Positions 1-45,203 of a stretch of 45,203 nt of DNA are shown piece after piece. A program made the position numbers and the translations under genes. Positions within the stretch are counted from its first letter, which is position 1, and each line of letters begins with the position of its first letter. The notes under the pieces were generated by a model. It had not been told where the DNA came from. It saw nothing but the letters and a program-made list of their open reading frames with translations, and ran no database searches. Origin of the DNA: a virus (Duplodnaviria; Caudoviricetes); the IMG/VR virus record IMGVR_UViG_3300049044_000095, positions 1 through 45,203 of that record; one strand, written 5' to 3'.

Positions 1-126
1 AGGCAGGGACACGAGAGGATCTCACCACAACCTCCTGGGATTTGCGGCGATTCATCAGTCTTCCTACCTCCTTCCCGGCAGGTCCCGATGGGAAACATTC
101 GACTAAAAGTTCCCCCGGAGCAATTT
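1..126. repeat. Terminal direct repeat, copy 1 (circular assembly overlap)
   Basis: 1-126 is identical to 45055-45180 and contains the 5' end of the TerS-like gene. Confidence 0.95.
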
Positions 127-209
127 TTGGGAGGGACGCGATGCAAGGGGGGTGGGTAGATTGCGAGACCCCCCTCCCCCCTATGCGAAATCCCCACGTC
201 GATCAAGGC

Positions 210-461
210 TCAAGCAACGAAGCCTTCAGGAGCCTCAACCTTTTTGTACACACCAATGACGTTCTGTTCCACGATCTCATCAATAGCTGATTCAATCGCT
301 TCGTTCTGTTGTTCTTCAGACAGTTCATGTGATGTGTAGGCGATGCGGGCCAGGAACTGTGGGGTGTAGTAACCAGCACGCGCGTCGTACGCTTCCCATT
401 CCTCGTACTGAGTGAAGGGATCGTAAGGATTGTCGATTGTGCTAAGCATGTGCAGCTTCAC
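210..461 (-). CDS. Small acidic hypothetical phage protein
   Basis: 83-aa ORF (MLSTIDNPYDPF...) directly after the polymerase gene, with GGAGG upstream; start codon uncertain. Confidence 0.75.
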   Translation of the reverse strand: MKLHMLSTIDNPYDPFTQYEEWEAYDARAGYYTPQFLARIAYTSHELSEEQQNEAIESAIDEIVEQNVIGVYKKVEAPEGFVA

Positions 462-465
462 TCAA

Positions 466-3114
466 TCAACCTCCCTCAATCGAGGACGTGAGTGTGGACA
501 CAGACACACCAAGTTGATCCGCAACCTGAGCCTGGGTGTACCCAAGTCTCAGCATGGTGCGTGCCCTAGACTGCATAGCTGCAGTCATGGTAGGACGTTC
601 TCTTGGTGTGGCCAGAGCCTTGACCTTGTCAAGGTCTGCATTCTCCAAGATCTGACGCAGTACGTTGGTGCTCACAGCACCAGCCTGGATGGCCGCCCAT
701 TCATGGGGGGTGATGTCAATTCGAATCTTACCAGCACCGGTTTTGATTCGAGCTTTAGTAAGTTCCTGACTTTTGATCTTCTTCAAGTCAGAAGCTTCCA
801 TGTTGGGATTGGCATCACGCTTTACCTGGACGGCGGCGTTTGCTAGAAGCTGGGCCTGTCTTTCGAGGGGCTTGTTCCTCAATGCCACGTTTAGTTTGGC
901 ACGGAGGGTTGTTACAGCATCCGCATAAGCCTTCTTTGCAGTAGGGCTGTACGGAACACCCTTCGTGTTGACCATCTCTTTGCGAGCCTGATTAGCCAAC
1001 GCCTTCAGACTGTTGGAGTGGTCAGCGTAGATCTTTTCGATAGGGGTGTGAGAAGACAGGGTGTGTGCATCATCGGTTTCAGCAAGACGCTTCGACTCGA
1101 TGGTCTTCTTTACTGTCTGGCCCTTGCTATTGACATAGGTTTCGCCAGTCGGAACATAGACCAGCTTACCAGTGCGCTTATCGATAGGGCCGCCCTCTGC
1201 TGCAGGACGACCCTTTCTTGCTTCGACTCGAACAGAAGAAGTTGCTCTCGACACCAGGGTAGAAGCGCCTGCCTTTGCACTACCCTGAAACTTTGCTTTG
1301 AGTTGGCTGATTCCGTTGTCGATTGCCGACTGTTTGTAGTTGAGCTTGTGCTTTTCCGCATCGATTACAACCATGGAATGGCGGACAGCACGAGCGAGCT
1401 CGGTACTGGTAGCGCCACGAATGGTCATGTCCGTGATGAGATTGGAGACCAATCCCATTTCGATCTGCTTCGTTCGGGGTGACATCACCTTCATACCCGG
1501 GTACCCAGGGTATGCACGCTGAGGATCGAACCCCTTCAAGCCATCCAAAGCTTCAGCAGTCTTGATCTTTCTGCTGTTGTTTGGAATGACCAGCACAGTG
1601 TCGCCGTCGAAGTCTGCGCCTGACAATCGCTCGGCAACCTTGGAGTTGATACCGACCGCATCTTTCGCCTGACCCAAAGACTTCTTGGCCTGTGGATGGC
1701 GATTGTTGACAGTCAGTTCAGGGATCTCAAACACGCCACCGTGTGGGTAGCGGATGAGAACAACCTTCTCTCCATCACGGAAGTTCGGTGCGTAGATCTC
1801 TTTCTCGGAAAGAGTATTGATCGGAAGGATCACACTCGATCGCTGACGGGGCAGAGCGGCTGCCTTGAGATGAACAGCAGCGGCATCCACGTCATCAGAG
1901 AAAGATTGCAGAAGCTTCTGACGAACAGTCGGGTTCGTCAACGCCATGATCTCGTCGAACTCAGCTTGCTTGCGTTCACGAGTAACAGCGAGCTGTTCTT
2001 TGGCAAGCTTCGGACTCTGCTTCGACAACATCTGAGACGAGAGGTTGCGTGACCAGGCGTCCCAGTCACCTTCCTCGTTCACGATGTTCATGACCGACTT
2101 GACTTTGCCAGTCTTCGGATCGATTCTCTGACGAACCGTGGCACCGAATGGATTCTCAGGATCGTCAGTCTTGAGCTTCTTCATGGCGTCGAGCTTGTTG
2201 CCGGTGCTGCTCTTGTTGGTGTTGAACATCAAATCCACACCATCCGGCAAGTCATCCTTGTACATAGCCATACCTTTGAGGTAGTGGCTGCCGTCCACGG
2301 CGATGCGAACCTGGGCATAGCGAGCGCCACCCAGGTCAGTGTCTTTCACGCCGGGACGAACGTAGATGACTCCGTCAGCATCAGCTCCACCCTCTTCGGC
2401 GTATCGGACTGCGACACGCTTACTGCTGATCGACATGGGCGGTTGCACAGAAATGTACGAACGGCCACCCGAATCAGAGAAGGAACCGATTTGCTGCACT
2501 TTGCCGCGGTTCTTGGAGACCTCAGAGTACGTGACGCCAGGACCGGCCAGGACCTTGACTGTGGTCTCTTTGCCGGTGCCAAGCTGAGGCACCTTGAGGT
2601 AGTGCTCGGTATAGCCCTGAGCCTTGAGCGCAGCCACTGCAGTAGCGAGCTTGGTCTGGCTGATACCGAGATGGTTCTCAACGCCGGCGCCGATGTCGAC
2701 GTACTGCTTCTTGGCTACCGCATCCTTGAGCATGTTCGTGGTGGCACCCAGAACATCAGCTCGATCCTTGACGCCTGGCGCAAGCAGTGCGCGAACCTGC
2801 GACTCGTTGATGCCCAGTCGAGCGCCGATCGCAACGTTGGACATGCCTTTGTCCTTGAGACGCTGCGCCATGTTGATGCGGTCTTGACGTTCCGCGGTCT
2901 TCGCGATGGACTTCTGGGCGCGCAACTCGCTGGTTGTCATGCCCAAGTATTCAGCGATCTTGGCTTCGCTCATCCCACCTTTGCGAAGCTCTGCTTCGAT
3001 ACCGAGGAAGTCCCGGTTGCTCTTCTTGTTCGCTTCACCCGAACCCCATGGGTAACGACCCGAGTGTCGAGGGGTTCCGTAGTGGAGAAGCGAATCGCCC
3101 TCAGAATCGATCAA
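466..3114 (-). CDS. Single-subunit two-barrel (YonO/QDE-1-like) RNA polymerase with N- and C-terminal HTH domains
   Basis: Catalytic SGADFDGD (nt 1600-1623) follows RYP; the ordered motifs ADGVI, QVR, LKGM, MGLVSN and VIDAEK match the cellular RdRP/YonO family; HTH-like segments GMSEAKIAEYLGM, GMSNVAIGARLGI and GYTQAQVADQLGVS. Confidence 0.8.
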   Translation of the reverse strand: MIDSEGDSLLHYGTPRHSGRYPWGSGEANKKSNRDFLGIEAELRKGGMSEAKIAEYLGMTTSELRAQKSIAKTAERQDRINMAQRLKDKGMSNVAIGARLGINESQVRALLAPGVKDRADVLGATTNMLKDAVAKKQYVDIGAGVENHLGISQTKLATAVAALKAQGYTEHYLKVPQLGTGKETTVKVLAGPGVTYSEVSKNRGKVQQIGSFSDSGGRSYISVQPPMSISSKRVAVRYAEEGGADADGVIYVRPGVKDTDLGGARYAQVRIAVDGSHYLKGMAMYKDDLPDGVDLMFNTNKSSTGNKLDAMKKLKTDDPENPFGATVRQRIDPKTGKVKSVMNIVNEEGDWDAWSRNLSSQMLSKQSPKLAKEQLAVTRERKQAEFDEIMALTNPTVRQKLLQSFSDDVDAAAVHLKAAALPRQRSSVILPINTLSEKEIYAPNFRDGEKVVLIRYPHGGVFEIPELTVNNRHPQAKKSLGQAKDAVGINSKVAERLSGADFDGDTVLVIPNNSRKIKTAEALDGLKGFDPQRAYPGYPGMKVMSPRTKQIEMGLVSNLITDMTIRGATSTELARAVRHSMVVIDAEKHKLNYKQSAIDNGISQLKAKFQGSAKAGASTLVSRATSSVRVEARKGRPAAEGGPIDKRTGKLVYVPTGETYVNSKGQTVKKTIESKRLAETDDAHTLSSHTPIEKIYADHSNSLKALANQARKEMVNTKGVPYSPTAKKAYADAVTTLRAKLNVALRNKPLERQAQLLANAAVQVKRDANPNMEASDLKKIKSQELTKARIKTGAGKIRIDITPHEWAAIQAGAVSTNVLRQILENADLDKVKALATPRERPTMTAAMQSRARTMLRLGYTQAQVADQLGVSVSTLTSSIEGG

Positions 3115-3671
3115 CCGTACACCTCCTCCTTCAGCTCTCTGATGCGACGATCCGCGTAGATGATCTTGCTCATGATGCTGGAGATCTCAAGTGGATCTGC
3201 AGCCTCGATTCGAACATCATCATTCTGGTAAATCCGAAGTTCGGTCTCGATCTCCGTGGGTTTGCACCCGTACTCGAGACAGAACAAAGCTGCATAGATT
3301 CGCAGCTGCATGAACTTCGTTTCGTTGATGCCCGTCTTGAGGTCGAAGATCCGGAGCAAGTTCTGGCGGAACGAGATGGCGTCGGCATGACCGAAGGCGT
3401 TCACCGAGTAGAACAAAGTCTGCTCGGGTTTCATGCGGAAACCGATACAGTCGTTGACGTATCGGTTCAGGGTCTGGCCGGTGTCAGGAAGCCTAACGCC
3501 GACTTCGATGAGACCCTGAGCGAGTTCGTGAAGCTTGGTTCCTCGTCGAGCAGCCATGTAGGCGTGAACGGCAGAGTCGAGTTTGACGTCGTCGTAGTTC
3601 ACCCAGTGATAGTTACTCGGACTGAGAAAGGCGTGCAGCCCTTCGAACTTCGAATGATCGTTGAAGCGCAT
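3111..3671 (-). CDS. PD-(D/E)XK (RecB/Cas4-like) exonuclease
   Basis: LSPS, RGTKLH, GHADAI, IFDLKTG and QLRIYA motifs. Confidence 0.8.
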   Translation of the reverse strand: MRFNDHSKFEGLHAFLSPSNYHWVNYDDVKLDSAVHAYMAARRGTKLHELAQGLIEVGVRLPDTGQTLNRYVNDCIGFRMKPEQTLFYSVNAFGHADAISFRQNLLRIFDLKTGINETKFMQLRIYAALFCLEYGCKPTEIETELRIYQNDDVRIEAADPLEISSIMSKIIYADRRIRELKEEVYG

Positions 3672-3945
3672 CGAGAACTTCCTCTTCGTTGGAGGGATGG
3701 ACGAATGCAGCGAAGCCTCGGTCGTTCAACCAGTCAACGTAATGCTGCTGGTTTGGACCAGGACTAGCTGCTTCCTTCTCATCGCGCTTCACCTCGAGTG
3801 CTCCCCATCCATCAGGATGCAGGACCGTAAGGTCGGGGATGCCCTGGATGTACTGCTCGTCATTCTTCAGCACCATCGCATCCGGCCAACGGCTTTGGAT
3901 GCGTTTGATGAGCTGACTCTGGTACTGATTCTCTCGCTTACCCAC
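3613..3945 (-). CDS. VRR-NUC / Holliday-junction-resolvase-like nuclease
   Basis: E..Q near the N-terminus, GIPDL, ALEVKR and Q..Y motifs; GTG start chosen after GGGAGG. Confidence 0.75.
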   Translation of the reverse strand: MGKRENQYQSQLIKRIQSRWPDAMVLKNDEQYIQGIPDLTVLHPDGWGALEVKRDEKEAASPGPNQQHYVDWLNDRGFAAFVHPSNEEEVLDALQRSFEVRRAARLSQSE

Positions 3946-3995
3946 GACACCTCCCAAAATTAAAGCGCGAGAGTAGACACATCCTACTCCCTCCT

Positions 3996-4020
3996 ATTAT
4001 AGCCCATGTTTTTTCGCCTA
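3996..4020 (-). promoter_or_regulatory. Variant copy of the repeated phage promoter
   Basis: Minus strand TAGGC-GAAAAA-ACA-TGGGC-TATAAT: same ACA-N5-TATAAT spacing as the four cassette promoters, with a divergent upstream element. Confidence 0.6.
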
Positions 4021-4032
4021 GGTAGAAAGTTT

Positions 4033-4518
4033 TTATTCAATCCATTCGAAAAAGTCCATGGTCGGGAACACATACGTCATTTCGTGAGTCGCTCGAACCA
4101 CGTCGAGGTAGAGCAGACCACGGAGCGGAACAACATCCCACACACTTTCGAATTCCTCCCGAGTATTCCGATCTCGAATTGGAGGATATGTCTCGAACTC
4201 CATTCGAAACTGAGTGGTGTATTTGATGGAGAACCAACGAGGACGCCAGACCAAATTCTCGAAGTGGCAATTCTCTCGATCCGTGTCGAGTTGCACGACG
4301 GTGTCGAAGTAGTGATTGTGTGGTGGCGGTAGGAACGCCTCAGCAACCAGATGCGAGACCGCCCTGGTGTACTGTCTCTTGTCGCGCATTAGACCAACGG
4401 AGACTCGCTGGTTTCCTGTGTGGAAACGACGCATGATTCGATCGGTTTCGTCGTTTCTCACCAAACCCTGATCGCTCACCGAGTATCTCGGGAAGTCAGG
4501 GATTTGTGCCCATCTCAA
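4033..4518 (-). CDS. NUMOD4-domain protein with degenerate HNH
   Basis: WAQIPDFPRYSVSDQGLVRN (NUMOD4) and HLVAEAF; the HNH-like segment VVQLDTDRENCHFENLVW lacks the catalytic His. Confidence 0.75.
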   Translation of the reverse strand: MRWAQIPDFPRYSVSDQGLVRNDETDRIMRRFHTGNQRVSVGLMRDKRQYTRAVSHLVAEAFLPPPHNHYFDTVVQLDTDRENCHFENLVWRPRWFSIKYTTQFRMEFETYPPIRDRNTREEFESVWDVVPLRGLLYLDVVRATHEMTYVFPTMDFFEWIE

Positions 4519-4539
4519 GCTTGTTCCTCTCCCTCAGAT

Positions 4540-4695
4540 ACTTTGCCAAGATTTTTCGAAAAAAACTCTTACAGATTCTCTAGGTAGAAAGTATTATTAC
4601 TCTAGATTAGGTAGGTAGAAAGTAAAATATATAGTATATAATACTTTCTACCTAAGAAAACCTAAAGAGTTTTTTTCGAAAAATCTTGGCAAAGT
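4540..4695. repeat. AT-rich nested inverted repeat with iteron-like TAGGTAGAAAGT; candidate replication origin
   Basis: Perfect 31-bp arms at 4540-4570 and 4665-4695; inner perfect 16-bp arms at 4581-4596 and 4639-4654; a further TAGGTAGAAAGTA at 4612-4624; non-coding and very AT-rich. Confidence 0.85.
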
Positions 4696-4703
4696 TCCGA
4701 GAA

Positions 4704-5867
4704 TCACCAGAAATCGGACATACCAGACTGGTTGAAGTCTCGCTTCTCCTTCATCGCACGCCGGATCGACACGTCAATCATCGACTTGGACATCAACAAG
4801 TAGTAGTACAAGTCTGTGTACGGCGTATTGAGACGGTCGATCCGACCGAATGCTTGCTCCCACTGTTTGTACGAGTACGTCTGCGAGTAGAAAACCATCG
4901 CGTCCGTACGGGTACATTCCCATCCCTCAGCGCCGGCGGTGTACTGAACCAGGTAAATCCACGAGTCAGTTTCGGGAATCTGCTCGTGTTTGTGGCCGTT
5001 CCACTCTGCCATATGGGGGTGATCGAGCGTCCTTAGAAGCTCCAATTCGTAGTTGAAGTTGTAGAAGATGATCAGCCGGGGGTGCTTCTGCATGAGCTCC
5101 CGGACCCTTTCGAGCCGGCTCGGGTCCATGTTCGCGATCTTCCGCAGCAGCGCGTAGAACTCAGCGGCACCTCGCAACGGCTGCTCTTTGAACGGGTCCC
5201 AGCGACTCTTGATGACCAGCTTAGTCTGATCCTGAGAGTATTCGCAGGGTACGATAGAGAGATGCCTGGTCGTATGCCGCTCGTACGGCATGTCCACCAG
5301 GATCGCATTCCGCAATTTCATCAACTTGGACGTACCCAGGTAGTGAGAAACGACGGGAAACTTCATGTGCGGCTTGTAGACCACGTGCTCCGCTTTGAAC
5401 TCCGTGCGGTTCCGGTAGAAACCGTTGGCAACAAAAACGGGAATGTAGTCGAGCCAATTGTCGCCCGGAGTGGCGGACAAGAGAATCCAGGAATTGCTCT
5501 TGGTTAGTTTGAGGAAGTTCTTGACCCACCCACCTGATCCAACCAAGCGCTGTTCGTCGAAGATGAAGAAGGCGTTCGTCACTCGGGAGTATTTGCCGAT
5601 GTTGTTCCACGAATCGATCGTCAGTACACCATGCGCAGTCGAATCCGTGGATGTACCGATAGCAGCTGCGGCAAATTCGCGTTGCCAGTCGAGAGAGTCC
5701 CTCTTCTTCGCAGTGGTAATGACGTAGATGTCCTTCGGTGCCTCGCACTTCAAGTAGTACTTGACGGCGACAAAGCTCTTCCCGGCTCCCACCCCACCAC
5801 AAAGAATAGAGCCATTTCGAAGTCTCGACAGCGCGGACGATTGATGCGGCCGTAATTCTCGAGTCAT
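4704..5867 (-). CDS. Superfamily 2 DNA helicase
   Basis: Q-motif LRPHQ, Walker A GVGAGKS, DEQR, LSATP, AGAEG and QAFGRIDR. Confidence 0.9.
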   Translation of the reverse strand: MTRELRPHQSSALSRLRNGSILCGGVGAGKSFVAVKYYLKCEAPKDIYVITTAKKRDSLDWQREFAAAAIGTSTDSTAHGVLTIDSWNNIGKYSRVTNAFFIFDEQRLVGSGGWVKNFLKLTKSNSWILLSATPGDNWLDYIPVFVANGFYRNRTEFKAEHVVYKPHMKFPVVSHYLGTSKLMKLRNAILVDMPYERHTTRHLSIVPCEYSQDQTKLVIKSRWDPFKEQPLRGAAEFYALLRKIANMDPSRLERVRELMQKHPRLIIFYNFNYELELLRTLDHPHMAEWNGHKHEQIPETDSWIYLVQYTAGAEGWECTRTDAMVFYSQTYSYKQWEQAFGRIDRLNTPYTDLYYYLLMSKSMIDVSIRRAMKEKRDFNQSGMSDFW

Positions 5868-5900
5868 GCATTACCCCTCCGTAAAAGATAAGACAAGTAA

Positions 5901-5930
5901 AGCGGGAGCTCCCCGAAGGGAACCCCCGCT
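5901..5930 (-). terminator. Putative intrinsic terminator or hairpin
   Basis: Intergenic AGCGGG...CCCGCT stem with a T-rich run following on the minus strand. Confidence 0.5.
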
Positions 5931-5946
5931 CACCTGCGAAGATGTA

Positions 5947-6084
5947 CTACGCGTTCGGGTTGTAGTTGTCCGACGTGTGGCAGGTCTCGCGACCGCAGTC
6001 GACTGCCTTGTCGTGGATGACCTCGCCGTTCGGAAGGGTCAACTCGGTCCACTGGCACGTGGGCGGTTGCGTGTGCTTACGCAT
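5947..6084 (-). CDS. 45-aa Cys/His microprotein (paralog A)
   Basis: Manual translation MRKHTQPPTCQWTELTLPNGEVIHDKAVDCGRETCHTSDNYNPNA; homologous to the adjacent ORF. Confidence 0.7.
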   Translation of the reverse strand: MRKHTQPPTCQWTELTLPNGEVIHDKAVDCGRETCHTSDNYNPNA

Positions 6085-6089
6085 GAGAC

Positions 6090-6212
6090 CTACTTCAACT
6101 TGTCGGAGGTGGGGCAGTCAGGATTGCCGCAGTCGACCTTGTCGTGCAAGGTTGTTCCGTCGGCGAGTTCCAGCTGAACCACCGTACAGCTCGGTGGCGT
6201 CTTGCGCTTCAT
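6090..6212 (-). CDS. 40-aa Cys/His microprotein (paralog B)
   Basis: Manual translation MKRKTPPSCTVVQLELADGTTLHDKVDCGNPDCPTSDKLK; purine-rich RBS GAGGGGGAGAG. Confidence 0.75.
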   Translation of the reverse strand: MKRKTPPSCTVVQLELADGTTLHDKVDCGNPDCPTSDKLK

Positions 6213-6230
6213 CTCTCCCCCTCAGGAGCG

Positions 6231-6713
6231 TCAGACCCGCTCGTCCATGTTGCAGTCCTCGAGCTCGCTCCGCATCATGAGTCCCTGGCCGGCGATGAAG
6301 ACGGGCTGAACGACGTTGTGCTTCTCGCCGTACGGACCGTCCTGGTTGTCCCCGGAGATCTTGCCGCACTTGGTGCAGCGGAACTCGATCAGCTCGTCGG
6401 TGGTGAACGTGTGGCGGAACAGGAAGTCCGGGAAGATGTGGATCTCGCCGCGGAGCATGACCAGCCAGTCACCGCGCTCGATGGCCTTGCGCTCGACCTC
6501 GTCGCCGCGCTTCAACGGCACGAAGATGTAGTACGTGCGGTTGAGGTCGCTCTTCTGGCGGATCTCGGTGGTGAACGTGATCGCCAGATGACCGATCGTC
6601 TTCTCGGTGACCTGGATCGCACCAGTCTCCAAGTCGAACATGTTGTTGCGAGCCGTCAGCAACTGCAAGCTGCCGAAGTCCGTGTTGGTCGCGTCGTAAC
6701 CCATCTCGCGCAT
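6231..6713 (-). CDS. Hypothetical protein with GDWLV-type domain and CxxC
   Basis: ATG at 6713 after AGGAG; contains GDWLV...IHIF and CTKC. Confidence 0.7.
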   Translation of the reverse strand: MREMGYDATNTDFGSLQLLTARNNMFDLETGAIQVTEKTIGHLAITFTTEIRQKSDLNRTYYIFVPLKRGDEVERKAIERGDWLVMLRGEIHIFPDFLFRHTFTTDELIEFRCTKCGKISGDNQDGPYGEKHNVVQPVFIAGQGLMMRSELEDCNMDERV

Positions 6714-6723
6714 TGGAGTCCTC

Positions 6724-6879
6724 CTAGAACTCGAGTCTGCCGATGTTGATAACACCATCGACGTATACGGAGCCGTTCGTGTCGCACGGCTTCTTGTCTT
6801 TACAGATCTTTCCAAGACTCCCGGTGTGGTTACACCACGAGATGAGACCACACCGGGAGCAGGACTTTTCGATCGTCAA
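6724..6879 (-). CDS. Possible 51-aa Cys-rich protein
   Basis: TTG-start ORF MTIEKSCSRCGLISWCNH...C...C fills the gap exactly, but the RBS is weak and it overlaps a 13-bp inverted repeat. Confidence 0.4.
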   Translation of the reverse strand: MTIEKSCSRCGLISWCNHTGSLGKICKDKKPCDTNGSVYVDGVINIGRLEF

Positions 6880-6882
6880 AGA

Positions 6883-8715
6883 TCAGATCTTCTTCAAGAA
6901 CTTCTGGTGGAACTCCTCGTACGTACCGTCCGCGAGCTGCAACTGGACATGCTGGTAGGAGTCCGTGTTCTCGTCCTTGCCGACGCTCGCCACGACGCGA
7001 CCGATCTGGCCGAAGTTGACGTCGTTGCTGTCGAGCACCTCCGCCATGTCGTCGATCGACAGCGGGCCGCGGCTCTCCAGCTTCTTGAGCTCGGAGAAGT
7101 TGAACGACCTGGTCAGACCGGTGTCCAGCCGAACGCTGCATGACCTCGAGTCGGTGCTGGTCACGGTGACGTTGCCCTTCAGGCCGACGAAGGTGTTGTC
7201 GGCGTTGACCACCTCGACCAAGTCGTCCGTGGCGAACGACTTCTCGGGGAGCTCGTACTTGTGACCGACGCGGTAGAGATCCGCCGGCAGGTGGTGCTGG
7301 TAGTCGTTCTCGCCGTAGAGAACCTCGATGTAGTCCTCGGTCTTCCCCTCGGGGTCGCAACCCACCACGGTCACCAGACCGATGTCGCCGGACGGCTTAC
7401 CGACGACCTTGACGAGGTCGTTCATCTCCAGCGGGGCACTCAGCCGCAGCTGGTCCTCGTCGAACCACCACGGGGAGTCCTTGCCGTAAATCATGACCGC
7501 GAGCTGCCCGTCGGAGACCTCACCCATTGAGATCCCCTTCTTTCCGGTCGGCCAGTAGTCGTGACCCTCCAGGACCTCGACGATCTCGCCCTTGGCGAAC
7601 CGCGGCTTGTACTTGCCGGTGTCCCCGCCGTCGACGATCGAGGAAACCGCACCGAGGTTCTTGACGGGGTCGTTGTCCGCCTCGGGCGGCGTGTCGAACA
7701 TGGAGACCGGGTTTCCGCCGAACAGGCCGTTCTGGATGCGCTGGTTCATGACCTCCTCGGCGCTCTTCTGCACCGCGACGAACTCCTCGCGCCGCTCCGG
7801 CGTCATCTCCCGGATGGTCTGGACCGAACGCGGGTCCGCCGGCAGGTGGCCGAGCTTCTCCAGCTTCGGCAGCCCGATCTCCTCGCGAAGGTCGTTGATG
7901 GTGACGGTAGACTCCTCGGCCAAGTTCACGACCTGGTCGTCCTGACGAACCTTCTCCAGCGCGTCCACCAAGAACGTCACGAACTCCGGAACCTCCGGGT
8001 CTGCCGTGGCGAACTCGACGACCCGGAACACCGTGTCGCTCTTGACCACGTCGCCGTGCTGGCCGATGAAGGTCTTGCTGTGCTCGTTGTGGGACGCGTG
8101 CGGGAGCACCTTGACGAAGTCGCCGACGTTGATGGTGTCCTCCAGGTTCTTGGCCTCCATGGCCGCGAGCTGGTCCTTGGACGCCTGGCGCATCTCGTCG
8201 AGCAGGGACACGGGCATGCCGGCGCTGCCCTTCGAGGCGTCCACGCCGGCGTTCAGCTCCAGCTGCTTCATCGCCATCTTGTCGATCTTCGCGATCTGGT
8301 CGCTCTGGAAGAGGACCCTGCCGCGGGCGCCGAAGTCGACCCCGATCAGGTGCGGGTCGACCACCGTGCCTTCCCACCCGTCCCACTCGCCGTCGTTGGC
8401 ACGGATGAGATCGCCCTCCTTCAGCTCCACCGGGTGCGGCAGGTAGACGGCGAAGAACGCCTTGTTCGTCCACGCGCGGAAGTTGGAGCGGTACTTGGTG
8501 ATCCAGTGGCCGATCTTGACGAGCTGGTCCTCGTCGCTGTTGCGCCCCTGCTTGGGCAGGAGGATCGCGCCCATGTTGTGCGCGAGCCCCATCAGCTTGT
8601 ACTCGGCCTGCGTGACGGTGCCGCCGCACCAGGCCGCCACCGCGTCGATGTTGTCGGGGGTCACCTGGACCGCGTGGACGAACAGGGGCTTGCGGATGAA
8701 CTTGAGGATGTCCAT
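6883..8715 (-). CDS. Multi-KOW/SH3-like repeat protein
   Basis: About six GD.V.V...G..G.V motifs; N-terminal RKP..V.AVQ...AWCGG domain; strong GC3 bias. Confidence 0.75.
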   Translation of the reverse strand: MDILKFIRKPLFVHAVQVTPDNIDAVAAWCGGTVTQAEYKLMGLAHNMGAILLPKQGRNSDEDQLVKIGHWITKYRSNFRAWTNKAFFAVYLPHPVELKEGDLIRANDGEWDGWEGTVVDPHLIGVDFGARGRVLFQSDQIAKIDKMAMKQLELNAGVDASKGSAGMPVSLLDEMRQASKDQLAAMEAKNLEDTINVGDFVKVLPHASHNEHSKTFIGQHGDVVKSDTVFRVVEFATADPEVPEFVTFLVDALEKVRQDDQVVNLAEESTVTINDLREEIGLPKLEKLGHLPADPRSVQTIREMTPERREEFVAVQKSAEEVMNQRIQNGLFGGNPVSMFDTPPEADNDPVKNLGAVSSIVDGGDTGKYKPRFAKGEIVEVLEGHDYWPTGKKGISMGEVSDGQLAVMIYGKDSPWWFDEDQLRLSAPLEMNDLVKVVGKPSGDIGLVTVVGCDPEGKTEDYIEVLYGENDYQHHLPADLYRVGHKYELPEKSFATDDLVEVVNADNTFVGLKGNVTVTSTDSRSCSVRLDTGLTRSFNFSELKKLESRGPLSIDDMAEVLDSNDVNFGQIGRVVASVGKDENTDSYQHVQLQLADGTYEEFHQKFLKKI

Positions 8716-8745
8716 GATGTCCTTCGTGAGTCGATCTTAATGGAT

Positions 8746-9369
8746 CTAGAGGTTGAAGTCGGAGCCGAACGTGTGATGGCCCGTCTTGGTGTACTGGTCG
8801 ACGTACGTGCGGCGCGTCTCGCCGTCGTGCGTGACCTCGTAGTAGTGGTTGTCGCGGATGTTGGTGCTGATGAGTGCCTTCCAGTTCTTCAGTGTGGCAC
8901 AGAACCAGACGACGTAGATGTCCTCGATGGACACGTGCCGGGTGCTGTAGAAGGCGGTCCAGACCATCTGACGGGCCCTGTACATCGGGTCGTCCGTACG
9001 GAACTTCTTGAGTTCCGCGGGCCGGTTCTCCCGCGGAAGCGCGCTGTCCTGCAAGGCATCCGCGAACTGCTTGACGCTCGCGAGCGCCTCCTCAACACCA
9101 TAATTGAGCCCGACGCCGATCAGCTGGCTGTGGAGGTACTCACCGGTGCCGCCGGTCGGCTGGAAACGAACACCGTAGATCGTCGGCTGATCGGCCGAGA
9201 TGAACTCGACGACACCGACGTGGTTGTGGAACTGATCACCGGGATTGTCCACCCTGACGCGAGCGCCCTTGCCGAAGGTCATGTCCAGAGTCCCCTTGAA
9301 TCGGATGTGGTATTGGGTCTTGTCGCGGGAGAAGTCGAACCCTCCCGTGTTGTGCTTGCCGATCATCAC
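8746..9369 (-). CDS. KOW-like + DUF6275-like protein
   Basis: KGARVRV...HNHVGVV; C-terminal YVVWFCATLKNWKALIST...YYEVTH...YVDQY resembles DUF6275. Confidence 0.7.
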   Translation of the reverse strand: MMIGKHNTGGFDFSRDKTQYHIRFKGTLDMTFGKGARVRVDNPGDQFHNHVGVVEFISADQPTIYGVRFQPTGGTGEYLHSQLIGVGLNYGVEEALASVKQFADALQDSALPRENRPAELKKFRTDDPMYRARQMVWTAFYSTRHVSIEDIYVVWFCATLKNWKALISTNIRDNHYYEVTHDGETRRTYVDQYTKTGHHTFGSDFNL

Positions 9370-9378
9370 GGCCCGCTT

Positions 9379-9585
9379 TCAGTGCTTCTGAACCCTGAAG
9401 GTCCCGTTTTCTTCGTGAATTGCATCCCCAACCGAAGCGCGCTGCACGCTCTCTCCGACAGGGACGTTGATTCCTGGCTGGCTCTTCGTGGAGTCCAGCG
9501 CGTCGGTCTCCTGGACCAAACGGCCACCACACCACTGAGCGAGCTCAGCAGCATTGGTGGCCGTCACCAGTCGGACGTCGACCAT
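9379..9585 (-). CDS. Hypothetical protein, paralog of the N-terminal domain of the KOW-repeat protein
   Basis: VTATNAAELAQWCGG versus VTPDNIDAVAAWCGG; TGATG coupling to the upstream gene. Confidence 0.7.
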   Translation of the reverse strand: MVDVRLVTATNAAELAQWCGGRLVQETDALDSTKSQPGINVPVGESVQRASVGDAIHEENGTFRVQKH

Positions 9586-9857
9586 CAGTTGAAGAGCAGC
9601 TTCAGCATCTGCTCGTTGAGGCTGAAGAACCGGCCGTCTGAGTCCTTCGCCAGGTAGCTGGCACGGTCCACGCTGAAGCCTGCCGAGCCGTCCAGCTTGT
9701 TGGCCGAGACGGTCCGCCACTGCTGCAGACGAACCTCCCAGCTGGCATCGAGCTGGCTGAGGACGTAGCCGTACATCTCCGTGCCGTCGTCGCTCGTGGG
9801 CCAGTGAACGATCTCGATGTCGTCCGTACGACGCGTGCGAACCTCAGGAGTGAGCAT
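9585..9857 (-). CDS. Hypothetical protein
   Basis: ATG at 9857 after GGAAGG; 90 aa; stop overlaps the next start. Confidence 0.7.
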   Translation of the reverse strand: MLTPEVRTRRTDDIEIVHWPTSDDGTEMYGYVLSQLDASWEVRLQQWRTVSANKLDGSAGFSVDRASYLAKDSDGRFFSLNEQMLKLLFN

Positions 9858-9859
9858 GG

Positions 9860-10411
9860 TCACCTTCCGATCTCGGGAGTCTCGTAGAACTCCCCGTCGA
9901 TGTACTCCTCGCCAGCCGGCAGTTCCTTCTGGCGGTCCTCGGTCTTCCAGCCCTCGATGATGGCGTCCCACTTGTCCATCAGGTAGTCCTCTTCGATCTT
10001 GAGGACCAGGGTCTTGACGTACGCGGCGCGGCCGGCCTTGCCGTTGATGTCGTAGTCGTACGGCGTGATGGTCACGTCGGCGTACTCGATGTCGACCCAG
10101 TCGAGGGTCTCTGCGAGATCTTCCGTGATCATCGTCTTGCCGCGCCGGGTGACCTGAACCAGCTTGGGCGGCTTGTTCTCGAACGCCACCTTCACCTGGA
10201 TGTACGGCTGGGGGTCCTCGTCCTCGTCACGAGCCTTGAGGTACTTGACGTTCCAGCCATCCGCGAGCATCTTGTGGGCGACCTCGTGCGGCAGGATCAC
10301 CGCGAAGTTCCGCTTGCCCTTCGGGTTGTACTTGTCCTCACGACCCTCGAAGTTCCGGAACGCGATCCGGGCGTCCTCGATCGTGATGTCTTCGTTCTTG
10401 CGCATGTTCAC
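9860..10411 (-). CDS. Putative single-stranded DNA-binding protein
   Basis: ARIAFRNFEG...RNFAV pattern, aromatic beta-rich core and acidic C-terminal tail; located near the replicase. Confidence 0.65.
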   Translation of the reverse strand: MNMRKNEDITIEDARIAFRNFEGREDKYNPKGKRNFAVILPHEVAHKMLADGWNVKYLKARDEDEDPQPYIQVKVAFENKPPKLVQVTRRGKTMITEDLAETLDWVDIEYADVTITPYDYDINGKAGRAAYVKTLVLKIEEDYLMDKWDAIIEGWKTEDRQKELPAGEEYIDGEFYETPEIGR

Positions 10412-10500
10412 TTGTCCTTCGCGTCGTCCGGGTCGAGGTTGTCCGACGAGTTTCTACCGCCGTCCATCCAGTCCTGGAACTTGTCGCCGATCCAACTCAC
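10408..10500 (-). CDS. 30-aa hypothetical protein
   Basis: GTG start overlaps the upstream stop and its own stop overlaps the SSB start; MSWIGDKFQDWM... Confidence 0.55.
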   Translation of the reverse strand: MSWIGDKFQDWMDGGRNSSDNLDPDDAKDK

Positions 10501-10877
10501 TGTGGGCCCTCCTCGACCAGCTTGGGGATCTCGAGCTGGTTGGCGTCCTGGATCGTGCCGAGGTGAAGGATGTTCAGCTGACGCGCCGAGAAGTACGTGT
10601 GGCTGTCCGCGTCCAGCTGCGTGCCGAAGTCGACCGCGATGCTGTCCGCGTCCAGCTTCACGATCCTGCCGATGCGCATGTGGCAGACGTGATCGGTGTC
10701 GAACACCTGGACCGTCTGACCGACCTCGAACATCGGTCGGTCCTTCACCTCTTCCGTCTCGAGCCAGGTCTTGAACAGCCGGCCGATCTCGATGTGGGAA
10801 GCGTGCATCTTCTTCACGGCGTTCGTGAGCTCGCTCAGCCGAGAGTTGATGCCGCGAAGTTGGCTCTCCTCGGTCAT
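10497..10877 (-). CDS. Hypothetical protein with KOW-like motif
   Basis: FEVGQTVQV...RIGRIV; ATGA coupling and GGAG RBS. Confidence 0.75.
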   Translation of the reverse strand: MTEESQLRGINSRLSELTNAVKKMHASHIEIGRLFKTWLETEEVKDRPMFEVGQTVQVFDTDHVCHMRIGRIVKLDADSIAVDFGTQLDADSHTYFSARQLNILHLGTIQDANQLEIPKLVEEGPQ

Positions 10878-11005
10878 TGCTCGTTCTCCTTCTTCTCGGC
10901 AGCCTTCTTCTCTGCCTCTTCCTTGTCGAGCGCATCCTGAATTTTCTTCTTGATGCGCTCGATTTCTTCCGGCGTGGGTCCGCCGCTGCCGTTACCGCTG
11001 CTCAC
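10874..11005 (-). CDS. 43-aa charged hypothetical protein
   Basis: GTG start coupled to the upstream stop with GGGGAG RBS; MSSGNGSGGPTPEEIERIKKK... Confidence 0.6.
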   Translation of the reverse strand: MSSGNGSGGPTPEEIERIKKKIQDALDKEEAEKKAAEKKENEQ

Positions 11006-11166
11006 TTCTCCCCTTTCTGGTTTCGCAGGTACTCCTCGAGCTGACGGACCGTGGTCCAGTGCTGAGGAACCCGAGCGGCGATGGCAGCCGCTACTTTGGA
11101 CTTCAGTGTGTGGAGCAGATCCGCCCCGCAGCTCATCGCGACGATCGCGGCACCGAGAAACTTCAT
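11002..11166 (-). CDS. 54-aa hypothetical protein
   Basis: TGATG coupling; MKFLGAAIVAMSCG... Confidence 0.55.
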   Translation of the reverse strand: MKFLGAAIVAMSCGADLLHTLKSKVAAAIAARVPQHWTTVRQLEEYLRNQKGEK

Positions 11167-11447
11167 CAGAAGTCGCCCTTTTCGTGATCGTTGTTCTCCG
11201 GGTCGCTCCGCTTCCACGTCTGCGGAATGGGACGTTCCCAGTCGACGTCCTCCTTGACACCACGAGCCGCCTCGAGAACCTCACGGAGCGTCGCGTCAAG
11301 ACCCTTCTCCGCCAAGGCAGCACTCGAGCCCACGAGCATCAGGTTGACGCACTGCTTGACGGACCATGGCAGGAGCTGGGCCACCCACATCGCCCAACGA
11401 GGCGGAAGCGGGTGCTTGCTCTTGATGTTGATCTTGATGGATTTCAT
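11166..11447 (-). CDS. Hypothetical protein
   Basis: 93-aa ORF, ATGA-coupled to the polymerase stop. Confidence 0.65.
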   Translation of the reverse strand: MKSIKINIKSKHPLPPRWAMWVAQLLPWSVKQCVNLMLVGSSAALAEKGLDATLREVLEAARGVKEDVDWERPIPQTWKRSDPENNDHEKGDF

Positions 11448-14400
11448 GCGACGAACTCCTCGAAAGAGCCGAACTTCTCGATGGTGTTCTTGGCGTCTTC
11501 CACCAGCTTCTCGAAGTAGCTGAGGTCGACGTCCTTATCGCCGAGCGACTTCTCCTCGACCCAGTGGTAGCCCTTGGTTCCGGTCGCCGCGTAGTCCTTG
11601 TTGTCGTGGACACGCAACAGCCGGCCGCCCTGCCCGGAGTTCTCGTCCACTGGAACGAACCTGCCGGTGCGCCCGACGAACTGCCGGCCCGTCGGGAGCT
11701 CCAACACGAGGTGGCCCTTCGAGACCTGCTTGGTCTCAGCCAGGTCCTTCGGCAGGATCGGATCGCCACTGAACAACGTCTTGAAGACGTACGGGTGCTT
11801 GAACTGAGCACCCACTGCGGTCCATTCGGCCTTCTCGTCCGGACCGGTCTGCGCGACGTACACGGCGTCGTTCACGAGCACGAACTTCTTGTAAGTGTTC
11901 TCGTGTTCGAAGGTGTAGCCATACTTCTCACCGAACCTGAAGACGAAGTCGATGATCTCCTGCGTAGCGCCGGGGATCTTGATCGAGTCCGTCTTGATGT
12001 GCGCGACCGTGAAGCCCTTCTCCTGCACTGCGTGCTTCAGGTCGATCATGAACAACGCACCGCGCTTGGCGGCGATGTTGTCCTTGTTGCGCTTGTCGCG
12101 GAACGGACTGTCGAACGTGGCCGACGTCAGTCCGTAGACCGTGTTGATCACGATCTTCAGCGCGTACGAAAGGCTGTTCGCCTTGCCGATGTCGTACACG
12201 TCCTCTCGATCCCGCAGATATGGATCGAGCTTTCCGCCCAGCATCTTGGAGGCCGCGTCGTAGTCCCGGTGCTTGATCGCGAGCCGAGCGTCCATCAGAG
12301 CCTTGAAGTTCGCCGTGTACTTGCCGAACATGTTCAGCTGGATGATGGAGGTGGGGTGCATCGAGGCGACGTCAAGGAGTGCGACATCCTCATACATTCC
12401 TTGTTCCGCGTATACGTAGCCACCTTCTCCGACCAGCTCTCCGCGGTACGTGGACTTCCCGAGGTCGAACTCGTACCCGGGGAATTCCTTGGAGAGATCG
12501 GTGTAGACGAAGTGTTGCTGGGGGTTGCGATCGCCCTCGAAGATGATCGCCGCGGTGTGGTTGGCGGTGGTGTGGTTGACCGTGAGCCCGCTGAGTTCTG
12601 CAAGGATCTGGCGAGCGACGAAGTCTTGCTCACGCGCTTCGAAGACCTGCTCCAACGTGACCACGTCGTTGACACAGTACTCCTCCACCTTCTTCCACAG
12701 CTCCTTGGGGACCGGTTCGTCCCAAGGAATGTCCATCTCCTGGTGGTTGAGGCCGAGCTCGATCTGGAACTTCTTGAGGGACTGCTTGACACTGCTGAAG
12801 TCGAAGACGTCCGCGTACGACAGATCGTACGCCTGCGCGAACATGCTGTTCGTCTTCTTGTCCATGATGCGCTGGCTGAGCTGGTAAAGCTGCTCGTTGC
12901 TGTAACCGAGCATCGCGCCCCACAGGATGTGGTTGTCGTACCTACGGTTGTTGAAGCCGACAAGCTTCAACTTGAACAGCCCCTCCACCTCGGCCGGCGT
13001 GGGGTTGATCATCCGAACCGTCGTGTCAGATCCGCGGTACTTCCAGCAGATCATGAACAGGTTGGGATACACCTCAATGTCAAAGAAGACAATGGGTGCG
13101 TCTCGCGGGACGGCGTCGACGACGGGCTGGTTGTGATGTACGGCCTGACCCGAGAAACGCATCTGTTGGACTGTCTTGAGACATGCCAAGGATTGGTTTG
13201 TACTGTTGTTCGCAAAGGCCAAGAGAGCGCCTCTGAGGTCAGTGACGTCGTACTGGAGACCCGAGGAATATGCCTCGTCAAGGATCTTCTTGATGAAGTC
13301 GATGGAAGGCTTGGTTCCGGGGTGGATCTCCTTCCGGACGTTGCGAGCGATGAGAGCACGAAGTCCCTGCTCGCTCTGAATCGTCGTTGCAGGGAGCACC
13401 TTGGGCTTCTCCTTGAGAGGAAGGCCGCTGCTGATCGTAGCGACTGGGACAGCGTTGCACTTCGTGAGACGACGACGAAGAGAAGCATTGCCGCCGTACA
13501 CCTTGATCTCGATTCCCTCGGAGAATATCCGGGAGAGTCGAGAAACATCACCGTCGTAAAGGTAGTGAAGATGAACTCCTTCACCACTCTTCGAGAGTTC
13601 GGCGTAGGTCGGAGGCCACTGCGAAGCGGCTTCGAGATTTCGAGCGAGTGTCTTCCCACCATCATCTCCCTTCAGATCGAAGTCGATCACGATGTGGTTC
13701 GGTGGGACCTTCACGTAGTGGAGCTCGTGAGTGTCGATTTCTGCCAAAGTCGTCTTGACCTTGGACCAGGACATAGACGGCGTACCGTCTTCTTTGCAGT
13801 GTTGCGCCGGCATCTCGGCGAGCATGTCATCAAGAAGTGAAACCTTGTCCTCGATGACAAGCGAGAATATGGCTTCGTCTTTCTGGATGGGTGCTTTGAA
13901 TTTGTTCGCGGTGAAGCCCGAGTAGTAGCTGCGGACCAGCGTCCCGTTTACCTCGGTCTTGTCCTTGAACTCGTCAAAGTAGTTGCGGAGTTCATCGCGG
14001 AGTTTGTACTGCGGAATGGGCTTCTCGATGCCCGTTGTGCTGCAGTACTCCTTGTACAGCTCGTACGCCTGCTTCAGCGTCGCGCCGTTCTGCTCCTCGA
14101 AGATCTCGTAATAGAACTCGATGAAATTGAAAATGACATCGGTTTGCAGCATCATCTCGGTAGGACGATAGCTGTTGTAGTAGTTCTTGCCATGAGTACG
14201 GTAGACATTCAAGCAATGAGTCGCGATAGCCCCAAGCTCGAAGTCGATCCGACTCATTATCGTGTTGTACTCGTTTGGCGGGATGATCACACCCGTGGGA
14301 TGAATGTCGATCAACCGACGAATGATACCAGACTTCGCGTCTGAAATTTTGACTGGCTGATTCGTCCCCATGAAGAGAAGCGCGTTCACCCGACCAACAT

Positions 14401-15178
14401 AGCTGGGCTTGTACTTCTCGTTCATACGGATGTCTTCGTGGGCGACAATGGAATTCAACTTCGTATTGTCGTCGATTCTGCTCAAGTCCCCATCGTGCTG
14501 GATCGCAACAAGTGGGTTTGTCTTGAACGCTTCCGTCGCGAAGGCGTTGTTGTTCGAGCCCAGCGCTTTCGCTTCGAAAGTCGCACAGTATCCGTCGAAC
14601 AGCTTCTCGATGATCGCCATGATCGTCGACTTCCCCGTACCCGGCTGGCCGTAGAAGACGAAGAACTTCTGGATCTTCTTGGAGTCGCCGGAGATGATCG
14701 AGCCGATTGCCCACTCGATCTTCCTCCTCTCCTCGACGGAGTAGAGCGTCCCTACAAGCTTATCCCACGAGGAGTAATCGCCCTCCTCAAGAGAATATGG
14801 CAGGCGACGACTGACGTAATCAGAGCGTTTCACCGTCTGATTCGCGAATGTGAGCTTCTCGTCCAGCTGGTGGAAGTTGTCGCTCACATTGCGCATGAGC
14901 ATACGGTAGTTGATCCACGATTTGCTGTTGTAGCTTCGCATGGACCTGATCGACGCACCGGGGTGATGCTCGTCAGCGTACTTCCGCAGCTCAGCGTCTA
15001 CCAGCCGGCCGACGTCGTACTCATCGGTAGACCAGAGACCCGCTTCTTCGTCCCAGATCGCATAGAACGAGGCGCCTCGAACCATGAGATCTTTGGAGCG
15101 ACCTACGATGAAGCTGGGGGTCAACGTGGTCTTGCCCTTTTTCTCATCGACGTCGACTTGCACTGTGTAGAAATCCAA
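11444..15178 (-). CDS. Fused SF3 (D5-like) helicase - AEP primase - family B DNA polymerase
   Basis: Walker A GQPGTGKST; AEP motifs VIDFD and SKSGEGVHLHY; exonuclease motifs FFDIE, GFNNRRYD and YCVND; PolB motifs DVASMHP, KIVINTVYG and KTDS; TTG start after AAGGGGG. Confidence 0.9.
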   Translation of the reverse strand: MDFYTVQVDVDEKKGKTTLTPSFIVGRSKDLMVRGASFYAIWDEEAGLWSTDEYDVGRLVDAELRKYADEHHPGASIRSMRSYNSKSWINYRMLMRNVSDNFHQLDEKLTFANQTVKRSDYVSRRLPYSLEEGDYSSWDKLVGTLYSVEERRKIEWAIGSIISGDSKKIQKFFVFYGQPGTGKSTIMAIIEKLFDGYCATFEAKALGSNNNAFATEAFKTNPLVAIQHDGDLSRIDDNTKLNSIVAHEDIRMNEKYKPSYVGRVNALLFMGTNQPVKISDAKSGIIRRLIDIHPTGVIIPPNEYNTIMSRIDFELGAIATHCLNVYRTHGKNYYNSYRPTEMMLQTDVIFNFIEFYYEIFEEQNGATLKQAYELYKEYCSTTGIEKPIPQYKLRDELRNYFDEFKDKTEVNGTLVRSYYSGFTANKFKAPIQKDEAIFSLVIEDKVSLLDDMLAEMPAQHCKEDGTPSMSWSKVKTTLAEIDTHELHYVKVPPNHIVIDFDLKGDDGGKTLARNLEAASQWPPTYAELSKSGEGVHLHYLYDGDVSRLSRIFSEGIEIKVYGGNASLRRRLTKCNAVPVATISSGLPLKEKPKVLPATTIQSEQGLRALIARNVRKEIHPGTKPSIDFIKKILDEAYSSGLQYDVTDLRGALLAFANNSTNQSLACLKTVQQMRFSGQAVHHNQPVVDAVPRDAPIVFFDIEVYPNLFMICWKYRGSDTTVRMINPTPAEVEGLFKLKLVGFNNRRYDNHILWGAMLGYSNEQLYQLSQRIMDKKTNSMFAQAYDLSYADVFDFSSVKQSLKKFQIELGLNHQEMDIPWDEPVPKELWKKVEEYCVNDVVTLEQVFEAREQDFVARQILAELSGLTVNHTTANHTAAIIFEGDRNPQQHFVYTDLSKEFPGYEFDLGKSTYRGELVGEGGYVYAEQGMYEDVALLDVASMHPTSIIQLNMFGKYTANFKALMDARLAIKHRDYDAASKMLGGKLDPYLRDREDVYDIGKANSLSYALKIVINTVYGLTSATFDSPFRDKRNKDNIAAKRGALFMIDLKHAVQEKGFTVAHIKTDSIKIPGATQEIIDFVFRFGEKYGYTFEHENTYKKFVLVNDAVYVAQTGPDEKAEWTAVGAQFKHPYVFKTLFSGDPILPKDLAETKQVSKGHLVLELPTGRQFVGRTGRFVPVDENSGQGGRLLRVHDNKDYAATGTKGYHWVEEKSLGDKDVDLSYFEKLVEDAKNTIEKFGSFEEFVA

Positions 15179-15189
15179 CGGTGACCCCC

Positions 15190-15717
15190 TTACATGTCTT
15201 GAAGGATGTATTCCATCATCTGGTACCAAAGGTCAACCTTGCGCTGATCTTTGGATGGATTTCGCAACGGGAACAAACCCCCGGTGCCGGCAAAATCGTA
15301 CAAGCGGCGATTCACGACGTACAGACGTGTCCGCACGAAGTCTTGGGAATAACCGCTTCGATCGTGGAAACCCTTGAATCCGAGATTCTCGACGAGATGC
15401 CAGAACCAGAATTCCACGGACTTTTCCGTCTGGAACTCCAGACGACGCGCGAGACCGAGCAGCATCTCCAGAAAAGAACATCCGAGGGAGAGCCATTCCT
15501 CGTCAACGTCGAGGCGCGCTTGAGCTGCCCATTCTCGACGTATGTCTTTCCCATCTTCTGCTCGGTCATCGTCGTTAGGGACGAAATATTCGAACTCCGT
15601 GCAGTAGAGCTGACGCAGGAGTTTCCAATATGTTTTCGTCCCTCTGCGGAGCCTGGCGTCGGCTACTTGGCCGTACATCCAGCCTAAGTAAACGTCGTCA
15701 GGCGTGCCGGCAGGCAC
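15190..15717 (-). CDS. Hypothetical phage protein
   Basis: 175-aa ORF packed tightly between its neighbours. Confidence 0.8.
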   Translation of the reverse strand: MPAGTPDDVYLGWMYGQVADARLRRGTKTYWKLLRQLYCTEFEYFVPNDDDRAEDGKDIRREWAAQARLDVDEEWLSLGCSFLEMLLGLARRLEFQTEKSVEFWFWHLVENLGFKGFHDRSGYSQDFVRTRLYVVNRRLYDFAGTGGLFPLRNPSKDQRKVDLWYQMMEYILQDM

Positions 15718-16413
15718 TTATCCGCCTTGACTGGGGCGATCAGTCACGGGCTCCATCTGGTGGACCGAACGCCAGTACGATCCGCTGTCGCGGACGATCT
15801 CGAACTCCAGGCGAAGGTGGTTGTTCCGGACGTAGACGTGGTTGGCGTGCTCCGTCAGATGACCGAACCGATCGAGAGCCAACTCGCCGACGGTCCCGAG
15901 GACGTCTTCGATCCTCTCGTCGTCGGCATCCGCGAGAACTCTGTCCTCGGCGTAGAAGGTCATCGTCCCCTGCATGTACCCGCTTTCCTCGTTCTCGTAC
16001 TCCGCCTGGGAGATGACAACGATTTCGCCGGGCTCTTCGTTGATCGCGAAGATGTTCTCCTCCACAACGGGAGGAGGTTTCTCCACGGCGGCCGCCTTCT
16101 CCACTTCGATCTGAGAAGTCTTGATCTTGTGGTAGGCGACCTGTTCCCGCGGCTCCTGGGAACGGTAGTCGTCGAGGATCTCCTCGACTTCCGCCGGCAC
16201 CAGCCTCTCGACCGCTTCCTCGGGGGAAGGGAACGGCTGCTTGGCCGCGTACATCCGACGCGCTGCCGACCGTTCCTTCGCCGTGACCTCCGCTACCGCC
16301 TCGTCGAACTCACGCATCAGCCGGCGCTCGGCGAGCTTGAACCCCACGACACTTCCCAGAATCCCGCCGGCAAGGAACACACCACCGGTGAAAAGAGAGC
16401 TCCTTGAACTCAT
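15718..16413 (-). CDS. Hypothetical protein with N-terminal hydrophobic anchor
   Basis: GGVFLAGGILGSVVG followed by an acidic body; AAGGAG RBS. Confidence 0.8.
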   Translation of the reverse strand: MSSRSSLFTGGVFLAGGILGSVVGFKLAERRLMREFDEAVAEVTAKERSAARRMYAAKQPFPSPEEAVERLVPAEVEEILDDYRSQEPREQVAYHKIKTSQIEVEKAAAVEKPPPVVEENIFAINEEPGEIVVISQAEYENEESGYMQGTMTFYAEDRVLADADDERIEDVLGTVGELALDRFGHLTEHANHVYVRNNHLRLEFEIVRDSGSYWRSVHQMEPVTDRPSQGG

Positions 16414-16426
16414 AGCAGCGTCTCCT

Positions 16427-17308
16427 TCAGATCCGGTCGAGGATCACGCCGTCGACGTTGAAGTCGAGCCAGATCGCGCCCTCGGCCCCGCACATGAAGT
16501 CGCGGACCCGCTCGCTGCGCTCGTTCATGAAGCCGAAGTCGATGTATCCATCGCCGTGCGTCTCGCCCGCGACCCAGCCGACCTGCGCGCCGGCCCTGTT
16601 CTTCGGGAACCCGAGCGCCTCGTAGACCTCGTTCAGGAACACGAACCCGTGCTGCTGCAGCTTGTTGTTGAAGTAGTTCTGCTGCGCGGTCAGGAAGAAG
16701 ACGTTGTTCTCCGGCACGACGGTCCAGTTGACGTTGCCCTCGTCGAACAACATCGCGTACGGAGAGTAGCCGGCGCTGCGCTCGTGCTGGACGACCTTCT
16801 CCTTGCCGTCCTTACCGACCTGCACCTCCTCCACGATCTTCACGCCGTGGCGGAGCTTCTCCTCTTCCTCGGCGCCGTACTTGTCGATGATCTGCTGGCG
16901 GAGACGGTCGTAGCCCTCCTTCAGCCCGGCGTACGCGGCGGTAACAGCAGCAGTCCGGCGACTCTGCACGACCTGCGCGGCGGTGATCAGCGTGATCGAA
17001 ACCGCGGCCAGCGCGACTGCCGGCACGTACAGCTTCGCGACGTTCAGGACCGTGTGGACCTGAAGCTTGATGATGTCCTTCTTGTACTCGCCGTCGCGGT
17101 ACTCCTCGGAGAGCTCGGCCTTCTGGTGCGCCAGCTCCAGCAGCTTCTCGGTCGGCTCGAGCGTCTCGCTCAGCTTGAGCGTGTTCTTGCAGGCGAGCAC
17201 GCCGGCGCCGACGACACCAACGATGCCCGTCACGAGCATGATCTTGGGCGAAGCCTTCTGCAGCTTCAAAGCCGGCTTGGCCAGCTTCGCGGGGATCTGG
17301 AACTTCAT
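16427..17308 (-). CDS. DUF6353-like membrane-associated phage protein
   Basis: SPKIMLVTGIVGVV, FLNEVYEALG, IDFG and LDFNVDG; start reassigned to ATG 17308. Confidence 0.75.
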   Translation of the reverse strand: MKFQIPAKLAKPALKLQKASPKIMLVTGIVGVVGAGVLACKNTLKLSETLEPTEKLLELAHQKAELSEEYRDGEYKKDIIKLQVHTVLNVAKLYVPAVALAAVSITLITAAQVVQSRRTAAVTAAYAGLKEGYDRLRQQIIDKYGAEEEEKLRHGVKIVEEVQVGKDGKEKVVQHERSAGYSPYAMLFDEGNVNWTVVPENNVFFLTAQQNYFNNKLQQHGFVFLNEVYEALGFPKNRAGAQVGWVAGETHGDGYIDFGFMNERSERVRDFMCGAEGAIWLDFNVDGVILDRI

Positions 17309-17442
17309 CAGGAAACCTTCCCTTGCCTCTTGAGACGGAAATAGATGGCAACAACCTGAGCGTTGCTCATCTGTCGGACCCGGTCGGCCCATTTCTTATT
17401 CGGATATACCGACGAAATCTTGCGTCTGGCTACTTCCTCCAA
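17308..17442 (-). CDS. 44-aa basic hypothetical protein
   Basis: TTG after GGGAGG; YPNKKWADRVRQMSNAQVVAIY; TGATG coupling. Confidence 0.65.
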   Translation of the reverse strand: MEEVARRKISSVYPNKKWADRVRQMSNAQVVAIYFRLKRQGKVS

Positions 17443-17465
17443 AATATGCCTCCCGGGATTTTTTG

Positions 17466-18104
17466 CTAATCCAACGCATCCGGCTTGGGGAGGATGAGCG
17501 CGTATCCCTGGCTGTCTCGGGCCACCCGAGCGCCGGCAAGGCTTTCCCAACCCCAGTTCTGATCCGTCAGATCAGCCGACCAGTCGATCAAGCTCTTGAG
17601 GTCCGCGATGCTGACCTTTTCGTACTTCTCGAGCACAGCTTCCAGGTTGTCCAGGACTTCCTGAGCCTCCGCACGAGTTTCCAGGACGATGTACTCGATG
17701 TCGTCCCTACGGAGTCGGGCGTTCGGATTCCGCTCTTCGCGAGTGTATCGGCTGCTGGACTGCGAACGTCCCGAATATCGGTTGTAGTTCGTGTAGCTGC
17801 TGTTGGAGCTCGCGCTGTATCGGCTGTAGTTCGTCCTGCGTCCACCGCGCGAATCGCCGAATATGAGCCGTTCGAGAGCTTCGCGGGCAGCTTCGGCCAC
17901 CATGTCCTTGATCTGAGGAATGATGACATCACTGACGACTGACTGCGCAGCGCTTCGTGAGTCTCCCGCGAAGAACATGTCTCGCAGACGCCGACCCAGC
18001 GGAGGTTTGCCGGCGACGACTTTGTTGACGACGACGGACTCGAGCTTCTTCTCTTCGACGGGTCGTCTCGGCTGCTTGGAATTGCTCGGAAACTCGTTGT
18101 TCAT
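17466..18104 (-). CDS. Hypothetical phage protein
   Basis: 212-aa ORF with a Ser/Tyr/Arg-rich linker and C-terminal VSIADL...WGW. Confidence 0.8.
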   Translation of the reverse strand: MNNEFPSNSKQPRRPVEEKKLESVVVNKVVAGKPPLGRRLRDMFFAGDSRSAAQSVVSDVIIPQIKDMVAEAAREALERLIFGDSRGGRRTNYSRYSASSNSSYTNYNRYSGRSQSSSRYTREERNPNARLRRDDIEYIVLETRAEAQEVLDNLEAVLEKYEKVSIADLKSLIDWSADLTDQNWGWESLAGARVARDSQGYALILPKPDALD

Positions 18105-18122
18105 GACCCTCTATCCTGGACC

Positions 18123-18158
18123 GAAAAACCTAAACCCCATGTAGGGGTTGTTGGTTTT
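18123..18158 (-). terminator. Cassette-end hairpin (family GAAAACCTAAA-CCCC...GGGG-TT...GGTTT)
   Basis: Imperfect inverted repeat right after the stop of 18163-18435; homologous to 20461-20493 and 20995-21030. Confidence 0.65.
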
Positions 18159-18162
18159 GGTT

Positions 18163-18435
18163 CTAGTCGTTTTTGACGATCTTGAGTTCCGGCTTCTGGT
18201 CCTTCTTCTTGAACTGCGCGACGAGTTCGACAACTTCGTCGATGAGGCTGTCGGTGTAGTTCGAAGCGGCCGACGCAACGGCGCCACCGATGGCAAAGCT
18301 GGCGACGGGAACAGCCACCTTCTGGGCGGTGTTCTCGGCATCAACGTTGTTCTCGATGACGTCGTGGACGATCTTCGAAACACCAACGGCAACAACGAAC
18401 GAAACAGTCTTCTTCGCGATTGCGACGATGTTCAT
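18163..18435 (-). CDS. Small hydrophobic cassette protein
   Basis: ATG at 18435 after GGAAGGA and a promoter repeat; 90 aa with hydrophobic helices. Confidence 0.8.
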   Translation of the reverse strand: MNIVAIAKKTVSFVVAVGVSKIVHDVIENNVDAENTAQKVAVPVASFAIGGAVASAASNYTDSLIDEVVELVAQFKKKDQKPELKIVKND

Positions 18436-18453
18436 TTTCGGTCCTTCCGTAGG

Positions 18454-18485
18454 GGGTCTCATTATAGCCCCTGTTATTCTTGCGA
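18454..18485 (-). promoter_or_regulatory. Repeated phage promoter
   Basis: TCGCA-AGAATA-ACA-GGGGC-TATAAT-GAGACCC. Confidence 0.85.
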
Positions 18486-18499
18486 GACCCCGGATCGGA

Positions 18500-19072
18500 T
18501 CAGTCCGTGATTTCGTTCAGAAGACTCGGGTGCTTCCGGAAGGCCTCCACGAGCTGGTCGCGCGACATCTCGCGCAGTTCCTTCTTGGTCGGCAACCGCT
18601 CCTCCGACTTCTCGGCCGGCTGCTCGCTCAGAACCGCGGCCGACTTGGTGACGGTGGTCGGTTCCGCGAACGGGTCGTTGATCTTGCCCTCCTTCGCGAG
18701 GTCCTGGATTTCCTTCATCACCTTGGGCGGGAAGACGCCCTTGATGAAGTTCGTGAAGCCCTCGACGCTGGTGAGGATCTGCGTCAAGAACTCGTCGTAG
18801 GCGGCCGAGTGGATGAAGGCGTTCTGCACCTCTTCGTTCTTGACGAAGCCTTCACCGTCGTCCGTACGAACACCGTAGGACAGCCGAACGAGGTACTCGA
18901 TCTTCTCGAGCATCGCCTTCGTGTCCTGCTTGGCCGCGGCCTCGTTCATCTCCTCGAGGAACTTGGGGTTGGCCGCGATCCGAGCGATGTCCGACCTGCC
19001 GAGGTGGAAGTACAGATCCCGCTCCTTCTCCTCTTCGAAGAAGTTGGTGTACTTGATGGTCTGCTTGAGCAC
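18500..19072 (-). CDS. Hypothetical phage protein
   Basis: 190-aa ORF, MLKQTIKYTNF...LYFHL...SYG. Confidence 0.8.
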   Translation of the reverse strand: MLKQTIKYTNFFEEEKERDLYFHLGRSDIARIAANPKFLEEMNEAAAKQDTKAMLEKIEYLVRLSYGVRTDDGEGFVKNEEVQNAFIHSAAYDEFLTQILTSVEGFTNFIKGVFPPKVMKEIQDLAKEGKINDPFAEPTTVTKSAAVLSEQPAEKSEERLPTKKELREMSRDQLVEAFRKHPSLLNEITD

Positions 19073-19075
19073 GTT

Positions 19076-19840
19076 CTACCTGACCTTGTTGTAGTGGCGG
19101 ATCGGAGTAGTGTTGTAGCGAATTGCGACCGCGGCTCTGCCGTCGTCGAGAAGAACCGCGGTGTGGTAGATGCTGAGCAGCTCGTCGCTGTTCCAGCCGA
19201 ACTCGCCGGAGAAGTCGCTCCGAGCGAGTCCGAGCAGATCGTAGAACTCGTCCAGACCGGCGTAGTTCGTCTGGTTGATCTGGTAGTTGATCTGGTTGAC
19301 CGCGTCCTGAACGCGCTGCATGGTCGACTCGAAGAACTGACCCGAGAACTCGTCGAAGAACGGGTGGTTGCCGCCCGTCACGATGATCGTGGGACTCGCG
19401 AGCTGCTGACGCATCTGGTCGTGAGCGACCTCAGCTCGGATGTTCTCTTCGCTCTTCGCACCGACAGCTTCGATGACCTTCTGGCGGTACATCTCCTGAG
19501 CTTCGTCGGCGACCTTGAAAGCCGCTGCCAGAGCTGCAGCGCGGCGAGCTTCCACGCGGTTCGCGCAGACAATCGCGCAGATGGTGATCGCCCCGACGAC
19601 AGCCGGCGGGATGAACTCCTTCCAGACGACTTCGACCTTCTCGCGTGTGGTCAGCATCCCGCGATCGTGCTGACGCTTTTCGATCAGCGCGTTCTCCAGC
19701 AAGAGCGCCGAAGAATATGACGCTCTGCCGGCCAGTACCGCCGTGGTGATGACGCCGGCGACGCCGATGCCGGTCATGATCGCCGGAGAGTTGTCAATGA
19801 CGAAACGTTCAGCGGCTTTGAGAACCGTCTTCAAGCTCAC
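19076..19840 (-). CDS. DUF6353-like protein, paralog of 16427-17308
   Basis: NSPAIMTGIGVAGV, LDEFYDLLGL and FGW; GGAGG RBS. Confidence 0.75.
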   Translation of the reverse strand: MSLKTVLKAAERFVIDNSPAIMTGIGVAGVITTAVLAGRASYSSALLLENALIEKRQHDRGMLTTREKVEVVWKEFIPPAVVGAITICAIVCANRVEARRAAALAAAFKVADEAQEMYRQKVIEAVGAKSEENIRAEVAHDQMRQQLASPTIIVTGGNHPFFDEFSGQFFESTMQRVQDAVNQINYQINQTNYAGLDEFYDLLGLARSDFSGEFGWNSDELLSIYHTAVLLDDGRAAVAIRYNTTPIRHYNKVR

Positions 19841-19997
19841 GAGCCACCTCCTTCTTGGGGAACTTGAGCTGGGTCTTCTTCGCGATCATCTTGAGGAGCT
19901 CGACGAATATCGCGATGGCAAAACCCAGTACTGCGAGCATTCCGAGGATTCGGAAAATGTTTTCGAACCAGAAGAAGAACCACTCCAATTCACTCAT
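19809..19997 (-). CDS. Small membrane protein
   Basis: One hydrophobic segment; ATGA coupling. Confidence 0.6.
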   Translation of the reverse strand: MSELEWFFFWFENIFRILGMLAVLGFAIAIFVELLKMIAKKTQLKFPKKEVARELEDGSQSR

Positions 19998-20437
19998 TTG
20001 TCCTCCCGGACCAACTCCACTGCTGTCTTGACGCCGGCGACCTCGAAGGTGAAGATCAGACTTCCGTCCTGCCAGAGGAAGTCCTTTTCCGTGGAATTTG
20101 ACCAGACCATCTTGCCGTCGTCGATGGCAGTCGACTTGAACACGTTCTGCGCGTCCGGCATGGTGAACGTACCGTAGTAGTACGCGATCAGATCGCTCTG
20201 ACTGATCATGTGGATCAAGATCGTGCCGGCCTGGATCTCGGCGACGAACTTGATCTTGGCATCCGGCTTGGTTGTCCAGTCGCCACTGAGGTCGCCGGGC
20301 TTCCCCATCTGGCCGGCGACTACCTGAGCGCCGTTCGTACCAGTCTGCTGGTCCGACTCAGCCTTACACCGCACGGCTCCGATGATCACCAGACCAGCCA
20401 GCGTGAAGAACACGAGTGCGCGGAGAAGTTTCTTCAT
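19994..20437 (-). CDS. Secreted or membrane-anchored protein
   Basis: Signal-like N-terminus MKKLLRALVFFTLAGLVIIGAVRC followed by a beta-rich domain. Confidence 0.75.
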   Translation of the reverse strand: MKKLLRALVFFTLAGLVIIGAVRCKAESDQQTGTNGAQVVAGQMGKPGDLSGDWTTKPDAKIKFVAEIQAGTILIHMISQSDLIAYYYGTFTMPDAQNVFKSTAIDDGKMVWSNSTEKDFLWQDGSLIFTFEVAGVKTAVELVREDK

Positions 20438-20460
20438 TTGAGCCCCTACTTTCGAATATG

Positions 20461-20493
20461 GAAAACCTAAACCCCGTGTGGGGTTGTCGGTTT
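20461..20493 (-). terminator. Cassette-end hairpin
   Basis: GAAAACCTAAACCCCGTGTGGGGTTGTCGGTTT immediately after the stop of 20499-20726. Confidence 0.65.
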
Positions 20494-20498
20494 GTGGA

Positions 20499-20726
20499 CT
20501 ACTTGAATTTGGCTTTTGCTACAACAACGGCGATTTCACAGGCGGTCTTCAACACGCGGTTCGCAGCGAAGGCGATTCCGACGGCGCCGATGGCCTTCAC
20601 CGTGAACTCCGTAGCGATCTGGGCGATCTGCTCGGGGTCGACGGTCACGGCCTCGACAGCGGGGGATTCAGCTTCCTGCTTCTTGGTGTTGACGATCTTT
20701 ACCTGGAAAGCTTTGTCCTTGAACAT
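20499..20726 (-). CDS. Small cassette protein
   Basis: 75 aa, AGGAG RBS, its own promoter and downstream hairpin. Confidence 0.8.
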   Translation of the reverse strand: MFKDKAFQVKIVNTKKQEAESPAVEAVTVDPEQIAQIATEFTVKAIGAVGIAFAANRVLKTACEIAVVVAKAKFK

Positions 20727-20742
20727 GGCTTCTCCTAAAGTA

Positions 20743-20774
20743 GGGTCTCATTATAAGCCATGTAGATTATGCGA
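20743..20774 (-). promoter_or_regulatory. Repeated phage promoter
   Basis: TCGCA-TAATCT-ACA-TGGCT-TATAAT-GAGACCC. Confidence 0.85.
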
Positions 20775-20879
20775 CTATTTCTTGCTAGCCGCGTAAGCGA
20801 CGATGATCCCCAAGATCATTCCCAAGAGGAAGATGCAGATGGTTCCACCGACGAAATCGATTTGAGAAATCGTGATCAT
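20775..20879 (-). CDS. 34-aa single-TM microprotein
   Basis: Manual translation MITISQIDFVGGTICIFLLGMILGIIVAYAASKK; AGGAGG RBS. Confidence 0.7.
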   Translation of the reverse strand: MITISQIDFVGGTICIFLLGMILGIIVAYAASKK

Positions 20880-20888
20880 GCCGTCCTC

Positions 20889-20981
20889 CTAGACGTTCAT
20901 CGCGATGACAAGAATCGCCACGTCCGTGGCCACCACGAGCCCCAGGCCAACCAAACCAACCTTGCCGAGAAACTTGAGCAT
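20889..20981 (-). CDS. 30-aa hydrophobic microprotein
   Basis: MLKFLGKVGLVGLGLVVATDVAILVIAMNV; AAGGGAG RBS. Confidence 0.65.
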   Translation of the reverse strand: MLKFLGKVGLVGLGLVVATDVAILVIAMNV

Positions 20982-20994
20982 GTCTTCTCCCTTC

Positions 20995-21030
20995 GAAAAC
21001 CTAAAGCCCGTGTTAGGGGCTTTTTGGTTT
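20995..21030 (-). terminator. Cassette-end hairpin
   Basis: GAAAACCTAAAGCCCGTGTTAGGGGCTTTTTGGTTT after the stop of 21044-21208. Confidence 0.65.
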
Positions 21031-21043
21031 GAGTTGGTAGGTA

Positions 21044-21208
21044 CTAGTCGGCGGTGATGGCGTCGGTGTCGATCCACTCGGAGTTGTCACGCGTGAGCAC
21101 GTCGATCGTGATTGCGGCGACCGTTGCGGTAACAACGATCCCAACAGCCACGAGCGGCTTGTTCTTGGCGATCCAAAACTTGGCGGAGTCGATCTTCTTC
21201 GTCAGCAT
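21044..21208 (-). CDS. 54-aa single-TM cassette protein
   Basis: ATG at 21208 after AGGAG; MLTKKIDSAKFWIAKNKPLVAVGIVV... Confidence 0.75.
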   Translation of the reverse strand: MLTKKIDSAKFWIAKNKPLVAVGIVVTATVAAITIDVLTRDNSEWIDTDAITAD

Positions 21209-21229
21209 GATTGCTCCTAAGTTCGATAC

Positions 21230-21261
21230 GGGTCTCATTATAGCCCCTGTAAAACTTGCGA
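21230..21261 (-). promoter_or_regulatory. Repeated phage promoter
   Basis: TCGCA-AGTTTT-ACA-GGGGC-TATAAT-GAGACCC. Confidence 0.85.
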
Positions 21262-21297
21262 GGCAAAATTTAAAGCCCGTGTAAATCCCTCGAAAAA

Positions 21298-21336
21298 CCA
21301 TATGGCGTGTACGGGGGAGGAGTACACGCCATATGG
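21298..21336 (-). terminator. Perfect 15-bp hairpin closing a cassette
   Basis: CCATATGGCGTGTAC-N9-GTACACGCCATATGG followed by TTTTT on the minus strand. Confidence 0.75.
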
Positions 21337-21358
21337 CTCGAGTTTATCTTGGTGCGGG

Positions 21359-21634
21359 TCAGAACAACTTCCGCACGAGGCCGAGGCTCTTCGTGGCGAT
21401 CACGTGCGCTCGTTCGTGGTTGAGGATGATGATGATCCCGGCGAGGTTCGCGCCGATGGTCGCCCAGGTGTCCATGCTGATGGAGTTCTCCTGGCGGAGC
21501 TTGTACAGCTTGGACATCTGGTCGAGCATCGCGACGTAGTCGTCGGAAGTCTTGTTATCGACCTCTTCCATCTTCTTGAGCAGCTGCAAGATCTCCTCGT
21601 CGAGCTGGACTTCGATGGGGTTCTTCTTGAACAT
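21359..21634 (-). CDS. Small cassette protein with C-terminal hydrophobic segment
   Basis: ATG at 21634 after AGGAG; 91 aa; ...ANLAGIIIILNHE...TKSLG. Confidence 0.8.
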   Translation of the reverse strand: MFKKNPIEVQLDEEILQLLKKMEEVDNKTSDDYVAMLDQMSKLYKLRQENSISMDTWATIGANLAGIIIILNHERAHVIATKSLGLVRKLF

Positions 21635-21649
21635 GGCTTCTCCTAGATA

Positions 21650-21681
21650 GGGTCTCACTATAAGCCATGTTTTTCTTGCGA
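21650..21681 (-). promoter_or_regulatory. Repeated phage promoter
   Basis: TCGCA-AGAAAA-ACA-TGGCT-TATAGT-GAGACCC, abutting the holin stop. Confidence 0.85.
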
Positions 21682-22065
21682 TCAGCCGAGGAGATCCGGA
21701 CCTTCGCCAGGACGTTTCTCGATTTCGCGCTTGATGCGCAAGCCGGCGAACTTTCCGTCCTCGAAGATCACGTTGTTCAGGTTCGCCGAGAGCCGGAAGT
21801 TACCGGTGGGCAAGCCGTCGTAGTCGGTCCTCACGTACAAGTCGCCCAGAACCGGCGGGCTGTCGAGCATCTCCTTGTAGCTGGAAGAGCTCTTCTTGAG
21901 GAGCAGACCCAGGAAGGTGTCGACTGCCGAGATCGTTCCTACGACCTGAGCGGCGTAGGGGAGACCCCAGATCTCGGCCACACCGAAGTACAGAGCACCC
22001 GTGCCCGGGAGAAGCACGAGTGCCACGAACTTGAGGATGTCGTACGCTCTACTGGTCACGATCAC
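21682..22065 (-). CDS. Holin (Dp-1-like) with soluble C-terminal extension
   Basis: AYDILKFVALVLLPGTGALYFGVAEIWGLPY...VVGTISAVDTFLGLLL; GTG start after GGGAG. Confidence 0.8.
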   Translation of the reverse strand: MIVTSRAYDILKFVALVLLPGTGALYFGVAEIWGLPYAAQVVGTISAVDTFLGLLLKKSSSSYKEMLDSPPVLGDLYVRTDYDGLPTGNFRLSANLNNVIFEDGKFAGLRIKREIEKRPGEGPDLLG

Positions 22066-22396
22066 GTCGGTACTCCCTGAGTTCTTCCGCTTGACGAAGG
22101 TTTTGTTTGACGAGTGCGGTCCTTTCGGTTCGCAGCTTGTCGATTTCTGCTGTTTGCTCGCGATCGCGCTGGCGAAGCTTGATGTTGTCGCTGAGAAGAT
22201 CCTTGATCTCCTCGTTCTGACGACTGATGGTCTGGAGGTCCATCGTTCTTGCTCGAGTATAAGCTTCGAGCTCTGCTTGCTCTTTTGCGTTCTTGCGAGC
22301 TGCTCGAGACGCGGTCCGATGCGCCCCAATCATCCCAATTGCGCCGACCGCGGCTGTGATGAACGTGGGGAGGTTACTAGCCAGGTCTAGCGACAT
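22049..22396 (-). CDS. Membrane-anchored coiled-coil protein
   Basis: N-terminal TM followed by a heptad-rich segment; adjacent to the holin. Confidence 0.75.
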   Translation of the reverse strand: MSLDLASNLPTFITAAVGAIGMIGAHRTASRAARKNAKEQAELEAYTRARTMDLQTISRQNEEIKDLLSDNIKLRQRDREQTAEIDKLRTERTALVKQNLRQAEELREYRRDRDQ

Positions 22397-22823
22397 TCAG
22401 TGCTCCCACAGGTTCGGGGTTTCTCAGACCTGAAATCGCCCACCAGAGTACACCCAAGGTGGAGAAGATCAAGAAACCGCTGATGTTTGCCCGAGGTGAA
22501 TCGGTGAACAAGATCCCGGTCAAATATGCGGTCCCCCAGGCCAGTGAGAGTCCCGTCAGCACCACGTATCCCCAAGCTTCCACCAAGGGCGGCCACTTCG
22601 AAGATATCAGTGCCAGCAATCCTGCGGAAACGAACACGCCACCCCAGAACTCTATCGGGGCTATTCGGAGCAGAGCGTACAGAGCTATCTGCCGACCGCG
22701 ATTCGAAGGCTCCATGATGTACGCGAGACCCAGCATGATGTACATCACGCCGCCGATCGCCTGGATGAGGTCGTGTCTGGTCCATGTGCGCCGGATGCCC
22801 CAAAGGGATTTGAAGAAGCTCAC
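22377..22823 (-). CDS. Four-TM membrane protein
   Basis: Four hydrophobic segments; GTGA coupling to the upstream tail gene. Confidence 0.75.
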   Translation of the reverse strand: MSFFKSLWGIRRTWTRHDLIQAIGGVMYIMLGLAYIMEPSNRGRQIALYALLRIAPIEFWGGVFVSAGLLALISSKWPPLVEAWGYVVLTGLSLAWGTAYLTGILFTDSPRANISGFLIFSTLGVLWWAISGLRNPEPVGALNVARPG

Positions 22824-23800
22824 TGCGCTTCCTTCCATTCTCCGGCGCTCTTCACCCACGGCCTTGCCACCTTCCAGACGCCTGCGTCTCGTACGTACGG
22901 AACTGCTCGCCTCCACACACCGCCGTAAACTACGCGTGCGCCGGCGATGAGGGTCGCTTGACTGCGTGCCGACCAAGGACTCCAGCCGATTGAGTTTCGA
23001 CTACGAGCCCAGAAGTAGTAAGTCTGTCCCGGAGACAGGCCGGCAATGTTGTTGACTCCGGAAATATCGCCAGCGAACGAAGACGGTGTGTTCGGATCGA
23101 GTCCGTAGCCAATCTGTCGCTCGATGATGTCAGTACCACCATTGGCCTTGTCCGTGAAAGACGCGGTCAGCGACATCTGGGCGATGTTGGAGAATGTTGG
23201 AGCGTTGGGAGCTCCAGGATTTCTCCAAGTAGTTGCTTCGCCGCGGTTGGACCAGGCGCCCCAACCGATAGCGTTCCTTGTTCGAGCCCAGAAATATACC
23301 TTCGTTCCTGGGTTGAACGGTCCGACCATCTCGTCGGCAGCCGGCGCGTTCCACTCGAACTGATGGGTATACGGATCGGTACCGTACCCCAACATTCTTT
23401 CCGTGATCGGAGATCCGCCGTCGTACCCGTCCGAGAATCGAACATGGATATGTGTCGACGAAACGGCATCGGCCTGGTAAAGATCAGGCGGACCCGGCGC
23501 GGAGCTTCGTGAGATATGCTGCCAGAAATCATAGGACGGAAATCCCAGACCCGAGTTCAGGATCGTGAATCGAACGTCCTGATCGTAATCAATACGCCAG
23601 GCATCGATGAACTGCCACTGACCGCCCTGCAGCATGCGGAATGAGCGAGTACCCAATTCCGCATTGTTGATTCGCCCGCCCCACGGCTGTTGGTAGTTGT
23701 AGGTCTGCGGACCTGTTTTGATCCAGAACTCGACGTTCACGCCGGTGTCCCGAATCATCAGGGTAGTGCTACCCCCGATGTTTCTTGTGTAGTCGACCAT
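22820..23800 (-). CDS. Minor tail protein with two fibronectin type III domains
   Basis: GGSPI...Y...PGTKVYFWARTRNAIGWGAWS repeated as PGQTYYFWARSRNSIGWSPWS. Confidence 0.85.
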   Translation of the reverse strand: MVDYTRNIGGSTTLMIRDTGVNVEFWIKTGPQTYNYQQPWGGRINNAELGTRSFRMLQGGQWQFIDAWRIDYDQDVRFTILNSGLGFPSYDFWQHISRSSAPGPPDLYQADAVSSTHIHVRFSDGYDGGSPITERMLGYGTDPYTHQFEWNAPAADEMVGPFNPGTKVYFWARTRNAIGWGAWSNRGEATTWRNPGAPNAPTFSNIAQMSLTASFTDKANGGTDIIERQIGYGLDPNTPSSFAGDISGVNNIAGLSPGQTYYFWARSRNSIGWSPWSARSQATLIAGARVVYGGVWRRAVPYVRDAGVWKVARPWVKSAGEWKEAQ

Positions 23801-23807
23801 GAGTCAC

Positions 23808-24044
23808 CTACACAATCTTGAAGTAAATATCCCCGTCCATACCACCGGAAGGTTCGGCGGTACCTGACGAGATGCCGGCTGCTGCTCGACGTCCAGCTTT
23901 GCCGGTAGGATTCAGAGCGGCTTGCTCGGCAACCATGTCGCGTGTGCGATTGATCTCCTGCGCGCCCAGTTTGACCTTTCCCTCCGGTCCGGAATTAGGG
24001 ACCAGCGGATAACCGGCGGCCGCTGCCGCATCGCCAATGGCCAC
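23808..24044 (-). CDS. Small tail-associated protein
   Basis: GAQEINRTRD and C-terminal PSGGMDGDIYFK; lies in the tail module. Confidence 0.7.
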   Translation of the reverse strand: MAIGDAAAAAGYPLVPNSGPEGKVKLGAQEINRTRDMVAEQAALNPTGKAGRRAAAGISSGTAEPSGGMDGDIYFKIV

Positions 24045-24054
24045 TATTGCCTCC

Positions 24055-25257
24055 TTACTGGTCGTCCCAGTCCTCGTCCGGCGGGAAGAGATCCCAGTCG
24101 ACGTCGTACTTGAAAGATCCCCACGTTCCTGGCTCCTTGTACTGCCGAGTCACCAGCGTGGGATATGAACGCTCGCCCTGCTTGTCCTGCACAAAGATGT
24201 ATTCCTCAACGCGCACGTACGCGGTACCGCCCGTTTCGCTACGCTGTTCGACCAAGTCGCCCATGTAGTAGTCACGTTCGTACACGTATCCGCTGTTTCG
24301 CGAGACCTCTCCGTCAAAAGCACTGATCGGTCGAGACTTCATCAGCTCGTCCCGAGCGCTCTGAATGAGGTATGCCGGAATATCCGTCACCTCTTCTGGA
24401 ACGTTCGATACGATCAAAATCTTGACTCGACGATCCAATCCTTCTGGCGCTTCTGTGCCGTCATACACCTCGGTCGAAAGCGTGATCTCCTCTTCAGGCT
24501 CTGTCTCGGTAGCCGGAATTGTGTAGGTGTAGATCACTCGCACAACGTTGTATGCGTTCGAGAAATCGGTGTACTCCGTGGTATTCGCCAAGTTCTCGAG
24601 ATCATGTGCAAATATGACCGCGGGGAGCGTGGTCTGCGCGCTTGTTCGATCGCTACCGGCGTAGACGTTAAAGTGCAGAATCGTCGCCGTGGGATCTTTG
24701 TAGAGGCGGATGCCCAGGTCGTAAATCGTCCCGAGCTCTTTGAGTGCTGCAAGAACCGACTCAGGCTTTTGTTCCCAGTCGATTGGCGTGATGGGTTCCG
24801 GAATTGTGTCAGCCGGGTACAACGTACCTGCAGTCACGAACGGAATGATATCCGTCTCTGAGACTGTTCCCAACACGCAAATATCGTTGAAGATCTGCCG
24901 CATGATGTTAGGCGGAGTGATGGCTGTGAAAACCCACACCGGTGAGATAGCCGTCCCTACAGCCTTGATGGCGGCACGAGCTTCAAGCAGATGCGTGAGC
25001 TCACGGCCCTTGATGTCCAGAACGCGGCGACGATTCTCGTCAATCCGCTCTTCCACGGTCATGATTTCCATTATGCGCTTCGAGAGATTGATCATGATCC
25101 GGGTGCCGGCGACAAACCTTCTCCGATTGGAAAAGGTAGAGAGGGTGACCAGATGAAAGTCACCCACCTCAACCCATCGCTCGGCCCAAATCATGGATTC
25201 AAACTGATCCACCACTTCAACAGGGCGGAGCAGAGCATCCAGGATATGGACCTCCAT
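24055..25257 (-). CDS. Tal/baseplate hub (ReqiPepy6 Gp37-like) minor tail protein
   Basis: FESMIWAERW..VGDF and Y.YERDYYMGDLV; follows Dit. Confidence 0.85.
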   Translation of the reverse strand: MEVHILDALLRPVEVVDQFESMIWAERWVEVGDFHLVTLSTFSNRRRFVAGTRIMINLSKRIMEIMTVEERIDENRRRVLDIKGRELTHLLEARAAIKAVGTAISPVWVFTAITPPNIMRQIFNDICVLGTVSETDIIPFVTAGTLYPADTIPEPITPIDWEQKPESVLAALKELGTIYDLGIRLYKDPTATILHFNVYAGSDRTSAQTTLPAVIFAHDLENLANTTEYTDFSNAYNVVRVIYTYTIPATETEPEEEITLSTEVYDGTEAPEGLDRRVKILIVSNVPEEVTDIPAYLIQSARDELMKSRPISAFDGEVSRNSGYVYERDYYMGDLVEQRSETGGTAYVRVEEYIFVQDKQGERSYPTLVTRQYKEPGTWGSFKYDVDWDLFPPDEDWDDQ

Positions 25258-26075
25258 CAGATCCCCCCGTATCTCACGTAGTACTCGAGCTCGTAGGGGA
25301 CTGGATCGCCAGGTGTGTAGACCCGGAACTGATTGGCACCTTCGAACATCTCAATCCATGCCGATTGAGGCGTTCTTCCCCACAGGAACGAACTGGTGAC
25401 GCCGGCGCGCTTGAGAGTGATCCCTTTGGAACCCTTGATGGAACTGATGGTCAACTCATCGCCAGCGATCAATTCTCCGACGAAATCCAGCTGCCGAAGC
25501 ACGCCGTCTTCTGGGGTGTTGTAGATCGAGAAGGCATCCACATCCCGGTTGGGGAAGAGCCGGAATATAGTGCTCGCCTCGAGATCGCCGGGATAGCTGA
25601 TCGCCGTGTTCGTTGTCGTCGCTGTTGTGAAACCTTCGCGAAGCACAACGCGAGGATCGAGGAAATCAGGCTGGTAGCACCTGAGTGTCACTTCGACATT
25701 GGGGTCTTCCTTGAACTGAGCGGAGCTGTGCGTCTCCACAATTCCGATCAAGTCCAAATATAACCCCGAGTCGAGGTAGAACCGCAACCGGACTTCTTGT
25801 TGCGGCATCAAATATGTGTAGAGTCCTCGCCGAAGCGACGAGAACGTCTTCACGCCGTCGGGCTGCAGATCGAAGACGATCTTGACATCCCGCGGTCCTC
25901 GCGTTGAGCCCTGGTATTGTTCACCGTTCAAACCGGCGAAACTGGTGGATACCAACGTGGCCTTGACAGGATCGAGTCCGTCAATATCGGCGATCTGATA
26001 TCCACTGTCGTTTTCCGTCATCTCCAAGGAGAGCGTCATGCTACGCCGATTGGTGATGTCCAGCTTATTGAGCAT
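25257..26075 (-). CDS. Distal tail protein (Dit)
   Basis: Follows the tape measure; IDGLDPVKA and GANQFR; 272 aa. Confidence 0.8.
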   Translation of the reverse strand: MLNKLDITNRRSMTLSLEMTENDSGYQIADIDGLDPVKATLVSTSFAGLNGEQYQGSTRGPRDVKIVFDLQPDGVKTFSSLRRGLYTYLMPQQEVRLRFYLDSGLYLDLIGIVETHSSAQFKEDPNVEVTLRCYQPDFLDPRVVLREGFTTATTTNTAISYPGDLEASTIFRLFPNRDVDAFSIYNTPEDGVLRQLDFVGELIAGDELTISSIKGSKGITLKRAGVTSSFLWGRTPQSAWIEMFEGANQFRVYTPGDPVPYELEYYVRYGGI

Positions 26076-29000
26076 TCGCCGCTCCCTTCTTGGTAGAGAT
26101 GAGGTTCTTGGTCTGCCGATAGATCTCTGCGTCGTTCAGAGCCTTCGGCGAAGTGTTGTACTGCGTGAAGTTGTACGTGTCGCCACCGGGCTTCGTGTCC
26201 GTGCTGGCGTCGTCCGTACGACTCTTTTCGTAGCTGGCGCCTGCCGCCTGAGCTCCTCGGTACGAGCTGGAAATGTCCAACGTTGGAACGTTGAGCAGGC
26301 TAGTGAGCTCTCCGGCAGTTCGCTTGACGTTGGTGAGATCCAGAACCGGAGTGATCGTCGGATCGAAGTCGATCAGGTCAGATCCGAGAACCTGAGCGAG
26401 ACCGGTCAACGTCTTCGACATCGAATCGATCATGTTCTCGCCCATGGAGGACACTGCGTCTTCAGCAAGATATGCGTTGTCATCCACTGCATTGGCAGAG
26501 CCAGCCACCACCATCTCGCCGAGGTAGTAGAATTCCTTCGACGGCGATTTGATTCCGAGAGCGTTCTTTGCGGCCTTGAGCATGTCGTTAGCCAAGTTTG
26601 CCGCAGCCTGAACCGCTCGGCCGATAGCAGCTCCGATGCCTCGAATGATGCCCTCGACCAGGGCGGAAGCCAGGTTTGCGCCAGCTTCTCCCATTTTGGC
26701 ACTGTTGTTGCGAATGCCTTCAGCAACGCCATTGACCGTGTCAATGATCATCTGAACGCCGGCGGTGTGAATCTTGTGCAGATTCCGACCGATGGCTTCG
26801 ATGAACGTGACAACAAGATCGGTGGCTACTTCGACTGCTTCGGGTACGTGTTGCTTCAAGCCTCGCAGGAAGGCGATGATAATTCTAGAACCCGAGTCCA
26901 CCAGAGTGGGCACGTACGATTCGATGAATTTGATCATTGCCGTAAGCAAGACGTAAAGCAACTCGATGATCTTGGGAATGACTTCGATGATCGCGTCGAT
27001 TACCGCGGTCAAGATCTTCGTCATTGCGTCGGTGATTTCGACACCGGCTTCGGCCAGAATCTTGGCGAAGGCGATGATTGCCAGGCCAAGTTGCTGACCC
27101 ACAAGGGGTAGCAATCCAAGCATCGCCGTGACGATACCCACCAAAGCTGCTGTCGCACCCACACCGACAGTCGCCAAGATGCCCAGACCCGTGGCGAACG
27201 CCAGTACACCAACGCCAGCGGCCAACACAGCGAATCCGAGTAGAGCGATTGCGCCGGCCAAACCAACGATGACGCCTACGAACGGGCCCAAGATGATGCC
27301 AGCGGCTCCGAGAACCAAGAACACACCGGCAAGAGCCACCAGACCCTTGGCGATGGCTTCCCAACTCATCGCGCCCAATGCCTGCAGCACAGGTGTGAGT
27401 ACTCGCAATGCCGCTGCCACAATAAGAACCGCAACAGCGCCTGGAACCGCAGTCTGCATCAGGTACAGGGCGCCGGCGATGATCAGCAACGCACCCGCCA
27501 ACACCACGAGTCCCTTGCCAATCTCTTCCCACGTCATCTTCGACATCTTGCCCAGGGCTTCCGTGATCATGCCGAGCGAAGCAGCTACGATCAGGATACC
27601 TACGGCACTGAAGATCGACGTAGGCGGCAAGAAACCAATCGCCAGAGCAATCGCAGTGAGAGCACCGGCCATGACAGTCAAGCCACGTCCGATTTCGCCC
27701 CAAGAAAGCTGCGACATTTCAGCGACAGCGTCACCGATCAAGTTCAGCGATGCCGCTACGATCAGGACACCTGCAGCGCTGAAGACTGAAGTGGGGGGAA
27801 GCAAATATAGCGCGCCGGCGATGATGCCGATACCAACGCCAATACCTGCCATACCGCGAGCGAGTTGCTCCCAGTTGTACTTGACAAACTCCCCAACCGC
27901 GTCGGCGAGGATTTCGAGCGACGTAGCGATCAGAACGATTCCGATGCCGGCGGCGATCCCGCCCTTGTTCAACTCTGCAATCCTTGTGAACAGCGCCAGA
28001 GCGCCAAGCAAGGCTGCTACACCAGTCAGACCCTTGGCAAGCTCCTCCCAGCTGAGCTTCCCCAGATCCTCGACTGCGTTTGCTAGATTCCTTACGGCGA
28101 CCGTAAGAATCAGCAAAGCTGTTGCCGTCTTTACAACTCCGGCGATGTCGTTCGGAAGGAAGCGAACGCCCCCGACCAACGCGGCGATCAGAACGAGTAC
28201 GCCAGTCAAGCCCTTGGCGAGATCGTTCCAGCTCAACTTTGCGAGCTTCTCGACAGCCGTCACCAGAATCAGCAGCGCAGCACCGAGTCGAATCAGAGCT
28301 GTGGAAACCACGATCAGCTTGGCAGCACCGAGTGCTCCACCAACCTTGTCGAAGAGGATGAAACCGGCGGCCATCTCCGTCATCAGTGTCGCCAGCGCAG
28401 CTGATCCTCGGGTTAGGCCGGCCGCATCGATCTTGGCCAGCTTTTCCAGAGAGACAGCAAGGATGCCGATTGCGATCGCAATGGACAACAAGGCAGCGCC
28501 ACTCAAAGCGAACTGCATGCCTCGCAGGGCGCCAGTAACGCCTTCGAGCGTATCCGTGATGGCTTCGAGGAATTCGCCCGGCTTGAAGTTCCGGAAGAAG
28601 TTGTACAGCAGCGTCAGGAATGTGATGAAGCCGGCGGTGTTGATACCCTTGAGGATACCCTCGCCAGTGATGCCGCCACCATTCCCAGCGAACAAACCGC
28701 TGATCGCGTCCTTCACCTTGACAAGCCATTCCCACAACTTGATGATTCCGTTGTAGGCGGTTTCGGTGATGGAGCCGAAGAATCTTCCGATTCTCTCCCA
28801 AGCGGCTCGAATGAGCTCGCCGGCGGAGGCTACAGGCTTGGCCGCCATCGCGATCCGTCGAAGCATATCCTCGACAGGACCGGGGTCGGCCTTCTCCCAG
28901 ATCTTCCCGATGACCTGCGCGAAATTCGAGACGATTCGAATAACAGCGTCGATCACCGTACCGATGATCTTGAAGAAAGTCTCGAAGACCTTTCCTTCTT

Positions 29001-30492
29001 GGATGAACCTGCGGAGAGCGACCAGAAAATCGCCGATGTTTCCGGTGAACCGCAGAACGCTGCCAGAGGCTCCTGTGAACCTTCCGATCAATCCTGCGAT
29101 GAAGTTCGCGCCGGCCTTGATGAGATCCCAGCCGATTCCCAAGATCGCAAAGAATCCGGCAAAAGTCCTCCGGAGGTTATTTGCGGTTTCCTCACCGAGC
29201 TTGAGCCGCTCCATGAAGTCACGGAAACTCACCGTCAGATCGTAAAGATTCTTGGCGGTGACTGCAGGAAACATCTCGCGGAAAGCCTGACCGATGGGCC
29301 GCAACACGGAAAGGAGTGCTTCGAAGGCGTTTCGAATGCCGTCGATCAGTGCATCGCGTCCGCCCAGATCCTTCCAGCCTTGAAGCAGCTCATTTCGAGC
29401 ATCCGAGAAGTCGTTGATAGCACCACCGAGGTAGTTGCTGACCTCCGTGAACATCCCGCGAGCTTCGTCAAAGTCGCCGAAAATGATCTGCCAAGTCTTG
29501 GCCCAGCCAGATGTGGCAGCTTCGCGCAACGTGTCGAGGAGCTGTGTGACTGTCTTGACCTTGGTGGCCGCGTCGGTAGCGGTCTTACCCATCTCCATGA
29601 TGCCGGCGATTTGCTCTTTGGTGTAACCCAAAGATTTCAATTGCTCCGCGGAAAGATCGCCAGTGAACTTGCTGAGCGTCTCAGCAAGAATATCCGTGGT
29701 GATCCATCCTTCTTGGATGCTGTTCCGGAACGAACCCTGCTTCTTGATGATCTCGTCGACCTTTACGCCGTGAACACGAGCGGTCTCGATCAGCGAGTCG
29801 CGGAAGACCTTTCCGCCCATACCGGCATTGACAACAGAGTTCCAGTCCTCAAGCGATACCTTTCCAGCCGAAAGAGCCTGCGAGAGCTGGTACATCGCCG
29901 TGGAAGCTTGCTGGGAATTCGACCCGGAAATTGCAGCCAGGTTTGCGATACCCTTGATGGCCGCGGTCGACTTGTCGAGGTCCACACCCGCGGCGGTGAA
30001 GGTACCGATGTTCTTCGCCATCTCGGAGAAGTTGTAGATCGTCTGGTCCGAGTAGTGATTCAGCTCGTCCAGCTTGCCGGTAACCTTGGCGAGACCTTCA
30101 GCACCCTTCAGACCGGTGTTGGCCAGAATGGTCTGAATGGAATTCAGGTTTGTCTCGTACTCCCGAAAACCCGACATGACCGGCTGGATCGTCAAAGATT
30201 TGACGATCTGCACGCCGGCGTCGACAGCCCGGTTGACGATGTTGTTCAGTGCAGAAATGGCGGCGACCTGCAGGGCGTTGAACTGCCCAAGCACGCCCGA
30301 CACTTGCTCTTTCATGCCAGCCATCGAGAACTTGCCGGCCGCGTCGCTAACGTTCTGAAGTCCCTTTTGGGCTCCATCCAACTTCAACGACTCTTTGAGC
30401 TGTGCAAGCTGAGCCAGCACTTGCTGTAGGGCTGGACCGAACTTGCTAGTGTCGAAAACCAGCTTTGTTACGCGCTCTTCGATCGAACTCAT
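26065..30492 (-). CDS. Tape measure protein
   Basis: About 1475 aa, Ala/Gly/Leu-rich with MSWEE-type repeats and a tape-measure domain (DQTIYNF...); ATG at 30492. Confidence 0.95.
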   Translation of the reverse strand: MSSIEERVTKLVFDTSKFGPALQQVLAQLAQLKESLKLDGAQKGLQNVSDAAGKFSMAGMKEQVSGVLGQFNALQVAAISALNNIVNRAVDAGVQIVKSLTIQPVMSGFREYETNLNSIQTILANTGLKGAEGLAKVTGKLDELNHYSDQTIYNFSEMAKNIGTFTAAGVDLDKSTAAIKGIANLAAISGSNSQQASTAMYQLSQALSAGKVSLEDWNSVVNAGMGGKVFRDSLIETARVHGVKVDEIIKKQGSFRNSIQEGWITTDILAETLSKFTGDLSAEQLKSLGYTKEQIAGIMEMGKTATDAATKVKTVTQLLDTLREAATSGWAKTWQIIFGDFDEARGMFTEVSNYLGGAINDFSDARNELLQGWKDLGGRDALIDGIRNAFEALLSVLRPIGQAFREMFPAVTAKNLYDLTVSFRDFMERLKLGEETANNLRRTFAGFFAILGIGWDLIKAGANFIAGLIGRFTGASGSVLRFTGNIGDFLVALRRFIQEGKVFETFFKIIGTVIDAVIRIVSNFAQVIGKIWEKADPGPVEDMLRRIAMAAKPVASAGELIRAAWERIGRFFGSITETAYNGIIKLWEWLVKVKDAISGLFAGNGGGITGEGILKGINTAGFITFLTLLYNFFRNFKPGEFLEAITDTLEGVTGALRGMQFALSGAALLSIAIAIGILAVSLEKLAKIDAAGLTRGSAALATLMTEMAAGFILFDKVGGALGAAKLIVVSTALIRLGAALLILVTAVEKLAKLSWNDLAKGLTGVLVLIAALVGGVRFLPNDIAGVVKTATALLILTVAVRNLANAVEDLGKLSWEELAKGLTGVAALLGALALFTRIAELNKGGIAAGIGIVLIATSLEILADAVGEFVKYNWEQLARGMAGIGVGIGIIAGALYLLPPTSVFSAAGVLIVAASLNLIGDAVAEMSQLSWGEIGRGLTVMAGALTAIALAIGFLPPTSIFSAVGILIVAASLGMITEALGKMSKMTWEEIGKGLVVLAGALLIIAGALYLMQTAVPGAVAVLIVAAALRVLTPVLQALGAMSWEAIAKGLVALAGVFLVLGAAGIILGPFVGVIVGLAGAIALLGFAVLAAGVGVLAFATGLGILATVGVGATAALVGIVTAMLGLLPLVGQQLGLAIIAFAKILAEAGVEITDAMTKILTAVIDAIIEVIPKIIELLYVLLTAMIKFIESYVPTLVDSGSRIIIAFLRGLKQHVPEAVEVATDLVVTFIEAIGRNLHKIHTAGVQMIIDTVNGVAEGIRNNSAKMGEAGANLASALVEGIIRGIGAAIGRAVQAAANLANDMLKAAKNALGIKSPSKEFYYLGEMVVAGSANAVDDNAYLAEDAVSSMGENMIDSMSKTLTGLAQVLGSDLIDFDPTITPVLDLTNVKRTAGELTSLLNVPTLDISSSYRGAQAAGASYEKSRTDDASTDTKPGGDTYNFTQYNTSPKALNDAEIYRQTKNLISTKKGAANAQ

Positions 30493-30866
30493 GCAGATAT
30501 CACCGCCTTCCACACACTCTGGGCAATCTCGTCAAATATGGGTTTGATTGCCGGGTTGATGAAGTCGCGACCTTGAACGTATCCGCCCGTCCCTGTGCCG
30601 TGACCATACTGCAGCATGATGACGACCGGAAAACCATTCTCAACATCCGAGTTGGTCCATGTGATCGTCGTACTGGCCGCGGTACGCTGGATATCGTAGC
30701 CCCAAGAGGCTGCTGCCCGAGACGAGTCCGTTGGCGTTGCTTGCGCCAGCGCTCGGACGCCCTTCTTAGCGCCAGCCTCTGCAATCGCTCCAATATCCAA
30801 CTTTTGAAGCTTTCGCAGCCAGTTCATCGTCTTATCGAAGGAACCCGAACCGGAAAGGGAGATCAC
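30489..30866 (-). CDS. HK97 gp10-like tail completion protein
   Basis: ATPTDS...SW.Y...QYGHGT...FINPAI. Confidence 0.75.
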   Translation of the reverse strand: MISLSGSGSFDKTMNWLRKLQKLDIGAIAEAGAKKGVRALAQATPTDSSRAAASWGYDIQRTAASTTITWTNSDVENGFPVVIMLQYGHGTGTGGYVQGRDFINPAIKPIFDEIAQSVWKAVISA

Positions 30867-30881
30867 GAATATCCCTCCCGA

Positions 30882-32021
30882 TTAATCGCCTTCGCGGATG
30901 ATCGTGAGATCGTGCCGGTGGCCAGCCAGTCCGTCGGCTTCGTCCAGGGCGTTCCCACTGGCAGCGCCGTTGTAGAACGCGGCTCCGATTCCCGTACCGG
31001 CAGTCAAACGGCCCCGATAGAACGCTTGACCATTCCAGAAACACGGGGCGGCCGCGAGCTCCGTGCCGAGCGTGTTGTTCGAGGGCAATGTGAACAACTT
31101 CACCCAACTCTGATCGCGGATGTTGTAGCTGCCGTTGTACTGGATCGTGTACAGGCCGTCCTTGTTCACCAAGATACGGCGCGCGGTAGCAAGATCCGGC
31201 GAAGGAATCGTGAACCACTCGTTGTCGGGATTGTACGCGTAGGCCGATTCCGTCGTGTTGAACGGGACAGCCACATCGTTGCCGGCCGCGTAGGTGCTGC
31301 CGCCGGTGTTCTTGTAGGCACGAATCCGCGGCTGCGTTCGCGGTCGACCAACGTTGAACCCGATCCAGGTGTTGGTAGCCGTCTTCAGCAGGCGAACCAG
31401 GCTGAAGTTTGGCATCACGTTGCTGACGCCGGACAACGTCACAGTGCTTGCGGGGGTCAGTTTCGCACCGCCAGAGCTGATGGTGCAAATATCCACCCAT
31501 GTTCCGATCGGGAAAGCCACCGATGCGTTCGTGGGGATGGTCACGACGATTTGCGCCGTCTGCGACGTGTGATCCACGAAAATCATCTGACAAGCATCGC
31601 CGATGAGCAGCGTGTGGTTCCCCGTGACGGTACGGATCACGGTCTCCCGTCGAGCAGCTAGCAACTGCCCGTAAGTCGCCACGTCCGAATCGGCTGCGCC
31701 GTCGACCGCCTTCATGCGACCGCTGGCGTCACGGATCGGAATCTTGTTCGGGTCCGGATCAGCGTCCACATCGTTGGAGCTCAGAAATGCGTCAGCGCTG
31801 ATCCCGTCGAGGAGCTCCGAGTCCGCGGCCTTCCCCAGCTTCGGGAGGTAGTAATCCGCGAAAGCAGCCGGAAGATTTGTCCACGTGTTCGCGCCGTCGC
31901 CGATCTTGATGACGCCGGTGTCGATCGCAACACCGAATTCGCCATCGTCCAACACGACGTCAGAAACTGCCCACTCGGCTTCCAGACCGCGACGTTGCTG
32001 TTGCTTAACGCCTACTGCCAT
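30882..32021 (-). CDS. Tail fibre-like protein with Mtd_N/hyaluronidase-type N-terminal anchor
   Basis: QRRGLEAEW...L.DGEFGV..DTG.IKIGDG..TW..LP; later TIPTNASVAFPIGT. Confidence 0.75.
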   Translation of the reverse strand: MAVGVKQQQRRGLEAEWAVSDVVLDDGEFGVAIDTGVIKIGDGANTWTNLPAAFADYYLPKLGKAADSELLDGISADAFLSSNDVDADPDPNKIPIRDASGRMKAVDGAADSDVATYGQLLAARRETVIRTVTGNHTLLIGDACQMIFVDHTSQTAQIVVTIPTNASVAFPIGTWVDICTISSGGAKLTPASTVTLSGVSNVMPNFSLVRLLKTATNTWIGFNVGRPRTQPRIRAYKNTGGSTYAAGNDVAVPFNTTESAYAYNPDNEWFTIPSPDLATARRILVNKDGLYTIQYNGSYNIRDQSWVKLFTLPSNNTLGTELAAAPCFWNGQAFYRGRLTAGTGIGAAFYNGAASGNALDEADGLAGHRHDLTIIREGD

Positions 32022-32770
32022 TACACCTCACCACTATCGATAGTCGTCGTGACAGGAGTGTCGATGTTTCCGGCATCGTGGGTCGAGAACACCGGCGTGA
32101 GCGGACCTCCAGCGTCGTAGACCAGATCCTGGAACGAATCGAACAAGAACACAAGCTCGCCGGCCGAAGGAAGCGTCGGAGCAGACTCATCACTGCCGTA
32201 AAGCATGTTTTCGAGCTGCAACAGCAACTCGGCTGGCGTATCCCTCGAATCGATCTCGTAATGAGCGGTCGGAATGACACCAGAGACTTTGTCGCCGCGG
32301 CCGGTAACTTCCCAACTGAATTCCATCGGGTCGTTATCGTCGTTCAGCGTCTCGTATCCTCTTTCTGCCGGCTGAGCGCGCAGATTGTAGAGAATATGAA
32401 TCTTGTAGGCCAGATCTGTGCCGACTTGATCGTCGCCTACCAGCGTGCGATAGCACATCGCAAAGGGCAGACGACGCTGGTGGCGTGCCTTGAGCCCGTT
32501 TCCAAGCGAAGCTGTCCCATCGCACGGTTCGAACTCGGGAGGAAACGTGATGGCGTTGATCGTCGCTTCGAACTTCTCGGGAGAGGTGTAGTTGCTGATC
32601 ACCATCCCGTCGAGATAGCGACGTTTGTCTTCGCCGCCAGACCGAGGGAGATTCACCGCGGTCAAACCAATCCATGGGACGCCGGGATTGTCGCCGACGT
32701 ACAAGACGCCGCGGTCAACACCTGCTTCGAAGAACCGCTTTCCCACGCCATCCCAGTTAATTCGCGTCAC
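32021..32770 (-). CDS. Second tail-tube-like protein (major tail paralog)
   Basis: GVDRGVLY, GVPWIGLT, F..CYRTL.G.D and FSWE match 33325-34206; GTG start after GGAGG. Confidence 0.8.
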   Translation of the reverse strand: MTRINWDGVGKRFFEAGVDRGVLYVGDNPGVPWIGLTAVNLPRSGGEDKRRYLDGMVISNYTSPEKFEATINAITFPPEFEPCDGTASLGNGLKARHQRRLPFAMCYRTLVGDDQVGTDLAYKIHILYNLRAQPAERGYETLNDDNDPMEFSWEVTGRGDKVSGVIPTAHYEIDSRDTPAELLLQLENMLYGSDESAPTLPSAGELVFLFDSFQDLVYDAGGPLTPVFSTHDAGNIDTPVTTTIDSGEV

Positions 32771-32781
32771 GCATCCTCCCC

Positions 32782-33312
32782 TCAGCCGGTAGTATTCCAC
32801 TCGCGTTTGCGCTGCTTGTTCAGAGCTCTGCGTTGCTCCAAACTCATCTTTTGCTTCGGCCCCTTCTTGAGGGCGTGAACCTGGATCAACGTGAACAGCT
32901 TGTTGAGATGCCAGTGTTGGTATTCTACTGGAATGTTCAACTCGCTCATCCAGTAGTAAATCAGCTCTGACGTGATTGCTTCGCGCTGTCCTTGATTCTG
33001 CTTACGGCTCGGCAGGACCGTTGCCGTGTTCTTGGCAGCCACATACGTCTTGATCTCCTCCATGTGATTCAGAAGGAGTTGGTAGAAAACCGCCGGAGAA
33101 GGTTCATCCCCGACAATCATCGCTTTTATGTATGAGATCGTCTCTTCGTCGGTCCGCGGTTCTGGAGACAGAAACCGTTTTTCGTGAATCGACTCCCATT
33201 TTGACAACGAGACAAGAGAATGCTCGAGCTCGACTCGCACGGATTCTGAAGCGACGAACTTATTGGTTTCCTCGTCGTAAGATTCCTCCGTTACGACGTC
33301 AATCACGAGCAT
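32782..33312 (-). CDS. Tail assembly chaperone
   Basis: LEHSLVSLSKWES, TSELIYYWM and WHLNKL; lies between the major tail and tape measure genes. Confidence 0.75.
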   Translation of the reverse strand: MLVIDVVTEESYDEETNKFVASESVRVELEHSLVSLSKWESIHEKRFLSPEPRTDEETISYIKAMIVGDEPSPAVFYQLLLNHMEEIKTYVAAKNTATVLPSRKQNQGQREAITSELIYYWMSELNIPVEYQHWHLNKLFTLIQVHALKKGPKQKMSLEQRRALNKQRKREWNTTG

Positions 33313-33324
33313 TCTCTCACCTCC

Positions 33325-34206
33325 TTACGCGAACGTGAAGACCCACTGCGTCTGGGTCGGCACCGGGAACTTGTAGCCGGTGGCCGGGTACGCTCGGACC
33401 TCCGTGTTTGCCGTGATCGGACCGTAGTCGCCGGCCGGAACGATGACGCCGTTGATCTTGTACTCGACGCCCGTCGTGTTCGGGATCGTGATGAGGTCCG
33501 TCGTCGAGTTGTACGTCGGAGCCGCCGGCGTGGCGCTCGTGAGCGTCGACGCCATCATCAGGATCACGTCGGCCGGCAGCGGCAGGATCGCATCGGTCGA
33601 AGCCGTGCCGTACAGCGCGTCCTCGAGAGCCGCCAGCTTTGCCGGATCGGTCTTGAGGCTGTTGACGGTCATCTTGGCCGTCGGCTTGTACGGGATGCCC
33701 AAGACCGTCCCGACGTTGACGGGGGTGGTCGAGATCTCCCACGAGAACGCGGTCGGCTCCGGCGAGTCGTTGACCGTCTCGCTGGCCTTCTCGGAAGGCG
33801 CCGCCAGCGCACCCCAGACGAGGTTGAGCTCGTACCCGTAGTCGTTGGCCTCGACGTCGTTGCCGATCAGCGTCCGGTAGCAGAAACCGAACGGCTTGCG
33901 CCGCTGCTGACCGATGGTGACGCCAGGGGTCGGAACGGCCGAACCGTCGTTCTGCTCGAACTCGTCCGGGTAGCTCAGCGCCTCGATGGTCCCGCCGAAC
34001 TCCTCGACCGAGAGGAGGTTCAGGTAGACCATGTTGTCGGCGTACTTCTTGTTGGACTCGGCGCCCGAAGGCGACGCGGTGACGTTGGTCAGGCCGTTCC
34101 ACGGCACGCCATCGACGTACTCGCCGGCGTCGAGCTGGTACAACACACCACGATCCACACCCGTGCGGTAGAGCCGCTCACCGGTCTTGTCCCACTCGAG
34201 CTTCAT
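33325..34206 (-). CDS. Major tail protein with C-terminal Ig-like domain
   Basis: MKLEWDKTGERLYRTGVDRGVLY and YADN; strong codon bias; position in the tail module. Confidence 0.9.
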   Translation of the reverse strand: MKLEWDKTGERLYRTGVDRGVLYQLDAGEYVDGVPWNGLTNVTASPSGAESNKKYADNMVYLNLLSVEEFGGTIEALSYPDEFEQNDGSAVPTPGVTIGQQRRKPFGFCYRTLIGNDVEANDYGYELNLVWGALAAPSEKASETVNDSPEPTAFSWEISTTPVNVGTVLGIPYKPTAKMTVNSLKTDPAKLAALEDALYGTASTDAILPLPADVILMMASTLTSATPAAPTYNSTTDLITIPNTTGVEYKINGVIVPAGDYGPITANTEVRAYPATGYKFPVPTQTQWVFTFA

Positions 34207-34218
34207 ACTGCCTCGCAT

Positions 34219-34536
34219 TCAGAAGTAGATGTTGAAAACGTCGTGACGAAGATTGTCAGCGACGTAACTACGAGAGTGCAGTGACTTCGGCAGCATCACC
34301 AGCTGATGGAATTTTTCCGGCTGGGGGCTTTGACCGATCAGCTTGACCTCGTACTGCTGTTCGTAGGTGTACGGCCTGTTGTTGGCGAACGTTGTGTACC
34401 CCTGCGCGAGTTCGTAAACGATGCAGGGGTAACTCATCTGCGCATTCGATGGCGGTTGGAAATATACGCGATCGGCAATCGCGATGATGCCCTCAAGGAC
34501 CGCCTGGAATTGGGGCCTTCGGTCCGTTGTAAACAC
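34219..34536 (-). CDS. Tail terminator
   Basis: VYFQPP...YPCIVY...ADNLRHDVF. Confidence 0.75.
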   Translation of the reverse strand: MFTTDRRPQFQAVLEGIIAIADRVYFQPPSNAQMSYPCIVYELAQGYTTFANNRPYTYEQQYEVKLIGQSPQPEKFHQLVMLPKSLHSRSYVADNLRHDVFNIYF

Positions 34537-34834
34537 CTCCCAACCTCAGAATGAGGCGGGGATGCGCCAAGGTCACTTCTTCGACCTTCCACGCAGTCCC
34601 CGCCCATTCCACGTACCGGATGGCAGAAAAATGGCTTGTCAGATACGCATCTGCAATCACGGCGATGGAATTTCCAACGGAAAGATCGTCGTTGACTTTT
34701 TCTCCGTTGCCGATTCGCAAAGAATTTCTGATGACGTCACCGAAATATGTGCGCGCCGTCAGTTGCTCAACGAATACACCGTCGCCTTGATCTACAGTTT
34801 GCGCGTACCCAACCTTTCCACTAAATCTTCTCAC
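34493..34834 (-). CDS. Head closure (stopper) protein
   Basis: F.GKVGY, YFGD, ADAY, IRYVEW.G..WKV and PRLIL.LGGVYNG; follows the capsid gene. Confidence 0.7.
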   Translation of the reverse strand: MRRFSGKVGYAQTVDQGDGVFVEQLTARTYFGDVIRNSLRIGNGEKVNDDLSVGNSIAVIADAYLTSHFSAIRYVEWAGTAWKVEEVTLAHPRLILRLGGVYNGPKAPIPGGP

Positions 34835-34848
34835 CCGGTACCTCCCGA

Positions 34849-36864
34849 TCAGGCCTCGTCGCGGACGAAGGTCCAGTCGTTGTCGAAGTTGTGCGGGAAG
34901 TAGTAGCCGGTGTTCGGCGTCGCGACGACCGAGATCGAGGCGCCCGGGTCGATCGCCGTCTGCGGGCCCGCGGTGAGCGTCGCAGCGGTCTGCTGGTTCT
35001 TGTACGTGACGCCCGTGACGGACGGGATCGTGACCACGCCGGTCGAAGCGTTGAAGGTCGGGACGGTCGGCGTCACCAGAGTACCGGCACCACGGACGAT
35101 GACCTGCGCCGTCTTGTGGTCGACCAGGGCGCCGGCCATGCGTGCCTCGATCAGGTACTTGTGCTGGTTGAAGTCGATGTCGAAGTCCTCGAACTTCGTC
35201 AGTTCGCCACCACGGGTGGAGCCGACCTTGTAGTCGTAGATGTTGACGATGACCATCATGACGTCGCCGCCGTCACGCTTGACGCCCTCGAGGACCGGCA
35301 CTTCGACGATCTCGGAGACACCCAGAGCCGAAGCGAGCTCCGCCTTGTTGTTGTGGTACCGCCGGCCGAGGTTGTCCTTCGACAGCAGCATGTCGATCAT
35401 GACCGCGTTGGTCATGTAGGCCCGCGGAGCCTGACCCTTGTAGTTGTTGCGGGCGCGCAGAGCCGCCTCGATCAGCGCCTCGCCCTGCACGTTGGCCGGC
35501 ACGACCACGACGTCCGTGTAGAACGTGTCGTCGTGAACGATGGGCCGGATGTGGGTCTCGTTGATCTTGTCCGGGTCGTCGACCTCACGACCGTCGCCGA
35601 CGAGGATCGCGCGCGCGATCTCCTCGCGGATCATGAAGTACATCTCGACCCAGAGCCACGCGACGACGTCGAAGTCGGTGATGTCGACGATGTCGTCGCG
35701 GTCGAGCTTCTGCTTCTTGTAGATCGTCTGCGGGGTGGTCGTCCGCGCGGCGACGGCGAAGTACTGCTCCTTCTTCATCGACGCCTTGATGTAGCCCTTG
35801 GCCCGCGCGTCCTCGTGCGTCAGGTCGGCCGTCAGCGACTTGATGCGCGACCACGGCAGCTTCTGCGTGCCGTTGATGACGCCCTCGACCCACTCGCGGC
35901 GACGAGTGATCCACGCCGGCTTGTTGTCGATCGCCCGGGCATCGGGGAACAGCATGTCGATGTTCGTGATGCCGTAGTCGCCGTCGGCGTGCTTGACGAA
36001 GCCGAACTCCTCGGCGTGGCGCAGGAAGGCCTTCTTGAACGAGCCGATGTCCTCGGCAGTGCTCATGATCGTGCGGAGCTGCTCGACCGTGATTTCCTTG
36101 CCGGCGGGAGCACCACCGTGCTGGATGCCCTCGTTGTTCTGGAAGACGTTTCGCGTCATGGTCCCTTCCTGATGTGCCAGGGCCTCGTTGTCCGACTCGG
36201 CCGTGTCGTCCTTGGTGTCGTTGTCGGACTCGTCGTCCGGGTCGGTCTGTTCGGTCTCGTCGACCGAGTCGGAGTGCTTGAAGGTGTCGTCGGTGAGAGC
36301 CCTGTGCAGGAGGACCTGGACCGCGGCGGCCTGCTCCTCGTTCAGAGTCTCGAGGACGTCCTGGATCGACTTGTGCATGAGCGTCTCGCCGTGGACGAGC
36401 TCCTGCTCGCCGGCGTAGATGATCGCGTCCTCGTCGATCAACGCTTCGACGTCCGGGTCCAGCTCACCGTGCATCACGCGAACGTAGTCGATGCGAGCGT
36501 CCGGATTCGCGCCGGCGAGAACGAGGCTGACCTCGTTGATCACGCCGTGCATCACCATCTTGGCGCGTTCGAGCAGCTTGCTCGCGAAGATGGAGAGCGA
36601 CTTGACGTCCTTGTGCTCGACCAACTGCTTGGCCTTCTGGCCAGCCGGCGTGTCGTTGAAGAAGCCGTACGCGTAGACGCCCTCGTTGCGGTGCTCGAGA
36701 ACGGCGTGACCCAGCACGTTGTCGACCTTGTCGTGGCCGTGCTGCCAGATCAGAGGAACGGTCTGCTTGTCCATGTGCTTGAACGCGTCCGGCGAAATGG
36801 TTCGCCCGTCCGAGCACTTGCGATTCGCCACGGTTGCCCAACCACCGAAATCGTGGTTCTCCAC
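34849..36864 (-). CDS. Prohead protease - major capsid protein fusion with C-terminal Ig-like domain
   Basis: N-terminal HK97-type protease (PLIWQH, SLSI, EVSLV..GANP), acidic linker, capsid domain (EEIARAILVGDGR, FDIDFNQ); GTG start after AAAGGAG. Confidence 0.9.
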   Translation of the reverse strand: MENHDFGGWATVANRKCSDGRTISPDAFKHMDKQTVPLIWQHGHDKVDNVLGHAVLEHRNEGVYAYGFFNDTPAGQKAKQLVEHKDVKSLSIFASKLLERAKMVMHGVINEVSLVLAGANPDARIDYVRVMHGELDPDVEALIDEDAIIYAGEQELVHGETLMHKSIQDVLETLNEEQAAAVQVLLHRALTDDTFKHSDSVDETEQTDPDDESDNDTKDDTAESDNEALAHQEGTMTRNVFQNNEGIQHGGAPAGKEITVEQLRTIMSTAEDIGSFKKAFLRHAEEFGFVKHADGDYGITNIDMLFPDARAIDNKPAWITRRREWVEGVINGTQKLPWSRIKSLTADLTHEDARAKGYIKASMKKEQYFAVAARTTTPQTIYKKQKLDRDDIVDITDFDVVAWLWVEMYFMIREEIARAILVGDGREVDDPDKINETHIRPIVHDDTFYTDVVVVPANVQGEALIEAALRARNNYKGQAPRAYMTNAVMIDMLLSKDNLGRRYHNNKAELASALGVSEIVEVPVLEGVKRDGGDVMMVIVNIYDYKVGSTRGGELTKFEDFDIDFNQHKYLIEARMAGALVDHKTAQVIVRGAGTLVTPTVPTFNASTGVVTIPSVTGVTYKNQQTAATLTAGPQTAIDPGASISVVATPNTGYYFPHNFDNDWTFVRDEA

Positions 36865-36875
36865 GGCGTCTCCTT

Positions 36876-38144
36876 TCATGAAGCTGAGCGAAGTCGCTCG
36901 GGCGGCGGCTCTATCGCGCGCTGTGGCGCACGAGGTTCGAGAGCCGGTTGCGGTCCATTGCCGCGTTTGTCGTCAGGCATGTTGGCGTTGTCGAGCTTGT
37001 CGGCCTTCTTCTCCTTCGACGGAATGAAGCCGATGGCCGTGCGGATCTCGTTCGAGGTGAGGATCTCGTTCCTCGTGAACTTGTCTGCGATCTCCGCCAA
37101 CTGATCCACAGGGATCAACGCGAACGGGTCGCGGAAGTACTCGATGCTCTGCCCCTGCGTCCTGGCGGTCTTCGTCAGGAAGGAACGACGCATGGCCTCC
37201 ACGATCGCTTGGACGATCGGCTTGACCGTGCGGTTGTAGTAGTTCTGCATCTCCGGCTGGTCGGCAGTGCCGTCCATGACCTTCTTGGAAATGCCCAGCT
37301 GGCTGTAGAGCAACGCTTCGAGGTACTCAACTTGCTTGAGCAAGTTGTTTTCCGAAGGTCGGTTGAGCTGCGTGACCTTCTCAGTACCATCGATGTAGGC
37401 AATGCCGTATTGACTGCCCTTGAGTTGAAACTCGATGTCCGTTCGGCGCTGTTCCGCCTGCTTCCGTCGCACATCGGACTTGGTGGAATATGGCAATTGG
37501 ATGATGAGATCCAGCTTGCCCGAGCTAGATTGCTCGTCGACCGCGTCCAGAAGATGCAGCTTCCGAATAAGACGCTGAAGCGTCGAATTCGGCTCGTTCA
37601 TGATCGGGTAGAAGGGATTCTCCACGATCGCGACGAATTCTTTGCTGAGGGCGACTTCTTCGCGTCGGCCGTTTTGCTCGTTGTACACCTCGACGCGAAT
37701 ATGCTGCGGATGCCACTGCACAATCCGCCCTACTCGCATGGTCTTGATGTCGAACCCGCCCGTCAAGTTCGGATTCATCGTTGTGTCGACCGGTACGACA
37801 GCAATCACGCCTTCGTCAAAGAGCGACAAGGCCACGTCCATCCGAAAATGCCGAGCGGCTTGGTCGACGTTTGCCTGAAGATTCAAGCATTCGTTCAGAC
37901 CGCTCTTGATTTCAGACTCGAAGCGTCCCTGATCGTCCAAGCGTACATGCTTGATGACCAGTTCCGAGACGTCGATCGCCAGACGAGTGTAGATCGCGGC
38001 GATGATCGTCTTTTCGTTCGTGTACCTGAGGCGAGTTCGGTCCGGCCGAGAACCGTAAGCCGCGTACGACTCGTAGAGCTCTTGCTTGTCGAGGTTTACG
38101 AACGCGTTCCAGGCATGCTGCAGCCGGTCCTTCCATTTGCCCAT
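36876..38144 (-). CDS. Portal protein
   Basis: Between TerL and the capsid gene; HK97-portal-like LTSNEIR; 422 aa. Confidence 0.9.
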   Translation of the reverse strand: MGKWKDRLQHAWNAFVNLDKQELYESYAAYGSRPDRTRLRYTNEKTIIAAIYTRLAIDVSELVIKHVRLDDQGRFESEIKSGLNECLNLQANVDQAARHFRMDVALSLFDEGVIAVVPVDTTMNPNLTGGFDIKTMRVGRIVQWHPQHIRVEVYNEQNGRREEVALSKEFVAIVENPFYPIMNEPNSTLQRLIRKLHLLDAVDEQSSSGKLDLIIQLPYSTKSDVRRKQAEQRRTDIEFQLKGSQYGIAYIDGTEKVTQLNRPSENNLLKQVEYLEALLYSQLGISKKVMDGTADQPEMQNYYNRTVKPIVQAIVEAMRRSFLTKTARTQGQSIEYFRDPFALIPVDQLAEIADKFTRNEILTSNEIRTAIGFIPSKEKKADKLDNANMPDDKRGNGPQPALEPRAPQRAIEPPPERLRSAS

Positions 38145-38160
38145 CCGTCACCTCCCCTCA

Positions 38161-39894
38161 TTACTCGAACGCCTCCTTATGGACCTTGTACGCGATGTAA
38201 GCGTCCATGGTGGACGCCACATTGTCGATCTTTTCCTCAGATCGCTTCTTCAAAAGCTTCCGGTTACCGTTTGTGTCTTCGAGAGTGATCGCGTTGCCCA
38301 TTGCCCAGGACATCAACGCCTCGTCGAATATGAGAAGTCGATTCTCAGCCAGCTTCTTCAGCTCACCAAGAGGAACAGACTCAGTTCGAGCTCCCTGCGG
38401 GACTTTCTCGATCCCAAACGGCCCATTTTCGGCTTCCCAGCGTTGTACGAATTCTTTGGCGTTATACGGGTCGAACCCGAAACACCGAATGTCGTACCGC
38501 TTTTCGTGAATATGACGCTCAAGATCGTCATAAACATCCATCATGTCCAGAACAGTTCCTTCGAAGACATGCAAGCTGCCTTCTTCGCGGAACTCGTCGT
38601 ACTTGTGACGCAGACCACCAGGGATCTTGTTCAAAGTATTGGAGGTGATGTAACTTCGGGTCTTCACTCCGAATCGACCACGCGAAAGCGGGAATAAGAA
38701 GGAGAACGCACAGAAGTCATCACCCTGTGAAAGGTCTGCGCCCAACGCACAAGGCAATTCCCAGTAGTTTCTGGGATTATGGACGATGGTGTCTTCGTAG
38801 GTGAAGAAATATGTGTATCCCTCCATGGGAATACCAAACCTCTTCGCCAGAATATCGTTTCGAGCGGCGGGAGCTTTCTCAGCCCGTTCCACGTCTAGCT
38901 GATAGGTCTCGTACGAGACCGTCTTACCGATGTTGGGCTGCGCCTTGACCCACATCTCAGGATCAGCGACTTCTTCGAGTTCGTCCAACCGGTAATGCCA
39001 GATGGAAACGTGAGGAGCGTAGTATTCGCCCTTCAAGATCTCCTGGAGTTCGAGCTTGATGGTGTCGCCCGAACCGTTACGAACAGTTCCTTCAGAACTG
39101 ATTGCAACGATCAGGTAGTCATCAACCTTCGAAGCGCCCTGCTCGATGGCACCAACAACGTCTTCGCGAAGATCGCCGGAGAGCCACTCGTCGACCGAAG
39201 CCATCTTGGTCCGAAGACCTTGAAGTTTGCCGATCGACATTGGGCGGACCTCGAGCATGCTTCCCGTGAGGAAATTCTCGACACCCTTTTTGGTCGCCGC
39301 GAGCTTCTGTCGAAGAAATCGATTGCCGGTCGTATTTTGTATGGAGCCCTGAGTCAAGAATTTGAACAGTGGACCCCGTGCTCGGGTAATCGCAGTACGA
39401 AGAGGGCTCATAACCTCTTCGGCTTGCTTCATTGTTGGTGCGGTTGTGATCTGATGGGTCGTGTCGGTGTCAACAATCAAGAAATATGCTTGGAGACACT
39501 GAGCGTACATTGATTTCGCAGCACCTCGTGCGACAATCAAGTACTGTTTGGTCGTCAAACGAAATTTGACGCTCTTGAGAACGAACTTGTTCTCTTCTGG
39601 GTCCCAAATCTGACGCTCGACGAAATGGTACCATCCAAAAATCTGCTCAGCCCACAATTTGAATGTGGGTAGCAGATTAAGGTCGCTACCATCAGTCAGT
39701 GTCAGTTCTTTTTCACAAAAGAGAATGAAGCCTTTGACCGCGTCTTCGTCGTACCAGAAATTCGGATTGTCGATCAGCGCGTCAATGCGGTTCATCTCCA
39801 TGGAGATCTCGCGGTTTACGGGAATATCCCCGCGGAGAACTGCATCACGGAATTGCCCGTAGTAAAACGGAACCGCCGTGTTAGAAAGCGCCAA
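38161..39894 (-). CDS. terL: Terminase large subunit
   Basis: VARGAAKS Walker A, VDE Walker B, GADLSQGDD and KIDNV nuclease motifs. Confidence 0.93.
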   Translation of the reverse strand: MALSNTAVPFYYGQFRDAVLRGDIPVNREISMEMNRIDALIDNPNFWYDEDAVKGFILFCEKELTLTDGSDLNLLPTFKLWAEQIFGWYHFVERQIWDPEENKFVLKSVKFRLTTKQYLIVARGAAKSMYAQCLQAYFLIVDTDTTHQITTAPTMKQAEEVMSPLRTAITRARGPLFKFLTQGSIQNTTGNRFLRQKLAATKKGVENFLTGSMLEVRPMSIGKLQGLRTKMASVDEWLSGDLREDVVGAIEQGASKVDDYLIVAISSEGTVRNGSGDTIKLELQEILKGEYYAPHVSIWHYRLDELEEVADPEMWVKAQPNIGKTVSYETYQLDVERAEKAPAARNDILAKRFGIPMEGYTYFFTYEDTIVHNPRNYWELPCALGADLSQGDDFCAFSFLFPLSRGRFGVKTRSYITSNTLNKIPGGLRHKYDEFREEGSLHVFEGTVLDMMDVYDDLERHIHEKRYDIRCFGFDPYNAKEFVQRWEAENGPFGIEKVPQGARTESVPLGELKKLAENRLLIFDEALMSWAMGNAITLEDTNGNRKLLKKRSEEKIDNVASTMDAYIAYKVHKEAFE

Positions 39895-39909
39895 CGACTA
39901 CCCTCCTTT

Positions 39910-40275
39910 CTAGCCAGCTCCGCCTGTCACCGCGGCCTTGGCGAACAGTTTGACCGCGGCCTTGCCAGCCTGAGCTTGCACCTCGCGCTTGCCGATCTCG
40001 AGAACCGTCGAAGAGAGCCAGCGGGTGACTGCAGACTGCTCGTTGACCTTCAGCCGCTTGAAGTCCTGCTCCAACTGCATGCGCCGAATTGCCGCCTGCA
40101 GATCGGCGTTGGAGACCGAGCCGATCTTGGTCTGCTTGACCTTGGTCTTGATGCTTTCCTTCTGCCGCGCATCTGCCGTGACCGGATGGGGCTTCTTCTT
40201 GCGAATACCCCATCGCATTCCCTTCACGCCGAAGTGGGCCAAGAACGCGTCGACTTTGATGTCGGTGGTGTCCAT
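39910..40275 (-). CDS. Small basic protein with H(F/Y)GVKGM(R/K)WG N-terminal motif
   Basis: FLAHFGVKGMRWGIRK; ATG at 40275 after GGAGG. Confidence 0.8.
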   Translation of the reverse strand: MDTTDIKVDAFLAHFGVKGMRWGIRKKKPHPVTADARQKESIKTKVKQTKIGSVSNADLQAAIRRMQLEQDFKRLKVNEQSAVTRWLSSTVLEIGKREVQAQAGKAAVKLFAKAAVTGGAG

Positions 40276-40613
40276 TCCTCCTCCTCCCGTTTGACATTGA
40301 GACGCCATTCGAACTCTTTGATCTGTTCTTTCATGGCTTCGAGAAGGAAGGAAGTCGATGGAGGATCGAACAGCATTCGCACGCGCAAGAAGACGTACGA
40401 CTTGGCGTCGTTGAAGCGATCGTCGCCATTCAGGACCGAATCCCAGGTCGCACTTTCGTCTTCGATCCTGAAGCCTTGCGCCGGGCCGATACCCAGCTGA
40501 TTCAACGTAGCAAACGCTGTGTTGATGTGCATGATCACATCAGGATCGAACACATCATAGTCATCAGGGATGCCGACAGCGTGCTTGATGCTGACAAGGA
40601 TGCTCTCGCTCAA
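40224..40613 (-). CDS. Head-tail adaptor (gp6/gp15-like)
   Basis: SIL.SIK, FD.D.IMHIN.AF..L.QLGIG, LFDPP and EWRL; TTG start after GGAGG. Confidence 0.7.
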   Translation of the reverse strand: MSESILVSIKHAVGIPDDYDVFDPDVIMHINTAFATLNQLGIGPAQGFRIEDESATWDSVLNGDDRFNDAKSYVFLRVRMLFDPPSTSFLLEAMKEQIKEFEWRLNVKREEEEWTPPTSKSTRSWPTSA

Positions 40614-40630
40614 CTTCCACCTCCTCTGAG

Positions 40631-40645
40631 AGCTACCATTTTGAC
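40631..40645 (-). promoter_or_regulatory. GTCAAAATGGTAGCT motif, copy 1 (candidate late promoter)
   Basis: Exact intergenic 15-mer, also at 42918-42932; each copy lies just upstream of an AGAGGAGG RBS. Confidence 0.6.
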
Positions 40646-40654
40646 TGAACCGAT

Positions 40655-42898
40655 CTAAGCGCTGGGTTGGACGATCACGTCCACCCAGTAGTTCGCGCCG
40701 TTTCCGTTTCCGTTGGCGAAACCGTGAGCTCCCTCGCGGAAGCTGCCCTGGCCTGGCGTCGGAGGAGTGACGTCGTTGTTGTTCTCGGCCCGAAGAACGC
40801 CAACCGTCCGACCGGTAGCTCCTGCTCCCGAATCCCAGTACGACGTTGTGGCCGTGTAGTTGCCATTGGGCATACGAATCTGAACGAGGTATTCCTCTTC
40901 GATGTCCAACGGCAGCGGCGTGGGATAGAAAGCCTCGATGCGACCCGTGGCCGATCCCGCGGCGAAAGTGATGCTTGAGTTCGCGACTTCTGATTGATCG
41001 CTTACCTTGTAGACCTTGCCGGTGGCGTTTGCAGGCATGGTCCCATCGACACGCCAGTACGCCAGACCCTTGAGAGTCGCTGCGCCCGTGATCCGCCACT
41101 CCATGGAGAGACAGATTGGGTTCCCACCGTTTTCGAAAACAACACCTGGACCGGTTTGCCCGCCGAAGAAAGAGATCGGCGACACTGGCGGAGTCGGATC
41201 GTTGTCCAGACGAGTGACGGCAGTTTCCTGCTTGCGGTTCCACAGAGCGAGCTTGTTCGCCGACCCGCGCACGTAAGCCGAGTTGGTTTCGTTGAACGGC
41301 GCAACGCCGACGCCGGCCGGAGCTTCAGGTTCGCTGTTGATGCGATCCATTTTGATCAGCGCCGTGATGACGTTGTTCTCGTCCCAGAAGTGGGTTCCGG
41401 GATAGATCGGAGCATAGATCTCAGGGAATTCGCCGTTGTAGGCGTAGTCCTCGAAATCGAGGAAGGCGATCTCACCAGACCAGCCGTAGGCGGTACGAAC
41501 ACCTTCGTCAGACGGATCGTAACCCGCCAAACCGTAAGGGCACTGTTCGACCTTGAGCATCTTCATGTAGCCATGGTGGCTGTTCGGTCGACGATTGACG
41601 ATTCCGATCGTGCATCGCAATGCGATCATGTCGCCGACGGAGCCATGCTCGACCAACGGAATGCCGGTGTAGTGCCCCTCGAATATGCACTTGTCCATCG
41701 ACACGGCAACGTTGTTGTTGCTGCGAGGCGGCAAAAATGCCGCGCCAGTTTTGTTTGTACACAACGGCGCCAAGTCGAGAACCGACTCAACATCGAAGCG
41801 TACTCTTTCCAGCCGGCATGTGCTGACCTGCTCGAGGTTGACTGCACAGAGTGAGGGGTTGTCGTTCTGCCGGATGGCGATGTCCTGCAGAGTGATGTGC
41901 ACGTTCGAAAACGTGTTTCCCTCAAAGTCGGTCATGTCTGCATCCGTAGCACCGATCGCACATGGAAGTCCAAGACTGGACGACCAAATATGCGTCGTAG
42001 CTCCGGAGTCAAAGAACAACAGCGACCCTGGGTCGACCTGTTCCGGCGTACCACCGAGCTCCGCGGCGCGAACGATGTACGGCTCGCCACCTCCGACGAT
42101 ACGTACCGTCTTCTTGGTCCACCCTGTGCGGGGGATCATCGGAATGGGCAAGATCGCTCGAGCGGTGTCGGTCGTCAACAGACGAGAACCGATGCTGCTG
42201 TCGACGCGGTAGTGCTTGTCGGGAGGGATGTAGAAGTTCGCGTAGTTCTGCTTCTTGGGAAACTGCTTCAGCCATGTCCACATGGCGTCCCAGGCAGCCT
42301 TGACTGCGACGTAGTCGTCAGCCACTCCATCGCCTACCGGATCACCGTAGTCCTCGGGACAGAAAGTCTTCCCGAGGATCGGATTCGCAGCGATTCCCAG
42401 TGGCTGGTAGCGAGCGTCACCTTGATTTTGCGTGAGCGCGCCAACGTCCTCGGCATCGAGGACGACCACCCCAGTCTTTCCGTTGACTGAAGCTACGGCT
42501 CCGCCACCGCCGGTGGGAACGACGACGTTTCCAGTCGTCGGATTCGGCGGAATGCCGTTGACGGTACGAACGACCGTGTAGGTAGCCGGAACAGCGCTGA
42601 CTTCTGCGATGTTCTCGTAGTCGAGAACGTCAGGAGCATCCAGTGGAAGTGCGATGTTGAACGTGCGCTGGCGTCCATCGATCTCTTCGAAAACTCGGTA
42701 GGTGCCCGAGGGAAGACGAACGAGTTCGATGGAGCCAACGCCGTTCTTGACTTCTGCCAGGACCCGATCGGTCGACAGAAGGGTAGTTCCCACCTTCACG
42801 CGAGGTGGCTGGAAGTAGATCCGGCCTGAGGAGTTGGCGCCTTGGGCTCGGGTGAAATCGATGTCGATCTTGGTCTTGAGTGCCGAACCCAATGGCAT
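40655..42898 (-). CDS. Tail spike / receptor-binding protein (beta-helix plus DUF4082-like C-terminus)
   Basis: SVNGKTG.V.L repeats; pectate-lyase-3-like DYG..GDG..DD..A; C-terminal ANYWVDV. Confidence 0.75.
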   Translation of the reverse strand: MPLGSALKTKIDIDFTRAQGANSSGRIYFQPPRVKVGTTLLSTDRVLAEVKNGVGSIELVRLPSGTYRVFEEIDGRQRTFNIALPLDAPDVLDYENIAEVSAVPATYTVVRTVNGIPPNPTTGNVVVPTGGGGAVASVNGKTGVVVLDAEDVGALTQNQGDARYQPLGIAANPILGKTFCPEDYGDPVGDGVADDYVAVKAAWDAMWTWLKQFPKKQNYANFYIPPDKHYRVDSSIGSRLLTTDTARAILPIPMIPRTGWTKKTVRIVGGGEPYIVRAAELGGTPEQVDPGSLLFFDSGATTHIWSSSLGLPCAIGATDADMTDFEGNTFSNVHITLQDIAIRQNDNPSLCAVNLEQVSTCRLERVRFDVESVLDLAPLCTNKTGAAFLPPRSNNNVAVSMDKCIFEGHYTGIPLVEHGSVGDMIALRCTIGIVNRRPNSHHGYMKMLKVEQCPYGLAGYDPSDEGVRTAYGWSGEIAFLDFEDYAYNGEFPEIYAPIYPGTHFWDENNVITALIKMDRINSEPEAPAGVGVAPFNETNSAYVRGSANKLALWNRKQETAVTRLDNDPTPPVSPISFFGGQTGPGVVFENGGNPICLSMEWRITGAATLKGLAYWRVDGTMPANATGKVYKVSDQSEVANSSITFAAGSATGRIEAFYPTPLPLDIEEEYLVQIRMPNGNYTATTSYWDSGAGATGRTVGVLRAENNNDVTPPTPGQGSFREGAHGFANGNGNGANYWVDVIVQPSA

Positions 42899-42917
42899 CT
42901 CAGCCCTCCTCTCGGGA

Positions 42918-42932
42918 AGCTACCATTTTGAC
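42918..42932 (-). promoter_or_regulatory. GTCAAAATGGTAGCT motif, copy 2
   Basis: Exact repeat of 40631-40645, between the endolysin stop and the tail spike RBS. Confidence 0.6.
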
Positions 42933-42940
42933 GCGAAGCG

Positions 42941-43846
42941 TCAGAGGCCGGTGTTCGGCTTCGGCGCCATGACGAACTGCTGCGTGTACAGCATCGCCTT
43001 GACGGCGTCCTTGATCTTGGCGACGTCGTCATCTCCGAGGTCGGCGTCGAGCTCGAGGTTGGCGAACTTCTCGTCGAGCTGCTCGTCGACCTGGCGCTTC
43101 AGGTCCTCGCCGAGCTGACGGACGTCGGTCCGCAGGGCGTTGAACTGGTCCGGCGACAGCTGGACGTTCTCATCCCGTTCGGCCACCTGAGCCAGAACCT
43201 GAGCCATGGCGTCGACCTTGGTCTCGATCGCCCAAGTGCGGTAGTCGATCGCGGAGTAGACCTGCTCGACGGTGGGGTTCGTACCCCAAGCGTTGGTCAT
43301 CCGGTCGGTGAGCTGCATGTCGTCTTCTCCTCCGTTGACGAACCTGTCGTACCACTGCTGCGCAGCCGACAGAACGGCGTTCCAGTTGCCGTTGATGTAC
43401 GGACCCGGGCACGATGTCGCGCTCCAGTATCCATGCGGGATGAGGTTGCTTCCGTTGGGGCGTTCGCCAATGACTCGGGCGAACAACCAGCCGGCGAGAC
43501 GTGCTGCTCCACGCCAAGTGGTCTCGCTGACGCGCCACTCAGGGGCGACGGTCTCGTTGCACATCTCGATCGAGATGGATTCCTGGTTGCCAGGCGTGCT
43601 GCCGGTCGCCCACGCGTACTCGTTGACCCGAACGAACTGCGCGCACGTTCCCGCTGCGTCGATGTTGAAGTGAGCCGACGCCGGCCGGACCTGCCAGACA
43701 GACAGAACACCACCGTGCGAAAGCCGGCCACCGTTGTGGTGCAGCGTGACCTTGGTCTTGCGGTGCTGAGTGTGCGTGACGTGCCCGGTGTCGTCGAGTT
43801 CGTCGATCAGATCGAGAACCGGAAGGTCGTAAGCGATGGTGCTCAT
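42941..43846 (-). CDS. Endolysin, N-acetylmuramoyl-L-alanine amidase (Amidase_2)
   Basis: VTLHH, SAHF, AWA, SISIE, H...ATSCPG. Confidence 0.9.
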   Translation of the reverse strand: MSTIAYDLPVLDLIDELDDTGHVTHTQHRKTKVTLHHNGGRLSHGGVLSVWQVRPASAHFNIDAAGTCAQFVRVNEYAWATGSTPGNQESISIEMCNETVAPEWRVSETTWRGAARLAGWLFARVIGERPNGSNLIPHGYWSATSCPGPYINGNWNAVLSAAQQWYDRFVNGGEDDMQLTDRMTNAWGTNPTVEQVYSAIDYRTWAIETKVDAMAQVLAQVAERDENVQLSPDQFNALRTDVRQLGEDLKRQVDEQLDEKFANLELDADLGDDDVAKIKDAVKAMLYTQQFVMAPKPNTGL

Positions 43847-43861
43847 GTCTGTCCTCCCGGA

Positions 43862-44338
43862 TCAGAACGCGGACGGGGCGCCGCGCTTCTTGCGCTCGTT
43901 GTAGACGCGCTCGATCTCGTCGAGCCGGTCGCCGTAGCCGGCGGCGTGGAGGCGCTCGACCGCGACCTGAGCGTTGGAACCCCAGTTGCCGGCCAACACC
44001 TCGTTGACGACGTCGTCGGTGGACTTGAGTGCGCCCTTCTCGACGCCCTCGGTGGAGAAGCCGCGGAAGTCCGACTCCGGAACGGCGTTCTCGCCCTTGC
44101 CGTCGAACGTGTGGCGGGAGAGGAGCGCCTTGATGTCGGAGGCCTCGGTCTCCTTGTCGACCTCGCTGGCGGCGTGCTTCGCGGGAGCCGTCGGAGCCGT
44201 CGGAGCGGGGGTCTTCTCGGCCGGTGCGTCAGCCGACCCCGGCTGCGGGGATTCGATCTGCGCGGGATCGTCGTTGGTCTGGTTCTTCTGGGCTTCGGTC
44301 ACGGGCTTGGCCTTCCTGGACGATGCGGACGTTGCCAC
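43862..44338 (-). CDS. Protein with CW_7 (Cpl-7-like) cell-wall-binding motif
   Basis: DDVVNEVLAGNWGSNAQVAVERLHAAGY after a Pro/Ala-rich disordered N-terminus. Confidence 0.65.
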   Translation of the reverse strand: MATSASSRKAKPVTEAQKNQTNDDPAQIESPQPGSADAPAEKTPAPTAPTAPAKHAASEVDKETEASDIKALLSRHTFDGKGENAVPESDFRGFSTEGVEKGALKSTDDVVNEVLAGNWGSNAQVAVERLHAAGYGDRLDEIERVYNERKKRGAPSAF

Positions 44339-44739
44339 AGTGTTGTGTCTCCGGGTGTTCTCGGCTTGTACGGTTGTATAAGCTGACTCTCGTCGCCGAA
44401 GTGAATGGCGTTGTGAGTCCGATGGGTCGTGAGAATAAGGAACTCGGGATCGAGAGCGTTGGGAGTCCCTAGAATGATGTCCTCTTCGACGAGAGGATTC
44501 ATGTGATGCACGATCGGACGATCAGAAATCTCGTAGCCCTCAACGCCAAGGTCACAACCGAGATCTCGCAATAGAACCTGGCGGCGAATACGACGCCACT
44601 GACTGGATGTGTAGAATCTTTGATTCACCCAGCGAGTGAATCCGAAAGTTTCACACCCAACGACTCCTCTGACGGAAAGGTACCGATACCTTTCCTCGAA
44701 AGTCGGAAGCTCGATGAGCTCAGAATACGATCTCGTCAC
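44299..44739 (-). CDS. HNH endonuclease (packaging-associated type)
   Basis: FY.S.QW...R..V..RD..C, VHHMNP, L..H..HN..H; upstream of the terminase and head module. Confidence 0.85.
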   Translation of the reverse strand: MTRSYSELIELPTFEERYRYLSVRGVVGCETFGFTRWVNQRFYTSSQWRRIRRQVLLRDLGCDLGVEGYEISDRPIVHHMNPLVEEDIILGTPNALDPEFLILTTHRTHNAIHFGDESQLIQPYKPRTPGDTTLWQRPHRPGRPSP

Positions 44740-45109
44740 GATGCACCTCGTACTGAGAATCGTCAAGGTCGATCGCGTCATCGCTAGCTGGCTTTTGACC
44801 GCTGTAAGATCGCATGGCAGCCAATGCCTCCGTGTATAGAGCCTCGATGTGCTTCTGAGACTCCATCACTTCTTTCTTCGTCGCAAGAAGTTCGTTCTCC
44901 TTGCGAATCTTCTCTTGCTCGAGCCGTTCACGCGAAGAACCGAGCTTGAGATAGTGCGTAATGACCTGAGCCGAGGCTGTTCCCTCAAGAATTTGCCTCT
45001 CAGCCAAGTTCATCGCCGCCACGATGATCTGATCTTCTCGATCCTGCTCTCTAGAGGCAGGGACACGAGAGGATCTCACCACAACCTCCTGGGATTTGCG
45101 GCGATTCAT
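44720..45109 (-). CDS. Putative terminase small subunit
   Basis: First gene of the packaging arm; helical, GTASAQVITHYLKLGS; function inferred from position. Confidence 0.5.
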   Translation of the reverse strand: MNRRKSQEVVVRSSRVPASREQDREDQIIVAAMNLAERQILEGTASAQVITHYLKLGSSRERLEQEKIRKENELLATKKEVMESQKHIEALYTEALAAMRSYSGQKPASDDAIDLDDSQYEVHRDEIVF

Positions 45110-45180
45110 CAGTCTTCCTACCTCCTTCCCGGCAGGTCCCGATGGGAAACATTCGACTAAAAGTTCCCCCGGAGCAATTT
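45055..45180. repeat. Terminal direct repeat, copy 2
   Basis: Identical to 1-126. Confidence 0.95.
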
Positions 45181-45203
45181 CGCGTCCCTCCCAAAAATTG
45201 CTC

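What the first reader, a model, noticed from the sequence alone, without database searches (positions are those of the whole stretch)
466..3114. Compact two-barrel RNA polymerase with built-in HTH domains
Seen: the motifs DG(VI), QVR, KGM, RYP, SGADFDGD, G(LV)SN and VIDAEK occur in order in an 882-aa protein. Known: this is the signature of the QDE-1/RDR and SPbeta YonO family of double-psi-beta-barrel polymerases, and DFDGD matches the beta-prime catalytic loop. Seen: two HTH-like segments at the N-terminus and one at the C-terminus. Inference: a single-chain DNA-dependent RNAP that carries its own sigma-like promoter readers, in a genome of only 45 kb. Automatic annotation could easily label it just an HTH protein.
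Basis: partly seen in the sequence, partly recalled or inferred. Interest (0 to 1): 0.9.

Follow-up and report, generated by a model that had tools for sequence, protein, structure and literature searches.

The report
Phage two-barrel RNA polymerase with HTHs
This soil phage gene encodes a small single-chain protein predicted to fold like the catalytic core of cellular RNA polymerases, a family already proposed in print, and it likely travels inside the virus particle and likely reads a promoter-like DNA motif repeated in the phage's own genome.

Summary
Observation confirmed; the ORF is on the minus strand. All motifs occur in order. The eight catalytic residues are conserved in 148-150 of 150 homologues, and the predicted fold matches QDE-1/RDR2 and Thermus phage RNAPs. 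It is not new. It belongs to PHROG 4291, the phage-1706 family found in 250 phage records. Koert et al. already reported the RdRP-like hit, DxDGD and HTHs at both ends, and this scan met the family on other DNA before.

Added here: (1) a fourth module, a winged helix; the HTHs are generic and no sigma region 2 was found. (2) A promoter-like motif, TCGCA-N14-TATArT-GAGACCC: five sites, coding strand only, none in the structural arm, one ahead of the RNAP's own operon; 38 of 38 long viral contigs carrying it encode this RNAP. (3) Indirect signs of virion packaging: the 1706 orthologue is annotated structural, the N-terminus shares half a tag with head-module proteins, and one homologue is fused to a portal. 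(4) A TCGCA-N16-TGCAT element next to cos.

Best reading: a likely virion-delivered, DNA-dependent early RNAP. I found no bench test of the family.

The parts
466..3114 (-). Single-chain two-barrel RNA polymerase gene, 882 aa, 95.6 kDa, pI 9.7 (PHROG 4291, phage-1706 gp75 family)
3037..3090 (-). N-terminal tag, residues 9-26 (hxHYG..xSGRYPWGSG). Highly conserved, low pLDDT in the model; first half resembles DUF7211 head-module tags; candidate capsid-loading signal
2905..3018 (-). HTH1, about residues 33-70
2782..2895 (-). HTH2, about residues 74-111 (Pfam HTH_23, E 5e-10 for the whole protein)
2497..2778 (-).
   Evidence: TFIIIC tau138 eWH, Z 8.8-8.9, rmsd 3.3-3.7, 86 aligned
2215..2439 (-). 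First (beta-type) barrel region, about residues 226-300, with D247, Q268/R270, K280; boundaries approximate
1579..1854 (-). Second (beta-prime-type) double-psi beta-barrel, about residues 421-512, with R455, P457 and DFDGD 501-505 (window 1600-1614)
469..603 (-). C-terminal HTH, about residues 838-882
210..461 (-). Small acidic ORF (79-83 aa, pI 4.1; PHROG 4303, 1706 gp76-like) directly after the RNAP; candidate accessory subunit or inhibitor (untested)
3989..4020 (-). Class I promoter-like site (weaker, degenerate TCGCA box) ahead of the endonuclease-exonuclease-RNAP-small ORF operon
   Evidence: leave-one-out PWM score 17.8, threshold 14
18454..18485 (-). Class I promoter-like site TCGCA-N14-TATAAT-GAGACCC
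20743..20774 (-). Class I promoter-like site
21230..21261 (-). Class I promoter-like site
21650..21681 (-). Class I promoter-like site (TATAGT variant)
132..181 (-). Conserved genome-end element: G-run, TCGCA-N16-TGCAT, then the inferred 9-nt cos; late promoter firing across the ligated ends, or terminase site
39910..40308 (-). DUF7211 protein beside the terminase, carrying the full-form tag

Best explanation
The gene encodes a 96-kDa single-chain protein predicted to fold as a two-barrel polymerase, likely a DNA-dependent RNA polymerase that is likely packaged in the phage head and likely transcribes the phage's early and middle genes from the repeated TCGCA-N14-TATArT-GAGACCC motif. Shown: the ORF, the conserved catalytic residues, four HTH or winged-helix modules, and the motif with its fixed spacing, strand bias and positions. 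Predicted: the two-barrel fold. Inferred steps: (1) The N-terminal hxH[YF]G tag directs it into the prohead together with the DUF7211 proteins, and the prohead protease may trim it. (2) It is ejected with the DNA. (3) Its fused HTH and winged-helix modules bind the TCGCA, AC and TATArT boxes in place of a sigma factor. (4) It transcribes the small middle-region genes, the replication genes and its own operon, giving positive feedback. How the structural arm is transcribed is open; the cos-adjacent TCGCA-N16-TGCAT element may be a late promoter for the same enzyme. Component odds: active polymerase 0.92, DNA template 0.9, reads the class I motif 0.7, virion-packaged 0.6.
For: Catalysis: R270, K280, R455, P457, D501, D503 and D505 are present in 150/150 aligned homologues and D247 in 148/150 (E in 2); DxDGD is in 150/150. 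Fold: AF2 mean pLDDT 84.6; Foldseek top hits QDE-1 E 1e-9, then RDR2, P74-26 gp62, P23-45 gp64 and gp96; VIA-align RDR2 Z 17.2 (rmsd 4.9, 393 aligned), QDE-1 Z 17.0 (4.4, 362), gp62 Z 13.7 (4.7, 358). Promoter: 64 of 73 TCGC...TATArT pairs lie exactly 19 nt apart in 15 sequences. Of 56 strict sites in 14 genomes, 45 lie between the tail genes and the primase-polymerase, 3 before the helicase, 8 before the RNAP operon, 0 in the structural arm and 0 on the opposite strand; 0 in 40 Markov controls. The canonical -35 position is unconserved outside the two bases that overlap the TCGCA box. 38 of 38 searched viral contigs of 40 kb or more picked by the motif encode this RNAP, while only 6 stretches on 5 contigs match in 185,579 prokaryote genomes. 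A variant occurs 12 times in 34%-GC Lactococcus phage 1706. Virion: 1706 orf75 (40% identical) is annotated 'structural protein'. The tag is as conserved as the barrels (0.78 vs 0.69-0.72) and is present in 70/72 further loci. It aligns with DUF7211-type tags (HHalign 94.6%, 14 columns), and a DUF7211-tag HMM hits best within the first 60 residues in 110 of the 118 RNAPs it hits at all, of 150. 1706 gp7, a DUF7211 protein, is also 'structural'. One homologue without the tag is fused behind a portal domain (P0153).
Against: No activity, transcript or virion data exist for this phage. TATAAT is the perfect host -10 box, so host RNAP (with or without a phage activator) could read class I sites. 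Motif-RNAP co-occurrence is confounded by shared ancestry of the whole lineage, 7 of the 38 contigs were already known to carry the gene, and a strict pattern found the motif upstream in only 26 of 52 more distant loci. The 1706 'structural' label is a GenBank annotation; the mass-spectrometry basis is recalled and the paper was not held. Two small untagged genes (orf62, orf71) carry the same label, and a basic DNA-binding protein could co-purify. The ReqiPoco6 label is copied from 1706, so it is not independent. Only half the tag is shared, and single-sequence scores are not significant (E 0.28 or worse). The three long fusions form one clade (quick tree), so they are one event, each a single metagenomic sequence without context. 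The closest tested precedent by name, YonO, transcribes late genes.
Confidence: 0.5

Rival explanations
1. Non-virion, YonO-like late RNAP. Host sigma-A holoenzyme, perhaps with a phage activator, reads the class I TATAAT promoters, including the one ahead of this gene; the new enzyme then transcribes the structural arm from the cos-adjacent element once the genome has circularised.
For: YonO transcribes late genes (PMC5467207). No class I site lies in the structural arm, so a second promoter type is needed. The TCGCA-N16-TGCAT element sits next to cos, points into the structural arm, and has N16 in 37 of 39 matches among 79 IMG/VR loci. An activator box about 13 bp upstream of TATAAT resembles T4 middle promoters (recalled). 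The gene lies in the replication module.
Against: The same TCGCA box is in both element classes, which suggests one reader. The motif is kept across Actinobacteria and Firmicutes hosts and is nearly absent from prokaryote genomes. It leaves the N-terminal tag, the 'structural' label and the portal fusion unexplained.
Confidence: 0.25
2. It is a DNA-dependent RNAP but not self-sufficient. Promoter recognition or melting needs a second factor, such as the small acidic ORF that follows it, or a host or phage protein; the HTHs are not a full sigma replacement.
For: The small ORF follows the RNAP in 60 of 61 IMG/VR loci (59 by the script's filter plus L068, which overlaps by one base) and in 54 of 55 metagenome loci. 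pI 4.1 versus 9.7. No sigma-2-like unit was found. Three fused homologues lack most HTHs.
Against: Adjacency alone does not show binding, and the small ORF may act at the neighbouring genome end. All four HTH-type modules are aligned in 149-150 of 150 homologues.
Confidence: 0.15
3. RNA-dependent RNA polymerase, as the PHROG and RefSeq label says.
For: Top fold hits are QDE-1 and RDR2; weak Pfam RdRP match.
Against: It is a dsDNA phage with four DNA-binding-type modules; the Pfam RdRP score is 13 bits against a 23.8 cut-off. Tested phage single-chain relatives (YonO, P23-45 gp64 and gp96) use DNA templates.
Confidence: 0.04
4. Polymerase used for something other than mRNA, such as priming or packaging-related RNA synthesis at the origin or cos, or a catalytically idle DNA-binding regulator.
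For: It sits beside replication genes and the genome end, and the TCGCA element also flanks cos.
Against: The genome has its own primase-polymerase. Catalytic residues are invariant. Class I sites sit about 20-30 nt ahead of ribosome-binding sites and start codons.
Confidence: 0.06

Closest known systems
PHROG 4291: Lactococcus phage 1706 gp75, FP_oengus 'putative RNA polymerase', and the 'HTH DNA-binding domain protein' of actinophage clusters BI, AM, AU, AW, DJ, CC, EL (Ruprich-Robert & Thuriaux 2010, PMC2919709; Koert et al., bioRxiv 10.1101/842583)
   Same: Full-length orthologue: PHROG score 1357 bits; 64% to Streptomyces phage RosaAsantewaa gp54; 40% to 1706 gp75; same position at the right genome end; N- and C-terminal HTHs and DxDGD already described.
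   Different: Nothing in kind. The parts of Koert et al. I read do not mention promoters ('promoter' has 0 hits in the main text), virion packaging of the enzyme, or the winged helix.
Bacillus phage SPbeta YonO (Forrest et al. 2017, PMC5467207)
   Same: About 100-kDa single-chain two-barrel enzyme with the same motif order (DG, VR/KG, RxP, DxDGD).
   Different: No significant profile match (HHalign 1.2%, single-sequence template); YonO has no Pfam HTH; YonO is a proven late-gene RNAP of a 134-kb temperate phage.
Thermus phage P23-45 gp64 (non-virion) and gp96 (tape-measure-fused virion) RNAPs (Chaban et al. 2024, PMC10770324)
   Same: Closest solved phage folds (gp62/gp64 Z 13.3-13.7; gp96 Z 9.4); phage-specific promoter motifs; virion delivery in a siphovirus.
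   Different: Two enzymes there, one here. No HTH is mentioned for them ('helix-turn-helix' has 0 hits in the main text). The candidate loading route here is a head tag, not tape-measure fusion.
Eukaryotic RNAi polymerases QDE-1 and RDR2
   Same: Best overall structural match over residues about 224-720 (Z 15-17).
   Different: 13-15% identity; below the Pfam RdRP cut-off; those enzymes lack the phage HTH modules and act in RNA silencing.

Membership tests
Two-barrel polymerase superfamily | Eight invariant active-site residues (PMC2919709 sections 8-9) | tested here: met
   D247 148/150; R270, K280, R455, P457, D501, D503, D505 150/150. The one-to-one mapping onto QDE-1 residues is by motif order, not read from a superposition.
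Two-barrel polymerase superfamily | Two double-psi beta-barrels in one chain | tested here: met
   Predicted model aligns to QDE-1 678-1186 over 371 residues (Z 15.5, rmsd 4.4) and to isolated DPBB domains at 423-512 (Z 9.5, rmsd 1.9). This is a model, not a solved structure.
Two-barrel polymerase superfamily | Template-directed NTP incorporation dependent on DxDxD | not testable with these tools
   Needs purified protein.
PHROG 4291 / phage-1706 family | Full-length homology | tested here: met
   Residues 3-880 match profile 6-906 of 909; 40% to 1706 gp75 over 986 columns.
PHROG 4291 / phage-1706 family | HTH domains at both termini; helicase-HNH-exonuclease-RNAP-small ORF block at the genome end | tested here: met
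YonO (SPbeta family proper) | Sequence similarity beyond the catalytic motifs | tested here: inconclusive
   HHalign 1.2% with a single-sequence template, which is insensitive.
YonO (SPbeta family proper) | Same domain architecture | tested here: not met
   YonO has no Pfam match at E<=1, hence no HTH; this protein has several.
YonO (SPbeta family proper) | Transcribes late genes | not testable with these tools
   No RNA run holds this DNA.
Eukaryotic RDR / QDE-1 (PF05183) | Pfam gathering score | tested here: not met
   13 bits versus 23.8.
Sigma-70 factor (for 'sigma-like readers') | Region 2 (core binding, -10 melting) | tested here: not met
   PF04542 has no match at E<=10 anywhere in the genome; the control rang in 11 of 14 genomes.
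Sigma-70 factor (for 'sigma-like readers') | Region-4 HTH specifically, rather than a generic HTH | tested here: inconclusive
   Sigma70_r4_2 passes its cut-off only as a sum over short stretches; HTH_23 and HTH_3 pass too; NCBIfam sigma models are far below cut-off.
Virion-packaged RNAPs (N4, crAss-like, P23-45 gp96) | Present in purified virions and active before phage protein synthesis | not testable with these tools
   Only the GenBank 'structural protein' label of 1706 orf75 and indirect tag and fusion evidence.
DUF7211 (PF23847) | Pfam match of the N-terminal tag | tested here: not met
   No PF23847 match for the RNAP or its first 60 residues at E<=10; only the first half of the tag aligns.

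The most novel reading that the evidence does not exclude
One 96-kDa enzyme runs the whole transcription programme of this large phage lineage without host RNAP or any sigma factor. It is loaded into the head by a peptide tag and injected, starts at TCGCA-N14-TATArT promoters through its own fused HTH and winged-helix readers, and later switches to a TCGCA-N16-TGCAT promoter that fires across the ligated cos site, so genome circularisation gates late genes.
Probability: 0.2. Interest if true: 0.78.

Novelty: new member of a known kind. Interest (0 to 1): 0.42.

Why it matters
How single-chain two-barrel RNAPs recognise promoters is open; the YonO paper states this explicitly. This family is very common (250 phage records, at least 8000 database proteins), has many cultured phages on harmless laboratory hosts, and pairs a small enzyme with a sharply defined candidate promoter. 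That makes the question directly testable and could yield a compact orthogonal expression system for Actinobacteria and Firmicutes. It would also correct many 'HTH protein' and 'RNA-dependent RNA polymerase' annotations. The existence and identity of the protein family are already in print.

Tried and rejected
Sequence search of the PDB found no polymerase: phmmer gave one chance hit, and the profile gave only HTH and designed-helix hits. A fold search of residues 27-210 gave no Foldseek match at E<=0.001; VIA gave generic winged helices (best Z 8.8) and a sigma-28 row at Z 6.1, rmsd 4.0, which I do not count. The crAss-like phi14:2 gp66 was not among the listed PDB rows, which excludes nothing. 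An ESM Atlas search for the small ORF gave nothing usable. No RNA holder was listed for this DNA. No DNA context was found for the long fusions. P0273 (primase-polymerase+RNAP) and P0274 (RNAP+tape measure) join abruptly and were set aside as probable assembly chimeras. The shuffle control may have produced shortened sequences, so I rely on the full-length Markov control. Counts of the cos element included duplicates; one search is the one-row-per-locus count. The careful tree did not finish; the quick tree is quoted. Garneau 2008 (phage 1706) did not come up in my searches and is cited from recall only. Summer 2011 (ReqiPepy6/Poco6) was not held (one search was a wrong id). Ten literature searches showed no bench study of this family and no description of the motif, but subscription papers are mostly missing, Koert's supplements (Fig S1) are closed, and the Chaban supplements were only term-searched (no relevant hit; one file cut).
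Full report
1. Observation. The 882-codon ORF at 466..3114 is on the minus strand. The seven motifs occur in the stated order. HTH-type Pfam matches lie at about 39-66, 74-110 and 848-879. The DNA is real and under purifying selection: four other soil or rhizosphere runs cover it with no indels, and 7 of 7 substitutions inside the ORF are silent. The window is a near-complete siphovirus-type genome, with its recognisable genes on the minus strand: lysin, terminase, portal, protease-capsid fusion, tail, holin, small genes, primase-polymerase, helicase, HNH, endonuclease, exonuclease, this gene and a small ORF.

2. Identity. The protein matches PHROG 4291 end to end (1357 bits). tblastn finds 250 phage records, 249 covering at least 80% of the query: Arthrobacter 95, Gordonia 55, Streptomyces 54, Lactococcus 13 and others. 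The best is Streptomyces phage RosaAsantewaa at 64%. Most listed records call it an HTH protein; some RefSeq copies say 'RNA-dependent RNA polymerase'. The protein databases gave 8000 of 8000 scored candidates and 913 50%-clusters at E<=1e-30. In 150 aligned homologues (44-84% identity; five fused or partial rows and P0130/P0135 left out), DxDGD is in 150/150, and R270, K280, R455 and P457 are invariant; D247 is D in 148 and E in 2. These correspond by order to the eight invariant residues of PMC2919709 (sections 8 and 9 read). The AF2 model (pLDDT 84.6, pTM 0.76) matches QDE-1 (Foldseek E 1e-9) and, by VIA-align, RDR2 Z 17.2, QDE-1 Z 17.0, P74-26 gp62 Z 13.7 and P23-45 gp64 Z 13.3 over about residues 224-720.

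3. The DNA-binding modules. There are four, not three: HTH1, HTH2, a winged helix at about 113-206 (best match TFIIIC tau138 eWH, Z 8.8-8.9) and the C-terminal HTH. All are aligned in 149-150 of 150 homologues but are less conserved than the barrels (about 0.46-0.49 versus 0.69-0.72). They are generic. Sigma region 4 scores no better than HTH_23, and no sigma region 2 was found in the genome. 'Sigma-like' can only be meant functionally.

4. Candidate promoters. Repeat finding gave a 33-nt family that reads TCGCA-N6-AC-N6-TATArT-GAGACCC on the coding strand, about 20-30 nt ahead of ribosome-binding sites of small genes. A weaker fifth site precedes the RNAP operon. In 15 sequences (the window, 12 IMG/VR genomes, RosaAsantewaa and 50 kb of ReqiPoco6), 64 of 73 TCGC...TATArT pairs are exactly 19 nt apart. 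Of 56 strict sites in 14 genomes, none lies in the structural arm or on the opposite strand; 40 Markov controls gave none. The sigma-70 -35 position is unconserved. Phage 1706 has 12 copies of a variant. A motif-only scan of IMG/VR (20 of 64 parts) gave 177 loci. I took the 40 contigs of 40 kb or more; 38 could be searched and 38 of 38 encode this RNAP, 7 of them already known to. Prokaryote genomes gave 6 stretches on 5 contigs. Against: the co-occurrence reflects shared descent as much as function, TATAAT is also the host -10, and a strict pattern found a site upstream in only 26 of 52 more distant loci. A second element, G-run-TCGCA-N16-TGCAT, lies directly before the cos overhang annotated in ReqiPoco6. 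It was found in 39 of 79 IMG/VR loci (many end too early; 7 of 14 long ones), with N16 in 37, and 30 contigs stop within 12 nt after it. It shares the TCGCA box and points into the structural arm. A late promoter and a terminase site cannot be told apart by sequence.

5. Virion packaging. GenBank labels 1706 orf75 (40% identical) 'structural protein'. With the portal, capsid and two tail genes, such labels total 15, which fits my recollection of 15 virion proteins found by mass spectrometry in Garneau 2008 (recalled, not read). The RNAP starts with hxH[YF]G..SGRYPWGSG, conserved at 0.78, present in 70 of 72 further loci and low-confidence in the model. Its first half aligns with DUF7211-type tags on 1-7 head-module proteins per genome (HHalign 94.6%, 14 columns; best hit within the first 60 residues in 110 of 118 RNAPs hit). 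One such protein, 1706 gp7, is also 'structural'. A hydrophobic-x-His pattern is enriched in the capsid precursor (10.8 per 1000 aa versus 0.65-2.6 in seven other proteins), consistent with protease sites; this test followed a lead from earlier scan notes. Three about 1800-aa proteins carry the RNAP core at their C-terminus without the tag; one begins with a portal domain (E 3e-29) and one has a weak DUF3626 match. They resemble the virion-packaged polyvalent proteins of PMC5512222 (passages read) and form one nested clade. Two others have an N-terminal 2H phosphoesterase ahead of the tag. All of this is indirect.

6. Mechanism. Most likely (0.5 overall) it is a head-packaged, DNA-dependent early/middle RNAP that reads class I promoters with its fused modules. 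A class I site ahead of its own gene argues for delivery in the virion or a host-driven start. The main rival (0.25) is a non-virion late RNAP like YonO. A small acidic ORF follows the gene in 60 of 61 and 54 of 55 loci and may be a cofactor; this could not be modelled.

7. Prior knowledge. Koert et al. (bioRxiv 10.1101/842583; parts 1-2 of 4 and term passages read) report the HHpred RdRP hit (95.68%), HTHs at both ends and DxDGD, and propose RNA polymerase activity. PMC2919709 lists a phage-1706 family of YonO-like proteins. PMC5467207 (parts 1-2 of 5) shows YonO is DNA-dependent and late, and leaves promoter recognition open. PMC10770324 (passages and section 12) gives the P23-45 precedent. 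PMC5513430, PMC13313380 and PMC13432834 (passages) added nothing on the enzyme. This scan has look-alike stretches in 37 other genomes, and 8 earlier notes were shown, several already proposing the tag, packaging and a promoter element; these are unchecked notes, not support.

8. Verdict. The feature is real and correctly recognised, and it is a new member of a known but untested family. Interest 0.42: low surprise, but the promoter motif, the cos-adjacent element and the packaging hints make an open question testable with cultured phages.

Noticed in passing
window 4540-4695: AT-rich 58-nt inverted repeat (88% complementary, 40-nt spacer) between the helicase and HNH genes; likely replication origin. 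Similar AT-rich stretches were seen at the same place in some relatives.
   Followed up: no
window 132-181 (-): Conserved genome-end element sharing the TCGCA box with the promoters. It can fold as a G/C hairpin (DNA energy -9.2 kcal/mol, no shuffle control) and abuts the inferred 9-nt cos.
   Followed up: partly
window 34849-36879 (-): Protease-capsid fusion with repeated hydrophobic-x-His sites in its N-terminal half, 4-16 times denser than in seven other proteins across 15-16 genomes; candidate maturation sites.
   Followed up: partly
window 11444-15229 (-): 1261-aa fused primase/helicase-DNA polymerase (PHROG 4210), typical of this lineage.
   Followed up: no
P0147, P0153, P0272: About 1800-aa polyvalent-type proteins with this RNAP core at the C-terminus, lacking the tag and most HTHs; one is portal-fused; one clade; no DNA context found.
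   Followed up: partly
P0130, P0135: RNAP homologues with an N-terminal 2H phosphoesterase (2'-5' RNA ligase superfamily) domain placed before the tag; a possible nucleotide-signal-degrading cargo (inference).
   Followed up: no
window 32021-32800 and 33325-34218 (-); 16427-17392 and 19076-19840 (-): Two paralogous major-tail genes (PHROG 2645) and two DUF6353 paralogues.
   Followed up: no
window 45055-45203: 126-nt overlap with positions 1-126 plus a 24-nt inverted copy of 118-141 at the very end: assembly artefacts at a cos-ended genome.
   Followed up: yes
L299-L304: The few prokaryote-genome matches to the promoter motif are on mostly short contigs, four of the five from MAGs; probably phage pieces binned with hosts.
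   Followed up: no
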